From: an uncultured Alphaproteobacteria bacterium
Lineage (GTDB): Bacteria > Bacteroidota > Ignavibacteria > OLB7
Length of the DNA stretch: 64,000 bases
NCBI GenBank assembly: GCA_964462535.1
Contig: CAYWXV010000012.1
Span: 16,601-80,600, forward strand
Direction of reading: 5' to 3'
Shown: positions 1-64,000 of the stretch, in pieces
How positions within the stretch are numbered: the first letter of the stretch is position 1
How the letters are laid out: each line of letters starts with the position of its first letter
The notes under the pieces: model-generated
The model's input: only the letters and a program-made list of their open reading frames with translations
What the model was told of the DNA's origin: nothing
Databases searched by the model: none
Made by a program: the position numbers and the translations under genes

Positions 1-519
1 GGCGTTCGTCATCCTCCCGATCTTGATGTTGTTGAAGAAACCGTCAGCGCCATAGAAGAGGAGTCTCTTAATTGCAGGACGGAGCGTCACGCGCTCGAGC
101 ACCGCGCTCAATGGAATGCCAGTCCAGTACGCGTTTCCCATGAACCCGGTCGGCGTTGTCTTCAAAGGACTCTCAAGAATGCACTGGATGGTTTTCAGGA
201 TGGTAACCTCCCTGTCCCTAAGCGCCATCAGATCGTCGAACGTGATCGTCGCCAGTTCGGTCGGCGTTGGTGGAGCGACCAGGTCGGTGATGCGAAGTCG
301 CCACTCGGATTCCGTCAACGACGGTCGCGTCCAGCCACTGATGCTTCCCTCACCACCATTCTGCACAAAGAAGGCATCGGCAGGAGTAATAAACGGTGCT
401 TCGGAACTTCCGAGAGGTGTGACAGTGAAGTCTTCGCACCCGCCAAGGAGTGACGTGAACTGAACACCGACTATTCCTATGCCCGACACCTTAAGAAATG
501 TTCTTCGATCGAGGCTCAC
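1..519 (-). CDS. Tat-exported lipoprotein, molybdopterin-dependent oxidoreductase of the sulfite oxidase family (runs off the window edge)
   Basis: Not in the ORF track; translated by hand from GTG at 519 with GAGGAG upstream. It reads MSLDRRTFLKVSGIGIVGVQFTSLLGGC (twin-Arg plus lipobox), then ...TILKTIQCILES...GNAYWTGIPLSAVLE...FYGADGF, which carries the Mo-ligating Cys and the GNAxWxGxPL motif. The frame is open to base 1. Confidence 0.8.
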   Translation of the reverse strand, partial: MSLDRRTFLKVSGIGIVGVQFTSLLGGCEDFTVTPLGSSEAPFITPADAFFVQNGGEGSISGWTRPSLTESEWRLRITDLVAPPTPTELATITFDDLMALRDREVTILKTIQCILESPLKTTPTGFMGNAYWTGIPLSAVLERVTLRPAIKRLLFYGADGFFNNIKIGRMTNA

Positions 520-535
520 TCTTTTGCACTCCTCT

Positions 536-1480
536 TCATTCGTTCCCGAAGACCGTGCCCTCCCAGGCAACACCGATCGAGAGATCGAAGCTGTTGCTGG
601 CCTTCCGGCCGTACGGGGTGAACGCCGCGTCGACACTGAGTGACACCCCGTCAATCGCTCTCACGATTACTCCACCTCCAACCTTCACGTACTGCTGCGT
701 CTCCGGCGGATGCTCGACATCGAAATCGTTGTCGTCGGTTCGCGTGGAGAAGAGGGACTGCCCAACTGCATGAAGCAGAAGGCGATCGCCGATTGTGTAG
801 CCAGCTTCCACATTGGCGAAGATCTCGTCCGCATAGTCCGGAGCGAACGGGCGCGTCTCGTTCTTCAAACGGGAAGGAAAGATCCCCGTCCGACCGCGAT
901 ACCCGATCGAACCCGTCGCGTAGGCAGGGAGAGGATAGAAGGAGATGCCGTAGTTCCCCGCAACCTCAATGTTGAGATTCCCCGATCCGAGCGGTGGTGT
1001 TAGATCTCGGCTGTATCCCGTGGGAAGCGTTACGCCGAGCGTTGCCGACACCACCTGCTGATCAAACGAAGAGAGGAGATATCGTCCGGCCACGTAAATG
1101 TCGCCGAGTCCCTCGACCTCCTTCCGCTCCACGGGGGAGGTGATTACAACTCGCTTGAACGCAGCACTCCCGACCAGGGTCAGGTCTCGGAGCAGACCAT
1201 ACTCGGCATAGAGGAAGAGACTCCTTTCGGCGATCGGGTAGTTGCGGACTGTGAACGGAGGATTGTCGGTGGGATACTTCTCGGCTCCGTCGAATCGGTA
1301 GACCGTGTTCGCCGACGACGTCCCATACGTGAGCTTGGCATACAGCTTGAACAGCTCCTGCACCCAGCCTCCTGCACGCGCTGTGGCCGGGAGGGCTCCC
1401 AGAAGAAGCGCCAGTGCCAGAACGTGTAAGGACCGCCTACGACGGCGTCGCTTAGGGCTCGCCCAGTGGAACGTGGTCAT
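536..1480 (-). CDS. Putative outer-membrane beta-barrel protein
   Basis: Signal peptide ending ATARA-GGW, many amphipathic alternating strands, and a terminal strand DLSIGVAWEG. The ORF track starts at 1531; ATG at 1480 is preferred. It stops 17 bp before the Mo-enzyme start. Confidence 0.55.
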   Translation of the reverse strand: MTTFHWASPKRRRRRRSLHVLALALLLGALPATARAGGWVQELFKLYAKLTYGTSSANTVYRFDGAEKYPTDNPPFTVRNYPIAERSLFLYAEYGLLRDLTLVGSAAFKRVVITSPVERKEVEGLGDIYVAGRYLLSSFDQQVVSATLGVTLPTGYSRDLTPPLGSGNLNIEVAGNYGISFYPLPAYATGSIGYRGRTGIFPSRLKNETRPFAPDYADEIFANVEAGYTIGDRLLLHAVGQSLFSTRTDDNDFDVEHPPETQQYVKVGGGVIVRAIDGVSLSVDAAFTPYGRKASNSFDLSIGVAWEGTVFGNE

Positions 1481-1561
1481 GCGAGAGGGGAAAACGTCGA
1501 TACGATGCTGTTCCATGTAAGACCGATCCACCCGTCATGCTGTCGCAGCAAAGGGGGCGCC

Positions 1562-3958
1562 CTAAATATTTCGCTCGTAGATGCGGTACGTCCGGTAAGC
1601 CGACGCATTCATCATCTCGGCGGCACGGTTCATCATCATATTATCCTCCAGCACCCACGACGCCTCGCCAACCGGGCACCCCTTGACGACGGCCCGTTCG
1701 ATGATCTCGCGATACAGCAGGGCATCGATCGCCTTCCCATGGTACTCAGGGATAACGCCAAGGATGATGATGCGGAGCTGGTTGATGGCCTTCTTGTTGG
1801 TCATCAGATTCGTGATCGCCGTTGGCAGATTGAGTGGGCCGGAGGGGATTGACTTCCCGGCCTTGAAGGCCTGATTCACATCGGGGACGGCAAGGGCGAA
1901 GCCTACAGTCTTCCCATCCTGCTCGGCGAAGAGAACAAGATCCGGATCAATAACCTGTTTCAGCTCGCGGGCCATCATGTCCATCTCTTCGTCGGTCATC
2001 GGGACAAATCCCCAGTTCGGCTGCCAGGCTCGGTTGTAGATGGCCTTGATTCGTTCGACCTCGGGTCCGAACTGCTTCATCGAGAGGCTCCGCACTGTGG
2101 CACCCGTCCGTGCCCGGATCAAGTCCGTTACACGGACGAGCTTGTCCGTCAGCGCATCGGGATAGCAGAGGCGCCACGCGTAGAGGTCCTTTGCCTTACT
2201 GAAGCCGGCTTTCTCGATCAGCGTGTTATAGTACTCGGGATTGTACGGCATCAGGAACGTGGGCGGGCCGTCGAACCCTTTGAGGAGCATGCCAACCTCG
2301 TCGTTCATCGACGGGGAGACCGGTCCGCGCATGGCATTCATTCCCTCACGACGCAGCCACTCGGCCGCTGCGTTGAGAAGAGTGTTCGCCACGTCCTGAT
2401 CATTGATGGATTCAAAGAATCCGAAGAACCCGACGCGATCGCTGTGTATTGCGTTGTGCCCTTCGTTCACGATTGCAGCGATACGCCCAACCGGCGTTCC
2501 ATTCCGTTCGGCGATAAAGAGCTGAATGCGCGCGTGATGGTAGAACGGATTCTTGTCTGTATCAAGCAGACGCATCCGGTCCATTTCAATCGGCGGCACC
2601 CAGTTTGGGTCGTCGCGATGGAGCTTCCAGGAGAGGCGGATGAACTGGAGCTTCCCCTTTCGCCCATCGACAGTGCGCACGCTTACATCGCCTGTTGTGG
2701 GAAGAGGAGCTGAAGCTTCGTCACTGTCAGCCTTCTGCTCCGCAGCAGTGGCCGGCGTGTCGCGGTCGAGTAGTCCCATCTCCGTTCCGATATCCTGGAA
2801 GAGTTCCAGAATGCGATCGAGATGGCTCTTCTCGTGTGTCGCCATGACGGACGTTCTCATCATCTGCATTCCCTGCATGACACCAGGCGAGATGAAGGCG
2901 TTAACGAAAACACCCGCGTCGAAGAGTCGTCGCCAGAAGATGAACGTGAGGGTGTCGTCGCCAATGATGACGGGTACGATTCCGGTCTTTGATTCGATGA
3001 TTCGGAAGCCCATGTCAACGAATCCCTTCCGGAGATAGTCGGCATTCCAGATCAGCTTGTCGATGAGATGCGGTTCATCCCGCATGATCCGAAGAGCGGT
3101 GAGGGCAGCTGCAACCGAGGCCGGTGTCGGTGAAGCCGAGAAGATCAGGGCCGGTGAGATGTGCTTGATGTAGTTGATCACCCGCTCGGCGCCGACGACC
3201 CATCCTCCAAGCGACGCAAGCGACTTTGAGAAGGTCCCCATCGTCAGGTCGACATCCGCGTCGAGTCCGAAGTAGCTGGCGGTTCCACGCCCCCCCTTTC
3301 CGATAACACCCAGGGCGTGAGCGTCATCCACCATCAGCCGCGCCCCATACTTCTTCGCGATCGTGTTCATCGATGGGAGGTCGACGATCTCGCCCGAGGT
3401 TGAGAATACTCCGTCGGTAACGATGAGCTTCCCTGCGTCTTTCGGCAGACGGGCGACCTGACGTTCAAGGTCGTCCATATCGCCATGCTTGTAGCGAACA
3501 ACGTCACCAAACGCTCCCTTTGCCATCAGTGTACCGGCGACAATGCAGGCGTGGTTATCCTTGTCGCTGATGACGTAGTCACCCCGCTGCACCAATGTCG
3601 GAATGATCCCCTGGGCGGTCTGGTAGCCCGTCGAAAAGAGGAGACATGCCTCCGTCCCCATGAAGTCGGCAAGCTCCTCCTCCATTTCTTCGTGCAGACG
3701 GACCGTACCCGTCAGGTAGCGCGACCCGGAGCATCCGGTACCGAACTTCTCGGTCGCCTTGATCGCCGCCTCCTTGACACGTGGATCGGCAGTAAGGCCT
3801 AGATAGTTATTCGACCCCCCCATGATCACCTCGCGCCCCTCAATGCGGACCACCGGCCCCTCGTTCTCCTCGATCGCCCGGAAGTACGGATAGTACCCTG
3901 CTTCCTTCACATCATCGGCGCGCGTGAATTCAAGACACTTCTGAAACAGTTCTGCCAA
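1562..3958 (-). CDS. spt: Serine palmitoyltransferase (AOS/class II PLP) fused to a bacterial ceramide synthase-like GNAT domain
   Basis: N-terminal half: [38 protein letters not shown] and the PLP-Lys motif GTFSKS. C-terminal half: [43 protein letters not shown] and [10 protein letters not shown] short acidic/Ala linker joins them. TTG at 3958 has AGGAG upstream; the ORF extends to GTG at 4027. Confidence 0.8.
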
Positions 3959-4081
3959 GGACGGATCTCCTGCGTTGCTGAGTTCGTTCGCTTTCTCCCC
4001 GAATACCACAGGAACCGCACCGCTCACCGGGGAGAAGCGCCGAAGATAGTAATGGAAGGATTGTTGGATTGTATGAGATGG

Positions 4082-4840
4082 CTACTGCGACACGCGCATC
4101 AGTTCCTCGACACGCATGACGTCCTCTGGTGTGTCAACAGAGTGCCCTGCGTACTCCGTGCGGACGACCCGCATTTCCAACCCCAACTCGAGGAGCCTCA
4201 ACTGCTCAAGCTGTTCCGCTGTTTCCAGTGACGAGGGAGGGGCGGCGACGAACGCTCTCAGCGCGTCCGGACGGTATGCGTAAATGCCAATGTGGCGATG
4301 GTAGAGCGTTGCTGTGCTCCACTCCTCCGGTGGCAGGTCGCGCATGCACGGGATAGGCGACCGAGAGAAGTAGAGGGGGACGTCGCCGTCTCGGAGGACC
4401 ACCTTCACGACATTCGTGTCGAACAGGTCTCTGGACGATTCAATGCGGGAGACGGCAGTTACGCACGCGGCGCTCCCTCCAACGAGTTTCTCAACCAGTC
4501 GATTGAGCAGGTCAGGGTCGATCATCGGCTCGTCACCCTGCACATTTAGAACCGCAGAGACAGACCCGGCGGTGTCGGCAGATAGGAGTTCAAGCGCCTC
4601 GGCGATGCGATCCGAGCCGGAGGGGTGCTCGGTAGACGTCATGACCGCGTGGCCCCCGAACCGATGCACTGTCTCGAGGATGCTGGGATCATCCGTGGCC
4701 ACGACGACCCGGTCGACACGTGTTGCGGCGGTGACCCGCTCATACACGTGTTGGATCATAGGGCGCCCCAACAGCTCAACAAGCGGCTTCCCTGGGAGGC
4801 GACTCGAGGCGAATCTCGCCGGAATCAAAGCGACAACCAT
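4082..4840 (-). CDS. kdsB: 3-deoxy-manno-octulosonate cytidylyltransferase
   Basis: Motifs IPARFASSRLPGKPL, SGSDRIAEA, NVQGDEP, HIGIYAY and EQLEQLRLLE. Confidence 0.95.
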   Translation of the reverse strand: MVVALIPARFASSRLPGKPLVELLGRPMIQHVYERVTAATRVDRVVVATDDPSILETVHRFGGHAVMTSTEHPSGSDRIAEALELLSADTAGSVSAVLNVQGDEPMIDPDLLNRLVEKLVGGSAACVTAVSRIESSRDLFDTNVVKVVLRDGDVPLYFSRSPIPCMRDLPPEEWSTATLYHRHIGIYAYRPDALRAFVAAPPSSLETAEQLEQLRLLELGLEMRVVRTEYAGHSVDTPEDVMRVEELMRVSQ

Positions 4841-4846
4841 GACGGT

Positions 4847-5140
4847 CTATTCCAGCACCTTTGGGACGCTGAAGAATCCTTCAGTCTTCTTCGGTGCGTT
4901 CTGAAGCGCTTCAGCGGGCGTGAGGAGGGGACCCGGCTCGTCGTCTCGGAGGATATTGGTCGTCCCATGCACGAACTCCATGGGCTGAACATCCGTGACG
5001 TCGACCTGTTTCAACTGCTCGATGTATTCAACGATCTGGTTGAACTGCTGGGTAAACCCTGAGAGTTCGGTTTCCGAGAATCTGAGACGTGCCAGGCGCG
5101 CGACGTGGGCGACCTGTTCCGGTGTGATTGTGGTAGCCAT
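4847..5140 (-). CDS. gatC: Asp-tRNA(Asn)/Glu-tRNA(Gln) amidotransferase subunit C
   Basis: 97 aa from ATG 5140: ITPEQVAHVARLARL...LRDDE...ALQNAP...FFSVPKVLE. The upstream extension in the ORF track is non-coding. Confidence 0.95.
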   Translation of the reverse strand: MATTITPEQVAHVARLARLRFSETELSGFTQQFNQIVEYIEQLKQVDVTDVQPMEFVHGTTNILRDDEPGPLLTPAEALQNAPKKTEGFFSVPKVLE

Positions 5141-5201
5141 GAGCGGAATATACGATTGGGACCATCTATGCGATGAGCAACGGGTGCCGTCAAAAAAGGG
5201 C

Positions 5202-5278
5202 AAAAAAAAGCCGCGCAACTCACCCCTGATCGCGCGGCTAGGGTGAAGCGCCGAGGGTTGGTGCCCCAGCAACTTCAC
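5202..5278 (-). ncRNA. Putative small RNA copy 1 (two hairpins, the second an intrinsic terminator)
   Basis: UGAAG-UU-GCUGGGG[CACCAAC]CCUCGGC-G-CUUCA, linker CCCU, then AGCCGCGC..UCAGGGGUGA..GCGCGGCU followed by a U-tract. The 5' end is inferred. Confidence 0.7.
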
Positions 5279-5282
5279 ACTA

Positions 5283-5311
5283 CATACCAGCCCAACACCG
5301 AATTGGTTCCC
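5283..5311 (-). promoter_or_regulatory. Putative ECF-sigma promoter of sRNA copy 1
   Basis: GGGAACC-aattcggtgttgggct(16 nt)-GGTATG. Confidence 0.65.
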
Positions 5312-5391
5312 ATTCAGTGCACATTCGTTCGAATCGCAGTTTTCTCGCTGGAATTGGCGTTCCCGTTCTGGTGTGGTCGTTCTGGAAGGGC

Positions 5392-5471
5392 AAAAAAAGT
5401 GAGCTGCGCAACTCACCCCTGATCGCGCAGCTCGGGTTGAAGGCCAAGGGTTGGTGCCTCAGCAACTTCAC
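5392..5471 (-). ncRNA. Putative small RNA copy 2
   Basis: UGAAG-UU-GCUGAGG[CACCAAC]CCUUGGC-CUUCA, linker ACCC, then GAGCUGCGC..UCAGGGGUGA..GCGCAGCUC followed by ACU7. Confidence 0.7.
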
Positions 5472-5475
5472 ACTA

Positions 5476-5504
5476 CATACCAGCCGAAATGCAGATTGGT
5501 TCCC
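5476..5504 (-). promoter_or_regulatory. Putative ECF-sigma promoter of sRNA copy 2
   Basis: GGGAACC-aatctgcatttcggct(16 nt)-GGTATG. Confidence 0.65.
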
Positions 5505-5582
5505 ATTCACGAGCAACTGTTTGCAAATGGTTGAAAACTAAGCAGAATCGCATGTTCTTGGTTCGCGTGCGGTGGCACGGGC

Positions 5583-5662
5583 AAAAAAAATGAGCTGCGC
5601 AACTCACCCCTGATCGCGCAGCTCGGGTTGAAGGCCAAGGGTTGGTGCCTCAGCGGCTTCAC
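5583..5662 (-). ncRNA. Putative small RNA copy 3
   Basis: Same as copy 2 except UU->CC in the 5' arm bulge and the terminator tail (AU8). Confidence 0.7.
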
Positions 5663-5666
5663 AAGA

Positions 5667-5695
5667 CATACCAGGCGAGCCCGAGAATAGTTCCC
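5667..5695 (-). promoter_or_regulatory. Putative ECF-sigma promoter of sRNA copy 3
   Basis: GGGAACT-attctcgggctcgcct(16 nt)-GGTATG. Confidence 0.65.
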
Positions 5696-5769
5696 AATTG
5701 TCAGGTTTTTTCTCCGGGCGTCAGAATCTGCCAGAAATCGGCCGAATAATCCTGAACGAAGCTGCGTCG

Positions 5770-6759
5770 CTACCCGTATAGCCGCCCGACCTGCGCTCCG
5801 TATCCATTGTATGGGAGTGTCGGTACGCGCGTATCGGGACCGAGGAGGCGCTCCGTGGCTTGCGACCAGCGCGGGTGGGGAACCGTGGGATCGACGTTGG
5901 ACTGAAAGCTGTACTCATCGGGTGCCAGATCGTTCCAGAAGGTCGCGGGCCGATCTGCCACAAGTTCGATCCTCACAATCGACTTCGGGTTCTTGTACCC
6001 GTATTTCCACGGAACTATGATGCGCGCCGGCGCCCCATTCTGCTTTGGAAGCTCGTGCCCGTACATCCCCGTGACCAGCATTGCAAGCTCGTTCGTCGCC
6101 TCGTCAATCCTCATACCCTCGTAGTACGGCCACGTGTACCACGTCGCTCGGCGCTGGTTCGGCGCCTGCTCAGGTCGATCAAACGATATGAACCGAACGA
6201 AACGCGCGGAGGAGAGAGGCTCGGCCAGAGCCAGGACCTTTGCAAGCGGGATTCCCGTCCACGGCACCGTCATAGCCCAGGCTTCCACGCAGCGGAATCG
6301 ATAGACCCGTTCCTCCAGGGGAAGGAGCCGGACCAACTCATCTATCGTGAACTTCCGCGGTCGCGAAACCAGGCCCGTGATCTCCAGTTCCCATGGCCGG
6401 ATGCGGAAGTCGCCGACAAGGGACTTGACGACCTCCTTCTGTTCACTGAACTCGTAGAAATTGTTGTAGCTCGTCGCCAGGGCCTCGTCCGTCATCTCGC
6501 GGTCGACCACGTAGGCGTTGTTTCGCGGAGCGGGGTATAGGTCTCCGTTTGGGCTCGGGAGGTCGTCAATCGCGCGAAGCGAGTCCCGAAGATGCGTTCC
6601 TCCATCACCAGATGACGACGATGTGCAGCCCAGCAGTCCGAAGGCCAGCGTCCCCAGGCCGACGCTCTTCAGGAACCCTCGGCGGTTGATGTACGTCTCC
6701 TCCGGCGTTACCATGCGCTCAGGGATGTGCCAGTCGGGTCGAAGAATGATGTTCGCCAT
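5770..6759 (-). CDS. msrP: Protein-methionine-sulfoxide reductase catalytic subunit (YedY/MsrP), Tat lipoprotein
   Basis: NRRGFLK Tat motif, LLGC lipobox, SYNNFYEF, YRFRCVEAW, PWKYGYK and YSFQSNVDP.VPHPRWSQATER. Confidence 0.95.
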   Translation of the reverse strand: MANIILRPDWHIPERMVTPEETYINRRGFLKSVGLGTLAFGLLGCTSSSSGDGGTHLRDSLRAIDDLPSPNGDLYPAPRNNAYVVDREMTDEALATSYNNFYEFSEQKEVVKSLVGDFRIRPWELEITGLVSRPRKFTIDELVRLLPLEERVYRFRCVEAWAMTVPWTGIPLAKVLALAEPLSSARFVRFISFDRPEQAPNQRRATWYTWPYYEGMRIDEATNELAMLVTGMYGHELPKQNGAPARIIVPWKYGYKNPKSIVRIELVADRPATFWNDLAPDEYSFQSNVDPTVPHPRWSQATERLLGPDTRVPTLPYNGYGAQVGRLYG

Positions 6760-6945
6760 TGTCTCGTGTATCGGTTCTGATTTTCATCACTGATAGAGAG
6801 CGGTAGAGACGCTGTTGCGTAACTTCCCGCCGCTTTTTGAAGATCGAAGGCCGCATCACAGCCAGGTTGGGTCCGCCACCTTCGATTCCCCTTCCATTTG
6901 ATCGAGTAATCCCGGCGGTACGCGGGATTATTCCAGTTGCACTGC

Positions 6946-8025
6946 ATGAAGTGGCTAATCGGTTTGGTAATTCTGGCGGCGCTTGCCATCGCCGGAATCT
7001 GGATATCGGGCGTCTTCAGGACTATTTCGGTCGTCGTCGCTCCACCTGAGCGACGCGAAGCGGTCAGGGTTATTTCGGTCCTCGGCTCGGTTCGGGCAGA
7101 ACAGATTGCACGCATCCGTACGGAGGTAGGCGGGGAGGTTGTCGGGCTCTTTGTGCGGCAGGGGGAAGAGGTTCGGGACGGCGAGCCCGTGATGGATCTC
7201 AAGGTCGAGGAGCAGAAGAGTGCCGTCGTCGAAACCCAGGCGCGTCTGCGCGAGGCCCAGGTAACCGTCCAGGAGCGAAAGTTGAATCTCGACAGGGAAA
7301 CCGAGCTCCTTGCACAGGGGGCCTCAACGCAGCAGGCGGTGGACGACGCGCGCGCGGCCTACAATCGAGCCGTTGCGGCGGCCAATTCCGTTCGCGCAAT
7401 TCTCAGCAGCCGTAAGTCCGTTACAGGCAAAGGGAAGATCGTTGCGCCAATCTCCGGCGTCGTCACCCAGGTCAACGTCAACGTTGGCGACATCGTCCCA
7501 CCAAACGTCGAGGCCATAACGATCTTGGATCCCGCCTCCTTCCGGGTGGTGGCTGATGTAGACGAGCTCGACATAACACGCATTCGTCCGGGACAGGAGG
7601 CGATCGTCTCGTTTGATGCGATGCCGAAGAGCAGATATCGAGCCCGTGTCGACAGGATAATTCCGCAGGCGGACGAAGTGACCAAAACGCTCCCCGTTAT
7701 TCTCCGGCTTACCGATGGCGTCTTGAACCTTTCCGAAGGGTTGACAGCGAACATCAACATTGTTCAGGAACGCCATCCGAACGCGCTGACGATCCCGCGC
7801 CGGGCGATACTGGATGAGCGAGGTAACAAGGCACGTCTGTTCGTTCTGACGGAAAGAAATACCCTGCAGCTCGATACCGTTGTCCTCGGCGTTCGCGGTG
7901 ATGACTACGTAGAGATTCTGGACGGCCTGAACGAGGAGGCTCGCGTCGTTCTCGATCCCGATCCGCTTTGGAAGGGGGGTGAGGAAGTGGAGGTGGACCG
8001 TAAGGCAACAGCCAGACGGCAATAG
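6946..8025 (+). CDS. Efflux RND/MacA-type periplasmic adaptor subunit
   Basis: N-terminal anchor, V.G.V..L.V.QG..V lipoyl motif, coiled-coil hairpin, APISGVVT..NVNVG, and IP..AI. Confidence 0.9.
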   Translation: MKWLIGLVILAALAIAGIWISGVFRTISVVVAPPERREAVRVISVLGSVRAEQIARIRTEVGGEVVGLFVRQGEEVRDGEPVMDLKVEEQKSAVVETQARLREAQVTVQERKLNLDRETELLAQGASTQQAVDDARAAYNRAVAAANSVRAILSSRKSVTGKGKIVAPISGVVTQVNVNVGDIVPPNVEAITILDPASFRVVADVDELDITRIRPGQEAIVSFDAMPKSRYRARVDRIIPQADEVTKTLPVILRLTDGVLNLSEGLTANINIVQERHPNALTIPRRAILDERGNKARLFVLTERNTLQLDTVVLGVRGDDYVEILDGLNEEARVVLDPDPLWKGGEEVEVDRKATARRQ

Positions 8026-8052
8026 AGCAATCATCGATCCACGATAGTCCTG

Positions 8053-9309
8053 ATGTCATCCGCTAAATCCGTGCATGCCGACAGATTCTCCCGGGGCTTT
8101 CGGGTCGGTCTGGTCTGTGCGGCGCTCACACTTGCGATAGTCGCCGCGGCTATCGGCGTGTTGGTGGATGTGTCATTCATCCAGGATCCCGCCCTCCGCG
8201 AGATCCTGGCGAGCAATACACCACACGTGTACGTCGGTTCAGTCCCGCTCAAGCCTCGCACCCGAAGGACACTGCTGTCAGTCGGTGACCGGACCGTGCT
8301 CGAGGTCGTGAAAAACGTTCCACCCTCCACCCGTCCGGAGCTGAAACCGTTCGTTGAGCTTGTTGCCCGTCTTGAAGGGATAGATCCGCAGATTACCACA
8401 GTATCCCCACGCGTTCAGCTGAGAGGCTTCTGCCGAAACGGCACTCGTTGTCGTCCCGTGACGGTCATGGGAATCCTCCCACGCAAGGAAGCGAAGTTTC
8501 TCCACGCCGGGGCCGCTGTGAACGACGAGAGTTTCGATGCTCTTGAGCGCACTCCCATGGGAATCGTCCTCAGCTCTGTCGTCGCCAACCATTTAGGTGT
8601 GGAGGTTGGATCGCGTGTTTCTCTCATCACAGCCACCGGCGCCGTTCGACAATTCGTGGTCGTGGGGGTCTTTGCAGCGCATTCCTCCGGCGGAGATTCG
8701 TTGACCACATACATCAATCTCGGGGGTGCGCAGTCGCTTCTTGGTCTGCAGCGGAATGCTGTGAGTGGAGTGGCCATCCGATTGGCCGACGCCGGACGGG
8801 CCGAGCGTGTCCGTGATCGGGTCGAACAGACTATCGGGTATAGTGCTGCGACCTGGGGCGAGGCGAACGCGCAACAGATCGAGTTCCAGTTCAAAGAGCG
8901 TTGGTTGATGTGGGTGGTAGTGGTACTGGCTCTCATCGTCGCTGTCGCCGGTGTGCGCGATGCGCTTTCCGCGCGTCACATCTCCGGACGTCTTTCCGGA
9001 CCCACACGCGCGGAGAAGAGAACGGCGAGTCTAGCGCTCGGTGGGCTCGTCGGGCTGGCAGCAGGAAGTATCGCATGTGTACTGTTCATTGGCCTCCCCA
9101 GAGTACTCGACCTTCGTCGCCTCCTCCCTGTCCACTACAACCCGCTTGACAGCACGGTTGCAACGATACCGGTTGAACCACATGTCGTTCCGGTTGTGGT
9201 TCTGTTCGCAGTTTCCATCCTCTCGGGTGTCATTGGCGGCGGGTTGTCTTCGCGATCGGTTGAGCAGCTTGCGCGCCCGTCGACGCAATTGGTTGGGGAG
9301 GAGACGTGA
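8053..9309 (+). CDS. MacB/LolE-like (FtsX) permease, divergent
   Basis: N-terminal TM, large periplasmic domain (GIVLSSVVANHLGVEVG, VVGVF) and three C-terminal TMs. Confidence 0.7.
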   Translation: MSSAKSVHADRFSRGFRVGLVCAALTLAIVAAAIGVLVDVSFIQDPALREILASNTPHVYVGSVPLKPRTRRTLLSVGDRTVLEVVKNVPPSTRPELKPFVELVARLEGIDPQITTVSPRVQLRGFCRNGTRCRPVTVMGILPRKEAKFLHAGAAVNDESFDALERTPMGIVLSSVVANHLGVEVGSRVSLITATGAVRQFVVVGVFAAHSSGGDSLTTYINLGGAQSLLGLQRNAVSGVAIRLADAGRAERVRDRVEQTIGYSAATWGEANAQQIEFQFKERWLMWVVVVLALIVAVAGVRDALSARHISGRLSGPTRAEKRTASLALGGLVGLAAGSIACVLFIGLPRVLDLRRLLPVHYNPLDSTVATIPVEPHVVPVVVLFAVSILSGVIGGGLSSRSVEQLARPSTQLVGEET

Positions 9310-10565
9310 AGGTGTTCGCTGAGGTCTGGAGAGGGCTACGGCCGCAGAGAGGTCGCGCCGTTGTTGTCATGTGTGGCATGGCGTTCGGCGTCTCAGCCGC
9401 CATAGTCATGCTCTCCTTCTTCGCCGGACTCTTCGCCGCAAACGAGGCGCGAATTCTGAGTGGCGACCCGCATATTGTTGTGACTCAGCGCCAGGTCGGG
9501 GGCGCACCTGCGGATCTTCTGATTGACGAGAATGACGAAGTCGTTGAGTTGAAGCGATCGTTCCTGGGTGAAGGCGAAGGGAGAATGAGGAACGCGGTGT
9601 CAACGATGCGGATGATCGAACGTGACCTTCGTAACGAGGTCTCCGCCGTCAGTCCCTTCCTGGAAACACACTCGCTGGCGGTCTATGGGGTCAACGAGGT
9701 ACCGTTGGTGGTCAGGGGAGTCCTTCCCGCACGAGAGGTTGAATTGTCTCAGCTCGGCAGGCACTTGGAGGAAGGGGTAATCGGACGGTTTGCGAATTAT
9801 CGAAACGGGATTCTGCTTGGTTACCGCGCCGCCGCACGCTTGGACGTTCATGCCAACGATCGAATTCGCCTTGTGGCTCTCGATGGAACGCTCATCCCGG
9901 TCCAAATCGCCGGAGTCTACCGTTTCGACATCCCCGCCCGTGATGAAGGTTGTCTCGTCAATCTTCGACTGGCGTCGTCGGTTGCGGGAACGTTGCCCGG
10001 TGAGGCAAACGGCATCGCAGTAAAGACGGCGGACCCGGAGAGGTGCGATGAGGTTGCCCGCATGCTTGAACGCTTGACGGGGTTAGGTACGGTCACGTGG
10101 GAGGAGGCGCACGCCGATTCCTTGTCAGTCTTTAGCTTCGTGCGTTTTCTGGCACTCGCCATTCCGTTGCTCCTGATAGCTCTGACGGCGCTGGCCCTTG
10201 GCCGGCTGCTCACGATTGCTTGGATCAAACCTGTGATGCCCGTTGATTTGGATAGCGCGCGAGACGTCGGAACGACGCGATCGTCGTTGATGCGCGGGCT
10301 TGTGCTTTCAATGCTGCCCGCCTCGGTGGGTGTAGTTGCCGGTGTTGTGGCCATTCTGGTGGTGAGTCCTGCCCCGCTACTGCTCTGGCTCCTCCCCAAT
10401 CCGTTCGATATCTCCGCGGTACCGATGAGCTTGCACCCCTGGTACATTCTGGGCTCGTTTGCGCTTGCGTGTATTGGGACGGGGCTTGCATCAGCGCAAT
10501 ACGCGCGAACCTTCGGGTTGCCCAGGTCTTCGCCACGTATGCAGCTGGATCCCGCGGACGCATAG
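9306..10565 (+). CDS. MacB/LolE-like (FtsX) permease, second, divergent
   Basis: GMAFGVSAAIVMLSFFAG, GILLGYRAAARL and QIAGVY motifs; start overlaps the previous stop (GTGA). Confidence 0.7.
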   Translation: MKVFAEVWRGLRPQRGRAVVVMCGMAFGVSAAIVMLSFFAGLFAANEARILSGDPHIVVTQRQVGGAPADLLIDENDEVVELKRSFLGEGEGRMRNAVSTMRMIERDLRNEVSAVSPFLETHSLAVYGVNEVPLVVRGVLPAREVELSQLGRHLEEGVIGRFANYRNGILLGYRAAARLDVHANDRIRLVALDGTLIPVQIAGVYRFDIPARDEGCLVNLRLASSVAGTLPGEANGIAVKTADPERCDEVARMLERLTGLGTVTWEEAHADSLSVFSFVRFLALAIPLLLIALTALALGRLLTIAWIKPVMPVDLDSARDVGTTRSSLMRGLVLSMLPASVGVVAGVVAILVVSPAPLLLWLLPNPFDISAVPMSLHPWYILGSFALACIGTGLASAQYARTFGLPRSSPRMQLDPADA

Positions 10566-10638
10566 TCTGGTTCCACTCGTACCTTCGTGCCTCCCGTCCT
10601 CGAAACCTGCTCAATAGATTTTGACACGCCTCCGCATC

Positions 10639-11961
10639 ATGCGACTGCTTCTCATACCTCTTCTTCTGCTGCTGGCCGCAACCGGAGACCTGCGCGCGCA
10701 GGTAAGAAGCGTCAATCTGCCGGATGCGGTGCGTATGGCCGAGGAGGAGAGTCTCGAGATCAAACGGTTGAGCCTCGCGGTCCAGAGGGCCGCGACGGGT
10801 GTGGAGAGCCTGCGTGAAGAATATGGACCCGAGGTGTTCGTGGAGGGCGAGTACAGGCTGACCCCGCAACCAGACATTCTCTTCACGAACCCGGACGTGG
10901 CGTTTAACACGACTGGTGAGATGGACGCACTTGTTACGGGCGGTCATCACGTAACCGGGGCCACAATTGCTGCGAGACTGCCGTTGTACGATCCGCGACG
11001 TCGGTTGCGACTGCGGGTCGCAGAGTCTGGCGTATCAGTGGCGCAGGCGGAATTGGATGTTGCGCGCGCCTCGTCGCGAAGAAACGTCGAGCGCCTGTTT
11101 TACCGTGCTCTTTATGCGCGGTACGAAAAGAAGACCAGGGAAGATCAGATCAATCAGGCCGTCACGAATCTGGAGTTCACTCTGGCCCGATTCAGGCAAG
11201 GGAGAGCTCTCCCGCTGGATACGGTAACTGCTGCGACCACTCTGGCCCGGGCCAGAGCAAGCGCCAGTCGTGCTGGTCTGTCGTACCAGGCCGCGCTCAT
11301 TCAGTTGGCTCGACGGATAGGGATTCGGGACGTGAACAATCTCGAGCTGGATGGATCGCTTGACCTTCCGAGCGCTCCGGGTCCGAGCGGCGGTGACATG
11401 ACGGTCGTACCAGGTATCCTGAACTCTGCGGAATTACAGTTGGCGCAGCAACGACTCGCTGCCTCACGCGTTGCCGTGGATGCTGAACAACGATCGATTG
11501 GCCCAACAATCGATCTGGTTGGGCGTGCTCGAGCACGGGGGGAAAGCGCCGACTACACTCCCGATCAGTGGGCATGGGGAATGACCTCCTTTGTTGGATT
11601 TGTCGCCCGCCTGAACCTGACGGAATTGTGGCGGGGCGATCCGGTGAGGGAGGGAGCGGAACTTCGCGTGCGCGAGAATCAACTCTCGATTGACGATATC
11701 CGCCGCGAAGACAGTATCGCCGTCGAAACTCTGCTGTTCGAAATGCAGGCAGCGCGGACCCAGATCGAGGCGGAAGAGGCGACGGTCGAACAATCGACGA
11801 GGGCTATCGAGATCACCACGATTCTCTATCGTGAGGGGAGAGCGACGTGGCTCGACGTCGAGACTGCCCAGAATCGGTTGTTGGAGACGGAACTCGCTTT
11901 GGAGAGGCTCAAGCTCCGCTTCCTTGAGAGCTATGCCGAGCTCAAAGCCATCGGCGGGTAA
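10639..11961 (+). CDS. TolC family outer-membrane efflux protein
   Basis: Signal peptide, repeated helical domains, RFRQGRA...D and YREGRATWLDVETAQNRL. Confidence 0.85.
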   Translation: MRLLLIPLLLLLAATGDLRAQVRSVNLPDAVRMAEEESLEIKRLSLAVQRAATGVESLREEYGPEVFVEGEYRLTPQPDILFTNPDVAFNTTGEMDALVTGGHHVTGATIAARLPLYDPRRRLRLRVAESGVSVAQAELDVARASSRRNVERLFYRALYARYEKKTREDQINQAVTNLEFTLARFRQGRALPLDTVTAATTLARARASASRAGLSYQAALIQLARRIGIRDVNNLELDGSLDLPSAPGPSGGDMTVVPGILNSAELQLAQQRLAASRVAVDAEQRSIGPTIDLVGRARARGESADYTPDQWAWGMTSFVGFVARLNLTELWRGDPVREGAELRVRENQLSIDDIRREDSIAVETLLFEMQAARTQIEAEEATVEQSTRAIEITTILYREGRATWLDVETAQNRLLETELALERLKLRFLESYAELKAIGG

Positions 11962-12084
11962 GCCTGCGGCACGCGACCGCGGCACCTACGCGCACTCCGT
12001 ACCGCGCGTGAAACCAAGTGCCCGATGTAAGTCTCCACCCTACCGCAAGCGATCAACCACTCACTACGCACTGTCGACACAGCG

Positions 12085-13866
12085 ATGTCCAACTCACGAC
12101 TGCAGAACGCCATTGATTCGATCCGCGAAACGCTTGTACGATTCCCACTTCCTTTGCTGGACGTGCTAATACTGGTTGGCGCAACGATGAGCTGGGTGGA
12201 CGATTACCGATGGTACGTGATTCCCGCCCTGGGATTTCCGGTACTCATTGCCTCATCTCTCTTTGCGGAGCGCTTCACCGGGTCCAGGGGCATACGGTTC
12301 GTCGTCGCGTTCGCTCCAATCCCGCTTCTAACTCTCTACGCGTTTCTTCTTCCAGAGGGGCATGTCAATTTTGCGGAAGGGCTGCGATTCGCTCTCTTCT
12401 GCATCGCGGCAGTCCTCGCGATGCTGGCTCTTCCATTCGTTGCACCGCGCACGACCGCCTCGTTCCACCGGTTCGCGACCACCTTTATTCTCCGTCTCCT
12501 CCTCACCGCACTCTTCACGCTCCTCCTCTGGGGGGGGCTATCGCTTGCGCTTCTCGCCGTCGACAAACTCTTCAGCGTCGCTGTGCCGAGCGAGACGTAC
12601 GTAAAGCTCATTGTTCTCCTCATCGGCTTCGTGGCTGCACCATTTCTGCTTTCCAGTGTGGAGCGTGACCTCGATGTGCAGGAGAGTGAGATCCCGAAGG
12701 TTCTCCGTGCGCTCACGCTCTATGTGCTGATGCCGATCCTGGTCGTGTACGCTCTTATTCTCTATGCTCACGCTGCACAACAGATAGTCAATTGGGAGTG
12801 GTCGGAAGGATGGGTGGCGCGACTCGTCGCAGGTTATGCAGGGGCTGGGCTACTGACGTTTGCTATCCTATGGCCTCATCGGAGCGATCCCGACAATCAG
12901 TGGATTCGCGTCTTCACGAAATGGTTCTCGCTACTTCTGCCTCCGCTCTCGTTTCTCTTGCTCATCGCTGTTCTCCGGCGCGTAAGTGAATACGGCATCA
13001 CTGAGACCAGATATTATGGAATGCTCATTGCTGTTTGGCTCGCGGTGGTGGCACTATACCTGCTCTTCAGTCGCAAGGCAGATATCCGCGTGCTGGCTCT
13101 GTCACTTGCGGTGCTGGCGCTTGGGACATCGTTTGGTCCGTGGGGGGCCAGCGCTATCTCTGTGCAGAGTCAAGTGGAGCAGCTACGGAGCGCGTTGGAT
13201 TCCGTTGGTGCCTTGAAGAACGGGAAGTTTGCTTCCCCAGCCGCACCGCTCGACGAAGCAGCGCTCGGTCGTCGCAGCGTCTACTCAATCGTCCGCTACC
13301 TGGAAGAGCGCGACGCGCTAGAACACTTGCGTCCCTGGTTCACGACGCCTCCGGACACGATTGACGAGCGTGCTGTTATGGTCGCGATTGGAAGCTGGAC
13401 AGATTCGCCGGACGAGGGGGGACCGAAGGTGCGCCCCGTTCGGACGATTGCGATTTACGGCCCGGGGGGCGAGACGGTGAACGTGTCGGGCTACGACTAC
13501 TACATCCCACTAACGCAGTCGATGACGTCAACCCCTGTTGCCGGTGACAGCCTCACTATCCAGGTGAGTCGAGGGGGAGTACACCTGTTTCTCCGAAGCC
13601 GTCACCTTCTGTCGGCCGACCTGGTGGGGCGATTCCAAAATCTCTATCGAGAGCGTGCAACGAATGCTGAGTCCGACGATGAGAACTCATCCTATGAGAG
13701 TATATCGATACCCCCGGAGGATGAGGACCGCATGATCGTTGACGTCGACGACGCTGCCACAGGGTACCGCATGCGGGTCTATGTGCGTCAGATTGCGTTC
13801 TACGAATCCGACTCTCCGGGCGAACTTCAGAATCTGACGGGATATGTTCTCGTAGCGAAGAGGTGA
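12085..13866 (+). CDS. DUF4153-like polytopic membrane protein
   Basis: About 10 TMs, VLMPILVVYALILYA, RVSEYGITETRYY and GPWGASAISVQSQ. Confidence 0.75.
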   Translation: MSNSRLQNAIDSIRETLVRFPLPLLDVLILVGATMSWVDDYRWYVIPALGFPVLIASSLFAERFTGSRGIRFVVAFAPIPLLTLYAFLLPEGHVNFAEGLRFALFCIAAVLAMLALPFVAPRTTASFHRFATTFILRLLLTALFTLLLWGGLSLALLAVDKLFSVAVPSETYVKLIVLLIGFVAAPFLLSSVERDLDVQESEIPKVLRALTLYVLMPILVVYALILYAHAAQQIVNWEWSEGWVARLVAGYAGAGLLTFAILWPHRSDPDNQWIRVFTKWFSLLLPPLSFLLLIAVLRRVSEYGITETRYYGMLIAVWLAVVALYLLFSRKADIRVLALSLAVLALGTSFGPWGASAISVQSQVEQLRSALDSVGALKNGKFASPAAPLDEAALGRRSVYSIVRYLEERDALEHLRPWFTTPPDTIDERAVMVAIGSWTDSPDEGGPKVRPVRTIAIYGPGGETVNVSGYDYYIPLTQSMTSTPVAGDSLTIQVSRGGVHLFLRSRHLLSADLVGRFQNLYRERATNAESDDENSSYESISIPPEDEDRMIVDVDDAATGYRMRVYVRQIAFYESDSPGELQNLTGYVLVAKR

Positions 13867-13935
13867 CGCGGGCATTCACGGGAGCGTGACCCGGCGCCCG
13901 ATTTGTTGCGGCGCATCCAACTAACAGTCGCCCGG

Positions 13936-15360
13936 CTACAGTCGCCCGGCTTTCTGATTCTCGCTGCGATTGCTCGTCCATCGTGCCACTCGCATCCCTA
14001 CGCGTCCCACGGTCGCCTTGGCCGCGTGAATGGCTGCCGCGCGTGAGAGCCTCCTTCCGCTACGCGCAAGCTTGTGTAGTTCAACCTCGTGTACCATCCG
14101 TCTGAGGGCGTGCCGATAGTATGCGTCTGAGTAGGGGCGAGTGTATCGTAGGTCACGATCGCTCGATGCTTCCCACGATGCTGGTTCGATAAGTTCCTCG
14201 CGCACCTGATCGTGGAACGGTGTTCCCGTGATTGGATAGGCGGTAGTGACAGTGAACAGATCGGGCGACGCGGTCTTCAGGTGCTCGATTGTCATGAGAA
14301 TATCCTCCTCCGTCTCCCCCGGATATCCAAGCATGATGAACGTCCCTGTCTCGATACCACGTTCTCGACAGAGTCGAATCGATCGTTGCACCTGTTCAAC
14401 AGTAACGCGACGATCCATCGCATCGAGTATGCGTTGCGATCCGCTTTCAGCCCCTATCCAGACACGGCAGGCCCCCGACTCTGCCAGCAGGTCGGCCGAC
14501 CGTTCGTCTAGTCGGTCGGCACGCGTGATGCATTCGTACGGCATACGCACACGTCGCTCCTGGATTTGACCTGCAAAGCCCTCGGTCCATGTCGCATTGA
14601 TGGTGAAGACGTCGTCGACGAACCAAATCAGTTCCGGATTCCACCGATCCCGGATCATCTCCATCTCATCAACAACAAGAGTCGGCGATCTGCGGCGATA
14701 GGTCTCGCCATAGACGGCTCGGCTGCACCAACGGCAGGTGAACGGGCAACCCCGCATGGTACTGATCGATACCGCTCCGGCTCCGTGGTGACGTCTCCAA
14801 ACGTCCAGATACCTCTGAAGATCGATTGCGTCACGTTTCGGCATTGGAAGGGAATCGATCTGCTTCAGAAGGGGTCGGGGAGAGGTGCGAATGACACTTC
14901 CGTCCTCACGTCGGAATGCAACGCCTGCCACGTCACTCAAATCGCCACCGCGAAGAACAGTCTCAATGACTTCGGTTGTGGTAATCTCCCCCTCGCCAAT
15001 TACTATCACGTCCGCACCGTGCTCCAGCAGCCGGTCAGCGTGAAACGTCACTTCCGGACCCCCCAGAATAATCGTCGTATTCACCAGCACCGGCGTTGCC
15101 CTGATTGCTGCAACCAGGTTGAGAACATTACTTCTCGTCATCAGCGTCACGTAAATCCCAACGAATCTGGGCTGCGCGGCGCGGAGACGTTCCATCAACG
15201 CATCGAACGAAGAGAACGTGGTGTCGAATACATCGACTTCGATTGCTTCACGTTCGACCCATGCGGCAATCGACAAAAGACCCAGCGGCGGATACGGTCG
15301 CATGACTGCACGCTCGCGCGGATCGTCTGCCAGAAAATATGCGTGAGTGAGAAAGAGCAA
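13936..15360 (-). CDS. B12-binding-domain radical SAM protein
   Basis: PYPPLGLLSIA, LGGPEVT, IGEGE, and the CxxxCxxC motif in TMRGCPFTCRWC; FVDDVF, IGAESGSQRILDAM, FIMLGYPGETEED. Confidence 0.92.
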   Translation of the reverse strand: MLFLTHAYFLADDPRERAVMRPYPPLGLLSIAAWVEREAIEVDVFDTTFSSFDALMERLRAAQPRFVGIYVTLMTRSNVLNLVAAIRATPVLVNTTIILGGPEVTFHADRLLEHGADVIVIGEGEITTTEVIETVLRGGDLSDVAGVAFRREDGSVIRTSPRPLLKQIDSLPMPKRDAIDLQRYLDVWRRHHGAGAVSISTMRGCPFTCRWCSRAVYGETYRRRSPTLVVDEMEMIRDRWNPELIWFVDDVFTINATWTEGFAGQIQERRVRMPYECITRADRLDERSADLLAESGACRVWIGAESGSQRILDAMDRRVTVEQVQRSIRLCRERGIETGTFIMLGYPGETEEDILMTIEHLKTASPDLFTVTTAYPITGTPFHDQVREELIEPASWEASSDRDLRYTRPYSDAYYRHALRRMVHEVELHKLARSGRRLSRAAAIHAAKATVGRVGMRVARWTSNRSENQKAGRL

Positions 15361-16173
15361 TCAAACCTTGAGTTTCGGATACTCCATATTCAATCCCTTT
15401 AACGTCTCAACCACAACCTGCGCAATGACGTAATTGCGATACCACTTGTGATCTGCCGGCACAATATACCAGGGGGCGTAGGGGGTATTCGTCGATTCCA
15501 TCATCTCCTCGAACGTCTTCATGTAGTCGTTCCAATACTGCCGCTCGGCTAGATCCTGGGCGGAGAACTTCCAATGTTTTCGCGGGTCTCTCATTCGCTC
15601 TTCGAGTCGCTTCTCCTGTACTTCCCTTGAAATGTGGAGAAAGAACTTTATCACTACTGTCCCGTTCTCCGAGAGCATTTTCTCGAAATCGTTGATCTGC
15701 CGGTATCTCTTCTTCCATATATCCGGATCATTGTGTATTTCCGGTGGCAGGAATTCGTTCTCCAGCCAATTTGGATGAACCTTGAGGACGGTTACCTCCT
15801 CGTAGTGTGATCGATTGAAAATCGAGACCTCGCCACGGCCTGGACAGGCGGCATGTATGCGCCAGAGGTAATCGTGGTCGATTTCGAGATCCGATGGCTT
15901 CTTGAACGAATAGATGTTGGTCCCCTGCGGATTTAGGGCCGATGCCAGATACCGTACGGCGCCATCCTTCCCACTCGCGTCAATTCCCTGAAGAATGATC
16001 AGCAGGCCACGCCTGTTATCGGCATACATCAGGTAGTGAAGGTCATACAAAGCTTCGCGCCATTCGTCAAGACGCTTCAACGCCTCCTTCTCCTTGTCGA
16101 CACCGTCGGTGTCGCCGGGATCGATCGACGCCAGGTTGACCTTCTTTGGGGCGGGTTCTATCGGTCTGCTCAT
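15361..16173 (-). CDS. ppk2: Polyphosphate kinase 2 family phosphotransferase (class III-like)
   Basis: LQGIDASGKDG (Walker A), HDYLWRIH, FNRSHYEEV (Walker B) and PWYIVPADHKWYRN. Confidence 0.92.
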   Translation of the reverse strand: MSRPIEPAPKKVNLASIDPGDTDGVDKEKEALKRLDEWREALYDLHYLMYADNRRGLLIILQGIDASGKDGAVRYLASALNPQGTNIYSFKKPSDLEIDHDYLWRIHAACPGRGEVSIFNRSHYEEVTVLKVHPNWLENEFLPPEIHNDPDIWKKRYRQINDFEKMLSENGTVVIKFFLHISREVQEKRLEERMRDPRKHWKFSAQDLAERQYWNDYMKTFEEMMESTNTPYAPWYIVPADHKWYRNYVIAQVVVETLKGLNMEYPKLKV

Positions 16174-16976
16174 TGCGAAATCCCTTTGCGTTGCAGTGAG
16201 AGAAGAACATGATCTCCCATGCGGTTGAACGGAGGAAAGCTACGAAGGGGGGATGTCAGTCGCTCGAGTATGTTGAAGAATCGTGGGACCCTCTCGTACA
16301 GACCTCGTGCCCAGGTCGGGGGGAGGAACAGCCCGATGGAACGAACACCCCGAAGTTGGATGTCGATCGGCAGGGCCCTTACCAGGCGTTCGACCGCATG
16401 AAAGTAGGTGCGCATCACCACTGCATTACCGATGTGGACATCGATACCCTTCCGCGTCAACCTCCCAAATGCCTTCCGAGGCTGAAGTCGAGCCAGGTTC
16501 AGGACGATCTCCATGGCGCACACGGGTGGCATGTACACGAGGAGGGCCGTTCCGCCTTCGTTAAGCAGATTCGGTAGGGCGCGCAGCGCGATGCCCGGAT
16601 CGGCCATGCAGTTGAGTCCGTCAAAGTTCGAGAAGACGAGATCGAACGTGCCCAGCCGGTTCAGTGCCTCGCGATCTGCCAAGTCGTGAAGATCCAGACG
16701 GCGGAAATCGATGTGCGACTCCATGCCGCGCACCTGTGCGGCACTGCGTGCAACGTGTAGCATTGCATCGGAGATATCGGTTGCCACGACGTTTGCGCCA
16801 CGTTGAGCCATATAGAGGGCGTCCCGCCCCGTGCCGCAATTCAACTCGAGCACCCTCATCCCCGCCCGGATGGTTCGTTCCAACACCCGGTGCACCTCGG
16901 CACGCTTCGCGGCGCCTAGAGGTGTATCTGTGAATGTGGCGTCGTACTGGCCGGCAATTGCGTCAAAAAAGGGCAT
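16170..16976 (-). CDS. Class I SAM-dependent methyltransferase
   Basis: FDAIAGQYD, VLELNCGTGRDA, DISDAML and FDLVFSNFDGLNC; ATG at 16976 preferred. Confidence 0.88.
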   Translation of the reverse strand: MPFFDAIAGQYDATFTDTPLGAAKRAEVHRVLERTIRAGMRVLELNCGTGRDALYMAQRGANVVATDISDAMLHVARSAAQVRGMESHIDFRRLDLHDLADREALNRLGTFDLVFSNFDGLNCMADPGIALRALPNLLNEGGTALLVYMPPVCAMEIVLNLARLQPRKAFGRLTRKGIDVHIGNAVVMRTYFHAVERLVRALPIDIQLRGVRSIGLFLPPTWARGLYERVPRFFNILERLTSPLRSFPPFNRMGDHVLLSLQRKGISQ

Positions 16977-17159
16977 GTACGTCGTACCTGCTCGTATTCG
17001 GTAGTAGGTCGGAACTGTTCCTTGACGTTCCATGGGCCGCTCGTCGATATTCCATAGAGCCAGTCCTTCATTTGCATTCCCCTACTGCTCACACCAGCCC
17101 AACCGTAACTTGCCTGCGACTCCGGTGTCCCTGGCTGGTCGCCCCGTCCCTCTGTGTAC

Positions 17160-17720
17160 ATGCCCCTGCACTACGATCGACATACCGACGAAGAACTCTT
17201 CCGCCTTCTGAGTGATGGCGACAAAGATGCGTTCGTGGAGCTCTACGGCCGATATCGGTCCCGTATCTATGCCTACGTCCTCAGAATGCTTGGGGATCGC
17301 GACCGAGCAAACGATGCGTTTCAAGAGACATTCGTCCGGATATACAACTCAGCGCGTGAATCCGGACGGATCGTTGCCAACGTCTCAGCCTACTTCTTCA
17401 CATCCGCGAGGAACGTCTGCCTGAACGCGCTCCGCGATGCGAAACCGACCACCCCGGTCGAAGACTACCATGAGATCGTATTTCAACCTAGCCACGAGAA
17501 CCTGGAGCTGGCTGAACTGGTGAAGCGATCTCTCGAACTCCTTCCTGAACATCTCCGTGAGGCATTTGTACTTCGCGAGTACGACGGGCTGAGCTATCAG
17601 GAAATTTCTGACGTCACCGGACAGGGACTGTCCGCCGTCAAAGTGCACATCTTCAGGGCGAAGGAACGTTTGCGGAAAATACTGACGCCCTATCTGGAGG
17701 AGGCCCGTCCATCGCGGTAG
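17160..17720 (+). CDS. ECF sigma-70 family RNA polymerase sigma factor
   Basis: DKDAFVELYGRY, DAFQETF, YFFTSARNVCLN and REAFVLREYDGLSYQEIS...VKVHIFRAKERLR. Confidence 0.93.
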   Translation: MPLHYDRHTDEELFRLLSDGDKDAFVELYGRYRSRIYAYVLRMLGDRDRANDAFQETFVRIYNSARESGRIVANVSAYFFTSARNVCLNALRDAKPTTPVEDYHEIVFQPSHENLELAELVKRSLELLPEHLREAFVLREYDGLSYQEISDVTGQGLSAVKVHIFRAKERLRKILTPYLEEARPSR

Positions 17721-17773
17721 ATGCGATCGACCGTCGGCCAATCAACACAGACACTCCTTGTGCTGAACGCGAC

Positions 17774-19093
17774 ATGAAGCAGAACGAACTCATACTAGAA
17801 TACCTGGACGGCACACTCGATCCGGCTGCCGAACAGGAACTCTTCGAGACCCTGGCCGGGCAACCTGAACTCCGCACGACACTTCGCGGTTTTGTGCAGA
17901 TAGGGGACGCCGTCCGTGGCGATCGCGAAGCTTTCACGCCGCCGGCAGCGGTGGAGGCTTCGTTGATGCGACGTTTGGGGCTCGCCGCGGTGCCCGGTAA
18001 CTCCACGCGTGGAGCCGGCCTGCTCGCGTTCTTCCGGACCAGGGCATTCGGTCTGGCGGCTGCCTTCCTGCTCGGAGCGCTGTTGACGGCCGGCATCTAC
18101 CGTGTTGCCGTTAGATCCGACATCGCCCAAACCGGGCCGGTAGTCAAGACCACCGGGAGTGACACGCCACGTCGGGCCATCGAGTCTGCACTGAAATCGC
18201 CGAGCACTGTCCCCGCATCCGGCGCGAGCACGATTTCCAGCGAGCAGCAGGTTCCCAAGTCGTCTGCGAACAGTTCCGAGGTGCCGCCGCTTTCTGCGCC
18301 TCAGTCCGCTTCGATTAGTGGAGAGAATCGTTCAACAACAGCGACGACAGTTGTGAATCGCGTCCCCAGGGTGCGAACCACACCCAGCTTGCCGGTAGTT
18401 GCTTTGCAGAATGATGTGGACCAGAACGGCCCACCGCCGCGAAGAGCGTCGCGGGACATTATGAGAAGCTTGTATGGCGATGACTCTGAGCACCTGTTGA
18501 CAACCCGAAACGGCCGACCGCCCGACATCGTCGACCGGTCGACGACCTATCCGCGACTGAATTCGGCGGCCACGCTCGGGATCGATCTCTCTGTCCCCGA
18601 TGAGACGACGCGCGGCGACTGGATCGTTGAACTCCGCCATGGATTTGCTTCCACGGACCTGGAGACTGTGGAGGCGCTCAACCCCTCGACGTCCTGGGTA
18701 GAGGACGGGGCATTGGGGGTCTATCGTCATGTCGGATCCAACGTCGCACTCGGTGTCGAGCTTGGAGCCGAGCGCTACTCGCAGCGAATTCCCCATGTGG
18801 CTGCGGACACAGTCGCGATAGATCAGCGTCCCCTGTACACCTGGGGGGGTGCGGCAGTGAGGTATTTCCCAGGCAGAGTCATTGGACTGGACCCCATGTT
18901 CCAGGGAGGTTTCGGTATCGCTTCGGCCGGGCCCGTGGTGAGAGGCCGATTTGGCCTTTCGCGCGACATTCTATCGGGCTTCAAGGTTGCCCTGGGAGTG
19001 GAGTCGTCCGCACTCATGTATAAGGCGGGCGACGTGCGACAAATCAGCGGGCGGTGGGGGGGATTCGCAGGGCTGGAGGTCATGGTACCATGA
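17774..19093 (+). CDS. Putative dual-membrane-spanning anti-sigma factor (anti-sigma N-terminus, TM, S/P/T-rich linker, C-terminal beta-barrel)
   Basis: LILEYLDGTLD..EQELF (anti-sigma-like start), one TM (AFGLAAAFLLGALLTAGIY), ~170 aa low-complexity linker, and ~160 aa of alternating beta-strands; lies directly after the ECF sigma. Confidence 0.65.
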   Translation: MKQNELILEYLDGTLDPAAEQELFETLAGQPELRTTLRGFVQIGDAVRGDREAFTPPAAVEASLMRRLGLAAVPGNSTRGAGLLAFFRTRAFGLAAAFLLGALLTAGIYRVAVRSDIAQTGPVVKTTGSDTPRRAIESALKSPSTVPASGASTISSEQQVPKSSANSSEVPPLSAPQSASISGENRSTTATTVVNRVPRVRTTPSLPVVALQNDVDQNGPPPRRASRDIMRSLYGDDSEHLLTTRNGRPPDIVDRSTTYPRLNSAATLGIDLSVPDETTRGDWIVELRHGFASTDLETVEALNPSTSWVEDGALGVYRHVGSNVALGVELGAERYSQRIPHVAADTVAIDQRPLYTWGGAAVRYFPGRVIGLDPMFQGGFGIASAGPVVRGRFGLSRDILSGFKVALGVESSALMYKAGDVRQISGRWGGFAGLEVMVP

Positions 19094-19824
19094 CACTGAG
19101 ACCAGCGTTCGGTCCGTTCCTTCTGTCGCTGATCGCGCTGCTTCTACCGGCCTGCGACAACGTCTCCGTCGACAAGGAGACCGCGAACGCCGTTCTGCGC
19201 GAGCGGGACACAATCGTTTCGCCACCCGACACCATCGTAATTGTTCGCGACTCGATCGTGGAGATTGTTGAGCATGACACAACGATCATAACGGAGCACG
19301 ACACAGTCAGAATCGTTGTGCGCGACACTGTTCGCATTGACACTCGCGGACGCGAATGGGAGGGTGGGCTTGTCCTGTTCAATCCGTCACTCGCGGGCGA
19401 GGTCTTGATCGACTCGCTTGCCTCGTATGTGCGGATCAGAATTGATGGCGGCTTGCCAAGGTCTATGGACCTCGTACTTCTGGCCCGGTCGGCAGAACGA
19501 CCGAAGCCCCCTCCGTTCCGAACACCGTCGTGGATTCATCTCGCGGTCACCGGCTACTCCTTCTCGCCTTCCACCGTCGTGCCCCTTACGGCCGATCCCG
19601 CTCGAACGACGTCGGGAAATGGCATGGGTGTGTTGTTCCGGTCAGAGGAGAGTGAGCAGGTCCGTTGGTTCTCCACCGTCGACCGGAGCACCGGGAATAT
19701 CAAGGCGACGGTCGATCCCACTCTCCGGCGTATCGGTATCTCGGCGTCCGGAACGTTTTTCATTGCGGACTCAGCGTCACCGACGGTCAAGGTCGACAGT
19801 CTGTGGGCTGTTGTGAGATACTAG
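19090..19824 (+). CDS. Hypothetical lipoprotein with (R/H)DT(I/V) repeats
   Basis: ATGA overlap with the previous stop, lipobox LLPAC, and repeats RDTIV/PDTIV/RDSIV/HDTTI/HDTVR/RDTVR. Confidence 0.7.
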   Translation: MTLRPAFGPFLLSLIALLLPACDNVSVDKETANAVLRERDTIVSPPDTIVIVRDSIVEIVEHDTTIITEHDTVRIVVRDTVRIDTRGREWEGGLVLFNPSLAGEVLIDSLASYVRIRIDGGLPRSMDLVLLARSAERPKPPPFRTPSWIHLAVTGYSFSPSTVVPLTADPARTTSGNGMGVLFRSEESEQVRWFSTVDRSTGNIKATVDPTLRRIGISASGTFFIADSASPTVKVDSLWAVVRY

Positions 19825-20134
19825 CTTGCGGGAACGGTGTCAGTCGTCCTCGTTACGTGCGCTCAAGGCGTGCAGCCGAATCCATGGCGTTCGACCGATG
19901 GATCAGCGGAACGGCGTTGCGCCTCATGATGGGTGTGATCCCCTGGACCCAGGCGGCAGGTGGTTTGGTCGGAGCGTACGTAGCGTTCACGTTATGCTGC
20001 GCAGAGACGAGCGAAGAATGTGTACCGGAGGCGCGCCGCGGTGAGAGATGAGGATCGCAACGTAGAGATCGCGCGCATGTAACGATCCTCCGGTACGACG
20101 CGTGTCCTGCCCCCTTCCGGCAGGTTGCCACACA

Positions 20135-20167
20135 TATGTTTGCAGATTCCGTTTCCCTGTATCTTTG
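20135..20167 (+). promoter_or_regulatory. Tandem Bacteroidota-type -7 promoter boxes
   Basis: TATGTTTGCAG (20135) and TATCTTTGCAG (20160), upstream of ATG 20229. Confidence 0.6.
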
Positions 20168-20228
20168 CAGGTCCTCTCGTGAGAGAGTCGACACGTAGCA
20201 TCATCACCACAATCGAGCCGAGGTTACC

Positions 20229-20948
20229 ATGGGTACCACCACGAAGGCCGTCCGCCGCGACTGTCTTGTTGTCCACATTTCCACAGATGTTGAGCTGAAT
20301 CGTGTCCTGCAACAGGGATTCTATCGCATTCCCGAACGACGACTTGGGCGCGTTCTAGGAGAGCGCGCTCTGGAGGAATCCGATCTGATAGCATTCTACC
20401 AGGGAGCCGGTACATCTGCCGGGCTTGCCGGTGCCATCGAGTATGTGGCACCGATCAAAGGGAAGGAGAGGCTTTTCAGGCGTGACATCCTTCCGACGGA
20501 GCCGGGACATCCCCACGCGGACGATTCATACATCGTTCTACGCCTCGGTCGCCGCCGACGTTTGCCGCGGCCGATCGTCTCTGCCAGACCGCGACGTTTC
20601 ACATTCCTTAGAACGACGCGTCGTCGTATCCGGCACGCGGCGACGTTAAGTGATCTTATCGTCGGGACTCCAGAAGAGGAGAGATTATGGAAACGACTGA
20701 AGGAGAGCTCAGGCGTCGTCAAGGAAGCCGAGATGGAGCGCCGTTGGCTGGTCCGTGCCGGGGACACGACGATGGAGGTGTCGATCGCACTGTTCCACGG
20801 TAACGATCGCGTCGCATTGGTCCGCGACGGAGCCGACGAGGCCTGGATGCGTGGCGCGGGATGGCGGGTGGTGAGCTTCTCCCCCGTCACGGCGGACGAC
20901 CAGGTTCTAGCCGTAGTCGAGTCCCTGCTGCTGGGTCACCCCTCGTGA
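20229..20948 (+). CDS. PUA/EVE-like N-terminal domain plus degenerate DUF559-like endonuclease domain
   Basis: FYRIP...IAFYQ...AIEYVA...RRDILPTEPGHPHA...Y...LG....LPRPI.S.R.RRFTFLRTT...A..LSDL...PEEERLWKRLK...ERRW...GWRVVSF; family recalled by eye, not searched. Confidence 0.55.
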   Translation: MGTTTKAVRRDCLVVHISTDVELNRVLQQGFYRIPERRLGRVLGERALEESDLIAFYQGAGTSAGLAGAIEYVAPIKGKERLFRRDILPTEPGHPHADDSYIVLRLGRRRRLPRPIVSARPRRFTFLRTTRRRIRHAATLSDLIVGTPEEERLWKRLKESSGVVKEAEMERRWLVRAGDTTMEVSIALFHGNDRVALVRDGADEAWMRGAGWRVVSFSPVTADDQVLAVVESLLLGHPS

Positions 20949-21018
20949 GCGGGTGACGCGGGGGCCCGGAAACCGAGTCTATAGCGCGCGGAGGCAATTT
21001 TTTTTTGTCGGAATTCGG

Positions 21019-21037
21019 ACACAATACCGGATTGTGT
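21019..21037. promoter_or_regulatory. Perfect inverted repeat (candidate operator) upstream of the act-cox operon
   Basis: ACACAAT-accgg-ATTGTGT. Confidence 0.35.
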
Positions 21038-21238
21038 GTACATTAGGCGCCGTGAAAAACGACCCCCCCCGCCGGACGGTCCTCGTCCTGGGGGTCTTAT
21101 TACGCCTCATCCTTGCCTCTGCACGACATTCTCATCTCCTGATCCGCACGTCGAAGCGTCGCTTCGTGACATTGAAGTAGTGGCGTGACCGACAGGGCGG
21201 AGCATCGAGGTGGCAACCATATCTGAAGAACCGGCACA

Positions 21239-21895
21239 ATGGCCCAACTCTTCAAACCGATATCCAACATCCTTGCTCGGTTGAGCATCGTCGGCGGCGG
21301 ACTCCTGGCATTCGGCGGACTTTTTCTGCTCAACCAGGCCTTCCGCTCGGACTTCGTAACGCTTGCCGACGTCGTCCGGGAACAGCCGGTTCCTTTCAGT
21401 CATGAGCACCACGTTCGTGGGCTTGGGATTGACTGCCGCTACTGTCACACGTCGGTGGAGTTCTCCAGCGTGGCGGGTATTCCCCCCACGGAGACCTGCA
21501 TGAGTTGTCATTCGCAGATCTGGACGAATGCCGCAATTCTTGAGCCGGTGCGATCGAGCTTCAAGACCGGGCAGCCGCTTCGATGGAATCGGGTGCACGA
21601 TCTTCCCGATTTCGTCTACTTCAACCACAGCATCCACATCAACAAGGGCATTGGCTGCGAAAGCTGTCATGGTCGTGTCGATCAGATGCCGTTGATGAGA
21701 GCGGGAAGTCCGCTGCAAATGGCTTGGTGTCTGGACTGTCATCGCGATCCCGCCAAGAATATCCGTCCGAAGGATCAGGTTTTCACGATGGGCTACAAGC
21801 CAGCGGAGAGCCAGGCAACGCTTGGACCGAAGCTGGTCAAGGAATACAACGTCAACGTCAGGCAGCTCACGAACTGTTCGATTTGCCATCGCTAA
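21239..21895 (+). CDS. actA: Alternative complex III pentaheme cytochrome c subunit
   Basis: Five CxxCH motifs (CRYCH, CMSCH, CESCH, CLDCH, CSICH), QPVPFSHEHH and LPDFVYFNHSIH. Confidence 0.93.
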   Translation: MAQLFKPISNILARLSIVGGGLLAFGGLFLLNQAFRSDFVTLADVVREQPVPFSHEHHVRGLGIDCRYCHTSVEFSSVAGIPPTETCMSCHSQIWTNAAILEPVRSSFKTGQPLRWNRVHDLPDFVYFNHSIHINKGIGCESCHGRVDQMPLMRAGSPLQMAWCLDCHRDPAKNIRPKDQVFTMGYKPAESQATLGPKLVKEYNVNVRQLTNCSICHR

Positions 21896-24800
21896 TGACG
21901 AACGAGATACACCTTAGCAACGGCGCCGCGCCGCCGGAAGAAGGAAGGATGGGTGAAGGGTTGGACGCCGCAAACGGGGAACTTCGAATCCTGACGGAGA
22001 GCGAGTCCCCCGTTGTCTATCAAGACCCCGCATTCGACATCGAAGCGCTTCGACAAAAGGTTGCCGAACGCTCCGGTCGCGAGTACTGGAGGGGGCTTGA
22101 TGAGCTTGCGGAGACGCCGGAGTTCCAGGCGCTTCTGGAGAAGGAATTCCCCGATGGCGCCGCTGAATGGAACGACCCCGTAGGGAGACGTCACTTCATG
22201 AAACTCATGGGTGCGTCGGTCATGCTTGCCGGTATCGGCGCATGCACGCGTCAGCCCGAAGAAAAGATTCTTCCCTATGTAAAGGCGCCCGAGCAGTTCA
22301 TTCCGGGACGGCCGATATACTTCGCAACGGCGATGCCTCTTGCCGGATACGGCACAGGATTGCTTATCGAGAGCCACACCGGGCGCCCCACGAAAGTGGA
22401 GGGGAACCCCGACCACCCTGCGAGTCTTGGAGCAACGGACTCGTTTGCCCAGGCCTCTGTCCTCCAGCTGTACGACCCGGATCGATCGCAGACCATCCGG
22501 AACAAGGGGACGTTCTCAACCTGGGAGAAGTTCACGGCGGCCGTTAGTGATATGGTCAGCACGTGGAAGAGCAATGGTGGGGAAGGACTCCGCATAGTAA
22601 CCGAGACCGTTTCGTCGCCGACGATGGCCGGTCAGATGAACACGCTGCTGGCAAAGTATCCGAACGCGAAGTGGATCCAGTATGACCCGGTCTCGCGTGA
22701 CAACGTCCGTGACGGGGCAAAGCTCGCGTTTGGGGAGTATGTAGAGACAACCTACCGGTTTGGCAGCGCGGAGGTCGTCCTCTCCATCGATTCGGATTTC
22801 CTGCTGCAGATGCCGGGGAGCGTCCGCTACGCCCGCGACTTCGTGGCGAAGCGGAAGGTGACTAACGGTTCGACCACCATGAACCGCCTTTACGCGCTCG
22901 AGTGCTCGCCCACGATTACCGGTGCGAACGCGGATCACCGCAAGGGACTGAAGCCCTCTGCGTTGGAGGGCGTCTTCTGGAGAATTGCCGCTGATCTTGG
23001 AGTCTCCACGCCCGCGGGGGCGACGCCTGCCCAGGGGGACAAGTGGACCGAGGCCGTTGTTCGCGATCTGAAGAAGAACAGCGGGAAGTCGATTGTCGTA
23101 CCTGGCGACCATATGTCGCCGGCCATTCATGCGGCCTGTCACGCAATCAACGCTGCTCTCATGAACGCAGGAACAACCGTCGTCTATACGGCGCCGGTTG
23201 AAGCGGCACCGCAAAATCAAATGGCGGCCCTGAAGGACCTTGCTGCGGAGATGGCGGCAAAGAAGGTTTCGACGCTTGTCGTCATTGGAGCCAATCCTGT
23301 CTTCACTGCCCCGGCCGACTTGAAGTTCGGAGACGCGATCCGAAACGTGCCGAACGTGATTCATATGGGACTCTATGCCGACGAGACGGCATACTTCGCA
23401 CAGTGGCACATTCCGGCGCTTCACTACCTGGAGGATTGGAGTGACGTCCGTGCGTTCGACGGCACGGTGTCGATCGTGCAGCCGTTGATCGCGCCGATGT
23501 ACTATGGCCACTCGGCTCATGAGCTTCTCGCAACGATGATCGCGCAGTCGGGCGGACCGACATCTGCGTACGACATCGTCCGTGCGTCATTCCAGGGTCC
23601 GGGAGCGAAGGCTGCTCCCGCAGTTGCCGACACTGCGGCAGCCGCGCCAGCACCCGCAGCGCCAGCACCGGCTGCTACTCCTGCGCCTGCCGCAACTCCT
23701 GCCGCCGCTCCGGGAGCACCTGCGCCGGGAGCACCCGCCCCGGTCGCCGCGCCTGCTGCGGGAATGGAAGCCGCATGGGCGAACGCCCTGCATGACGGTG
23801 TCGTTGAAGGGACGGCCCTCCCAGCGCTCAGCCCCACGTTGGACGCGACCTGGTCATCACGCGCTCAGATCGCGAAGGTTGATGGGAGTGGGATGGAGCT
23901 TGTCCTGCGCGCCGACACGACGATCTATGATGGTCGGTTCGCCAACCTGGGATGGCTCCAGGAACTGCCGAAGTCGATGACCCTCCTCACATGGGAGAAC
24001 GCGCTCCTTCTTGCTCCTTCGGACGCCGAGCGGCAGGGGCTGGGGAATGGCGATGTGGTCAAGGTGACAATGGGTGGCGGTTCGGTAGATGTACCTATCT
24101 GGATCACTCCTGGACAGCCAGCCGGAAGCTGCACGCTCAACTTTGGCTACGGACGCGTTCATGGCGGCCGCGTAGCCAATGGGACGGGGGTGAACGCCTA
24201 CGTTCTGCGCACGACGGCTGCCCCGTGGTGCGGCGTGGCAACAGTTGCGCCGACGGGTGACCACATTCCCCTGGCCACGACGCAGACGCATCACAGCATG
24301 GAAGGGCGTGATATCGTCCGTGGCGGAACAATCGACGATTACGTCAAGAGCCCGACGAAGGTCAACAAGCCGGCCGGTGTCGGTACACATGCCGAACCGG
24401 ACGCGAAGCCGCCCGAACTGGAGGACTCGTTCTACCCCGACTGGCCCTATGAAGAGGCCGCTTGGGGTATGACGATCGATCTGACGTCGTGCATCGGCTG
24501 CAACGCGTGTATGATCGCGTGCCAGTCGGAGAACAACATTGCCGTGGTCGGCAAGGAACAGGTGTTGAAGCATCGCGAGATGCACTGGATCCGCGTAGAC
24601 CGCTACTACTCTGGCGATCTGGATCAGCCACATTCTGACTTCCAGCCGGTTCCATGCATGCAGTGTGAGAACGCTCCGTGCGAGCCGGTCTGCCCTGTTG
24701 GAGCAACCGTGCATGGTGATGAGGGGCTGAACGACATGGTTTACAACCGCTGCGTCGGCACTCGGTACTGCTCGAACAACTGTCCCTACAAGGTTCGTCG

Positions 24801-25169
24801 CTTCAACTATCTCCTCTTCAGCGATCTGGAAACGGAGTCGTTGAAACTTGGACGCAACCCGGATGTGACCGTTCGAAGCCGCGGTGTGATGGAGAAGTGC
24901 ACCTATTGCGTTCAGCGTATCAATCACGCCAGAATCGAGGCCAAGAAGGACGGACGCGATGTCGCCGATGGCGAGATCGTCACCGCCTGCCAGCAGGTCT
25001 GTCCCACCGAGGCCATCGCCTTCGGCAATATCAATGACCCGAAGAGCCAGGTGGCTGCGATGAAGAAGCATCCGCTGAACTACAGTCTCCTTGCCGATCT
25101 GAACACGCGTCCCAGGACGACCTATCTGGCGCGGCTCCGTAATCCGAATCCCGAACTGGAGGGTGTTGC

Positions 25170-25173
<4 letters not shown>
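21895..25173 (+). CDS. actB: Alternative complex III subunit B (molybdopterin-oxidoreductase-like domain plus 4Fe-4S domain)
   Basis: [10 protein letters not shown], Tat [10 protein letters not shown] with lipobox [45 protein letters not shown] and CTYCVQRI; start overlaps the actA stop (TAATG). Confidence 0.93.
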
Positions 25174-26561
<1,388 letters not shown>

Positions 26562-26582
26562 GAGACCGCAGAGGATCAACAC

Positions 26583-27134
26583 ATGTCGTACACAACAGCC
26601 GACGCTCCTGCGATCTACGGAATGATGGCGGAGTTCGAGACTCCCGAGGCTCTCGTGGCCGCGGCGAAGAAAACGGAGCAGGCCGGGTATACGGTCTACG
26701 ATGCATACACGCCATTTCCCGTTGAAGAACTGGAGGACGCTGTCCCCCGTTCGGGCCCCTATGTCGGGCTGCTTGTTCTGATCGGTGGGCTCAGTGGCGT
26801 TCTTCTTGGCTTTCTGATGGAGGCCTACCTTGCGGGGGAGTATTACCCCATCAATGTGGGTGGGCGACCACTCCTCAGCTGGCCTGCATTCATCCCCGTG
26901 GCCTACGAGTGCGGGATTCTACTGGCATCGTTCAGCGCCGTCTTTGGTATGCTGGGTCTGAACGGATTCCCGATGCCATATCATCCGGTCTTTAACATCG
27001 AGCAGTTCGAGCGGGCCTCGCTCGACCGGTTCTTCCTGACGATTGAGTCGGCCGATCCAAAATTCGATCAGGCGGACACAACCCAGTTCCTCCAGGGACT
27101 GGGAGCTGCATCGGTCGTGCAGGTACCTGCCTAG
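26583..27134 (+). CDS. actD: Alternative complex III subunit D (DUF3341)
   Basis: DAYTPFPVEEL, YPINVGGRPLLSWPAFIPVAYE and DRFFLTIE. Confidence 0.93.
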   Translation: MSYTTADAPAIYGMMAEFETPEALVAAAKKTEQAGYTVYDAYTPFPVEELEDAVPRSGPYVGLLVLIGGLSGVLLGFLMEAYLAGEYYPINVGGRPLLSWPAFIPVAYECGILLASFSAVFGMLGLNGFPMPYHPVFNIEQFERASLDRFFLTIESADPKFDQADTTQFLQGLGAASVVQVPA

Positions 27135-27229
27135 GGAACTGGAGTCGATCCAAATGGAACGACCCCGGAAATGGATCGATTGACACAGGCAAATCCAACA
27201 GCAACCCGACAACACAGGACACCCAGTCC

Positions 27230-27856
27230 ATGTCATTGTTCGCATTCATACATCGTCGAAGCCGGATCGCAGCAGGGATGGCTCTTGCCGCCGTTGCGAT
27301 TTCCGTCGGTGGTTGTCGACTTGAGATGTACGACCAGCCGAAGGTGCGAGGGTATCGCGCCAGCAACTTCTTTGCTGACAGCCAGGGTGTACGACCGCAG
27401 GTGGAGGGGACTGTTGCGCGAGAGAGTGCGTGGCCGACTCGCTTCAAGCCGACCGCCGGGTTCGATGCCAACATGCGCTCGAAGCCAGGCGTCGCCGCGA
27501 TTCCAGCCGATAGCTCAAATCCATATGCACTGACGAAAGAGTTTCTTGTTCGCGGACACGAGCGCTTCAACATCTACTGCTCCCCGTGCCACGGGCGTCT
27601 TGGGGATGGTCAGGGGATGATTGTGAAGCGTGGTATGCCGACGCCGCCAACGTATCACTCCGAGCGCCTCCGGACCGTCAAGGATGCCTACATCTATGAC
27701 GTCATCACGAACGGATTCGGCCGGATGTACGGTTACGCATCGAGGATCTCGTCGGAAGATCGCTGGGCAATTATCGCCTACGTCCGCACGTTGCAGTTCA
27801 GCCAGAACGCTCCGAAGGAGTACATGGCCGAGTCTACCGGAACCACTTCGAAGTAA
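27230..27856 (+). CDS. actE: Alternative complex III monoheme cytochrome c lipoprotein
   Basis: Lipobox VGGC, EMYDQPK, CSPCHG, and YDVITNGFGRM..YA..I..EDRWAI..YVR. Confidence 0.92.
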   Translation: MSLFAFIHRRSRIAAGMALAAVAISVGGCRLEMYDQPKVRGYRASNFFADSQGVRPQVEGTVARESAWPTRFKPTAGFDANMRSKPGVAAIPADSSNPYALTKEFLVRGHERFNIYCSPCHGRLGDGQGMIVKRGMPTPPTYHSERLRTVKDAYIYDVITNGFGRMYGYASRISSEDRWAIIAYVRTLQFSQNAPKEYMAESTGTTSK

Positions 27857-27860
27857 CGTG

Positions 27861-29072
27861 ATGAATCAGATCGCTACGAACAACACGCGCCTTGAAGGGC
27901 TCCGCAAACGGTCGTTGATCGCCGGGGGAGTCGGACTGATCCTTCTTGCCGTTGGTCTGGGACTCGGTGTCTCGGGCGACGAGGAGATGCTGACCCAGTT
28001 CTTCCGCTCGTACCTCTACGGCTACGTCTTCTGGCTGGGACTCCCCCTTGGCGCTCTGGGCATCCTCCTTCTGCACAACCTTGTAGGTGGTCCCTGGGGA
28101 TACGTTACACGTCGCGTCCTTCAGGCCGCGGTGAAGACCCTGCCGGTCATGGCGATCCTCTTCATTCCGATTGTCTTCGGAATGCATCACCTCTACGAAT
28201 GGACGCACGAGGCCGTCGTGGCCGCCGATCCGATTCTTCGTCATAAGGCCCCCTACCTGAATCAGAATGGATTCATCATGCGGGCGGCGATTTACTTCGT
28301 GATCTTCCTTCTCTTCGGGTTGAGCATCGTGAGAACGATGCAGAAACTCGAGGATCTGGGGGGGTCGGTGGTGACGCGACGTCTCCAGTCAGTCAGCGCA
28401 ATCGGGATCATCCTGATCTTCCTGGCAGGCACGTTTGCTGCGTTTGATTGGATGATGTCGCTGGAGCCCCATTGGTTCTCCACAGCCTACGGCCTTCTCT
28501 ACATGATTGGTGGCGGGTTGATGGCCTTCGCCTTCCTGATTGTCATGATGCGTCACCTGGGTGGGGTCGACACGGAGGTCGATTCAGCACTTCGTCCCGG
28601 CTACATGCATGATCTTGGAAACTTCATGTTTGCGTTCATGCTGTTGTGGGCCTATGTGTCCGTGTCGCAGTTCATCATTATCTGGGCCGGTAATCTTCCG
28701 GAAGAGACTCCGTGGTACCTCCATCGAACGGTCGGTGCATGGAAGTACTTCCCGATCGTCCTTGCCGTATTCCATTTCGCTGCACCGTTCGGACTCCTTC
28801 TTTCTCGCAAAGTGAAGCGGGACCGCGGCACACTTGCCCGCGTGGCAATTCTGATCATGATCATGCACGCGATCGATCTGTTCTGGTGGATCGCACCGTC
28901 GTTCCAGCATGGCGACGGCGGCGGGTTCCATGTCTCGTGGATGGACGTCGCAGCGTTGCTTGGCATTGGTGGAATCTGGCTGGCAATCTTTGCCGGCATC
29001 CTCGGTAAGGGGACTCTTCTCCCGGTGAACGTGGCCTATCCGAAGCAGGAAGTGGAGCATCAGCATGTCTAG
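27861..29072 (+). CDS. actF: Alternative complex III subunit F
   Basis: Polytopic membrane protein with LYEWTH, FDWMMSLEPHWFST, HDLGNFMFAF, SQFIIIWAGNLPEE and DLFWWIAP. Confidence 0.92.
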   Translation: MNQIATNNTRLEGLRKRSLIAGGVGLILLAVGLGLGVSGDEEMLTQFFRSYLYGYVFWLGLPLGALGILLLHNLVGGPWGYVTRRVLQAAVKTLPVMAILFIPIVFGMHHLYEWTHEAVVAADPILRHKAPYLNQNGFIMRAAIYFVIFLLFGLSIVRTMQKLEDLGGSVVTRRLQSVSAIGIILIFLAGTFAAFDWMMSLEPHWFSTAYGLLYMIGGGLMAFAFLIVMMRHLGGVDTEVDSALRPGYMHDLGNFMFAFMLLWAYVSVSQFIIIWAGNLPEETPWYLHRTVGAWKYFPIVLAVFHFAAPFGLLLSRKVKRDRGTLARVAILIMIMHAIDLFWWIAPSFQHGDGGGFHVSWMDVAALLGIGGIWLAIFAGILGKGTLLPVNVAYPKQEVEHQHV

Positions 29073-29571
29073 TCACAACGAACCGAACGATCCCAATCTG
29101 CACGAGAACTGGGATCACGAGCACGAGCGGCGCGACGTCAACGCGAAGTCGATCAACCGTTCGATGATCTATCTTCTGGTCGTCGTCCTTGGCTCGGCCT
29201 TCTTCGTAGTCTGGCTGTTCAATCAGTACGAGGGGATGGCGGAGAAGCGGGACGTGGCACGACCGCCAGTCGCCGACAGTCTGGAGATGCCTCCGTTTCC
29301 ACGTCTTCAGGCGAATCCTATGAAGAATCTTGCCGAGTTCCGCTCCCACGAGGATTCGGTGCTGAACAGCTACGGCGTGGCCGATAGCGGAATTGGTGCG
29401 GTACGTATTCCGATCGACCGGGCTATTGAAATAGTTGCAAGCCAGGGGAAGGTGCCGGCTATGCCGATGCCTCCTCCATCTGCCACTGCACCTCATGACA
29501 CGACGGTGAATGCACAGGGTACGACCAATGAAAACGGACAGAGCGCCACGCAGCAAGCGGGAGGCGCATAG
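29065..29571 (+). CDS. Single-TM protein, probable ActG-like subunit
   Basis: HERRDVN + TM + PPFPRLQANP...L.SYG.AD...VRIPIDRAIE; sits at the ActG position. Confidence 0.6.
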   Translation: MSSHNEPNDPNLHENWDHEHERRDVNAKSINRSMIYLLVVVLGSAFFVVWLFNQYEGMAEKRDVARPPVADSLEMPPFPRLQANPMKNLAEFRSHEDSVLNSYGVADSGIGAVRIPIDRAIEIVASQGKVPAMPMPPPSATAPHDTTVNAQGTTNENGQSATQQAGGA

Positions 29572-30376
29572 ACGGTTCGCCATTGCGGCGCTGATCGGGC
29601 TGGTTGCGTATGCGATGCCGGCAACGGCGCAGAATTCAGGTCCCGATCTTCAGAACGATGTAAGTATTGATCAGAACCTTGACGCTCAGATCCCACTCGA
29701 TCTGACGTTCAAGGACGAGGCCGGAAGGAGCGTCGCGCTTGGCGAGTATATGCGCGACAAACCGACGATCCTGGTTCTGGCCTACTACGAATGTCCGAAC
29801 CTCTGCACGCAGGTGCTGAACGGACTGGTCAAAGGGCTGCGTCCCGTCTCCTTCTCCGCCGGCGATGAATTCGATGTTGTCGTCGTCAGCATCAACCCGC
29901 GTGAGACGCCACAGCTGGCGGGGGAGAAGAAGGTTTCATACCTCCAATCGTACAAACGGGAGGGGGCGGAACAGGGGTGGCATTTCCTGGTGGGGGAGCA
30001 AAGCTCGATTGACATCCTTGCGCAGACGACCGGATTCCGGTATGTCTACGACCCCCGATCGAAGCAGTATGCGCATGGCGCGGCGATTATGATCGTTACG
30101 CCACAGGGGAGGATCTCCAAGTATTTCATGGGGATCGAATTCGCTCCGCGCGATCTGAAGCTCGGGTTGATGGAGGCCTCGCGGGAGAGGATCGGCAATC
30201 TTGCCGATCAGGTCCTGGTCCTCTGCTTCCAGTACGACCCTTCAACCGGCTCGTACAGCTTCATGACATTGCGGGCGATCCAGGCGGGTGGACTTCTGAC
30301 GCTGCTGGTCTTTGGTGTCTTCGTGATTCGTTCGATGCGACGAGACAAACGGAATCAACAACAGAACGAACGATAG
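29528..30376 (+). CDS. SCO family copper chaperone
   Basis: YYECPNLCTQVL (CxxxC), WHFL.G, YAHGAA and LCFQYDP. Confidence 0.9.
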   Translation: MKTDRAPRSKREAHRRFAIAALIGLVAYAMPATAQNSGPDLQNDVSIDQNLDAQIPLDLTFKDEAGRSVALGEYMRDKPTILVLAYYECPNLCTQVLNGLVKGLRPVSFSAGDEFDVVVVSINPRETPQLAGEKKVSYLQSYKREGAEQGWHFLVGEQSSIDILAQTTGFRYVYDPRSKQYAHGAAIMIVTPQGRISKYFMGIEFAPRDLKLGLMEASRERIGNLADQVLVLCFQYDPSTGSYSFMTLRAIQAGGLLTLLVFGVFVIRSMRRDKRNQQQNER

Positions 30377-30381
30377 CAGGT

Positions 30382-31311
30382 ATGTGGGACTTTCCCTTGA
30401 TGCCCGAGGCGGCCTCGACGGTAGCAGGTACCGTTGACGGCCTCTACTATTTCATCTCCGGGGTAACAGCCTTCTTCACACTCTTGATCGCCGGCCTTGT
30501 GGCCTTCTTTGCGATCAAGTACCGTCGTGGGGCAAAGGTCGACCGGACAAATCCAATCGCACCATCGATGGTGCTGGAGTCGATCTGGATCGGTGTTCCC
30601 CTGGTGATTGTAATGGTGATCTTTTTCTGGGGAGCCAAGGGGTTCTTCGATATCGAGCGTCCCCCAAAGCACGTGCAGGATATCTACTGTGTCGGCAAGC
30701 AGTGGATGTGGAAGTTCCAGCATACGAACGGCATGCGCGAGCTGAACGAGATCCACGTTCCGGTCGGTCAGGCATTCCGCGTGACGATGACATCGCAGGA
30801 CGTTCTCCACGACCTCTACATACCCGCCTTCCGTGTCAAACAGGACGTCCTCCCGGGAAAGGTGACACAGATCTGGTTTGAGGCGACGAAGACAGGCAAG
30901 TTCCATCTCTTCTGCGCCGAGTACTGCGGCACGCTCCACTCGGGAATGATCGGCACGGTTACAGTCATGGAGCCGGACGAGTATCAGCAGTGGCTTAGCG
31001 GTGGCGCAGGGAACGAGTCGATGGCATCACTTGGTGAGAAGGTCTTCAACCAGCAGGGTTGCATAACCTGCCACACAAAGCAGGGGAATCGCTGCCCAAC
31101 GCTGGATGGCCTGTATGGCAAGGAAGTTCGTCTCCGGGACGGGGGCACCGTCATCGCCGATGAAAACTACATCCTGGAGTCGATCCGCCAGCCGACGGCC
31201 AAGGTCGTAGCAGGATATCAGTCGATCATGCCGACGTTTCAGGGTCGAGTGACCGAGGAGGAGATGCTGCAGCTGGTGGCCTACATCAAGTCGCTCGGCG
31301 CTGCGAAATAG
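30382..31311 (+). CDS. coxB: Cytochrome c oxidase subunit II with C-terminal cytochrome c (caa3 type)
   Basis: QWMWKF, DVLHD, CuA motif CAEYCGTLHSGM, and heme c motif CITCH...MP. Confidence 0.95.
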   Translation: MWDFPLMPEAASTVAGTVDGLYYFISGVTAFFTLLIAGLVAFFAIKYRRGAKVDRTNPIAPSMVLESIWIGVPLVIVMVIFFWGAKGFFDIERPPKHVQDIYCVGKQWMWKFQHTNGMRELNEIHVPVGQAFRVTMTSQDVLHDLYIPAFRVKQDVLPGKVTQIWFEATKTGKFHLFCAEYCGTLHSGMIGTVTVMEPDEYQQWLSGGAGNESMASLGEKVFNQQGCITCHTKQGNRCPTLDGLYGKEVRLRDGGTVIADENYILESIRQPTAKVVAGYQSIMPTFQGRVTEEEMLQLVAYIKSLGAAK

Positions 31312-31399
31312 GAGCTGGGGGTTGCGCCGACCGGGCGGCGGGGATTGACGACACGCGGTTTGACAGGAAGAACAAAAGACACGCATACGGAATAGAGTA

Positions 31400-33103
31400 A
31401 TGAGCCAAGACGTACAGTCTCCAGTGATGAGCGAGGCGATTGCGGGTGCGTTCAAGGAGAACTACCTGAATGCCACGCATGGGCTGAAGTCGTGGTTGCT
31501 GACGGGCGACCACAAGCGAATCGCGATTCTCTACATCATCACGATGAGCTGCTTCTTCGCGTTGGGCGGCTTCTTCGCGATGTTGATCCGACTGGAATTG
31601 ATCACACCGGCCGGCGATCTGCTGCAGGCTGAGACCTACAACAAGGTCTTCACCATGCACGGTGTGGCGATGGTCTTCTTCTTCCTGATCCCATCGGTTC
31701 CCGCGACGCTTGGAAACTTCCTGGTCCCGATCATGATCGGCGCCCGCGACCTGGCAATGCCGAAGATCAACCTGCTGAGCTGGTACATCTTCGTCGTTGG
31801 AGGGCTCTTGACGCTTGCCGCAATCGTGGCCGGCGGCGTCGATACAGGTTGGACATTCTATGCGCCGTATAGCACGACGTACTCCAACAGTTACGTTCTG
31901 CTGACAGGGTTGGGGGTCTTCATTACCGGATTCAGTTCGATCCTCACGGGTTTGAACTTCATCGTGACGATCCACAAGATGCGCGCGCCGGGAATGACAT
32001 GGTTCCGACTCCCCCTCTTCATCTGGTCGAACTATGCGGCTGCCATCATCATGATCCTCGGAACCCCCGTGGTTGCGGTCGGCGTGCTGATGCTGGCTCT
32101 GGAGAGGACGTTCCATATCGGCGTCTTCGATCCGAACCTCGGTGGCGATCCGGTCCTCTTCCAGCACATCTTCTGGTTCTATTCCCATCCTGCCGTTTAC
32201 ATCATGATCCTTCCGTCAATGGGAGTGATCAGCGAATTGATTACGGCCTTCAGCAAACGAAAGGTCTTCGGGTACAAATTCGTCGCCTTCTCCAGTCTCG
32301 GTATCGCGATCATCGGCTTCTTCGTCTGGGGACATCATCTCTTCGTCTCCAGCCAATCAGCGTACGCCGGCATGGTCTTCTCGTTCCTGAGCTTCCTTGT
32401 CGCCATTCCTTCGGCGGTGAAGATCTTCAACTGGACGGCGACGATGCACAAGGGGTCGATCTCCTACGCGACGCCTATGATGTACGCGATGGGCTTCATG
32501 GGCCTCTTCTCGATCGGTGGTCTGACAGGGCTATTCTGCGCGGCGCTCTCGGTGGATGTCCACCTGCACGACACCTATTTCATCGTGGCACACTTCCATT
32601 ATGTGATGGTTGGTGGTGTCATCATGGCCTATTTGGGTGGCATGCACTACTGGTGGCCGAAGATGACGGGGAGACTCTATCCGGAAGGGTGGGGGAGGTT
32701 CTCGGCGATGCTCGTCTTCGTCGGTTTCAACCTGACCTTCTTCCCGCAGTTCCTGCTGGGCTATATGGGAATGCCGCGACGGTATCACGCGTATCCGCCC
32801 GAGTTCCAGGTGTTAAACGTGATGTCGTCCGCCGGTGCTGCGGTACTTGCCGCGGGCTACATCATGCCGCTGATCTACTTCATGTGGTCGCTCCGCAAAG
32901 GAAAGCCGGCCGCCGACAATCCGTGGGGCGCAACCGGGCTTGAGTGGCAGACAAGCTCGCCTCCACCAACGTTCAACTTTGACCACACGCCGGTTGTTAC
33001 GTCGGAGCCGTATGAGTACGACACGCTGAAGGTCGAGCAGGAGTTCGAGGATCAGCTGGAGAAAATCGAATCGGTTCGAACCAAAGGAGAGGTGAATGTC
33101 TGA
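31400..33103 (+). CDS. coxA: Cytochrome c oxidase subunit I, type A2
   Basis: [19 protein letters not shown] (A2 signature), WGHHLF and [12 protein letters not shown]. Confidence 0.96.
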
Positions 33104-33779
33104 TCATCACGCATCTCATGCCGCGCACGTCGCGCACCAGTTCGACGATGCGAAGCAGCAGCAGGAGTCGTCAACGCTGGGGATGTGGGTGTTTCTGGTT
33201 ACCGAAATCATGTTTTTCGGTGGTCTCATACTCGCCTACACCGTCTATCGCGCCAGCGATACGTTCAATGCTGCGTTCCATCATGCCAGCCAGTCACTCG
33301 ACATCTGGTTGGGTGGGCTGAACACGTGTGTCCTGCTGGTGTCGAGTCTCACTATGGCTCTGGCCGTGCGGGCAGCTCAGACCGGTAAGAAGAATCAGCT
33401 GATCAGCTTCATCATCTTCACGATGATTCTTGGCGCCGCCTTCCTTGTAGTGAAGTACTTCGAGTACGCGCACAAGTTTGAGCATCACTGGGTGCCGGGA
33501 CCGTCATTTGCCTATCCGGAACCGAAGGCGGAGATGTTCTTCAATCTCTACTTCGCCCTGACAGGACTCCATGCCTTCCATATGATCATCGGTCTGGGAC
33601 TGATGTTCTGGTTGCTCAGACGATCTATGCGAGGAGATTTTTCGCCGGAGTACTACAATCCGGTCGAGATGGGTGGCCTCTACTGGCACTTCGTCGACAT
33701 CGTCTGGATTTTCCTCTTCCCGCTTCTCTATCTCATTGATCGCTCGGCGCCCGCAGTGGGCGCGGCGATGGGGCATTGA
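33096..33779 (+). CDS. coxC: Cytochrome c oxidase subunit III
   Basis: [26 protein letters not shown] and [19 protein letters not shown]. Confidence 0.95.
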
Positions 33780-33813
33780 GAGTACGATCGATCAACATTA
33801 TCCATCAGCAATA

Positions 33814-34128
33814 ATGTCCGGACACGTCGCATCCCTCAAGTCGTACTATGGCGTCTTCGCCGCCCTGATGGTTCTGCTTGGCATTACCGTCTGGGTTGCC
33901 TTCCAACCGCTAGGCGCGTTCAACATCTGGGTGGCAATGGCAATCGCTGTCATCAAGATGACGCTGGTGATTCTTTACTTCATGCATGTGAAGTATGCAT
34001 ACAAGCTGGTCTGGATCGTCGTGATCGGGGGTTTTGTATGGCTGATCATTATGCTGGTTGGAACGTACATGGACTACCTGAGTCGACTTTGGATTCCGAT
34101 CGGCGGTCCGTCGGGGAGCATCCAGTAG
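33814..34128 (+). CDS. coxD: Cytochrome c oxidase subunit IV
   Basis: YYGVFAALMVLLGITV...IAVIKMTLVILYFMHVKY. Confidence 0.9.
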   Translation: MSGHVASLKSYYGVFAALMVLLGITVWVAFQPLGAFNIWVAMAIAVIKMTLVILYFMHVKYAYKLVWIVVIGGFVWLIIMLVGTYMDYLSRLWIPIGGPSGSIQ

Positions 34129-34264
34129 GGGGACGACTCGCCGACCGTGCTCCGAGAGAGTAGTCCTCTCCACTCAACACTTGATACCTGAACAATGGCT
34201 CCGTCGAATCGACGGGGCCATTCTATTTTCTGCCATGTCGATTGTCGCAGTCAGACCGATTCGG

Positions 34265-35323
34265 ATGTCACTCGTGGGGTCATGCCTCGCACTCTTCCTT
34301 GTCGTCGCATCGTGCGGTTACGGACAGGAAGACCGGGAGAAGGGGCGTTTCGGAATCGAGGCGCAATTCTACTTCTTCGATTCTACGATGTCGACCGACC
34401 GGGTCTGGAAATTCATGACGAGGAACGGTGGGTGGCGCACAAGTAATCCAATTGAGGTCGATCGCTACACGGCGCGCGGGGGCGTCGAAATGGTCTATTG
34501 CGACTCGAGTGCGATGCCGGGAGCGTTAATCGCAGGCGATATCGTCTTCGACTGGCGACCGGAGCAGATATTCCGCTTTCCCCGGTGCGACGGTGACGAC
34601 TCGGCGCAGAATTCCTCCGCCTTTGTCACTGCGATGGAGACCGAACAATCCGAGAGCGCGAACACGACCTGTTGGTTCGTGATAACGGGTCATCTTATCT
34701 ATCCGGTCACGGGGCTGCCGGACACCACACCGATCTTGAGAATCGATGTTCTCTACGAAGTGCCAAAGGGGATTTCCTATGTCGACTCGACAATGCCCGA
34801 TGCCAATGTTGCCCGTCCCGAAGGGGAGTCGGGGGACTCAGGCCTTACGGCAATTGCAGATCTGCATCGAACGGTGGACACGGAGCGTGACCATGAATTC
34901 CTCTACGCGACGCTTCTAGTGACGAAGGGAGATTTGCTTCGGGAGAATGCGTGCCTCCCCGACGCGGCCTATCGTCAGAAGGCAATTCCGCTGGATCTTT
35001 CGCGATGTGTTGGCTGTCGACCGGGGCCGTTGTATCCGGGCCAGATTTCGAGGAGAATGAATATCCGGGTCCACTGGTTGGGGGGAGAGGGGGTGGCGCT
35101 TCACGCGCTTGCGCTTCGGGACGATGCCGCGCAGCGGATACTGGGAATTGATAGCCTGTTCCGTGTCGGGCTTGTTGAATCGATCCGAAATTCAGATTGG
35201 GACGACTGCGGAGAAATCCGATCAACAGTTTATCGACGCGCCGCCACCATTCGGCCTGACAGTTTCGAATATGGTCCGTATGGTGTGATCGAAAGAATGC
35301 TGTTCGATGCCAGACGAAAGTGA
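34265..35323 (+). CDS. Hypothetical lipoprotein, Cys-containing
   Basis: Long ORF with possible lipobox VVASC; start uncertain (ORF track begins at 34181). Confidence 0.5.
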   Translation: MSLVGSCLALFLVVASCGYGQEDREKGRFGIEAQFYFFDSTMSTDRVWKFMTRNGGWRTSNPIEVDRYTARGGVEMVYCDSSAMPGALIAGDIVFDWRPEQIFRFPRCDGDDSAQNSSAFVTAMETEQSESANTTCWFVITGHLIYPVTGLPDTTPILRIDVLYEVPKGISYVDSTMPDANVARPEGESGDSGLTAIADLHRTVDTERDHEFLYATLLVTKGDLLRENACLPDAAYRQKAIPLDLSRCVGCRPGPLYPGQISRRMNIRVHWLGGEGVALHALALRDDAAQRILGIDSLFRVGLVESIRNSDWDDCGEIRSTVYRRAATIRPDSFEYGPYGVIERMLFDARRK

Positions 35324-35440
35324 TCGAGTGGTGAGGGAAGATTGACCACGGAGGTAGGGGAGGAGACGTGGAATGGGAGGACAACTCTTTGAACCGTTGA
35401 TGCAGATCTTCTTGCGGCCAAAAGCCCGCCAGAAAAAGAA

Positions 35441-35465
35441 AGGGGAGAGCACAACGCTCTCCCCT
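35441..35465. terminator. Intrinsic (likely bidirectional) terminator between convergent genes
   Basis: AGGGGAGAGC-acaac-GCTCTCCCCT, with an A-tract on the left and a T-rich tail on the right. Confidence 0.75.
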
Positions 35466-35496
35466 TATCTATTTCATCGTGCCGCGTCGGCGAGAT

Positions 35497-36411
35497 CTAG
35501 AGCTCGCTCTCCGCGGCATTGGTTGCCTTGGCAGTGGCGACCGCCGTTCCTTCGTTCAGTTCGATACCGTAGCTGGCAATCGCAGCAGCGGGGTAGTTAG
35601 GTGTCAGTTCGGCAAGCAGAGTCCCGCACAGGTTCTCTGTCGCGAACAGTCCCACCGTCACGCGATAGTTCAGCTTCCCGTCAACACGCTCCAACGTCAC
35701 AAATACATCCTCTCTTCCTTCCTCCACAAGACGGTGCTGCAGGGCGATTGCCCGGTCGTAGTCGGATCCCTCAAGCAGCGTTACGCTGTAGCCCTTCAGG
35801 GAAAAGGCGTTTCCATCGGTGTCAAAACTGATCGATTCATCGTCTTTCGGCAGCGAGAAGATCTGGGCACGCGTGCTTGCGGTGCCCCGTCCCTTCATGC
35901 CGAGCCTGCCGGCTGCTGCCTCCGAAAGGTCCAGAATCCTACCACCTGAGTAGGGCCCACGGTCGTTGACACGCACCAGGACGCTCCGTCCCGTCGCGAC
36001 GTCCGTCACCCGGATCAGGGTACCGAACGGCAGTGTCTTGTGGGCCGCCGTCATTTCGTTCTTGTCAAACCGCTCTCCACTGGCCGTCCGGCGTCCATGG
36101 AAGCCGGGTCCATACCAGCTTACACGTCCGGCAAGCGTTCGCGACGGTTGGACCTCGATCCTCTCCGTCGTCTCGACCGTCTCCTCCTCGTTCACTTTTG
36201 CAGTGTAGAGAGAGTCAACGTCTACTGCCGGAACCGTCGGAGTGTATCGCTTCGTCTCTGGGGTCTTTGGGTCGGATGCCAGGGCCGTCCAGGTGATGTA
36301 GGAACCGACTCCCAGCGCGCTCAGAACTCCGGCTACGAGAACGGCTATCACGAGCCGTCGGGGTCTCGAGACGGTGTTTTTCTGCGTTTTTCGACTCAAA
36401 CTGTCCTCCAC
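35497..36411 (-). CDS. rlpA: Septal ring lytic transglycosylase RlpA family protein (DPBB + SPOR)
   Basis: VSWYGPGFHGRRTASGERFD...TAAHKTLPFGT...VRVNDRGP...RILDLS, with a C-terminal SPOR-like domain. Confidence 0.92.
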   Translation of the reverse strand: MEDSLSRKTQKNTVSRPRRLVIAVLVAGVLSALGVGSYITWTALASDPKTPETKRYTPTVPAVDVDSLYTAKVNEEETVETTERIEVQPSRTLAGRVSWYGPGFHGRRTASGERFDKNEMTAAHKTLPFGTLIRVTDVATGRSVLVRVNDRGPYSGGRILDLSEAAAGRLGMKGRGTASTRAQIFSLPKDDESISFDTDGNAFSLKGYSVTLLEGSDYDRAIALQHRLVEEGREDVFVTLERVDGKLNYRVTVGLFATENLCGTLLAELTPNYPAAAIASYGIELNEGTAVATAKATNAAESEL

Positions 36412-36474
36412 ATAAGGTTCTACGGATCTTCATCAAGCCCTTCACAAAACCGCGTTGGGTACCGTGAAGGGGCG

Positions 36475-36482
36475 CAAAGATA
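36475..36482 (-). promoter_or_regulatory. Bacteroidota-type -7 box for rlpA
   Basis: TATCTTTG(CG) on the minus strand, 64 bp upstream of the rlpA start. Confidence 0.55.
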
Positions 36483-36505
36483 TGCCGCGACCCTATGCGG
36501 GGGGC

Positions 36506-37639
36506 TTAATTCTTGTTCATCGTTTTGTCGTAGATGCGGTACCGTTTGTAGAGCTCCGCATTGAGAAGTTCCGCTGCCCGATTCATCATGACGTTGTCCT
36601 CCAGGACCCACGACGCCTCCCCCTCGGAGTATCCGTGGCCCGCAGTCATGCGGGTGCCGACCTCGTAGTACAGAACGGCGTCGATCCCGCGACGCTGGAA
36701 GGGGGGAATAACGCCCAGAATCAGTATTCGACCACGGGTTATGTCCTTCTTGTGCCGGATCAGATTCCACAGCGCACCCAGGAGCCCGCCCCCCCGATTC
36801 CGTATGAGTGCCTGGTTGATGTCGGGGAGGGCAAGACCGAATCCGACCACCTCGCCAGCCCGCTCCACCAGGACCAGGAAGTCCTGGACCGCAACCTGTT
36901 TCAAATCGCCAACGACGAAGTCAAACTCCTCATCAGTCATCTTTACGAACCCCCAGTTCGGTTCCCACGCCTGATTGTAGATCCGCTTGACGTCTGCCAC
37001 ATCCCTCCGGAATGCATCCTTTGGTCTGAATTTCAGCGTTCTGATGGCCAACCCCTCCCGTTCCCGGACCGCCCTCTGGACCCGCTCCAACTTGGGTGTG
37101 ATGAACCCCTCTCGCGTCATCCGATACGCGAAAAGGTCGTGCGCCTTCCTGAGACCGTACGCTTCGATTAAGCGGCTGTAATACTTGGGATTGTAGGTCA
37201 TCAGGATCTGCGGGGGGTCGTCATACCCCTCCACCAGGAGTCCCACTTCGTCGTTCATCGATGGATTGACGGGGCCACGCATCACCTCCATGCCACGGGA
37301 CCGCAACCACTCCTCGGAGGTCCGCAGGAGTAACGAGGCTACCTCCTGGTCGTCGATCGATTCGAAGAAGCCAAAGAACCCGACCCTGTCGTTGTGTTCC
37401 CGGTTGTGATTGTGATTGACGATTGCCGCGATCCGTCCCACTGCCTTGCCGTCACGCCAGGCAACGAACATCTCCATCTCGGCGTGCCTGTAGAACGGAT
37501 TCTTCTTTCGATTGAGGAGTTTCTTCCGGTCGGCAATTACAGGCGGGACCCAGCACGGGTCGTCGCCATAGATAGCCCAGACCATCTTGATGAACGTTCG
37601 AAGATCGGAGCCATTCCGCACCGGCGTTACCGTAAGCAT
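36506..37639 (-). CDS. Stand-alone bacterial ceramide synthase-like GNAT acyltransferase (paralog of the fusion C-terminal domain)
   Basis: [46 protein letters not shown] and EASWVLEDN. Confidence 0.75.
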   Translation of the reverse strand: MLTVTPVRNGSDLRTFIKMVWAIYGDDPCWVPPVIADRKKLLNRKKNPFYRHAEMEMFVAWRDGKAVGRIAAIVNHNHNREHNDRVGFFGFFESIDDQEVASLLLRTSEEWLRSRGMEVMRGPVNPSMNDEVGLLVEGYDDPPQILMTYNPKYYSRLIEAYGLRKAHDLFAYRMTREGFITPKLERVQRAVREREGLAIRTLKFRPKDAFRRDVADVKRIYNQAWEPNWGFVKMTDEEFDFVVGDLKQVAVQDFLVLVERAGEVVGFGLALPDINQALIRNRGGGLLGALWNLIRHKKDITRGRILILGVIPPFQRRGIDAVLYYEVGTRMTAGHGYSEGEASWVLEDNVMMNRAAELLNAELYKRYRIYDKTMNKN

Positions 37640-37789
37640 GTACGTCCCCGTGAAGTCGCGATTGGGTTGGAGAGTGTCACGCGCTGATATCCAGAAATGT
37701 CATCCTGCACAATTGTGCCAACGCAGGGTGAATATCAGCGTGTTCCTTCAGGAGGAAGGAATCGAGGCATGAAATCGATTGGGAACCGG

Positions 37790-40700
37790 CTACCAGACCA
37801 GGCGGAACTGCAGGCGGAGTCGATACGTTTCCTGGTCCTCGCTGGACGTTGACGTTGCACCGGAATTCTGAGACGATTCAGCAGCCCGTTCCAACTGCAC
37901 AACGAATTTCTGGAATACGTCACCATCCAGAAACATGCTGAGTGGAAGGTCGACCGTGACCGTCCCGTCAGCGGCGGGGTTCGAAATGCGACCGCCGGCC
38001 CGCACGACGATCTTGTCGAACTGACTGATGAGATTCACTCGTGCCTGCCCAATGTCCGTCGCACTTCCGCTGATGTCGACGCTCCGAATGAAATCAGTGC
38101 CACCCGCCAGAAGATTGCTCAGCGTGCTGCTCACGATCGACAGACCCGACTCGCCGAACGTTCCAGCGACATTCCCAACCTGCTCGCCAAGGCTTGTGCT
38201 GCCTAGTTGTTCGATCGTTCTGCCGAACAGGAGGAGGGCAAGAGCGTTCCGCTGTTGCGTCTCGCGATCAGTCGGAAGTGCCGTTGATGCCTCTCCGACA
38301 AACTGATAGTGAAGATCGATCTGTGGCTTCGCAACGGTCCCCGTTATCGTGACCGTGACGATGTACTCTTTCGTGAGATCGGTCCCTGCCTGCAGCTGTC
38401 TACCCGTGTATTCCGCGGTGATATTCAGCCGCGGGTTGGATATGGGCCCGTTGAAGTCGAGGTCGTTCCCCGTCACCTCGAATGGTTTGAAGAAGACAAA
38501 TTTCGATCCCTGCGTAACCTCGATTTTCTCGACCGCCTTCAAATCCTCGGAGGGTTTCTTGTTCAGAATCAATCCCTGTTTTTCCGGCGGGGTTTTCAGC
38601 AGCGCGCGGAGCTGCTGGAAGGGGCTGAAATTGATTGTCAGCGAAACGCCTTCGCGAATATTGACGATCAGATTTCGGATTTCAAGACGGTCGTAGAACC
38701 CTTTCTGAACGCCTCGAGGTGTCGAATCCTGGTCGGCGTCATCAGATGATCCATCGCCGCGCCGATTCTGATTGCTATCCGGAATCTGCGGGCCGTAGGT
38801 CCCCGACTCCCGCTGACGCTGCCACTCGGCATAGTCGACGTAATTGATCTCGTTGATTGTCGTCTGCGTGGCAACGGGATCGGCCTTCAGCGCCGCCTCG
38901 GTGACGATGACGGTACCTCCAACTCGTGGTGCCGCGAACGACGTGCCGCTGAACGTGAGGTTGGGAATCGCTACCACCAGGTCACCGTAGATCTGGTTGT
39001 TCACGGCCTGCGTTGCGTCACTCAAGACCAGAAGGCGCCTCGACTCCATGGTGAGCATGAAGTCTTTCGGCGTGAAGGCGACGAGGTTCACGTATCCCGT
39101 AATCGATGCCCGTCCATCGCGGAGGTCGACAGGGAGGTTGCGGACGTCGAGCCGCTTCACCGTCAGACGTCGTTCTGTGAACTCGAGCGCGCCATCGGCC
39201 ATGTACGTGATGTTCGTCGACTCCAGGAGAATGCGACCATTATCGATAACTCCAGCACCACGGTAGGTGATGTCGGGGAGTTCGCCCGAGATCGTGAATC
39301 CGGTCGTCAGCGTACCGGCGGAAACACGTGCACCGCTCAGGAATGGGGAGACGATCGAGAGGGGGAGGCTGTCGGTGCCGGCGACCACGTCGACGGGTCG
39401 ATCGTTCAACAGGCGCTTCGTCCGACGTGCAAGCGCCAGGTCGATCGGGAGGGTTCGCGCCTCGATTTTTGCGGCCACGCGTGGCGCACCATTGACCCAG
39501 TGAAGAATGTCCGTGATTGTCCCAACGCCGGTCAGATTACGATCGGCATAGCTCAAATCAAGAGTAACTCCGACTGGCGGTGTGTGCGCGAACGAGAGGG
39601 AGTCGAGGTCGAGACGCATGTCGATGCGGGGATCCTCCAGATCACCTTCGATATCGATTGCGAGCGTTCTGAATGTTCCCGTCCCCTGCTTCAGCTCGTC
39701 GTAGAACGGAGTCGTCTTCGTGAACTCCGTCAGGCCCGCAATCGTGGCCCCGATCACATCAATATGGACGTCCTGCAGCCTGTCAAACTCAATAAAGCGC
39801 CCGGAGATGGAGACCACCTCCGCCATCTTCCGCCTCAACCGTAGCGTGTCAATCCGAATGTCATGTTCGTTTACCATGCCTCGGATTGTCCCGACGTTCC
39901 TCCAGTTCTGTTCGCTGGAGGTAAAGACGTTGAGATTGTCGATCGCGACCTTGTAGCCGGTCTGGTCCCTTGTGTCCACAACGCCGCTGACCACGGCCAG
40001 CAGCTCTCCCGGCACCCCGCCACTCCCCCTGAATGTGAACACACCTTCCTCGAGCGTTGTCCTGAACGACGGGACGGAGTATGTGGCTCCATTGAACACG
40101 AATGGGGAGTCAATTGCGACCTCGATCTCAATGCCGGTAATGTCGTCGATGTATCCCGGTGCGATGTTTCTCAGCTCGAGAGTCTTCAGTCGTGTCCTTC
40201 CGATGCGGAGGTCAATATCCTGGGTGACAATAGAGATGTGATCGAGGTCGCCGGCGGCATCCAGGCTAAGGAGTCGCGATGTCCCCGATATCGTCCCTTT
40301 GAGGGATCCCGCCGCGTCCATCTTCATGCCCCCGAGAAACGGCTCCAGCGGTCTCAGGTCTCGTATGGTCAGCTCGTAGGTGGCCGCGACGCGTTCGTTG
40401 CTTCCGCCACCGTTCATCCCCAGCCCAATCCCGTCGCCGTCGCGGTAGGAGGCCTTCCGTTGAGCGTAGTTTATCAACCCGTCCATTGCACGAGCGAGAC
40501 TTTGCCCGATCGACGTGAATCGCCACTCACCGCCAATCGAGATATCGACCATCGACGAGCGAAGTGTGAACCGTCGGTCAGTGGTGGGGTCGCCGGCGAG
40601 TTCAGCATCTACCGTGAAGGCCTCCGTTTGGCGTCCGTCGGCCATGAGCGCTTCGGTCACATCGACTTGCGCCACACCCTCGAGCTTGTCAACGTCAAGC

Positions 40701-42490
40701 CCCTTACCCTTGATTGAACCCGAGAACGAGAATCGGTCAGCTGCGCCGTCCGCGATCAGATCGGCCGCCCCGATCCGGTGTCCCCGAACGTTCACGTCAT
40801 ACTCAGGCACCGCCTGGTTTCGGAAGTCGATGCGCCCCCCGAGCGCAACCGAGGCGCCGGAGGCAAACATCACTTCGTCGATTTCGCTCCCGGCACGGCG
40901 CGCGAGCCGCGCAATGGGGTTGCGCTCGATGAACTCGTCGATTGTTGCCGCACTTTCCTCTCCGGACATCGCCCCGCCGGTTCCCAGTACGGCCACCAGT
41001 GTGTCGATCGCCGCAACTCCCCCCTGGCCATACGTTCCCTGAGCCACAAGGCGGCGATAGCTCCTCCCCATGACGGTCGAACCGTTGGAAACAACAAGGA
41101 AGCGAGCGTCGATCGACGCGGGGGATGTTCCGCTCCCCGAAACGATCAGCCGACCATTGAAGTCGGATCGGTAAGATGCATCGTTCATGATCCGGGAGAG
41201 GTCGAAGCTCCCGAGGGTCACGTCGGCCTCGTAACGGAGCTCTGGACCGTCCAGATCGAGAAGTCCAGCTCCCCGCACACTTCCAGCCGCAGTGCGTCCC
41301 TGTACGGCGCCGTGGAATCGCCTGATTCCCCCTCGGTACTCGGCCAGTGGAATGTCCACAAGGCCATACGGTGTCAGGTCCGGGAGGGGAATGCCTGGGA
41401 GGGAGGCGTTGACGTCTGCGGGTGAGATCCGCGAGTCGGTCAATCGCGCGTCAAACTGAAGGTCATCGGGACGTTGGAGGTTGCGCATGCGTCCCGCGAT
41501 GTTTATCGTCGTCTCCCCCGTGAATACGTGCAGGCGGTCGATGACAACATCTCCGTACGTCCCTTTCGCTTCCAGTTCGATTGCTGGAGTACCCCCAAGG
41601 AACGAGAGTGCGGGGAGGAAACTCTGCATCTCCTCCGTGGATACCCGTGGGGCCTTCAATGCCAGCGCAACCGGCGTCGTCTTCCAACGCGATGGATCGG
41701 TATCGCCCCCTGGAATATTGATCGAGTCGATCGTTGCGGTCAAGGAGAGGAGAGTGCGGGTGGTCTCCAACCGGAGGTCGTCAATCGTCGCCCCTGTCGT
41801 ATCAAGGTCGAGCCCGACGGAGAGGTCGATGATGCGGATGTCGTTTCGAGGAAGATCGAACGAGAGATGCTGAACGACGGCTCGTGTGCGGTTCGATTCG
41901 ATTCGAGCAATCGCCGAGAGATTGAAGCGGCGCAGATCGAGATGGGAGTAGTCGACTGATCGGGTCCGCCGGTCGGGCACGGCGTTGTCATCCAGCCGAA
42001 CTGTACCATCACGAATTTCAAGTGCGGTGACGTCGATTGTGTAGGGAAAGGGTGCGCCCCCCGTGTCGACACTGGTCGACGGCTTCGTCAATCTGGCAAA
42101 GTTCCAGGCGCCGTCCCGCGCGTTGCGGACGAGGTGGATTGCGGGATTGATCAGCGTGGCTCTGGCTCCGACGACTTTATCGCGGAAGATGGGGCTCAGC
42201 TGGTATCGAAGTTCGATTCGTGGGGCAGTGAAGAGTGTCGTTCCGTCGGCAGTTACCGTGGCGTCGTCGATCACCAGGCCCGTTAGCATGTTTCCGGTGA
42301 TCGCACCCACGGTCACACGCCCTTGCAGGCTTTCGTTGAGCAGTTCCAGCCCGGTTTCCAGCAGGGCTTTCCTGGTCGGTTGAAACTGCGTTGCCGCCAG
42401 GATCGCAACCACCAGCAAAGCAAGACCGCTCGACAACAGGACGAGCAGTCGAGCGGTAAGGCGGACGATTGCGTTGACTCTGCGAACCAT
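37790..42490 (-). CDS. tamB: Translocation/assembly module TamB family protein
   Basis: ~1570 aa with an N-terminal anchor, AsmA-like beta-taco repeats, and C-terminal FNGPISNPRLNITA...ALALLLFG. Confidence 0.8.
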   Translation of the reverse strand: MVRRVNAIVRLTARLLVLLSSGLALLVVAILAATQFQPTRKALLETGLELLNESLQGRVTVGAITGNMLTGLVIDDATVTADGTTLFTAPRIELRYQLSPIFRDKVVGARATLINPAIHLVRNARDGAWNFARLTKPSTSVDTGGAPFPYTIDVTALEIRDGTVRLDDNAVPDRRTRSVDYSHLDLRRFNLSAIARIESNRTRAVVQHLSFDLPRNDIRIIDLSVGLDLDTTGATIDDLRLETTRTLLSLTATIDSINIPGGDTDPSRWKTTPVALALKAPRVSTEEMQSFLPALSFLGGTPAIELEAKGTYGDVVIDRLHVFTGETTINIAGRMRNLQRPDDLQFDARLTDSRISPADVNASLPGIPLPDLTPYGLVDIPLAEYRGGIRRFHGAVQGRTAAGSVRGAGLLDLDGPELRYEADVTLGSFDLSRIMNDASYRSDFNGRLIVSGSGTSPASIDARFLVVSNGSTVMGRSYRRLVAQGTYGQGGVAAIDTLVAVLGTGGAMSGEESAATIDEFIERNPIARLARRAGSEIDEVMFASGASVALGGRIDFRNQAVPEYDVNVRGHRIGAADLIADGAADRFSFSGSIKGKGLDVDKLEGVAQVDVTEALMADGRQTEAFTVDAELAGDPTTDRRFTLRSSMVDISIGGEWRFTSIGQSLARAMDGLINYAQRKASYRDGDGIGLGMNGGGSNERVAATYELTIRDLRPLEPFLGGMKMDAAGSLKGTISGTSRLLSLDAAGDLDHISIVTQDIDLRIGRTRLKTLELRNIAPGYIDDITGIEIEVAIDSPFVFNGATYSVPSFRTTLEEGVFTFRGSGGVPGELLAVVSGVVDTRDQTGYKVAIDNLNVFTSSEQNWRNVGTIRGMVNEHDIRIDTLRLRRKMAEVVSISGRFIEFDRLQDVHIDVIGATIAGLTEFTKTTPFYDELKQGTGTFRTLAIDIEGDLEDPRIDMRLDLDSLSFAHTPPVGVTLDLSYADRNLTGVGTITDILHWVNGAPRVAAKIEARTLPIDLALARRTKRLLNDRPVDVVAGTDSLPLSIVSPFLSGARVSAGTLTTGFTISGELPDITYRGAGVIDNGRILLESTNITYMADGALEFTERRLTVKRLDVRNLPVDLRDGRASITGYVNLVAFTPKDFMLTMESRRLLVLSDATQAVNNQIYGDLVVAIPNLTFSGTSFAAPRVGGTVIVTEAALKADPVATQTTINEINYVDYAEWQRQRESGTYGPQIPDSNQNRRGDGSSDDADQDSTPRGVQKGFYDRLEIRNLIVNIREGVSLTINFSPFQQLRALLKTPPEKQGLILNKKPSEDLKAVEKIEVTQGSKFVFFKPFEVTGNDLDFNGPISNPRLNITAEYTGRQLQAGTDLTKEYIVTVTITGTVAKPQIDLHYQFVGEASTALPTDRETQQRNALALLLFGRTIEQLGSTSLGEQVGNVAGTFGESGLSIVSSTLSNLLAGGTDFIRSVDISGSATDIGQARVNLISQFDKIVVRAGGRISNPAADGTVTVDLPLSMFLDGDVFQKFVVQLERAAESSQNSGATSTSSEDQETYRLRLQFRLVW

Positions 42491-42521
42491 ACCCCCGGGG
42501 AACCTGTGAGGAGTGCGGGGT

Positions 42522-43043
42522 TTAATCGTGGCCGGGAGAGGAGTCACCAGCTGCGGCGCGCGACGGATCCATCCGCTCCACGATGTCGGTCGTCGACCGC
42601 CCCGGCGTCAGCGGTATGACCACAACCTCTCCGCCGGCTGCCCGGACCGCGCGCGAACCTACAATGTAGGCGCTCCCACCGTCAGCGTCCGGGTCGTAGT
42701 CCCCCCCCTTGACCAGGACATCAGGGACGATCGCCTCTATCAGGTCGATCGGTGTCTCCTCGTCGAAGATGGTCACCAGATCGACTCCCCGCAACGACGA
42801 GACCAGGTAAGCGCGATCGTCCTGGGAGATAACCGGTCTGGATGGTCCTTTCAGTTCTTTGACCGAGCGATCGCTGTTGACCGCCACAATGAGAACGTCA
42901 CCCAGACTCCGGGCCGCGACAAGATAATCGACGTGACCGCGATGGAGGATGTCGAAACAACCGTTCGTGAAGACGAGCTTCTTTCCCTCGCTGCGAAGCT
43001 CGCGACATCTCGCCAGAAGCGATTCGCGGTCAAGAACGCTCAT
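42522..43043 (-). CDS. rfaE2: D-glycero-beta-D-manno-heptose 1-phosphate adenylyltransferase
   Basis: VFTNGCFDILHRGHVDYL, VNSDRSV..LKGPSRP, PDVLVKGGDY and GRSTT; ATG 43043 overlaps the upstream stop. Confidence 0.95.
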   Translation of the reverse strand: MSVLDRESLLARCRELRSEGKKLVFTNGCFDILHRGHVDYLVAARSLGDVLIVAVNSDRSVKELKGPSRPVISQDDRAYLVSSLRGVDLVTIFDEETPIDLIEAIVPDVLVKGGDYDPDADGGSAYIVGSRAVRAAGGEVVVIPLTPGRSTTDIVERMDPSRAAAGDSSPGHD

Positions 43044-44059
43044 CCGGAGACCTCGGATCCAAGAGTGCGACGTGCGTCGTCGACAAGGGCAGTGATTAAC
43101 TCTTCCCGTCGAACGGGGACGGTCCCGACTTGCTCGCAGACAATGCCGGCGGCGTGGTTGGCGACGATCACCCCTTCCTCCATGGTGCTTCCGGCGGCCC
43201 CGGCAACCGCCAGCGTGGCAATGACGGTGTCTCCCGCGCCTGAAACGTCTGCCACCTGGATCGCCTTCGTCCCGATTGGCACTGGCTCTGAATCCCGGTT
43301 CGCCAGAAGCATCCCCTCGGAGCCGAGCGTCAGCACCACGTGTTCGCAATCGAGCCGCGAGATGAGCTCACGAATTCCATCGCGAAGGTCCGATTGACTG
43401 CGAAGCTCCCTTTTCAGGGCGTCCTCAGCTTCCTTCCTGTTCGGCTTGAAGAGCGTTACTCCGCGGTACTCGAAGAAGTTGTTTGACTTCGGATCGACGT
43501 AGACCGGTACGCCCCGGCTTCGCGCCAGCGCGACGGCATCATGGATTAGCTGCCCGGCGACCACGCCCTTGTTGTAATCCTGGATGATCAACGCCTCGAT
43601 GTCATCGATACTCTCTTTCAGACGCGAAAGCACCCGCTCGAGTACCAGCGGATTGATCATCCGGTTCGTCTCCCAGTCGACACGGACAATGTGTTGACTG
43701 GCTGCGATTACGCGGGTCTTCAGCGTTGTTGGGCGATCGGGATCGACCTGCAGGCCGTCGTCGCCAATACCCAGGCCGATCAGGAGTGATCGGAGCGCGT
43801 TCCCGGCCTGGTCTGCTCCGATAACTCCAAGGAGGAGGGGGGCCGCGCCAAGGGTCATCAGATTGAAGGCAACGTTTGCCGCGCCCCCAGGGTACTCGGA
43901 TTCCTCCTTGATATCTACAACGGGAACCGGGGCCTCCGGGGAAATCCTGCTGACGGCCCCCCGATAGTACCGATCGAGCATCACGTCGCCAACGACAGCG
44001 ATCCGTCGTCCGCGGAATTGCTCGATGAGTTGCGTGGCCCGAGATTCGGAGAGAGTCAT
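43040..44059 (-). CDS. rfaE1: D-glycero-beta-D-manno-heptose-7-phosphate kinase
   Basis: VVGDVMLDRY..G.V.RISPEAPVPV, GGAANVA, DYNKG and DVSGAGDTV. Confidence 0.95.
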   Translation of the reverse strand: MTLSESRATQLIEQFRGRRIAVVGDVMLDRYYRGAVSRISPEAPVPVVDIKEESEYPGGAANVAFNLMTLGAAPLLLGVIGADQAGNALRSLLIGLGIGDDGLQVDPDRPTTLKTRVIAASQHIVRVDWETNRMINPLVLERVLSRLKESIDDIEALIIQDYNKGVVAGQLIHDAVALARSRGVPVYVDPKSNNFFEYRGVTLFKPNRKEAEDALKRELRSQSDLRDGIRELISRLDCEHVVLTLGSEGMLLANRDSEPVPIGTKAIQVADVSGAGDTVIATLAVAGAAGSTMEEGVIVANHAAGIVCEQVGTVPVRREELITALVDDARRTLGSEVSG

Positions 44060-44094
44060 CGACGTCTGGGATGGGATGGAGGGACTAACAGCAA

Positions 44095-44120
44095 GCCCCG
44101 ATGAGGTTGCTCATCGGGGC
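44095..44120 (-). terminator. Hairpin terminator downstream of the primary sigma factor gene
   Basis: GCCCCGATGAG-4nt-CTCATCGGGGC (11-bp perfect stem); weak U-tail. Confidence 0.6.
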
Positions 44121-44155
44121 CGCGCAGTCTACGATTCTTCTGACCCACGCGGTCT

Positions 44156-45019
44156 CTACCCAAGGTAGGCTCGCAGAGCCTTCGAGCGAGATGTGTGGCG
44201 GAGGCGGCGAATAGCCTTCTCCTTGATCTGACGCACGCGCTCGCGCGTCAACTGGAAGCGCTCGCCGATCTCCTCGAGTGTCAGCGAATGCTCACGATCG
44301 AGGCCGAAGTAGAGGCGGATCACCTCTGCCTCTCGCTCGCTCAACGTTGAGAGCGCCCGACGCACCTCGATCTTGAGCGACTCCGACATAAGCCCCTGAT
44401 CCGGGGCCGGCTGCGTTTCGTTCTGCAGAACGTCCAGTAGCCTGTTGTCTTCGCCCTGCGCAAAGGGGGCATCGACGGAGAGATGCCGACCCGAGATCTT
44501 TATGGTATCGGCGACTTCCGACAGCGTCATATCCAGCTCCTCGGCGAGCTCCGCTGCCGTCGGTTCGCGCTCGTATTGCTGCTCGAGCTCGGAGAACTTC
44601 TTGCCGATCTTGTTCAGCGCACCAACCCTGTTGAGCGGGAGGCGAACAATCCGCGATTGCTCTGCAAGAGCCTGGAGGATTGACTGACGGATCCACCAGA
44701 CTGCGTAGGAGATGAACTTGAATCCGCGTGTCTCATCGAAGCGTTTGGCGGCTTTGATCAGACCCAGGTTCCCTTCGTTGATAAGGTCACCCAGGGAGAG
44801 GCCCTGATTCTGGTACTGCTTGGCCACCGAAACCACGAACCGCAGATTCGCCTTCGTCAGCTGTTCCAACGCGCGATCGCCATCAAATCCCCCCTTCTTG
44901 ATCCGCTTCGCCAGATCGATTTCCTGATCGGGCGTGAGCAGCTCGACCTTCCCGATTTCCTGGAGGTACCGGTCCAGCGACTGACTCTCGCGGTTCGTGT
45001 ATTGCTTGGTTATGCGCAC
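44156..45019 (-). CDS. rpoD: Primary sigma-70 factor, Bacteroidota short type (no region 1.1)
   Basis: [57 protein letters not shown] and [17 protein letters not shown]. Confidence 0.93.
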
Positions 45020-45097
45020 TGGTAATGCCTTGAATTGTGAATCTGGTCCTGATCGCAGTCGGAAAAGGGGGGCTTACACCTGTCGGCCCCCCACGCG

Positions 45098-45541
45098 TTA
45101 CGATGTCGTTGTAAGCCGATCCAGAAGCAGGTCGTCGGACCGCGTCTCCCGCAACCCACCCGCCTCAATAATGTGTACTCCCGTAATGCCGTTGTAGGTC
45201 TGGGCGAACGTCTCGGTAACAATCGGAAGATTGGACTCGATGGCCATCGCCGCCACGATCGCCGTTCGGTGGACGATCGAGCCATTCGCAGACGAAAGGA
45301 GCCGGCCGATTGTTGTAGCGTACCGGCTGCTGGCTCCCAGAATCTTCAGCCCAAACAAGGGGCGCTCCACTATTCTGCGCTCGTCGTCGGACACGGCGGT
45401 TCCGTAAATCTCCGACGCCTGGATGAACGTGCTGAAACAGACCGTTGTCTGCAGAAGACGCCGGAGCAACGGTGTGGAGCCGGACGGGGCCAGAAGGAAC
45501 TCGACCAGAAGATCGGTCTCCACCAGGATTCCTTTGCTCAT
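45098..45541 (-). CDS. Degenerate PIN-domain (VapC-like) protein
   Basis: ILVETDLLVEFL, SEIY and AIVAAMAIESNLPIVT fit the PIN pattern, with several acidic catalytic residues substituted. Confidence 0.55.
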   Translation of the reverse strand: MSKGILVETDLLVEFLLAPSGSTPLLRRLLQTTVCFSTFIQASEIYGTAVSDDERRIVERPLFGLKILGASSRYATTIGRLLSSANGSIVHRTAIVAAMAIESNLPIVTETFAQTYNGITGVHIIEAGGLRETRSDDLLLDRLTTTS

Positions 45542-45837
45542 CGAGCGCTCGTCAAAAGCGATCGAAGTCGTGCCTCGCAAGCGCTTCCGAGGGCTACCCC
45601 CTCGCTTGACAGCGTCGTCAACGCGACATCCTGCTCGTAACCCTGCACGCGGGAGACACGCGCAATTGCCTCAAGATCGATGCCCCGCCCACGCAGCGCC
45701 TCAGTCTCCTCAACCTCCAAGGTGATGACGACTCGTACACGACCGACCCCGCGCGCCCGAAGCCTCGATACGATCTCTGCGGGGAGAATGACTTCCCCGT
45801 CGCGCACATCCGCGAGACATTCAAGGCGAGAGGGCAT
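45538..45837 (-). CDS. Small hypothetical protein, antitoxin-like (AbrB/DUF104-like N-terminus)
   Basis: 99 aa; V.DGEVILP....RVRVVI; ATGA-coupled to the PIN gene. Confidence 0.45.
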   Translation of the reverse strand: MPSRLECLADVRDGEVILPAEIVSRLRARGVGRVRVVITLEVEETEALRGRGIDLEAIARVSRVQGYEQDVALTTLSSEGVALGSACEARLRSLLTSAR

Positions 45838-45893
45838 ACGGGACAAAGAATTTGGCGAAAATAGGCCGCGGGCGGGGTTCTCACAACTTTCGG

Positions 45894-46718
45894 TCAGCGC
45901 TGCTTCTCGATGGGTGCAAGCAGACCTCTGACACGAGAGGCGTTCTGGTCTAGTGGGTGCCCCCTGACCAGGACAATCCGGTCTGCTTCCAAAAGGGCCC
46001 TGCGCGCACCGGGGAGGTCCCCCCCACGCTGAAGGATCACACTGCGGTAGACTTCCGCTTCGGCGCCCCGCGGTGTACCCGGTGCGAACATCGCCGCCAG
46101 CGTTTCCGGATCGGCAAGGAGAGGGCTGTTGCGGAGAATCTGTTCGAGGAGGAATCTGGTGAAGGATGTTGTATCAGCGCCGCCTGGCGATCTCACGGCC
46201 CGGACGACGAGTGTGTCCGAGTAGATGGAACGCTTCTCATCAATGAAAATCAGGGTTTTGAGAGTGTACACACCTTCGGGCAGACGGTTGGAGTACTCCG
46301 ATGTAAGGAGAAGAAAACGGTCGCACGTGCCGTCGCCTCTGGGGAGGACGAGGCTGTCGGCTACCTCCAGCAGTCCCCAGCCGATCTGCGCGCCGGCACC
46401 ATCAAAGAAGAATGGGCGGCCGTCGAAGGGGCCACACCCAATTTCCCGATCCCCGGACAGTCTGAGGAAGAGGGGTGCTCCAATGTGAAACGTGACGGTA
46501 TCGGAGGTGACGTCGAGTCCTCTCAACTGCATTGTCGGTTCGCCCCAGGGGGCCGGTGGTCGGTACCGTCCCTCTTCCTCCTCGCCCTCTTCTTCCTCCC
46601 GGTCGTATTCCCGTTCCATTCGGCGCGTCTCAGGACGCTCAGTCTTCTGCGACGACGAGCAAGCAGGGAAGGAGGCAATGACTGCGACCAGAAAGGGGAG
46701 GAGGAAACGGAGTGTCAT
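45894..46718 (-). CDS. Hypothetical lipoprotein
   Basis: Lipobox FPAC, Glu-rich N-terminal stretch, TPR-like C-terminal helices. Confidence 0.6.
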   Translation of the reverse strand: MTLRFLLPFLVAVIASFPACSSSQKTERPETRRMEREYDREEEEGEEEEGRYRPPAPWGEPTMQLRGLDVTSDTVTFHIGAPLFLRLSGDREIGCGPFDGRPFFFDGAGAQIGWGLLEVADSLVLPRGDGTCDRFLLLTSEYSNRLPEGVYTLKTLIFIDEKRSIYSDTLVVRAVRSPGGADTTSFTRFLLEQILRNSPLLADPETLAAMFAPGTPRGAEAEVYRSVILQRGGDLPGARRALLEADRIVLVRGHPLDQNASRVRGLLAPIEKQR

Positions 46719-46938
46719 GAGAGGGAAGATAGTACAACGTTGAGCTATTGCAGGGGGCTATTTGGCATTCAGCGGCGGCGCATCTATCTTCACCGCCTGA
46801 GGAGACTTTTGCCGGGTGGCGCCGTCGATTGAGCGGCGAATTCCTTTCCCTCCGGGCAGCGTCATCTGCCATTCCTACCGGGCCACACGCCCGCCACGTT
46901 CACAACTGACTTAACACCATACCACCGGGACATAGCCC

Positions 46939-47577
46939 ATGTTCATAACGTTCGAGGGTATCGACTGCTGCGGCAAGTCAACGCAGGCACATCTGCTGGC
47001 CGAGGCACTCCGTCAGACCGGGCGAGAAGTCATTCTGCTCCGCGAGCCCGGAGACACTCGTTTGTCCGAGCACATCAGAGACATCGTGCTGAACAAGGAG
47101 TACTCCGAGATGAACGAGCGGACGGAACTCCTTCTTTTCGCCGCAAGCCGGGCTCAGTTGGTCGGTGAGGTGATACTACCCGCTTTGGAGGCGGACAAGG
47201 TTGTCATTTGCGATCGCTTCCACGATTCCACGGTTGCCTATCAGGGGTATGGCCGCGGACTCCCGTTGGAAGACATCGACCACATCAACCGGATTGCGAC
47301 ACAGGACGTGATTCCCGACATGACGTTCTTCATCGACATCTCCCCAGAGATCGCATTTGAGCGCTGCCAGGAACGGGTTGCACAGATTCGCGACCGAATG
47401 GAAGAGAGTGGAGTCCGCTTCTACGAGCGCGTCATCAACGGCTACATGACAATCGCCCACCAGGACTCTGGACGCTTCTACGTGGTCAACGGAAGCAACG
47501 GCATTGACGATGTGCAGCACACGATCTGGCGTCTTGTGTTGGAGCGCCTTGCCGAGCCGGCCCAGGTCAACGGTTAG
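46939..47577 (+). CDS. tmk: Thymidylate kinase
   Basis: FITFEGIDCCGKSTQ, REPG, LLFAASRAQ, DRF.DST.AYQGYGRG and DRME. Confidence 0.96.
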   Translation: MFITFEGIDCCGKSTQAHLLAEALRQTGREVILLREPGDTRLSEHIRDIVLNKEYSEMNERTELLLFAASRAQLVGEVILPALEADKVVICDRFHDSTVAYQGYGRGLPLEDIDHINRIATQDVIPDMTFFIDISPEIAFERCQERVAQIRDRMEESGVRFYERVINGYMTIAHQDSGRFYVVNGSNGIDDVQHTIWRLVLERLAEPAQVNG

Positions 47578-47759
47578 TTGGACGTAAGACGCGTGAAGGG
47601 ACTCGCTGGGGAATGGCGGTGTTCATTTCCCTGCCGAGTCCCACTCCCACGACCTCCGTCACTCAGGTCGTCGACGGTTTCCGGCTCTGACCATGCTCAA
47701 TCCAGCACCAGATTTCGCCCCGACCACGTTGAGCGCCACCAACTAATCCGAAGCAGGTT

Positions 47760-49577
47760 ATGACGAGAGCGAAGAGTTTTGTGTGCGGCCTTGCGGTTGT
47801 CCTGGCCCTCCTGATTTCGGCGGCGGTGCAGGCACACGGGCAGTCTGCGGCTGGACGTGTTGCCCTGGGAGCGCATGGAGGATTATCGAAATATTGGGGA
47901 TCATTCACAGACGACCAGTGGTGGTTTGGGGGTGACGTCTTTCTGCGGTGGAATATTACCGACTGGCTTTCGTTCCATCCCCAATTTGGATTGGCATTTC
48001 TGCGCTATAAAACCGCGGGGCAGGATCAACCAGACTATTTCGGAACCGCAGGGTCCGTTGTATACCCCGGCAGCACAATTCCGATCGCTGAGAAGAATCA
48101 GATTCGCGTCAATACATATTCGGCCCTTTTCTCGGTGAATCTCACTCCGAAGGAAAAACTGGTCCCATATCTCTTCGTTGGCGTTGGATTGATGAATTTC
48201 GAGCCGCGAACGCTTGCGGATCTCGACCAGGCTCTCCCAAACAGTCAACGGGGGCTGTATGATCGGAATGGCGTTGTCATACCGGCCGGTGCTGGCGTCG
48301 AGATTTACGCGTCGGATAATGTGGTCCTCAACGCCAAAGCTCAATTTCATTTTACGACCACGGACTTCCTCGACGACTACCAGGATTCCGGATCGACGTC
48401 CAACGACGTCTTTGCAACGCTTGGGCTCGGACTCAGCTACTACATTTTCGGTTCGCTCGATTGTGATGAGGATGGTCTGACAGATTCCGAGGAACGCCAG
48501 ATCGGCACTGATCCGTGCAACGCGGATACGGACGGGGACAGTTTGACCGACCTGGAGGAGGTGCGGACATACAGCACCGATCCCACGAGGGCTGACACGG
48601 ACGGAGACGGGCTCAACGACTACCAGGAGTTGAAGACCTACACCACAAATCCTACAAGCGCGGATACGGACGGTGACGGGTTGAACGATGGTGAGGAAGT
48701 GAACGGTCGAAAGACCGATCCAAAGACTCCCGATACCGATGGCGACGGACTGACCGACGGAGACGAGGTCAAGGTCTACCACACGATTCCGACGTCTGCC
48801 GACACCGATGGGGATGGTCTCACCGACGGAGTGGAGGTGACGGTCCACGGAACGAGCCCGACAATTGCGGACACCGACGGCGATGGACTTAGCGACGGGG
48901 CGGAGATTCAGAAATACAACACAAATCCGAAGAACGCCGACACCGACAATGACGGTCTGAAGGATGGGGAGGAGGTGAAGACCTACAAGACCAATCCGGC
49001 CAAGGCAGATACGGACGATGACAAACTCACGGATGGGGAGGAGGTCATTCGCGTCAAAACCGATCCAAGAAATCCCGATACCGATGGGGACGGTGTGGTT
49101 GATGGGGATGATCGGTGTCCGCTGGTGAAGGGTGTTCCGGAGAGATTCGGGTGCCCGGCGCCGCCGAAGGTCGGGACCATCACGAACTTCCCCGACATCT
49201 TCTTCCTTGTCAATTCGGACGAGTTCGATTTCGGTCGTCCGGAGACATCCGAGAATCTGGCGCGACTACTCCAGTACATCAATCAGTGCGATCAGCTCGG
49301 TGTGATAATCGAGGGGCACGCCTCGCGCGAAGGGAGCGACAAGAGAAACGACACGCTCAGTGACATGCGCGCGCGGAAGGTGAAGACATGGCTGATAGAG
49401 CGAGGCGTGAACCCAGGGAAGATCGACGGGACGATAGGCTACGGCTCGCGACGCAGCGCTGTGGCCGAGCCCGATCCGAAGTCGAAGGAGGCCCGACAGA
49501 TGGACCCGGTCGCGCTGGAAGGTATCCGGAAGCAGAATCGACGCATCGCAGTCAAGGTCAGTCGGACGTGCGACTAG
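47760..49577 (+). CDS. OmpA family outer-membrane protein (beta-barrel + TSP3-like Ca-binding repeats + OmpA C-terminal domain)
   Basis: Signal peptide, 8-strand barrel, DTDGDGL.D.EE repeats, and IEGHAS.EG...N..LS..RA..V...L...NRR. Confidence 0.9.
   Translation: MTRAKSFVCGLAVVLALLISAAVQAHGQSAAGRVALGAHGGLSKYWGSFTDDQWWFGGDVFLRWNITDWLSFHPQFGLAFLRYKTAGQDQPDYFGTAGSVVYPGSTIPIAEKNQIRVNTYSALFSVNLTPKEKLVPYLFVGVGLMNFEPRTLADLDQALPNSQRGLYDRNGVVIPAGAGVEIYASDNVVLNAKAQFHFTTTDFLDDYQDSGSTSNDVFATLGLGLSYYIFGSLDCDEDGLTDSEERQIGTDPCNADTDGDSLTDLEEVRTYSTDPTRADTDGDGLNDYQELKTYTTNPTSADTDGDGLNDGEEVNGRKTDPKTPDTDGDGLTDGDEVKVYHTIPTSADTDGDGLTDGVEVTVHGTSPTIADTDGDGLSDGAEIQKYNTNPKNADTDNDGLKDGEEVKTYKTNPAKADTDDDKLTDGEEVIRVKTDPRNPDTDGDGVVDGDDRCPLVKGVPERFGCPAPPKVGTITNFPDIFFLVNSDEFDFGRPETSENLARLLQYINQCDQLGVIIEGHASREGSDKRNDTLSDMRARKVKTWLIERGVNPGKIDGTIGYGSRRSAVAEPDPKSKEARQMDPVALEGIRKQNRRIAVKVSRTCD
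48459..49120 (+). repeat. Ten ~23-aa thrombospondin type 3-like repeats within the OmpA protein
   Basis: D[TC]D[GEND]DGL[TNSK]D.[ED]E...T.P..A repeated 10 times. Confidence 0.85.
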
Positions 49578-49717
49578 GCCCCTTGGTCGATCGGAGATGA
49601 TATTCCCCGCGCAAGTAAGATCCACGCCACCCTTTTCTGAGGACCAGGGGTGACGACGCTCTATTATTATCCGGTTGGACAACCACCATCGTCCTTCCTT
49701 CTCTATTTTTGCCCCCT

Positions 49718-51181
49718 ATGAAAGCCGGCACGTCCCCCAAGCGAACGCTCTTTGCACCATCGCTACAACACACGAAGATCCTCTGTACCCTCGGTCCGGC
49801 GTGCGCGACCGTCGAGCGGATCCAGCAAATGATCACAGCCGGAGCCGATGCTTTTCGGCTCAACTTCTCTCACTCGAGCCACGAGACGCACAAGAAACTG
49901 TTCGAGATGACGCGCCAGGCGTCGCAGGAGGTTGGTCGCCACATTCCGATTGTTCAGGATCTTCAAGGCCCGAAGATTCGAGTGGGGGGGCTACCAGGTG
50001 GACCGGTTCTGTTGAGACCGGCAACGCAGATCGTGCTTACGTCGGAAACAGTTCCCACGGGCGACGATCGGCTTCCCATCACCTACCGAAAGTTTTCCGA
50101 GGACGTCAAGCCGCGGGACATCATCTATCTCGACGATGGCCTCATATCACTGCGCGTCGAATCGAAGAGCGGCAAGAATGTTGTCTGCACCGTCCTCAAC
50201 GGGGGATTGCTCAAGGAGCACAAGGGGGTGAATCTTCCGGGCGTCGCCGTCAGCGAACCCTCGCTGACAACCAAGGATCGAAAGGATCTCTATTTCGGGC
50301 TGGAGCTTGGGGTCGATTTTGTCGCCCTCTCGTTCGTCCGTTCCGCGCGGGACATTCTCGATCTGAAACGGGTTATCCGCCAGAAGGGGAAGGATACGCC
50401 GGTCATCGCCAAGATCGAGAAGATCGAGGCAATCCGTGACCTGGACGCGATCATCGCGGCGGCCGACGCGGTGATGATCGCCCGTGGCGATCTCGGGGTC
50501 GAGCTTCCGAGCCACGAAGTACCGTTGTTGCAGAAGCGAATCACGAAGAAATGCAACGAGGTGGGGAAGCCGGTCATCACCGCGACACAGATGCTGGAAT
50601 CGATGATCCACAACCCACGGCCAACGCGTGCCGAGTCGAGCGACGTCGCCAACGCCGTCTTCGATGGGACAGACGTCGTGATGCTCTCGGCCGAGACCTC
50701 GGTGGGGGCCTATCCGGTCGAGGCGGTGATCGCGATGAACGACATTATCCGGTCGAGTGAGGCCGGGGTCGCCTTCAACCACACCATCCGTGGGCCTCTC
50801 GACATCTTGAGCGAAAGCAATCGGAAGGAATACGCGCTTGCCTCTGCCGCCTGCGTCCTTTCGGTTCAGGTGAATGCCCGCGCTATTCTCTGCCTTACTT
50901 ACAGCGGATACACAGCGCGCATAATGTCACGGCTTCGTCCCAACGTGCCGATCATCGCGATGGCCCAGGACGAGTCGCTCTGTCGCAGACTGTCACTTTC
51001 TCGCGGGATCTACGCGATGATGATCGAACACCCCGCGAACACCGAGGCGGCAATGGCAAACATGCGCGAGCGGGCCCTGTCTGAGGGGGTTGTGGAGGAG
51101 GGAGACCTCGCGATCTTCACCACCGGATTCCCTCTTGATGCAAAGGCGAGCACCAACATGCTCGTGATGGAGAAGATATAG
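49718..51181 (+). CDS. pyk: Pyruvate kinase
   Basis: TKILCTLGPA, RLNFSH, DLQGPKIR, KGVNLPG, IAKIE, MIARGDLGVE, ATQMLESM and MLSAET; a TATTTTTG box at 49704 favours ATG 49718. Confidence 0.97.
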   Translation: MKAGTSPKRTLFAPSLQHTKILCTLGPACATVERIQQMITAGADAFRLNFSHSSHETHKKLFEMTRQASQEVGRHIPIVQDLQGPKIRVGGLPGGPVLLRPATQIVLTSETVPTGDDRLPITYRKFSEDVKPRDIIYLDDGLISLRVESKSGKNVVCTVLNGGLLKEHKGVNLPGVAVSEPSLTTKDRKDLYFGLELGVDFVALSFVRSARDILDLKRVIRQKGKDTPVIAKIEKIEAIRDLDAIIAAADAVMIARGDLGVELPSHEVPLLQKRITKKCNEVGKPVITATQMLESMIHNPRPTRAESSDVANAVFDGTDVVMLSAETSVGAYPVEAVIAMNDIIRSSEAGVAFNHTIRGPLDILSESNRKEYALASAACVLSVQVNARAILCLTYSGYTARIMSRLRPNVPIIAMAQDESLCRRLSLSRGIYAMMIEHPANTEAAMANMRERALSEGVVEEGDLAIFTTGFPLDAKASTNMLVMEKI

Positions 51182-51220
51182 GGGGGCAACGATTTCTTGC
51201 CCGTGTCCTTCCCACCCGGT

Positions 51221-51228
51221 TATATTTG
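51221..51228 (+). promoter_or_regulatory. Bacteroidota-type -7 box for the secD-secF-STAS-purA cluster
   Basis: TTGC-N20-TATATTTG(CG). Confidence 0.6.
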
Positions 51229-51327
51229 CGGTCTTTCCGAAACAACCCGGACGGGGTTCCGATCCCGCCCGGGTTGCGCATGCCGCCCCCTTTCTGGCGG
51301 AATTCTGCACTACGTGGAGCATACTCC

Positions 51328-53565
51328 GTGAAATCGTCAACGGTTCGACTGTTTCTCATTGCCGCCGCCCTCGTCGCCTCGGTCTGGGCACTCCTCCCTA
51401 CGTTTCAGGCCAACAGCCTGGCCGATGAACGGAGCGGGTTGCGCGAAAAACTGAATGTGTCGCGCGCGCGCTGGATCAAGTCCCATTCCGGCGCCGACTC
51501 CGCCGCCTACCTGAAGGACTCCCTCGCGCTTCATAAGTGGGACTCCATTCATGGCGTCGACTTTCGCGCGCAGCAGAAGAACTTCCTCGCCCATCCCATC
51601 AAACTCGGTCTCGATCTCCAGGGGGGTATCTATATCACCATGGAAGTCGACGTCCCTGCGCTTCTCGCAGAGTCGGCGGCTCGCGAGGCGGTCGATGCGA
51701 CATTTGAGGAGGTGATGGAGGCGACACGCGCGGAGGCGCAGAGCTCGGACGAGGCGGTGCTCGACATCTTCGTTCGACAGTTCGACAGGATCGCCCGCCC
51801 CCGTGGGAAGCAAATGTTCAACTACTTCGACCTCAAGCTTGGGGATGACGTGACAGATGATGTCATTATTCAGCGTCTACAGAGGAACATCGAAGACGCC
51901 GTTGACCAGGCGACGGAGGTCATCCGACAGCGAATCGACAAGTATGGCGTGGCGGAACCGACAATCCAGAAGACAGGACGTCGCGTTATCGTCGAGCTGC
52001 CGGGTGTCGATAACGAGGACGAAGTTCGGAGCCTGCTTCAGACGACGGCCCGTCTGGAGTTCAAAATGGTCTACACAAATGCGGACGCCATCCGGTTGAT
52101 CCGCAAGATCGATAGAGTGCTTGCGGGAAAGGTCGACGTTGACACCGCCTCGACTCCGACGACGGACACTACAACGTCGAATGACGCCAAGCCGGGCGAC
52201 ACGACCGTGGCGGATACGAAGAAGCCGGACACGACTGGCGGAAAGAAGGGTGACACGACGAAGAACCGCACCGACTCCACGCCCCCGGCCAACGACACGG
52301 CGAACGGCAAGAACGATACCGGCAAGAAGTCGGACAACCCGTACGAGGGGCTTCCTCCGGCTGAGCAGCAGAAGCGTTTCGCTGCAGACCATCCGTTCGG
52401 TCGATTCCTGTTTGCCGGCACCGTTCGTCAGCAGGGTCAGGACCAGGGGCAGCAGCTGAACGAGGCCCAGATGGCCGGCCTGCTTGTACAAAGCGAGGAC
52501 AAGATTCCTGCGGGAGACTACTCGCTCTACATCCCGTACGAAGGGATCGCAAAGATGCAGGAGTACCTGAATCGTCCGGATGTGAAGGCCGCTATTCCCG
52601 ACAGCTTGATGATCGTCTTCACGGCTCACCCGGAGTTCGGAGGCGATCCAACGAATCGCAAGATTGGTGCGTATGGTCTGTACGTCGTCTCGGCGGATGC
52701 ATCTCTCACCGGTGAGTACGTCACCGACGCCATGGAGGACCTCGATCCACAGACGGGTCGTCCAATGGTTCGCATGGAGATGAACGCCGAAGGTGCGGAA
52801 CGATGGGCCGATATCACTGGGCGCAACATCAAGAAGCGAGTGGCTATCGTCCTTGACGGTCTTGTCTACTCGGCCCCAACGGTACAGAACAAGATTGCCG
52901 GCGGGAGTTCGCAGATCACCGGCTCGCAGGATATGAAGGAAGCACAGCTTCTGAAGATCGTGCTGAAGGCAGGTGCGTTGAAGGCGCCGATCAAGATTAT
53001 CGAGGAACGACTTGTTGGACCTTCGCTTGGCGAGGATTCTATCCGTCAGGGCTTGAATGCCCTCCTGTTCGCGGCTGGCCTCGTTATTCTCTTCATGGCC
53101 ATTTACTACGCCGTGGGCGGTATCATCGCCGACATCGCCGTGATCCTCAACGTTCTGATCACGCTCTCGATTCTTGCTGCGTTTGGCGCAACACTGACGC
53201 TACCGGGAATCGGGGGTATCGTGCTGACGATAGGTATGGCGGTCGATGCGAACATCCTGGTGTATGAACGAATACGCGAGGAACTGTCATATGGCAAGGG
53301 ATTGAAGAGCGCCGTCCAGATCGGATACGAAAAGGCATTCGTCGCCATTTTCGACTCCAACGTAACGACGTTCATGACCGGTGTTATCCTCTATGCGCTA
53401 GGGAGCGGTCCGATCCAGGGATTCGCGGTGACGCTGATGATCGGTATCCTGGTAACCCTGTTCACGGCTGTCTTCATGACGCGCACGCTCTTCATGGTCC
53501 TGTTGGATCGTGGGGTCGGGTCAATCAGCTTCGGGCAGCCGCGTGCAGCACTTCAGGAGAGCTAG
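51328..53565 (+). CDS. secD: Protein translocase subunit SecD
   Basis: LGLDLQGG, RIDKYGVAEP, VELPG, AIVLDG, VGPSLG, MAVDANILVYERIREE and GFAVTL; GTG start at 51328. Confidence 0.96.
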   Translation: MKSSTVRLFLIAAALVASVWALLPTFQANSLADERSGLREKLNVSRARWIKSHSGADSAAYLKDSLALHKWDSIHGVDFRAQQKNFLAHPIKLGLDLQGGIYITMEVDVPALLAESAAREAVDATFEEVMEATRAEAQSSDEAVLDIFVRQFDRIARPRGKQMFNYFDLKLGDDVTDDVIIQRLQRNIEDAVDQATEVIRQRIDKYGVAEPTIQKTGRRVIVELPGVDNEDEVRSLLQTTARLEFKMVYTNADAIRLIRKIDRVLAGKVDVDTASTPTTDTTTSNDAKPGDTTVADTKKPDTTGGKKGDTTKNRTDSTPPANDTANGKNDTGKKSDNPYEGLPPAEQQKRFAADHPFGRFLFAGTVRQQGQDQGQQLNEAQMAGLLVQSEDKIPAGDYSLYIPYEGIAKMQEYLNRPDVKAAIPDSLMIVFTAHPEFGGDPTNRKIGAYGLYVVSADASLTGEYVTDAMEDLDPQTGRPMVRMEMNAEGAERWADITGRNIKKRVAIVLDGLVYSAPTVQNKIAGGSSQITGSQDMKEAQLLKIVLKAGALKAPIKIIEERLVGPSLGEDSIRQGLNALLFAAGLVILFMAIYYAVGGIIADIAVILNVLITLSILAAFGATLTLPGIGGIVLTIGMAVDANILVYERIREELSYGKGLKSAVQIGYEKAFVAIFDSNVTTFMTGVILYALGSGPIQGFAVTLMIGILVTLFTAVFMTRTLFMVLLDRGVGSISFGQPRAALQES

Positions 53566-53638
53566 CACGGGGAAGCCCGGCATTCTCATCGACCGATAAC
53601 CGAAACAGACACCTGACACCCCCTGGCGGGAAATACAC

Positions 53639-54691
53639 ATGCAGTTCTTCAAGAACACTCACATCGACTTCATCGGCAAGAGACGATTCTTCTATATCGT
53701 TTCTGTCACGATCACGGTCCTCGGATTGGTGGTCGCGTTTGCTCGCGGAGTCAAGTTCGGCATCGATTTCGAGGGGGGGACGGAGGCCGCCTTCGCGTTT
53801 TCGAAGACGGTTGAGACGAACCAGATTCGTTCGGCCATCAGCGCCGCAGGATTTGAAGGGGCCGAAATCAAGTCGTTTGGAAAGGAGAATCAGTTCCTTG
53901 TTCGGGTCAAGCACGCTGAGGGCAGTGCGAAGGACGTGACGTCCAAACAGAAGGGGGAGAGCCTGCAGAAGCTCAGTGATCAACTTCTTGAGACTCTGAA
54001 GAAGTCGTTTTCGGGCACGGAAGTGACGTTGTTGAAGGTCGACAATATCGGGCCGAAGATCGGACAGGAACTGAGAACCAAGGCCATCTACGCCGTTGTC
54101 GCCTCAATTGTCCTCATCCTCCTCTACATTGCCTTCCGGTTTGAGTGGGTATATGGACTGGGGGCGGTCATTGCTCTCGTCCACGACGTACTCGTCGCAT
54201 TCGCTGGTGCCGTGATTCTGAACGGTGTGTTCGGCCTCAATCTTGAAATGAATCAAGGGCAGTTGGCGGCATTTCTCACGGTAGTCGGGTTCTCGATCAA
54301 CGATACGGTGATCATCTTCGATCGCATTCGTGAGAACAAAAAGATTCATCGTGGCGAGAACCTATTGATGTTGATGAACCGCTCCATCAATGAGACCCTG
54401 CCACGGACCATTAACACGGCCTTGACCGTCGTTCTGGTGTTGACGATCATGGTCCTTTTCGCCGGTGATGTGTTGCAGGGATTCGCGTTTACGATGCTGG
54501 TCGGTATCATCACCGGTACCTACTCGTCGATCTATATCGCGAGCGCATTCGTCGTCGATGTAATGATCAAGCGGAAGCATCTGGATGCCAACGCAGAACG
54601 CGACTTCCAGACAAAGCGCGATCGCGAGCTTGAGGCTCGAAAGGGGAATGCATCCCTCTCCAAGTCGGGCGCGAAGGCCCGTGCTATCTAA
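53639..54691 (+). CDS. secF: Protein translocase subunit SecF
   Basis: GIDFEGGT, IGPKIG, GFSINDTVIIFDRIREN, RTINT and GTYSSIYIA. Confidence 0.96.
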   Translation: MQFFKNTHIDFIGKRRFFYIVSVTITVLGLVVAFARGVKFGIDFEGGTEAAFAFSKTVETNQIRSAISAAGFEGAEIKSFGKENQFLVRVKHAEGSAKDVTSKQKGESLQKLSDQLLETLKKSFSGTEVTLLKVDNIGPKIGQELRTKAIYAVVASIVLILLYIAFRFEWVYGLGAVIALVHDVLVAFAGAVILNGVFGLNLEMNQGQLAAFLTVVGFSINDTVIIFDRIRENKKIHRGENLLMLMNRSINETLPRTINTALTVVLVLTIMVLFAGDVLQGFAFTMLVGIITGTYSSIYIASAFVVDVMIKRKHLDANAERDFQTKRDRELEARKGNASLSKSGAKARAI

Positions 54692-54700
54692 TCCGACGTC

Positions 54701-56409
<1,709 letters not shown>

Positions 56410-56423
56410 ATTCTGGTTCCTGG

Positions 56424-57310
56424 TTGGCACCTGAGGATTGTCTTCAACACCCTGGTCCGTGTTCCTCAACTCCATCTACGCACTCGGATTTCAAACTTCG
56501 TGTCGCCCGATTCTCGGATGCGGAACTTCTCTCCGCACGGGAGAAGCGTGACGATTACCTGGCGCAGGCAGTGGAGGTATTTCAGCACGAGCTGGAAACG
56601 CGGGGTGGTGTCGTCGCTGCCACAGCGAGAGTCAACGAGCAACAGGCCATCCAGGAGGCTGTTGAGATGCACGAGATCTATGCGTTGCACTCCTCGTCGC
56701 TCACGGCAGCGCACCTCCGGTACGCCTCATTCGCTCCATGTTTTGCGCCTTTACGTCGTGCGAATTGAACAGTCTCGCGAGGCGCAGGTGTCCCGACAGT
56801 CTACTACGAGCGCATCGCGGCGACTTCCGTGCTCGTGAACAGCGACCTGCGCCACAGGGAGGAGGTCGACGCAATCGTTGCGCGAATTACCGGTGTAGGG
56901 ATTTCGGATGGGGCGGCGAGAAGTCGTGTGGAAGATCGACACGAGACCATGAGCAGGAGGCTGATGCGGCGACAGATCGTCCTCAGTTCGTTGCGCGCAC
57001 AATCTTCGGCGGAGCGGCTGCAACGATCATGGGCTCGATCTTTGTCAGCGTCAAGCTCATTGTGGCCCAACGCGTGATCATCATTGGTTCCGTTGCTCGG
57101 CTTCGTGTGGTGTGGTATCGTGCGATGGGCATCGGGCTGGAAGAAGTCGACGGCGGTCACGATCACCACAAGGGCCGCCTTGCCTTATCCCTCGTCATCG
57201 GATCGCTCGTGATGGTCAGCCACGGAGGGCTGCTCGGATCGCCCGAAGACTCCAGGCAGACTGATGAATGCCTCTCCGATCATGAGGCTCTGCAAATCAC
57301 ACAGCGTTGA
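56424..57310 (+). pseudogene. Possible decayed membrane-protein gene
   Basis: Protein-like text (FSDAELL...DDYLAQAVEVFQHELETRG) continues in frame across TGA 56766-56768 (TVSRGAGVPTVYYERIAA...), and hydrophobic segments then appear in a different frame up to 57310. Confidence 0.35.
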
Positions 57311-57366
57311 GCTCGCGTGTCGTTCAACACCCTCCGAAGCCCTCTCGATCACCATCAACCCAGTCG

Positions 57367-59253
57367 TCAACGTGTCGTGTCGGGAAGGAGCGAACTTTCC
57401 TGGACATCCGCGCTGTCCCATGGGGCAACCGGTGTCAGCGCCTGCGGAATACCGGCGCTGGAGTCACGCGTCCCAACCACACCATCTTCCTCCCTGTGTC
57501 GTGTCAGGTAGAACCGAATGAGCTTCCGCGCAATTGGCGCCGAATAGGTTCCACCGAACCCTGAGTTCTCGACCAGAACACACATGGCAATCTGCGGCTT
57601 CTCGTAGGGTGCGTAGCAGACGAACCATGCGTGGTCACGCTTTCCCTTTCCGGCCTGTGCTGTGCCAGTCTTACCCGCCACCTTGATGTCTGCCATGCGG
57701 GCGCCGGAGGCTGTACCACCCGGTGTGTTGACGACATCGAACATCCCCTGATGAACCAGGTCCATGATATCGCGGGGGATGTGGAGATCCTCCGATTCGT
57801 ACTTCACCGAATCGTACGTGCCGAGCTGGACATTGCGAATCCCCCGGACAAGGTGCGGTTGGTTCCAGACGCCTCCATTCGCAATTGCTGCGACGTAGGC
57901 CGCAAGCTGCACAGGGCTCACACCAAGCTCCCCCTGACCAATACCCAGGTTCACCAGGACGTACTGCCCCCACTTCCCCTGTCCAAATGCCTTGTCGTAG
58001 TATTCGCGGGACGGCAGACGGGTCCGCCCCTCGGTTACATCGAGATCGAGACGTTCCCCGAAGTGGAACATCTTTCCGTACTTGGTATAGTTCTCGATCC
58101 CCAGTTGAAGTGCCAGTTTGTAGAAGAAGACGTTGCACGAGACATGAATCGCCTTCCGCGCGTTGACGGCTCCATGTGCCCCGTGGCATTTCCACGTGTT
58201 ACCGCCATACGAGAACGACCCTGGGCACGAGATCGTCGAGGTGGGAGTGATGATGCCCTCCATCAGTCCCGCGATCGCCATCAACATTTTCCATGTGGAG
58301 CCGGGAGGGTAGATGGCCTGCGTTGCGCGGTTCAGCAGCGGTTTCGCCGGGTCGTCGGCCAGGGCCTTGTATTCCTTTGGAGACGTTATTCCCGAGAAGA
58401 CCAACGGATCGAAATCGGGTGAGCTCGCCATTGCCAGAATCTCGCCGTTGGTGGGGTCGAGCGCAACGACAGCACCGCGGTAACCCTTCAGACATTCTTC
58501 AGCATACTCCTGAAGCTTGATGTCGAGTCCCAGATAGAGATCGAAGCCGTTTGAGGGGAGGCGGTCGCTACGGCCGTCGGCAAAGGGTGCAACCCTCTGT
58601 CCGCGACTGTTGACCATCACGAACTCGTACCCCTTTTCTCCGCGCAGGTAGTCTTCCCAGGCCTTTTCGATACCAATCTTTCCGATGATGTCTCCGGGCT
58701 CATACCAGTCTCCGGCCCGCTGAATCTCTGCCCGATCGATCTCCTTCGTGTACCCGAGTATGTGGCTGGCGCGCGCGTTTGACACGTATGCCCGTTTGGA
58801 CTCGTCGACGATATCCACGCCTCTCAGTTCGGTATGGCGTTCGTTGAGGATTGCCCACGCTTGTGCATCCACGTCGCGCCAGATACGGACCGGCGAGTAG
58901 TCGTTGACCTTGTACTGCTCGATCTTGCTGTTGATCGTTGCCGTGTCGGTCTTCAGAATGCGCGCCAGCATCTCCTTCGTGTGGGGGGTGATTCTGTTGG
59001 GCGTGACCACGACGGCGTACCCCGGGAAGTTCCCCACGATCGGGTTCTTATACCGATCATAGATTGCTCCTCGGATGGGCATTCGGACATTCTTCTTGAT
59101 ACCCTGCGCATCGCTACGGACGCGATAGACCGCACCCTCGATAATCTGCAGTTGGAAGAGTCGCCCGATGAAGATGAAGAGGACGAGAGCCGTGGCAATG
59201 ACGAAGATCCGGCGGCGCAAGGGGCTGCCGAAGCTGTCGCTGTCGATGGACAT
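57367..59253 (-). CDS. mrdA: Penicillin-binding protein 2
   Basis: RGAIYDR, GKIGIE, SxxK (PGSTWKM), SCNVFFY and KTGTAQ; ATG 59253, and the ORF-track extension is spurious. Confidence 0.95.
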   Translation of the reverse strand: MSIDSDSFGSPLRRRIFVIATALVLFIFIGRLFQLQIIEGAVYRVRSDAQGIKKNVRMPIRGAIYDRYKNPIVGNFPGYAVVVTPNRITPHTKEMLARILKTDTATINSKIEQYKVNDYSPVRIWRDVDAQAWAILNERHTELRGVDIVDESKRAYVSNARASHILGYTKEIDRAEIQRAGDWYEPGDIIGKIGIEKAWEDYLRGEKGYEFVMVNSRGQRVAPFADGRSDRLPSNGFDLYLGLDIKLQEYAEECLKGYRGAVVALDPTNGEILAMASSPDFDPLVFSGITSPKEYKALADDPAKPLLNRATQAIYPPGSTWKMLMAIAGLMEGIITPTSTISCPGSFSYGGNTWKCHGAHGAVNARKAIHVSCNVFFYKLALQLGIENYTKYGKMFHFGERLDLDVTEGRTRLPSREYYDKAFGQGKWGQYVLVNLGIGQGELGVSPVQLAAYVAAIANGGVWNQPHLVRGIRNVQLGTYDSVKYESEDLHIPRDIMDLVHQGMFDVVNTPGGTASGARMADIKVAGKTGTAQAGKGKRDHAWFVCYAPYEKPQIAMCVLVENSGFGGTYSAPIARKLIRFYLTRHREEDGVVGTRDSSAGIPQALTPVAPWDSADVQESSLLPDTTR

Positions 59254-59423
59254 GGCGACGGGGAGACTGTGTTTGTGACAAGAAGGAGCCGGGTGGAAGC
59301 CCGGTGAGTCCCGGTTTGGACGGCGTTCCGGGGTTGTCGGCGAAGATACGACACTACCGGAAACGATCAGCTCGAACACGGATTGCAACGCTCCCGTCCC
59401 TTCCCCGGCCCTTCGCCATTTCG

Positions 59424-59431
59424 TATGTTTG
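59424..59431 (+). promoter_or_regulatory. Bacteroidota-type -7 box for sucD
   Basis: TATGTTTG(CC), 51 bp upstream of the ATG. Confidence 0.55.
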
Positions 59432-59481
59432 CCTCTCTTTTTCCACGAACGACACACCAACACTACCGAAGGCCGAGCGCT

Positions 59482-60555
59482 ATGAGCGTCTTGATCGACA
59501 AGAACACCCGCCTGCTGGTTCAGGGCATCACAGGAGGCGAAGGGACATTCCACACCTCGCAGATGCTGGAGTACGGCACCAATGTGGTTGCCGGCGTGAC
59601 ACCGGGGAAGGGTGGAACGGACTACCATCCACAAGAGTTCAAGCGCGCCGTTCCGGTCTTCGATTCTGTCCAGCAAGCCGTCGAGGCCACACGGGCCAAC
59701 GCGTCGGTGATTTTCGTGCCCGCCCCCTTCGCGGCCGATGCCATCAAGGAAGCGGCTGATGCTGGAATCCCTCTTGTTGTTTGCATCACCGAGGGTATTC
59801 CTGTCGAGGATATGGTGATGGTGCACGATTACCTGTCGAGCAGGGGGACGCGGCTGGTCGGACCGAACTGTCCCGGCGTCATCACACCGGATGAATGCAA
59901 GATTGGCATCATGCCCGGGTTCATTCACAAGAAGGGTTCGGTCGGTGTCGTCTCACGCTCCGGAACGCTTACCTACGAAGCGGTTCGTCAGCTCACGGAT
60001 GTCGGGCTTGGTCAGTCGACATGCATCGGTATCGGTGGAGATCCGATTATCGGTACCCGGTTCATCGACGCGATACAGCTCTTCAATGAAGACCCGAAGA
60101 CCGAAGCGATACTCATGATCGGTGAGATTGGTGGATCGGCCGAGGAAGAGGCGGCCGCGTTTGTTGCCGCGAATGTCCGCAAGCCGGTTATCGGGTTCAT
60201 CGCTGGTCGAACGGCTCCCCCCGGCAGGCGAATGGGGCATGCCGGCGCAATTATTTCCGGGGGAAAGGGGACGGCAGCGGAGAAGACTGCTGCGATGAGC
60301 GCGGCAGGAATTCGCGTCGTCGAATCGCCAGCCGAACTCGGCGTCACCGTCAAAGCGGCGCTTGAAGCGCGAGGCAACGGAGCTGCCGCAAAGAAGGTGG
60401 CACCAGCTGCGAAGACGGCCCCGGCTGCGAAGGCGGCCCCGGCTGCGAAGAAGGCGGCCACATCGGCGAAGGCGTCGCCGGCAGCGAAGAAGCCGGCAGC
60501 GGTGAAGAAGCCGTCGGCGGCAAAGAAGGTTGCCTCCGCAAGGAAGACGAAGTAG
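59482..60555 (+). CDS. sucD: Succinate-CoA ligase alpha subunit with Lys/Ala/Pro-rich C-terminal extension
   Basis: [37 protein letters not shown] and RMGHAGAI, followed by a ~60 aa PAAK tail. Confidence 0.97.
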
Positions 60556-60747
60556 GGGCCCGTCCAGTCATGGACAGGTGACGGCCGTCACAGCCGAATA
60601 ACATCCCAGGCGCTCTGTCGACTAACCAGAGCCCGGTCCCACGTGTTAGATAGAACGTGCGATCGTGGATCAGGCGGACGACAGAGACAACGCACGGCTT
60701 GCCGTGCGTTCGCGCTTATTCCCACGATCAATCAATACTGGAACCAC

Positions 60748-61167
60748 GTGGAACAGACTCTTTGCATGATCAAGCCGGACGCCGTCCGTGCGAACGTGAT
60801 TGGAGAAATCATCGCCATGATCACCGGCGCCGGCTTCCGCATTCTCGGTTTGAAGATGCTCCACATGTCGCGTGGCGACGCCGAGCGTTTCTACGAGATC
60901 CACAGCGAACGCCCGTTCTTCAACTCCCTCTGCGAATTCATGTCCAGTGGGCCAACTGTGGTCATCGCCCTTGCGCGTGAAAATGCGATCGCGGAGTACA
61001 GGAACCTCATCGGCGCAACCGATCCGGCCGAAGCCGCCGAAGGGACGATTCGCAAGCGATTCGCCGCAAGCAAGGGAGAGAACGCCGTGCACGGATCGGA
61101 TTCCGTGGAGAACGGGCTCCGTGAGATTTCGTTCTTTTTTGCCGAGCGAGAACTCGCGAGGGTCTAA
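60748..61167 (+). CDS. ndk: Nucleoside diphosphate kinase
   Basis: EQTLCMIKPDAV, FYEIHSERPFF, GATDP..A..GTIR and NAVHGSDS; GTG start at 60748. Confidence 0.97.
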   Translation: MEQTLCMIKPDAVRANVIGEIIAMITGAGFRILGLKMLHMSRGDAERFYEIHSERPFFNSLCEFMSSGPTVVIALARENAIAEYRNLIGATDPAEAAEGTIRKRFAASKGENAVHGSDSVENGLREISFFFAERELARV

Positions 61168-61382
61168 CGGACAGATCGTCGCAGGGTGATTGGCGGGGTG
61201 GAGTACTTGCGCAATTGGGGAGCGAACGGTCGTTCAGGCATGTTGCGCGTCTCTGATTCGTCTCATTCAACCCAACGACGAGGGTGGCGATCTCTCCAGG
61301 TACGACCGTGTGGCCAGCATGCGGGTGTCTGCCGTGTCGGTCGCTACACACATTCGAAATCGACGTAACCGAAACGCATCGT

Positions 61383-62375
61383 ATGAACGGACGCAACTAT
61401 TCGGCTCTGATCCTCTTTTTCCTGATTCCGCTGTCGCTTGTTGCGCAGGGGACTGATCCGGAAGGACGTAATTCCGTTCCGACCTCACTCCAGTTCGGGC
61501 CACCGCTGCGGGCGCAGTTCGTCTTTGCCTACAAGTACACCGAGCGGGTTCGCACGCTCCTTGAGCTGGAAGGGACTCCGTACGATAGCACGGACCGAAC
61601 GCTCACCTACTTCATGACCATGCATCAGACGGTCAGCAACGATGGCAGCCGTCGTGTCATGGTGGAACTGAACGTCGACTCAATGCAGCTGGATCTTCGT
61701 TCGTCCGGAGACTCGCTCCACTTCCACACACAGCACCTTCAGGGGGACGATTGGAACATGGTGCGGCATCGAGAGATCCTTGTCCCTTCTGCCTTTGTGA
61801 GTCGACCCTTGATGTTTCAGCTATCCCCGTATGGGGAAATCATGGGGATAAGTGGAAAGGCGCTCGCCGATCTGCGCGAGCAGGGGGAGATCCCGGAGGT
61901 TGATCCATTCACGCGAGCGCGACTGAAGGAACTCACGACGGACGACTATATGGCCTCGGTCCTCCTCCCGTGGAGATGCGTGGTTCCGCTTGGCGCGCTG
62001 GTGGAAGTCGAACGACCGGTAGTTCTCAAGAGTGTTCCCCTCACGCTGGATCGCGTTGCGTTTCGGAACAACGTCAACTCGACGCTGGAGTTCGGCAAGG
62101 ACGGACTCCCGGTCCTTCGATTCGACGCGACACTTGATTCAGTCGTGACGCCGACGATAACCCTCCTGCAGTTCGATCAGCCACTCAATGTCGTGGGTGC
62201 AGAGGGGACGATTACAGGGAAGTTGAAGATGCAGGAGGATGGCGTTGTGACAGGAGGGTGGTCGGTTGCCACCGGTACGATCAATGCCGATCGGGGTGGA
62301 CAGAAGGTGACGGAACGGGTCACGCACGAGGTCTTCATCGAATCGATGGGAACAGTAACATACGCTGGGGGATAG
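61383..62375 (+). CDS. Exported hypothetical protein (DUF6263-like)
   Basis: Signal peptide ...LSLVAQG; beta-rich; paralogous to the next gene. Confidence 0.55.
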   Translation: MNGRNYSALILFFLIPLSLVAQGTDPEGRNSVPTSLQFGPPLRAQFVFAYKYTERVRTLLELEGTPYDSTDRTLTYFMTMHQTVSNDGSRRVMVELNVDSMQLDLRSSGDSLHFHTQHLQGDDWNMVRHREILVPSAFVSRPLMFQLSPYGEIMGISGKALADLREQGEIPEVDPFTRARLKELTTDDYMASVLLPWRCVVPLGALVEVERPVVLKSVPLTLDRVAFRNNVNSTLEFGKDGLPVLRFDATLDSVVTPTITLLQFDQPLNVVGAEGTITGKLKMQEDGVVTGGWSVATGTINADRGGQKVTERVTHEVFIESMGTVTYAGG

Positions 62376-62482
62376 GCAACTGTCCGCCGGGGATTGAGTA
62401 GATTGCGCTCCGTCCTGTGCCGCCACCGGTACTTCTGGTCCGTCCGGCAGCGCTCCCCCATCTCCCCTGTAGTAGAACCTAG

Positions 62483-63652
62483 ATGACCTCTTCCCCGATT
62501 CGCGTCAGGTTTGCGACGTATTCCCTTCGCTTCCTTTTTCTCCTGTTCGTAGCTGGTAGCCTGCTCATCTCCTGTGGTGACGGAGAGAAGGGACCATCCC
62601 ATCCGAAGAGTGCCAAGGGGGGGAAGGACTCGACGGGTCAGGGAGCAGACACGGCGGTCGCGAATGCAATTCCCGCCGCCACGTCAGAGCAGGCAAACGA
62701 ATTCGCCGACGCCACTCCCATCGCGGATACCACCGCCCGGTTCCAATTCACGCTCCGTCCCCATGTTGGTGACGTCTATCACTACCGCATCACGCAGAAG
62801 GGGAACACCCAGTCCGATTCGATGAAGGGATTTCAGGAGTCGATCTACGATTTTCATCAGACGATATCCGGGTTGAACGACGACGGTTCTATTCAGGTGG
62901 AGATGGTATACGACAGCGTGCGCTACAATCTGAACGTCCCCGCCGGACCCCTCAATCCCAAGGCACAGTCGTTCAGCTACAGCACACGACAGAAACCGGA
63001 CCAGAACATTCCCGAGACGGTGCAGGCTCATGCTCTCATCGGAAGGAAAGTGAATCTGATCATCTCGGCGAAGGGTGAGGTGACCGAGGTCTCGAATGTC
63101 GAGCCGATCGTGTCAGCGATGCTTGGTAAGTACCGCGATTCGCTGAGTCCTGCGGCCCTGGAGCAGGTGCGAGGGGGGATCAAGGCGTCGGCGTTCCAGG
63201 CTATGGCGTCGCAGCTCTTCCTTCGCTCCCGTCCTGATGGTGAGGCGCAGGTGAATCAGACGTGGAAGAGAGGTGACACGCTCCCCATCGGCGGAATTCC
63301 GATGGCCGTCAACGCCCTCTATCGTCTAGCGGAGGTTCGCAACGTCTCTGGACAACCGGTGGGAAAGATCGTGGTCGATCTCACATTCTCGTTCCCGCGA
63401 AAGAAGTTTGATCTCCCGGGAGGGTCCATTACACTCGATCAGGCGGAGGCAACCGGACGTGGCGACGTCCTTCAGAATCTGGGGTCAGGCTTTCCCATTC
63501 GAAAAACGAACCGCATAGATGTCCGATTGAAGATGACGGCGCGAACGAAGGATAGGAAGGAGGGGGAGACAGGTCCCCAGACGCAGTCGGTTTCTCAGCG
63601 CCTTACACAGGTTCTCGCAATTGAGCTTGTGGATTACAAGGGGGGAGAGTAA
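62483..63652 (+). CDS. Lipoprotein, DUF6263-like
   Basis: Lipobox LISC, GDVYHY, YDS.R, LIG..V.L.IS.KGEV..V and PDGEAQVNQTW. Confidence 0.6.
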   Translation: MTSSPIRVRFATYSLRFLFLLFVAGSLLISCGDGEKGPSHPKSAKGGKDSTGQGADTAVANAIPAATSEQANEFADATPIADTTARFQFTLRPHVGDVYHYRITQKGNTQSDSMKGFQESIYDFHQTISGLNDDGSIQVEMVYDSVRYNLNVPAGPLNPKAQSFSYSTRQKPDQNIPETVQAHALIGRKVNLIISAKGEVTEVSNVEPIVSAMLGKYRDSLSPAALEQVRGGIKASAFQAMASQLFLRSRPDGEAQVNQTWKRGDTLPIGGIPMAVNALYRLAEVRNVSGQPVGKIVVDLTFSFPRKKFDLPGGSITLDQAEATGRGDVLQNLGSGFPIRKTNRIDVRLKMTARTKDRKEGETGPQTQSVSQRLTQVLAIELVDYKGGE

Positions 63653-63654
63653 TC

Positions 63655-64000
63655 ATGTCGTTCGATCAGCCAAAACTGGCCGACGCATTCAAGCCGCAGG
63701 ATGGCGTTGCGGTAGTCATCACCCTTCTCGGCGTGGCGATCGCGCTCTTTCTGCCCGACGCCATTATCAAGCTGATTGGAGCGTCCATCGCTGTACTCGG
63801 TGGGCTTGCGCTCTATATCACGCTCCGGCAACGAATCGCCGACTCGGTATCACTCCGTCAGAGACGGACCACGCTCCCTCCCCCAGCTTTCAAGACGAGC
63901 GTTACAACGGATCAGGCGACCAGCACGACCCGCATTCGTTTCGATGACTTTCAGGAGTCGTTCTCGCCAGAGGACGATGAGGGTGAAGCTCCACCCGTCG
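63655..64000 (+). CDS. Membrane-anchored protein, 5' part only (runs off the window)
   Basis: Hand-translated as MSFDQPKLADAFKPQDGVAVVITLLGVAIALFL...GGLALYITLRQR (two TMs); frame open to the window end. Confidence 0.7.
   Translation, partial: MSFDQPKLADAFKPQDGVAVVITLLGVAIALFLPDAIIKLIGASIAVLGGLALYITLRQRIADSVSLRQRRTTLPPPAFKTSVTTDQATSTTRIRFDDFQESFSPEDDEGEAPPV

Follow-up and report, generated by a model that had tools for sequence, protein, structure and literature searches.

In Caulobacter, serine palmitoyltransferase (Spt) and the ceramide synthase bCerS are cytoplasmic and the reductase CerR is periplasmic (PMC11087976), and two groups disagree on the bacterial order of steps, one placing acylation before reduction and the other proposing a eukaryote-like reduction before acylation. 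Deletion of the Bacteroides fragilis homologue of CCNA_01212 causes 3-KDS to accumulate (bioRxiv 10.1101/2023.05.23.541633). Caulobacter Spt (CCNA_01220) and bCerS (CCNA_01212/CC_1154), and their Sphingomonad counterparts Swit_3900 and Swit_3908, the latter listed as the orthologue of CC_1154 with 45% identity (PMC11324152 S2B table), belong to the same enzyme families as the protein described here and share its predicted chemistry. Their spt and bcerS genes are separate and lie about eight genes apart, whereas in our window, by which we mean the whole 64-kb stretch of DNA analysed, taken from an uncultured bacterium of Bacteroidota/Ignavibacteria type, both enzymes form one polypeptide, approximately 38% (Spt) and 33% (bCerS) identical to the Caulobacter and Sphingomonad enzymes and, unlike these, without acpR, aasR or cerR neighbours. 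The closest characterised relative of the N-terminal domain is Sphingobacterium multivorum Spt (PDB 3A2B, 8GUH; 48% identity, with active-site residues all kept), a stand-alone 399-aa enzyme without an acyltransferase domain. Uncultured bacteria of the FCB group and beyond have split cerR-spt-bcerS clusters (for example L001 and L087) that encode Spt 72% and bCerS 46-50% identical to the window domains in the same gene order, with a stop codon and short spacer in place of the linker and an adjacent CerR-like gene, which is missing beside the window fusion. Another natural fusion of an alpha-oxoamine synthase (AOS) with a GNAT-like domain is presumably that of the M. tuberculosis BioF2-type proteins, which we take to carry a 'BioF2-like' acetyltransferase domain (PF13480) from a different GNAT subfamily and in the opposite domain order; Pfam returned no PF13480 match in the window C-terminal domain. 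Narrower literature searches on bCerS fusions retrieved reporter fusions only.

The fusion gene and its parts are as follows.

1562..3958, minus strand: Spt-bCerS fusion gene, 798 aa, stop 1562-1564, TTG start 3956-3958 (ORF listing)
3966..3971, minus strand: Shine-Dalgarno-like AGGAGA, 7-nt spacer to the TTG start (read off the sequence)
2768..3958, minus strand: Spt-like alpha-oxoamine synthase domain, residues 24-420 in 821-aa numbering (Pfam, NCBIfam, PDB, tree)
3224..3226, minus strand: codon of K268 (821-aa numbering), the PLP lysine of the GTFSKS motif, matching Lys244 in S. multivorum Spt (alignment to 8guh)
2687..2767, minus strand: interdomain linker [27 protein letters not shown], 27 aa, acidic and Ala/Pro/Thr-rich
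1565..2686, minus strand: bCerS-family tandem-GNAT domain, 374 aa (profile, BLASTP, AF2 model, Foldseek)

The minus-strand open reading frame is uninterrupted between 4027 and 1562, giving 821 aa when counted from the furthest GTG. The TTG at 3958 is the likely start because it is preceded by AGGAGA with a 7-nt spacer and coincides with the N-termini of homologues, including P0001 (798 aa, 100% identical), and 1562-3958 is therefore the best gene model. These were also the coordinates of the original prediction, whose single uninterrupted frame is upheld by the ORF listing, ribosome-binding site and homologue starts, and whose quoted YPYFR and GTFSKS motifs and linker ([23 protein letters not shown](TTGD)) were all located in the translation. 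Pfam placed Aminotran_1_2 (PF00155) at residues 71-408 (E 6e-50) and GNAT (PF00583) at 659-796. The original prediction had also proposed a survey of the distribution of the fusion, which proved widespread: both domains were present in one ORF and in the same order in 113 of the best 120 database clusters, defined at 90% identity and drawn from independent assemblies. An assembly or sequencing artefact was ruled out because the architecture is common to these 113 independent clusters. The Spt-bCerS fusion is real and occurs widely, and represents an uncharacterised variant within a known pathway. The names under which the fused enzyme is currently hidden in annotations include '8-amino-7-oxononanoate synthase' and 'aminotransferase class I/II-fold enzyme'.

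The N-terminal domain scored higher with Spt than with Kbl, BioF, HemA or CqsA models and structures. NCBIfam returned 474 bits for SerpalmtaseCFB, 351 for Kbl, 350 for BioF and 221 for ALAS, whilst PDB sequence matches were led by Sphingobacterium Spt (385 bits), followed by Kbl (~243) and BioF (~172); the cysteate acyltransferase 28eh was a detectable relative at 216 bits. The NCBIfam score falls below the Spt equivalog cutoff (474 vs 640 bits, NF047600), the bcerS-adjacent Spt-like protein of L001 scored similarly on this model (480), and a Sphingomonad Spt control cleared its own NCBIfam model (796 vs 670). Neighbour-joining (NJ) analysis of 394 columns, in a tree without support values, grouped the domain with S. 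multivorum Spt, made Sphingomonad Spt the sister of this clade and left E. coli Kbl and BioF outside it. By both scores and tree the domain therefore groups with Spt and not with BioF/Kbl, in agreement with its original assignment. K268, H159, D234, H237 and T265 align to Lys244, His138, Asp210, His213 and Thr241 of S. multivorum Spt, and S267, S209, N73, G101 and S102 align to Ser243, Ser185, Asn52, Gly80 and Ser81; the roles of these active-site residues have been described (PMC10196870), and all ten are invariant in an alignment of 21 fusions (A1). Every alpha-oxoamine synthase shares these residues, so they do not fix the amino-acid substrate. Collectively, the evidence supports an intact PLP-dependent, Spt-type alpha-oxoamine synthase with predicted activity.

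The C-terminal domain, originally described as a GNAT-like domain of ~370 aa corresponding to bCerS, was supported in this assignment by full-length homology and a structural model. A profile of the domain picked exactly one ORF per Sphingomonad spt locus (E 1e-89 to 1e-98), and BLASTP aligned it end to end with the ORF at 18880-20028 of the Sphingomonad locus L004 (33% identity, E 1e-67), which is preceded by LptF2, LptG2 and a fatty-acid hydroxylase, in the same place as Swit_3908; the link to bCerS was thus made by position and homology through this orthologue and not through the Caulobacter sequence itself. The domain also shares 46% identity with the 375-aa protein encoded next to spt in L001. 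In 90 family members, 24 of them Sphingomonad bCerS, 20 residues reach at least 95% conservation, and the fused domain keeps every one; E788, W791 and N796 (821-aa numbering) belong to its conserved GNAT motif. Pfam matched PF00583 in two stretches, and the AF2 model (pLDDT 84.8, pTM 0.83) led Foldseek to tandem GNATs. The two-GNAT fold is shared with the amine N-acyltransferases clavulanate CBG (2WPW), glucosamine N-acetyltransferase (5KF1), MAB_4324 (7Q3A) and MshD (1OZP) (E 1e-14 to 1e-10, TM ~0.6), which at 10-13% identity are not family members, take acetyl donors instead of long-chain acyl ones and act on unrelated acceptors; the PDB sequence search found no relative of the domain. NCBIfam and Pfam, which contain no model for bCerS, gave no specific match for it, which is uninformative since the genuine Sphingomonad orthologue had no match in NCBIfam either. 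Membership of the bCerS family is supported and N-acylation of 3-ketosphinganine is predicted, yet membership alone leaves the acyl acceptor unfixed because the family is huge, with 8,656 clusters at 50% identity, and the genome encodes a second member.

This second member, a free bCerS paralogue which the original prediction did not mention, was located elsewhere in the window.

36506..37639, minus strand: free bCerS-family paralogue of 377 aa, sharing 52% identity with the fused C-terminal domain (tblastn)
37790..42547, minus strand: TamB-like gene directly upstream of the paralogue (Pfam TamB and DUF748)

The paralogue and TamB form a conserved operon with the same order in L167 and L168, and an orthologue series extends across the clade in a context of TamB, RlpA and rfaE, not spt. 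In the NJ tree, the paralogue clade joins spt-adjacent bCerS genes of related lineages.

Linkers among the fusions range from 0 to 93 aa (median 28) and vary in both length and sequence, and the window linker coincides exactly in position with the stop codon, spacer and start codon of split relatives. The association of bCerS with spt, fused in the window, extends to 41 related loci in which separate spt and bcerS genes are adjacent in that order, with a CerR-like gene in 31 of the 41. The split adjacent pair is the common state, a point absent from the original prediction. Programmed read-through or recoding at the split junctions was rejected because all three stop codons are used (TAA 11, TGA 7, TAG 4), with proper start codons after them. 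Three fused clades were nested among split lineages in both domain trees (NJ, without support values), the N- and C-domain trees were congruent, and the fusion seems to have arisen at least three times. No CerR-like domain was seen in a fusion among 86 loci. A 713-aa protein (P0118) considered as Spt fused to a different domain was discarded, as no domain was found in its extra 317 residues, which probably reflect a gene call extended too far.

The original prediction that no CerR candidate lies in the window held under profile, motif and Pfam searches. A profile built from four CerR-like proteins gave a best match of 12 bits within the 64 kb, no ORF of the window carried a Rossmann/SDR motif, and Pfam analysis of 20 further ORFs revealed housekeeping genes only. 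A complete set of Spt, bCerS and CerR is consequently not encoded together within the window. In L083 and L084, the two nearest fused relatives, CerR was also not found up to 10 kb from the fusion, and the distant fused loci L085 and L086 have a CerR-like gene either directly beside the fusion or no more than 3 kb away. The immediate neighbours of the window fusion are instead the following.

4082..4840, minus strand: kdsB (CMP-Kdo synthetase), upstream neighbour, position kept in L083 (Pfam, NCBIfam, synteny)
4847..5140, minus strand: gatC, upstream of kdsB, kept in L083 (Pfam GatC, synteny)
536..1480, minus strand: downstream partner of ~314 aa, secreted, beta-rich, with no assigned family; position conserved

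The ORF of the downstream partner starts 30 nt past the fusion stop codon, and proteins 50-57% identical occupy the same place after the fusions of L083 and L084. The partner had no match in Pfam, NCBIfam or PDB, and its single-sequence model was unusable (pLDDT 33).

Taken together, the product of the gene is probably a cytoplasmic protein that carries out both of the initial steps of bacterial ceramide synthesis as a bifunctional enzyme, fused from an adjacent pair. By homology, the N-terminal domain would join L-serine and an acyl thioester to form 3-ketosphinganine, the C-terminal domain would N-acylate the free amine of this product to yield 3-keto-dihydroceramide, and reduction of the ketone would fall to a CerR-type enzyme whose gene lies elsewhere. 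The fusion probably originated when an adjacent spt-bcerS pair lost its stop codon and the former spacer became a flexible linker, and we speculate that two active sites on one polypeptide may stop a reactive, membrane-active amino-ketone from escaping. Substrate channelling and acylation before reduction are plausible readings of the domain architecture. Consecutive steps are not required by a fusion, however, and whilst this one is compatible with acylation before reduction, and its recurrence strengthens that reading, it proves neither the order nor channelling.

Both domains could be what they appear and yet act in the eukaryote-like order, with a reductase forming sphinganine before the C-terminal domain acts and the fusion serving co-expression or stoichiometry rather than hand-over. 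This order was proposed for Caulobacter by Olea-Ozuna and co-workers, as summarised in PMC11324152, bCerS might acylate both 3-KDS and sphinganine (JBC paper, PMC11087976), and a long flexible linker (median 28 aa) creates no channel by itself. We nevertheless regard it as unlikely, given that oxidised ceramide builds up upon cerR deletion in Caulobacter, where CerR is separated in the periplasm from cytoplasmic Spt and bCerS (PMC11087976), that keto-dihydroceramide builds up upon loss of cerR in B. fragilis (bioRxiv 10.1101/2023.05.23.541633), and that CerR-like fusions numbered 0 in 86 loci against three fusions of Spt with bCerS. The N-terminal domain might alternatively use alanine, glycine or cysteate, and the product would then be an N-acylated 1-deoxy, nor- or sulfono-type aminolipid instead of a ceramide precursor. 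The true Spt match is far stronger than that to the cysteate enzyme (385 vs 216 bits), the contacts of the serine hydroxyl/carboxylate network (N73, G101, S102, S267) are conserved and relatives lie in canonical cerR-spt-bcerS clusters, all of which make another amino acid very unlikely, even though the domain scores under the curated Spt cutoff, cysteate acyltransferase 28eh is detectably related, 1-deoxy- and sulfono-ceramides are known from environmental Bacteroidota and Desulfobacterota (PMC11334938), and S. multivorum Spt takes Ala and Gly at low efficiency (PMC10196870).

There is a similar question over which bCerS homologue makes ceramide, as the genome retains a free paralogue that is conserved across the clade and groups with spt-adjacent bCerS of related lineages (NJ tree). 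The paralogue at 36506-37639 could then be the real ceramide synthase and the fused C-terminal domain a diverged copy, either with a different acceptor or regulatory and non-catalytic. This we consider highly improbable, since the fused domain has lost none of the 20 residues with at least 95% conservation in the 90 members, has co-evolved with the N-terminal domain, as the congruent domain trees indicate, and was fused independently to Spt three times, whilst the paralogue lies beside TamB, RlpA and rfaE instead of spt. Beyond the bifunctional ceramide enzyme that we favour, a broader scenario is conceivable but rather doubtful. Here, the coupling of Spt with bCerS would have been selected repeatedly because 3-ketosphinganine passes directly from one to the other with no free long-chain-base pool, and the window clade (Kapabacteria, Ignavibacteria and Chlorobi-like) would have swapped its CerR neighbour for the conserved secreted partner. 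As a consequence, 3-keto ('oxidised') ceramide end products, or reduction outside the cytoplasm by a non-homologous enzyme, may follow.

Given the disagreement over step order, a recurrent natural Spt-bCerS fusion, with no CerR fusion seen, provides independent comparative evidence that both enzymes act as a unit. The fusion also represents a ready-made single-polypeptide system for studying acceptor preference and channelling in vitro and for the formation of oxidised ceramide in E. coli. Current annotation conceals this lipid pathway enzyme, and its recognition adds Kapabacteria, Ignavibacteria and Chlorobi-type lineages to those with predicted sphingolipid synthesis, whilst the bCerS paralogue beside TamB hints at an additional aminolipid role in the outer membrane for a large unnamed family.

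The fusion gene occupies a single open reading frame on the minus strand (window 1562-4027, 821 codons counted from the furthest GTG), and its start codon is probably the TTG at 3958. Because this TTG follows an AGGAGA at a distance of 7 nt, and the database protein P0001 (798 aa, 100% identical) and all aligned homologues begin there, 1562-3958 is the best gene model, as in the original prediction, whose quoted motifs and linker were also found in the sequence. Pfam placed an aminotransferase class I/II domain at residues 71-408 (E 6e-50; 821-aa numbering) and a GNAT domain close to the C-terminus. GC content was uniform across the window (0.55-0.62). Surveying the distribution of the fusion, as originally proposed, we found that 113 of the 120 top-scoring clusters (90% identity), drawn from numerous independent assemblies, encode both domains in one reading frame and in the same order, ruling out an artefact; fused proteins fell into three clades of the domain trees. 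Source annotations of the fused proteins read '8-amino-7-oxononanoate synthase' or 'aminotransferase class I/II-fold PLP-dependent enzyme' and, once, 'bifunctional ... /GNAT family'.

For the N-terminal domain, the top NCBIfam model was the 'CFB' type of serine palmitoyltransferase (Spt) at 474 bits, below that model's curated cutoff of 640, followed by a BioF/Kbl-related subfamily (380), Kbl (351) and BioF (350). The nearest solved structures were those of Sphingobacterium multivorum Spt (385 bits), with Sphingomonad Spt (~270), Kbl (~243), cysteate acyltransferase (216) and BioF (~172) scoring lower. All S. multivorum Spt active-site residues, as described in PMC10196870, align with invariant residues of the fusion family; by these residues the domain is predicted to be an intact enzyme, a match that speaks for intactness and not for serine specificity, since the residues are common to alpha-oxoamine synthases in general. 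In a neighbour-joining tree the domain shared a group with bcerS-linked Spt-like genes and with the Spt of S. multivorum, to which it is 48% identical; Sphingomonad Spt was the sister of this group, and Kbl (33%) and BioF (29%) of E. coli fell outside, so that the clustering with BioF/Kbl that would have contradicted the original assignment was not observed.

No curated library searched (Pfam, NCBIfam) named the C-terminal domain, and a PDB search with it returned no sequence relative. Its relation to bacterial ceramide synthase (bCerS) was therefore tested indirectly, through the position of the Sphingomonad orthologue. In a PLoS Pathogens supplement (PMC11324152), Spt is assigned to Swit_3900 and the LptF/G paralogues to Swit_3905 and Swit_3906, and the Caulobacter ceramide synthase (CC_1154/CCNA_01212) has its orthologue, at 45% identity, in Swit_3908. 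With the S. wittichii Spt sequence, taken from a PDB alignment, as query, 80 Sphingomonadaceae spt loci were fetched, and the C-domain family profile matched exactly one ORF in each locus reaching far enough (E 1e-89 to 1e-98), 6-9 kb downstream of spt on the same strand. In L004, whose Spt is 94% identical to that of S. wittichii, the order is CerR-like reductase, Spt, histidine kinase, further ORFs, LptF, LptG, fatty-acid hydroxylase and a 382-aa match, which occupies the Swit_3908 position and aligns end to end with the window's C-domain in pairwise comparison (33% identity, E 1e-67). In Sphingomonad clusters a hydroxylase gene of this kind (L004 18116-18880) lies immediately upstream of bCerS.

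Twenty residues, including C-terminal E788, W791 and N796, were at least 95% conserved in 90 family members (24 Sphingomonad). An AlphaFold model of the domain is a tandem GNAT (pLDDT 84.8, pTM 0.83), nearest to tandem-GNAT amine N-acyltransferases (TM ~0.6, 10-13% identity), and deletion of the B. fragilis CCNA_01212 homologue leads to 3-ketosphinganine build-up (bioRxiv 10.1101/2023.05.23.541633). By homology, fold and genomic context, the C-domain belongs to the bCerS family, as first proposed, and from this we infer its activity. The family comprises 8,656 clusters at 50% identity, mostly free proteins of ~375 aa; in P0121 (784 aa) the bCerS-like tandem-GNAT domain occurs twice in a row, with no Spt domain.

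Split relatives point to how the fusion arose. The standalone Spt-like protein P0112 is 72% identical to the window's N-domain, and its gene lies between a divergent CerR-like epimerase/3-beta-HSD gene upstream and, downstream, a gene whose 375-aa product shares 46% identity with the C-domain. We surveyed 86 loci (80 from a metagenome scan, L001, L083-L086 and the window).

Arrangement of spt and bcerS in the surveyed loci
spt then separate bcerS directly: 41 of 86
fused spt-bcerS: 6 of 86
Spt-like, no bcerS for at least 1.5 kb downstream: 21 of 86
bcerS elsewhere in locus: 3 of 86
locus too truncated for assignment: 15 of 86

A CerR-like gene was present in 31 of the 41 split pairs, within 300 nt in 23. 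Split junctions are ordinary, with mixed stop codons followed by proper starts, and the split edges (Spt C-terminus '...GKxLGLI', bCerS N-terminus 'M..I.V.PV') coincide exactly with both borders of the window's 27-aa linker, which thus appears to derive from a former stop codon plus spacer. In 22 of the 41 pairs (L087-L124, L001) the two genes are in frame with each other and one ordinary stop codon plus a short spacer keeps them apart, so losing that codon could fuse them; chance would give about one-third, the loci are non-independent, and the excess may reflect shared ancestry. Linkers among the fusions span 0-93 aa (median 28) and are rich in Ala, Glu, Thr, Pro, Asp and Ser.

The 21 Spt-like genes with no bcerS within reach (including L108, L115, L121, L131, L133, L138, L145, L146 and L151) are 49-68% identical to the window's N-domain, some with full 10-kb flanks; L118, L119 and L137 have a CerR-like neighbour alone. 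L159 carries two bCerS-like genes (11038-12327, 13511-14728) downstream of one spt gene.

Neighbour-joining trees of the two domains, built without support values, were broadly congruent, and in both, three fused clades were nested among split lineages, which suggests at least three independent Spt-bCerS fusions.

Fused clades
Clade 1: window's clade, 63-89% identical, source names Kapabacteria, Ignavibacteriae, Chlorobi or Bacteroidetes
Clade 2: P0098/P0099
Clade 3: P0103-P0120 group and L105

No ORF in the 86 loci joined a CerR-like domain to Spt or bCerS. The remaining unusual architectures came down to a gene call extended too far, to partial fusions, or to a bCerS-like domain duplicated in tandem.

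Genomes of the window's clade retain both fused and free bCerS-family copies.

Fusion partner and free paralogue in the window
536-1480, minus: downstream partner, ~314 aa, signal peptide, predicted beta strands
36506-37639, minus: free bCerS-family paralogue, 377 aa
37790-42547, minus: TamB-like gene, adjoining the paralogue
42522-44059, minus: rfaE-like gene
35497-36411, minus: RlpA-like gene

The free paralogue, 52% identical to the fused C-domain (tblastn), follows the rfaE-like and TamB-like genes and precedes the RlpA-like gene, an order kept in L167 and L168; L167 shares a 3.2-Mb contig with the fusion P0028, ~1.46 Mb away, and another two orthologues of the paralogue sit on contigs equal in length to ones that bear a fusion. 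In the C-domain tree its clade joins spt-adjacent bCerS genes of related lineages. In L168 a fatty-acid hydroxylase gene (12093-12725) lies ~3 kb from the paralogue.

L083 keeps the window's order gatC-kdsB-fusion-secreted protein without family match, and both L083 (12547-13500) and L084 (12599-13534) keep the partner directly downstream of the fusion (50-57% identity). The window's partner had no Pfam, NCBIfam or PDB match, and modelling it from the single sequence gave no usable structure (pLDDT 33). In L083 and L084 the 10 kb on either side of the fusion contain no CerR-like gene; the 64-kb window has no CerR-like gene, as originally noted, and no SDR-type gene, its other genes being housekeeping. 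Window 21583-33779 (plus strand) encodes a molybdopterin/4Fe-4S protein, an NrfD-like protein (both by Pfam) and cytochrome oxidase subunit-like ORFs (from translations only), consistent with an alternative complex III and oxidase region. Among distant fusions, that of L085 is overlapped at its start by 13 nt of a CerR-like gene and followed by a PAP2-family gene, suggesting a compact cerR-fusion-headgroup operon (L085 9003-13258), and in L086 a CerR-like gene lies 3 kb downstream.

The reading with most support is that of a bifunctional enzyme, which would make 3-ketosphinganine and then N-acylate it on one polypeptide, with reduction by an enzyme encoded elsewhere. A flexible linker does not in itself form a channel, and fused enzymes may catalyse non-consecutive steps. 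In keeping with the original statement that no characterised example was known, no description of a naturally fused Spt-bCerS protein appeared in the literature searched, a passing mention in the primary 2022 bCerS paper being possible. The fusion is a variant of the known ceramide pathway rather than a new type of system, and the repeated joining of exactly Spt and bCerS adds independent comparative support, though not proof, for acylation before reduction.

Follow-up and report, generated by a model that had tools for sequence, protein, structure and literature searches.

A predicted family of tandem sibling small RNAs between msrP and gatC in Kapaibacteria-like Bacteroidota

Small RNAs (sRNAs) transcribed by ECF sigma factors, such as MicA, RybB and MicL in the sigma-E regulon of E. 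coli and ErsA under AlgU in Pseudomonas, are preceded by a GGAAC-type -35 element, form the repressing arm of the envelope-stress regulon, and are encoded as single copies. Other sRNAs are multicopy, among them LhrC1-5 of Listeria, whose seeds lie in loops that include the terminator loop. Tandem sibling sRNAs are an established arrangement, exemplified by PrrF1/2, OmrA/B, AbcR1/2, and the csRNAs (PMC4211561). In the Bacteroidota, only one paralogous sRNA family has been studied well, FopS/GibS of Bacteroides thetaiotaomicron (PMC11697453). FopS is multicopy, with 14 copies over multiple loci that are transcribed from sigma-ABfr promoters, and each RNA has just two parts, a single-stranded 5' R1 seed and a terminator; the system is Hfq-free, involves an RRM-1 protein, and dosage effects of its co-expressed paralogues have been discussed (PMC11697453). 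A literature search found no paper in which small RNAs are mentioned along with Kapabacteria or Ignavibacteria.

The locus described here lies within a 64,000-nt stretch of DNA (hereafter the window) and carries three short cassettes on the minus strand that are best described as candidate paralogous sRNA genes of a previously uncatalogued family. The reading favoured here, held with moderate confidence, is that these cassettes encode sibling sRNAs, each transcribed on its own with the help of an alternative sigma factor, which act in trans through invariant loops. Related loci are referred to by number (L002, L006 and so on).

Architecture of the locus and fold of the RNA

The window contains three direct repeats on the minus strand, at positions 5195-5312, 5388-5505, and 5579-5696, with start-to-start spacings of 193 and 191 nt, and Tandem Repeats Finder (TRF) run on the array returned a period of 191 with 80% matches. 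The conserved unit spans ~118 nt, and the ~73-nt spacers between units are mutually unalignable. Repeat comparison, TRF, and the spacers bear out the triple minus-strand array with unrelated spacers that the original prediction had described. The sequence GATCAGGGGTGAGTTGCGC occurs three times, where 0.02 occurrences would be expected by chance.

Read along the minus strand, every cassette consists of an A/T-rich tract, GGGAAC, 18 variable bases, GTAT, 7-8 further bases, a 5' hairpin, a linker, and a terminator hairpin. Cassette 3, which is proximal to msrP (5583..5695, minus strand), has its GGGAAC -35 block at 5695-5690 and GTAT at 5671-5668, and its predicted RNA runs from ~5662 to 5583, with the CACCAAC loop at 5647-5641, the GGGGTGA terminator loop at 5610-5604, and the U tail at 5590-5583; the covariance model described below matches it over 5580-5668 with 94.8 bits. 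Cassette 2 (5392..5504, minus strand) repeats this layout, with GGGAAC at 5504-5499, GTAT at 5480-5477, a predicted RNA from ~5471 to 5392, CACCAAC at 5456-5450, GGGGTGA at 5419-5413, and the U tail at 5398-5392, and scores 92.6 bits. Cassette 1, on the gatC side (5202..5311, minus strand), has GGGAAC at 5311-5306, GTAT at 5287-5284, a predicted RNA from ~5278 to 5202, CACCAAC at 5263-5257, GGGGTGA at 5226-5220, and the U tail at 5209-5202, and scores 76.8 bits. The RNA of a cassette would be ~78-80 nt long and non-coding, both its size and its 5' ends being predicted.

A small open reading frame was considered as an alternative product and ruled out: in copies 1 and 2, a TAG comes right after the ATG (GGTATGTAGTG), as had been pointed out in the original prediction, and no reading frame is common to the copies. 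In L002 and L006, the RNA bodies lack an ATG.

Each copy folds, on the minus strand, into the two hairpins that had been proposed, with a CACCAAC loop in the first and a U-tailed terminator as the second. The 5' hairpin is built from a UGAAG/CUUCA base, a 2-nt bulge, and a 7-bp upper stem that displays the loop CACCAAC; a linker of 4-5 nt leads to the GC-rich hairpin with the loop AUCAGGGGUGAGUU, capped by UCA-GGGG-UGA and followed by 7-8 U. Minimum free energies on this strand range from -34 to -41 kcal/mol; measured against dinucleotide shuffles, the z-scores are -3.2 to -3.7, and none of 200 shuffles was as stable, while the plus strand reached z-scores of just -1.3 to -1.9. The G-U pairs and the fold z-scores point to the minus strand as the transcribed one. 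The compensatory changes named at the outset are present as well: in the terminator, GCUGCGC/GCGCAGC alternates with GCCGCGC/GCGCGGC among the window copies, and the upper 5' stem of copy 1 shows an A-U to G-U and a G-U to G-C change.

The array is embedded in a co-oriented row of genes, and the minus-strand order is msrP, array, gatC, kdsB, and an aminotransferase-GNAT fusion. The upstream neighbour (5770..6759, minus strand) is an msrP-like molybdopterin oxidoreductase (Pfam Oxidored_molyb, E=8e-34) whose homologues are named MsrP, the immediate downstream neighbour is gatC (4847..5140, minus strand; Pfam GatC, E=1e-21), and kdsB follows at 4082-4840 on the same strand (Pfam CTP_transf_3, E=2e-53). 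gatC overlaps the start of kdsB. The placement given in the original prediction, between msrP and envelope genes, holds on the msrP side only, since gatC intervenes before kdsB and the aminotransferase-GNAT fusion. A scan for terminators between the msrP stop codon and cassette 3 found none, and relic terminators lie 3' of msrP in L017 and L022; the terminator of the first sRNA therefore probably also ends the msrP transcript.

Candidate promoters and their exchange

In 19 of the 21 copies that make up the family, the two blocks GGGAAC and GTAT are invariant and always 18 nt apart, while the intervening spacer shows little conservation; an A/T-rich tract is found 5' of the blocks. The predicted RNA start falls 7-8 nt past GTAT. 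The pattern GGGAAC-N18-GTAT occurs three times in the window, against ~0.07 expected, and nowhere else in its 64 kb, so that no regulon is visible at this scale.

A scan for sigma-70 promoters found none for the cassettes, and a sigma-54 reading (TGGGAAC...TGCA) fits copy 2 only and is contradicted by copies 1 and 3. The upstream block does belong to a known type: the sigma-C promoter of C. glutamicum is GGGAACT/CGACTA, with an ECF -35 of the GGGAAC type (PMC5483222), and the promoter of group ECF29 is GGGAAC/GCATCCAA (PMC6180224). A GGAAC-type -35, as used by ECF sigma factors, is thus found in the form of GGGAAC in 19 of 21 copies. The block 3' of it is (R)GTAT at a distance of 18 nt, whereas many ECF -10 elements read CGT or GTC and lie 16-17 nt away. 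Judged by this motif, the cassette promoter is predicted to be ECF-like. The idea that each copy is a complete promoter-RNA-terminator cassette therefore stands as regards the terminator and a promoter-like motif of two blocks at fixed spacing, but the promoter is not of the sigma-70 kind.

One ECF sigma gene is present in the window (17154-17720), and it was considered as the regulator of the array; its own upstream motif is CGTAAC-N17-GTC, which differs, and the assignment is unsupported. A shared promoter 5' of msrP was likewise rejected: GGGAATAA-like boxes recur there in relatives, with inconsistent spacing to any GTA.

In the lineage of L019 and L026, GGGAAC and GTAT are replaced by TATATTTG, which we take to fit the TAnnTTTG box of Bacteroidetes sigma-A, a promoter of the housekeeping type. 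With the promoter swapped in this lineage, the RNA body is the conserved and selected unit and its control is exchangeable. The window has six TAnnTTTG sites, of which several lie close to the start of an ORF, a number too small for defining the housekeeping promoter type of this genome. The swap offers a natural experiment in rewired sRNA control, and an alternative-sigma regulon could be delineated with the GGGAAC-N18-GTAT motif.

If the promoter assignment is right, an ECF-type alternative sigma factor would transcribe each cassette, and the RNAs would be made upon a stress signal. The family is probably a stress-controlled regulator. As for the nature of the signal, oxidative or envelope stress is the best guess, and a circumstantial one, which draws on the position beside msrP (periplasmic methionine-sulfoxide repair) and on sister lineages in which an ECF sigma gene takes the place of the sRNA and gatC. 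No sRNA copy was found in these lineages (L023, L024, and L027), whose msrP is followed by an ECF sigma gene and not by gatC.

Family membership, distribution and covariation

All 4227 models of Rfam 15 were run against the whole window, and none matched at its gathering score; with permissive thresholds, the region 5100-5800 returned nothing but noise at E>1, mostly from the terminator. The best sub-threshold scores in this region, relative to the respective gathering scores, were 15.6/50 bits for Pseudomon-1, 15.2/65 bits for mir-2162, and 13.7/41 bits for suhB. Identity with ErsA (Pseudomon-1, RF01719) was rejected, the top sub-threshold match amounting to noise at E=2.4, as was identity with mmgR, which appeared only below threshold and as noise derived from the terminator. 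Eight related loci gave no Rfam match with E<=1 at their sRNA sites. Chlorobi-1 RNA (RF01696), an sRNA of a neighbouring phylum with two hairpins plus a terminator, was absent from the matches at E<=10 in the region and at E<=1 in the relatives. The initial impression that the RNA belongs to no Rfam family thus held up in the window and in the eight related loci.

Relatives were sought by scanning 185,579 species, each represented by one genome, for the exact pattern. Tandem copies were found only in two Kapaibacteria-like MAGs, Bacteroidetes bacterium SZAS-92 with three copies and Candidatus Kapaibacterium sp. with six (five by exact pattern, six by a looser pattern and the covariance model), and both arrays are located between msrP and gatC. 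Four single pattern matches in unrelated phyla had no other feature of the family and were dismissed as chance. A scan of metagenome contigs added L008 with one copy and L012 with two. A covariance model (R1) was built from 15 copies and applied to fetched contigs encoding MsrP homologues 64-80% identical to MsrP of the window, and this yielded single copies 3' of msrP, scoring 63-88 bits, in L013/14, L015/16, L019/20, L021, L025, and L026. With this, the covariance-model total came to 21 copies at 11 distinct loci, all in Kapaibacteria-like Bacteroidota. As far as sampled, the family is confined to this group; those MsrP relatives that bear a name come from Candidatus Kapaibacterium or Kapabacteria, and NCBI places the lineage in Bacteroidota. 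The suggestion of an uncatalogued sRNA family in this lineage was therefore well founded.

The number of copies per locus is one, two, three or six, with three in the window and in L002, six in L006, and two in L012; these four each hold at least two homologous sRNA genes, as sibling sRNAs do. The array lies directly 5' of gatC and in the same orientation at 9 of the 11 loci, and the msrP/gatC gene order of the window is shared with L013, L016, L019, L021, L025, L026, L002, and L006. This positional bias, together with the gatC start codon lying just 61 nt past the end of the last terminator in the window, is what a cis-acting element would produce, in which stacked promoters and leaky or conditional terminators set gatC-kdsB expression and the hairpins serve as an attenuator. 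I consider this improbable. The RNAs of L008 and L012 sit away from gatC, the distance to gatC varies from ~60 to 270 nt over an unconserved stretch, and the terminators are strong (11-14 bp, 7-9 U), with no conserved antiterminator pairing seen. Upstream copies of an array could not act on gatC through several terminators, and a conserved GTTGTAtATT box right 5' of gatC suggests that this gene has a promoter of its own. Since the RNA turns up amid unrelated genes in L008 and L012, it is independent of its neighbour genes, in keeping with the favoured reading of trans-acting sibling sRNAs.

Tandem copies whose number varies among relatives could also be a selfish or non-functional repeat without an RNA product, be it REP-like, MITE-like or a set of duplicated msrP terminators, and L017/18 and L022 indeed keep only a terminator-like remnant 3' of msrP, a hairpin whose stem resembles that of the family. 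Such a repeat is very hard to reconcile with the remaining data, and I give it the lowest probability. The family occupies a single locus per 64-kb window, the covariance model finding no copy in the window beyond the three even with its filters off, and this position is conserved across lineages that share 64-80% MsrP identity. The promoter blocks are invariant, and two helices are kept by compensatory changes. As to mobility, 64 pattern matches in viral contigs of IMG/VR were followed up for a phage or mobile origin, of which the covariance model confirmed none, and neither terminal inverted repeats nor target-site duplications were detected at the array.

The arrays seem to have grown by local duplication. 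In the RNA core, copies 2 and 3 of the window are 97% identical, while copy 1 is 83-86% identical to both; the linker and terminator of copy 1 (its 3' half) are identical to those of the one copy present in L013, the closest relative, at an overall core identity of 79%. From the near-identity of copies 2 and 3 and the likeness of copy 1 to L013, the triplication in the window is judged to be recent and lineage-specific, with cassette 1 as the older copy. L002 and L006 share two subtypes, of which A is identical between the genomes and B is 92-97% identical, in the order A-B-A in L002 and A-B-B-A-B-A in L006. With both subtypes conserved between them and both retained, the A/B duplication is older than the species split.

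Covariation was assessed on an independent MAFFT alignment of the 18 non-identical copies (A4), in which 87.8% of cells were paired, compared to 33-44% when partners were slid by 1-3 columns. Two-sided, compensatory changes were found in 12 of 26 pairs, and 0 of 500 shuffles reached the observed values. RNAalifold, given A4 and no structure, recovered the upper stem of hairpin 1 with its CACCAAC loop as well as the terminator stem, with compensatory changes in 11 of its 18 pairs. The model-fitted alignment of all 21 copies, which is biased toward the model by construction, was 92% paired with 11 compensatory pairs. Upper-stem variants include GCUGAGG/CCUUGGC, GUCAAGG/CCUUGAC, and GCCGGGA/UCCCGGU; the terminator varies from GCUGCGC/GCGCAGC to GCCAUGC/GCAUGGC and GCCGUGC/GCACGGC, with A-U to G-C changes at loop-proximal pairs. 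That the hairpins are kept in homologues, which the original prediction implied, is seen in the compensatory changes of both helices. The terminator stems are 11-14 bp long, 97% paired over 18-21 copies, and followed by 7-9 U, which is the GC-rich stem-loop and U tract of an intrinsic terminator; in L012b, the U tract is degraded.

While the surrounding stems vary, the loops CACCAAC and GGGGUGA are identical in 21 of 21 copies. In L019, L025, and L026, the inner UCA/UGA helix is lost yet GGGGUGAG is retained, and the conservation of the terminator loop is therefore one of sequence and not of pairing. The linker is a different matter: it reads ACCC, AGUUC, AUUCC, CAUUG, ACACG or AUUGG depending on the lineage, and a CAACCC linker as second seed, as once proposed, finds no support since the linker differs in nearly every lineage.

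Proposed function and relation to known systems

In the favoured reading of stress-controlled sibling sRNAs, the 5'-terminal hairpin would display CACCAAC as a seed that pairs with mRNAs in trans, and the terminator loop GGGGUGA may provide a second contact. Tandem amplification would raise dosage and speed up the response, and the paralogue subtypes may allow some divergence. Complements of the loop were counted in the 64-kb window, where 17 sites compared to 19 expected showed no enrichment. RNAduplex, run with both loops against the starts of msrP, gatC, kdsB, the aminotransferase, and the MFP gene at seven loci, gave energies of -8 to -18 kcal/mol, and over these loci no interaction recurred at the same position or was distinctly stronger than the rest. 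Full invariance of both loops would equally be expected of a protein-binding site.

It is possible, and to my mind rather unlikely, that the RNA binds or titrates a protein (e.g. of the RRM-1 type) or the ribosome via CACCAAC and GGGGUGA, with the array raising titration capacity. Both loops are 100% invariant in 21 copies amid covarying stems, no complementary mRNA site was found in the window or at the starts of neighbour genes, and L019, L025, and L026 hold on to the terminator-loop sequence after the loss of its inner helix, all of which would suit a binding site; RbpB, a protein of the RRM-1 type, is a binding partner of multicopy sRNAs in Bacteroides (PMC11697453). Each RNA carries one copy of each motif only, which speaks against a sponge. 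Sponges of the CsrB/RsmZ type carry multiple sites per RNA. The seed loops of base-pairing sRNAs are typically invariant too.

A further and quite speculative reading, which I also consider improbable, is that the two loops are not mRNA seeds and together make up a bipartite recognition surface, to which either a global RNA-binding protein or the translation machinery would bind. The canonical 3' tail of 16S rRNA is UCACCUCC (a general sequence and not that of this organism's gene), and GGGGUGA could form seven pairs with this canonical tail UCACCUCC, one of them G-U, so that the loop would be a Shine-Dalgarno mimic. If titration were true, up to six ECF-controlled genes would deliver a burst of ribosome- or protein-titrating RNA under stress. 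The phylum normally makes little use of Shine-Dalgarno pairing. CACC of the first loop is complementary to GGUG of the second, and a kissing contact between the two is conceivable.

Under the favoured reading as sibling sRNAs acting in trans, the family would be the first candidate riboregulator for this uncultured lineage. Its structure is clean and covarying, its two absolutely conserved loops are testable elements, and the natural range of 0 to 6 copies suits the study of how sRNA gene dosage evolves. The family is new, while tandem sibling sRNAs and stress-sigma-driven sRNAs are already well known, and no general concept is changed by it.

The closest known systems include PrrF1/F2 of Pseudomonas aeruginosa, OmrA/B of E. 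coli, and AbcR1/2 of the Rhizobiales, which are head-to-tail paralogues of ~80-110 nt within one intergenic region that vary in copy number and arrangement among relatives and originate from local duplication (PMC4211561). There is no sequence or Rfam relationship with any of them, and the differences are considerable: these systems comprise two copies, are Hfq-dependent, belong to Proteobacteria, and use a single-stranded 5' seed, whereas the window family has up to six copies in Bacteroidota and two conserved hairpin loops. The csRNAs of Streptococcus resemble it in being multicopy, with 2-6 copies that are partly in tandem (PMC4211561). As in the csRNAs and LhrC, every gene has its own terminator and would have the same dedicated promoter, theirs being dependent on stress regulators. 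The csRNA and LhrC promoters need the response regulators CiaR and LisR, while an ECF-like -35/-10 is predicted here, and their seeds are C/U-rich anti-Shine-Dalgarno sequences in another phylum and without homology to the window family.

FopS/GibS comes from the same phylum and differs in other respects: the copies described here are in tandem, carry GGGAAC-N18-GTAT in 19 of 21 cases, and possess a covarying 5' hairpin with a conserved loop. Membership of that family was rejected, given the different 5' hairpin and promoter, and FopS is reportedly in Rfam (PMC11697453), which returned no match here. With MicA, RybB, MicL, and ErsA, the cassettes have the GGAAC-type -35 in common, but their -10 block is GTAT and they are multicopy. 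By analogy, the window family would function like the tandem sibling sRNAs and the stress-sigma sRNAs while being a member of none of those families.

Arrays and single copies outside the window

In two related loci with sRNA genes between msrP and gatC, the arrays were built from two paralogous subtypes, arranged as A-B-B-A-B-A in L006 (6410-7260) and as A-B-A in L002 (1870-2300). Both had a period of 145 nt, and the repeated element was the entire unit, spacer included (CGAAGGCTCGCAAAGAAGTTT...), in contrast to the window array, whose spacers are mutually unrelated.

Two further loci, L012 and L008, carry the sRNA in other gene contexts. The second copy of L012 (5857-5947, minus strand) showed a compensated top pair (GGGA...UCCC), lacked the lower stem and had a degraded U tract (CUUCUUUGUAUG), and a gene for a GDPD-like lipoprotein followed downstream. 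Transcription of this copy may run on into the lipoprotein gene, or the copy may be in decay. The sRNA copy of L008 was adjoined by four tandem paralogues (19-2206, plus strand) encoding a secreted cysteine-rich protein of 140-190 aa with the signal peptide MNRRTLL..., and by a gene for an AraC-family regulator on the opposite side.

Genes and boxes around the window array

The msrP gene of the window (5770-6759, minus strand) was compared with its relatives L013-L027, and neither in the window nor in any of these relatives did an msrQ partner adjoin it. The ORF at 6708-7202 (minus strand) of the window gave no Pfam match; the true upstream neighbour of msrP is a divergent MFP-MacB-OEP efflux operon. 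The window (6815-6830), L013, and L021 share a conserved GGGAAGTTACGCAAC located ~60 nt upstream of msrP, and a GGGAATAA-like box lay 85-145 nt upstream in six other relatives, listed as L019, L021-L024, and L026. These boxes may be msrP control elements, and their spacing was inconsistent with the sRNA promoter.

On the gatC side, a GTTGTAtATT / GTTGTAGATTG box was conserved upstream of gatC in the window (5141-5160), L013, L021, L002, and L006, at 5-8 nt from the gatC ATG in the first three and ~35 nt in the last two. This box may serve as the promoter of gatC itself, in which case the gatC mRNA of the window would be leaderless. Downstream of kdsB, an 821-aa fusion (1562-4027, minus strand) joins a class I/II aminotransferase (KBL/serine-palmitoyltransferase-like) to a C-terminal GNAT domain; this protein, kept in every syntenic relative, may act as an enzyme of envelope-lipid biosynthesis.

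The window also encodes an ECF sigma factor with Sigma70_r2 and r4_2 domains (17154-17720, plus strand), preceded by CGTAAC-N17-GTC (within 17100-17153), which is unlike the sRNA promoter. This motif resembles the TGTTAC-N16-GTCTG found upstream of the ECF sigma genes 3' of msrP in L023 and L024.

Apparent remnants and promoter exchange in relatives

Downstream of msrP, the terminator hairpin alone remained in L017 (5190-5235; GAAGCCGUACGGC...) and L022 (4135-4175; GAAGCUGCACGG...), with a stem similar to that of the sRNA terminator and no 5' hairpin. The hairpin looks like an sRNA relic kept as the msrP terminator.

The sRNA of the L019 (5030-5070) and L026 (4030-4070) lineage had lost GGGAAC-N18-GTAT. 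Its promoter has been swapped and its RNA body conserved: the equivalent place is occupied by TATATTTG, which fits a TAnnTTTG box of the Bacteroidetes sigma-A type.

Follow-up and report, generated by a model that had tools for sequence, protein, structure and literature searches.

The window, by which we mean the whole 64-kb stretch of DNA analysed here, contained the gene msrP (Oxidored_molyb) at 6759-5770 on the minus strand, with gatC (5140-4850, minus strand, ATG at 5140) downstream, and then kdsB and an aminotransferase-GNAT gene. The spacer between msrP and gatC holds, on the minus strand, three copies of a small RNA. Through a direct-repeat search, we found that it is occupied by three tandem direct-repeat units of 118 nt each (5696-5579, 5505-5388 and 5312-5195, minus strand), spaced 193 and 191 nt from unit to unit. 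Each unit is composed of TGGGAAC, 17 variable bases, GGTATG and then an RNA of about 79 nt that starts 7 nt further on. In a three-way alignment the units become similar precisely from (A/T)TGGGAAC onwards, and no alignment is possible before this point; conservation is high again from 7 nt past GGTAT up to the T-run. In their genomic context, several genes near the array are envelope-related, including msrP, a MacAB-TolC-like efflux operon and kdsB.

A search of the window for GGAACY-N16-GGTATG, with at most one mismatch allowed and 0.30 chance matches expected, returned exactly three matches, all on the minus strand (5694-5667, 5503-5476 and 5310-5283) and all with no mismatch. The matches belong to a tandem repeat and are not independent, so their raw number is not the informative statistic. 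More can be read from the pattern of variation. Both boxes were 100% identical among the three copies and the 17-nt gap differed at 6-9 of its 17 positions, whereas the RNA bodies of copies A and B differed at 3 of 79 positions (Fisher p = 2e-5 against the gap).

In copy A, the -35-like box GGGAAC is located at 5690..5695, preceded by a T at 5696, the 17-nt spacer TATTCTCGGGCTCGCCT at 5673..5689 and the -10-like box GGTAT at 5668..5672 (GGTATG extends to 5667). The corresponding features of copy B are GGGAAC at 5499..5504, the spacer CAATCTGCATTTCGGCT at 5482..5498 and GGTAT at 5477..5481, and those of copy C are GGGAAC at 5306..5311, the spacer CAATTCGGTGTTGGGCT at 5289..5305 and GGTAT at 5284..5288, all on the minus strand. 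The initial annotation had described a two-box motif with constant spacing before every copy of the sRNA, and the three exact matches on the minus strand agree with this. The 16-nt spacers that it quoted as variable in sequence and equal in length are correct as read on the minus strand. It had also seen no conserved hairpin in the spacer, and indeed the predicted spacer folds differ from copy to copy.

An A-tract, AGAAAAAA, lies at 5706..5713 (minus strand), 10 nt upstream of the -35 box of copy A, and is a putative UP-like element. In the window it is clear for copy A only, but it recurs in the related lineages L017, L020, L023, L027 and L028, and also in L025 and L026. Most lineages have an A/T tract that precedes GGGAAC by 10-12 nt. 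It occupies the UP-element position, from which we infer that it may serve as one.

The three sRNA genes were located at 5582..5660 (copy A, about 79 nt), 5391..5469 (copy B) and 5198..5276 (copy C), all on the minus strand, and scored 99.2, 97.8 and 82.6 bits, respectively, with a covariance model. The start of copy A is predicted at about 5663-5660. Copy C is the most diverged one and carries compensatory changes in both stems; about 55 nt separate its 3' end from the gatC ATG (5140). The RNA folds into two stem-loops separated by a short linker. SL1 is formed by GAAG-(2 nt)-GCUGAGG, the loop CACCAAC and CCUUGGC-CUUC. SL2 comprises an 11-bp stem, an 11-nt loop (UCAGGGGUGAG) and a tail of U7-8 (U8 in copy A), and SL2 with this tail is thus an intrinsic terminator.

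Across the homologues, 94.8% of the cells at paired positions were standard pairs, and slid controls were paired at 30-49%. Changes on both sides were found in 11 of the 22 pairs, and none of 500 shuffles reached the observed score. The sRNA body is a real structured RNA. The loop cores GCACCAA (SL1) and GGGGUGA (terminator loop) are invariant, the invariant loop of SL1 being GCACCAAC. No match to Rfam was obtained at gathering thresholds over the whole window, and permissive thresholds gave only noise, the best match on the sRNA reaching 15.6 bits against a threshold of 50. The covariance-model search revealed no copy in the 64-kb window beyond the three. Nor did the regions around the window's 48 gene starts show convincing 7-mer complementarity to the two sRNA loops.

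The best MsrP homologues were 64-80% identical, and the named ones among them were Candidatus Kapabacteria/Kapaibacterium. These names bear out the earlier assignment of the DNA to an FCB-group bacterium. The order msrP-spacer-gatC-kdsB-aminotransferase was kept in all the contigs of relatives that we examined, and the sRNA was present in the msrP-gatC spacer of 10 of 12 lineages. Weak covariance-model matches in L021 and L024 were rejected, as they are terminator-like hairpins with only the SL2 stem in common and both conserved loops missing. Copy number varies. One copy each was found in L015, L017, L020, L023, L027, L028, L025 and L026, three copies are present in the window, and six tandem copies in L029/L030 (an NCBI Kapabacteria MAG). 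The array thus offers an example of dosage evolution through tandem amplification (1, 3 or 6 copies). L006 and L012, which belong to the same species as the window with identical GatC, contain a two-copy array that is a hybrid of A and B and may reflect assembly collapse or real copy-number variation. Matches with identical GatC represent this same species only, and most of their contigs break within the repeat.

A promoter of the kind seen in the window was present in eight lineages (the window, L015, L017, L020, L023, L027, L028 and L029), with 15 copies altogether. All 15 read (A/T)T-GGGAAC-N17-(G/A)GTAT, in which GGGAAC and GTAT are invariant. The gap between the boxes was 17 nt in every copy, and no other spacing was found. 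The length of the spacer is fixed and its sequence is variable, with a mean identity of 42% between the eight lineages. The SL1 stem starts 7-9 nt past GTAT. The -10 box given earlier as GGTATG holds for the window and L017, but in the family consensus the box is (G/A)GTAT and the next base may be T, G, A or C. Scans of GTDB genomes and of JGI metagenomes for CACCAACCC-N15-35-GATCAGGGGTGAG gave only chance matches in coding sequence; the pattern was too strict to show the distribution of the family, and true homologues differ from it by 1-2 bases, for example GGTCAGGGGTGAG in L017 and L020 and CACCAACTC in L015.

The two remaining lineages are the most instructive. L025 and L026 carry the homologous sRNA (88.6 and 87.9 bits with the covariance model) together with the upstream A-tract, but GGGAAC and GGTAT are absent. 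Instead, TTGACG or GTGACG followed by N19 and TATATTTG is found at the same positions, and the SL1 stem begins 4 nt past TATATTTG. The A-tract and the RNA are 48 nt apart in L028, compared with 47 nt in L026. The Bacteroidetes/Chlorobi RpoD motif has been given as TTG-N17-23-TAnnTTTG (bioRxiv 10.1101/172254), and the primary-sigma promoter of Bacteroidota is characterized by a -7 box TAnnTTTG with TTG/TTTG near -33 (PMC7366714). The sRNA promoters of L025 and L026 match this primary-sigma promoter at the corresponding position, whereas the window and the other seven lineages lack both TTTG and the -33 TTG.

Since a primary-type promoter stands at the same place before the same RNA, transcription very probably begins past the boxes, which would then belong to the promoter instead of the transcript. 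From this sequence comparison, it is highly likely that the boxes function as a promoter. Among the 17 copies there were no intermediates between the GGGAAC/GTAT state and the housekeeping state, and, judged from these sequences, the former is a discrete alternative promoter class. Because relatives either keep the exact spacing or, as two lineages do, show a promoter of housekeeping type in that position, the boxes very probably represent a real alternative-sigma promoter.

The initial annotation had contrasted the boxes with TAnnTTTG housekeeping boxes elsewhere in the window. We found only six TAnnTTTG matches in the 64 kb, of which three were non-coding, too rare to establish such a box. 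The housekeeping consensus of this genome is therefore not established from the window, and the contrast comes from L025 and L026.

As to the class of sigma factor, the boxes were compared with known promoters of extracytoplasmic function (ECF) type. The AAC core of the ECF -35 element (GGAAC/GAAC) is present as GGGAAC in 15 of 15 copies from eight lineages, and the rigid spacer of free sequence (about 16-18 nt) is present as 17 nt in the same 15 copies. The (C/G)GT core of the -10 element is matched in part, by (G/A)GTAT with an invariant GT; GGT fits three of the four positions of [CG]GTT and is then followed by AT instead of T/C. In Mycobacterium tuberculosis, the SigH promoter is [CG]GGAAC-N17-[CG]GTT[CG] and the SigE promoter GG[AG][AC]C-N18-[CG]GTTg, and in Streptomyces coelicolor the SigR promoter is GGAAT-N18-GTT (bioRxiv 10.1101/172254). 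S. coelicolor SigE promoters are defined by AAC and TC (PMC6767563). In Corynebacterium glutamicum, sigmaC has the -35 element GGGAACT and sigmaH has GGAAt / GTTgaa (PMC5483222). Within the same phylum group as the window, a similar ECF-like motif was observed at 182 mapped start sites of Chlorobaculum tepidum (bioRxiv 10.1101/172254). What the sRNA promoters have in common with the SigH/SigE, SigR, sigmaH/sigmaC and Chlorobaculum consensus is a GGGAAC/GGAAC -35 element, a gap of 17-18 nt and, in part, a -10 element starting with (C/G)GT, and the Chlorobaculum motif is, like the sRNA motif, distinct from the primary-sigma motif of the phylum group.

The difference lies in the -10 box, which continues with AT (GGTAT) where the ECF consensus has TT or TC, and for Kapabacteria the assignment is a prediction from sequence. 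The commonest ECF -10 elements are CGTC, CGTT or TC; GGTAT differs from them and also resembles the GGGTAT of SigB/SigF type. The ECF-type promoter claimed before was sustained in part: the promoter behaviour is there and GGGAAC with the 17-nt gap fits the ECF consensus, but GGTAT is partly off it and the sigma class is inferred. An ECF sigma factor is nevertheless the best fit to these boxes, and we regard the assignment as probable.

Several other classes of promoter were compared with the copies. A primary-sigma promoter was rejected for the window copies, which read TATGTCTT or TATGTAGT after GG, have GGGAAC as their -35 box and lack TTTG after TAT. A TATAAT-like hexamer has its sixth-position T in only one of the eight lineages. 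An extended -10 element was rejected on inspection, the TG being missing in three lineages. A sigma-54 promoter (TGGCAC-N5-TTGCW, with GG and GC 10 nt apart) was rejected as well, since the nearest TTGC is 18 nt from GG and is not conserved (copy A has GCCGC).

The main rival to the ECF reading is a promoter of a non-ECF alternative sigma factor, such as a group 3 factor like SigB or SigF under partner switching. The -10 box, which reads TGGTAT, GGGTAT or GAGTAT, is near GGGTAT, the -10 element of Bacillus SigB and mycobacterial SigF promoters, and a STAS-domain anti-sigma-factor antagonist encoded at 54701-55036 indicates a partner-switching module in the genome. But the -35 box GGGAAC is the classic AAC box of ECF promoters and not GTTT or GGTTT, and the 17-nt gap exceeds the spacing of SigB-type promoters, which is typically 12-15 nt. 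No gene of this group was seen in the window, whose only non-ECF sigma factor (44156-45019, 287 aa) is RpoD-like. A group 3 factor is thus an unlikely owner of the boxes. Slightly less likely again is an unusual Kapabacteria primary-sigma promoter, in which TAT would start the -10/-7 element and the sRNAs would be constitutive. In its favour, the MAFFT alignment places the TAT of GGTAT over the TAT within TATATTTG of L025 and L026, equally far from the RNA, and sets TTGGGAAC against TTGACGAA; the upstream A-tract is also common to both promoter classes. The two classes are discrete, though, with GGGAAC and GTAT in 15 copies against TGACG and TATATTTG in two. TAT is followed by no TTTG and no conserved final T, TGn is not conserved, and GGGAAC is unlike TTG/TTTG or TTGACA.

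The two boxes both begin with (T)GG and stand at a constant distance, and so they could be imagined as half-sites of a transcription factor (TGG-containing, 23 bp apart) or as part of a longer, processed transcript. Further regulators are plausible, as the window copies, L015, L017 and L020 share a semi-conserved element, GATTyCTGnnARA, that precedes GGGAAC by about 32-45 nt. We consider both ideas improbable as an account of the boxes themselves, which lie at the precise -35/-10 distance from the RNA with no other conserved promoter-like element nearby. In L025 and L026 the two boxes have gone together, and a full promoter of primary type occupies their place. The alignment to the covariance model is confined to the RNA body beyond the boxes, and the spacer has no conserved pairing. 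Finally, RNA-guided transcription by dCas12f-sigmaE, which needs no promoter motifs, has been described in Bacteroidetes (PMC13472631), and the variable 17-nt segment might be its target with the boxes incidental. The segment has roughly the length of a guide, its distance from the predicted start site is constant, and it belongs to a Bacteroidota-group genome with an ECF sigma factor. This idea was rejected as extremely improbable: the protein adjoining the ECF sigma factor (17774-19093) is a membrane anti-sigma factor and not Cas12f-like, no matching guide was seen, and two invariant boxes are present here though the mechanism needs none.

The ECF reading leads to the question of which factor would recognise the boxes. 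The window encodes one ECF sigma factor (17154-17720), followed by the membrane anti-sigma factor (17774-19093), in which an anti-sigma helix at the N terminus is combined with a transmembrane segment; other ECF sigma factors of the genome are encoded outside the window. Upstream of the sigma gene, the sole sequence in common with the orthologue in L026 (sigma 69% identical) was CGTAACTT-N12-GGTGTCCC, which looks like the ECF sigma factor's own ECF-type autoregulatory promoter. GGGAAC-N17-GGTAT is absent upstream of this gene, both boxes and the spacing being different. In L026 the ECF sigma gene is only 2.5 kb from msrP, yet the sRNA promoter there is primary-type. Because of the different upstream motif and the primary-type sRNA promoter of L026 despite the nearby sigma gene, the factor at 17154-17720, which had been named as one of the candidate drivers of the sRNAs, appears unlikely in this role.

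A scan with the motif had been proposed as a way to define a regulon. Regular-expression and weight-matrix scans showed no further site of the sRNA motif in the window. In a weight-matrix scan of 161 kb (the window and relatives), the sRNA promoters scored 22-31 bits and everything else at most 12 bits, so that no regulon member beyond the sRNAs emerged in the window or in the 161 kb including the relatives.

Taken together, we propose that each of the three tandem units would be an independent transcription unit. Its core promoter would be of ECF (group 4 sigma-70) type, made up of (A/T)TGGGAAC as the -35 element, a spacer that is rigid in its length of 17 nt but free in sequence, and (G/A)GTAT as the -10 element, and in many lineages the A/T tract 10-12 nt upstream of the -35 box may act on it as an UP element. 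Holoenzyme with an ECF sigma factor would start transcription at the base of stem-loop 1, about 6-8 nt past the -10 box, and the product would be an sRNA of about 80 nt ending at its own intrinsic terminator. The invariant loops GCACCAAC (SL1) and GGGGUGA (terminator loop) are candidate functional sites, either as seed or for protein binding. Tandem amplification to 1, 3 or 6 copies, depending on the lineage, would give higher output. We put the probability of the whole proposal, three sRNA transcription units with ECF promoters, at roughly 0.65. A new sRNA family driven by an ECF promoter is thus plausible; the sRNA family is the new part, and the kind of promoter is already known. That the sRNA forms a stress arm, as the initial annotation suggested, is speculation, drawn from analogy with MicA/RybB/MicL and FoxI/FoxJ (PMC11005410) and from the envelope-related neighbour genes.

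The six-copy array of L029 bears on the evolution of the spacer. Its copies 4 and 6 have no difference in 78 positions of the RNA and two in 36 of the upstream flanks, but 9 of the 17 spacer positions and 3 of the 8 discriminator positions differ (Fisher p = 6e-9). Most simply, all parts but the spacer would be either kept by selection or made uniform through gene conversion. Another reading is that selection favours spacers that differ from copy to copy. Since these copies combine the same RNA with divergent spacers, one might also imagine that tandem arrays integrate signals, the spacer and discriminator tuning each copy to a different ECF sigma factor or strength so that one sRNA collects several envelope-stress inputs; this seems doubtful. 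Gaballa et al. (2018, cited in PMC6767563) are said to have reported that spacer sequence modulates the selectivity of ECF promoters.

ECF sigma factors are numerous in the Bacteroidota group, with an average of 22.5 per genome (PMC7826278), yet few of their promoters are known, and our literature searches found no sRNA output of Bacteroidota-group ECF sigma factors. If true, the present array would give the FCB group its first known case of an ECF response with a non-coding arm, even if the spacers do no tuning. The promoter and sRNA form a conserved and easily recognised module in uncultured Kapabacteria, which provides a motif for finding the ECF regulon in complete MAGs. The sister lineages also present a natural experiment, in which one sRNA is wired to an ECF-type or to a primary-type promoter.

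Dependence of sRNAs on sigmaE is established only in Proteobacteria and Fusobacteriota, where it is represented by MicA, RybB and MicL (Escherichia coli/Salmonella), VrrA and MicV (Vibrio), and FoxI and FoxJ (Fusobacterium nucleatum) (PMC11005410). If the sigma dependence is true here, the non-coding arm of the ECF response would reach a third major bacterial group. The window sRNA has no sequence or Rfam relationship with these RNAs and comes from a different phylum group. The sigmaE-type arm is induced by envelope or oxidative stress through the sigma factor and pairs, by a conserved seed, with mRNAs of abundant envelope proteins. In the known sigmaE systems the sRNA promoter also matches the sigma gene's own promoter, whereas the putative promoter of the window's ECF sigma gene differs from that of the sRNA. 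The likeness lies in the architecture: a short sRNA with its own ECF-type promoter (predicted in our case) and an intrinsic terminator, promoter boxes and RNA that are conserved jointly, two or more sRNAs for a single response, and a C-rich unpaired stretch as candidate seed, as FoxJ uses a cytosine stretch. The tandem arrangement has its counterpart in the Firmicutes, in the multicopy sRNA families LhrC1-5 of Listeria and the pneumococcal csRNAs, which are driven by two-component response regulators. They differ from the present array in this response-regulator control, compared with the ECF sigma factor predicted here, and show no sequence similarity to it, but they resemble it as near-identical tandem sRNA genes with C-rich loops, each equipped with its own regulator-specific promoter and terminator.

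The number of sRNA copies in the msrP–gatC spacer differed among lineages, being one, three or six per lineage. The largest number was found in a Candidatus Kapabacteria MAG (L029:5032-5872, (+) strand), where six copies form a tandem array with a period of 144-147 nt, and the same was found in L030. Two sRNA subtypes occur in this array in the order a-b-b-a-b-a, and GGGAAC-N17-(G/A)GTAT precedes all six copies. Copies 4 (5465-) and 6 (5756-) of the array differ at 12 of 25 positions in the promoter spacer and discriminator; divergence in their upstream flank and RNA was far lower (2 of 114 positions). Two Logan contigs of the window's own species (L006:397-760 and L012:280-643) contained only two copies, the first of which joins the promoter of copy A to the 3′ end of copy B. 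This two-copy state may be an assembly collapse or a real copy-number variation. Six of the nine fetched contigs of this species share a common start point inside the repeat, 289 nt upstream of gatC.

Upstream of the sRNA promoter, a semi-conserved element GATTyCTGnnARA was found on the (-) strand at about 5740-5727, 5547-5535 and 5354-5342 of the window. Its distance from the downstream GGGAAC is ~32-45 nt, both for the window copies and for the three closest lineages (L015, L017 and L020), and it may serve as a binding site for a regulator.

Two lineages without the sRNA carry a hairpin followed by a T-run in the msrP–gatC spacer (L021:5190-5236 and L024:5125-5179, both (+)). Its stem, GAAGCxG...CxGCUUC, is SL2-like and its loop differs from that of SL2; the hairpin is either what remains of the sRNA's terminator or the terminator of msrP. 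Divergent from msrP in the window is a MacAB-TolC-like efflux operon (6937-11961, (+)).

At the other side of the spacer, TATATT (5147-5152, (-), with equivalent positions in L015 and L017) is located just 6-8 nt ahead of the gatC ATG in all three sequences, which suggests that a primary-type -7 box gives rise to a gatC mRNA with no leader or a very short one. The longest-ORF call at 4847-5416, which spans sRNA copy C and reaches into copy B, is an artefact.

The window encodes a sigma-70 protein of 287 aa (44156-45019, (-)) containing regions 1.2, 2, 3 and 4 and lacking region 1.1, which is probably the primary sigma factor. A TamB-like protein of 1585 aa is encoded at 37790-42547 (-). A stand-alone STAS-domain anti-sigma-factor antagonist gene between secF and purA (54701-55036, (+)) implies that the genome contains a partner-switching module.

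A motif CGTAACTT-N12-GGTGTCCC precedes both the window's ECF sigma gene at 17154-17720 and the L026 orthologue, which is 69% identical (window 17104-17132, (+); L026 1527-1499, (-)); it is conserved although the surrounding spacers have diverged. This motif is probably the ECF-type promoter of the sigma gene itself, and it is distinct from the sRNA promoter. Cytochrome c oxidase and alternative-complex-III-like genes occupy 21583-33779 (+). The anti-sigma factor of 439 aa (17774-19093, (+)) had no Pfam matches; it has an anti-sigma helix at the N terminus, a single transmembrane segment, an extended linker rich in Ser/Thr/Pro and, at the C-terminal end, a region of alternating, beta-strand-like pattern. 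It may be an anti-sigma factor that spans the envelope, similar to Reo, which partners EcfO in Bacteroidales (PMC13114119).
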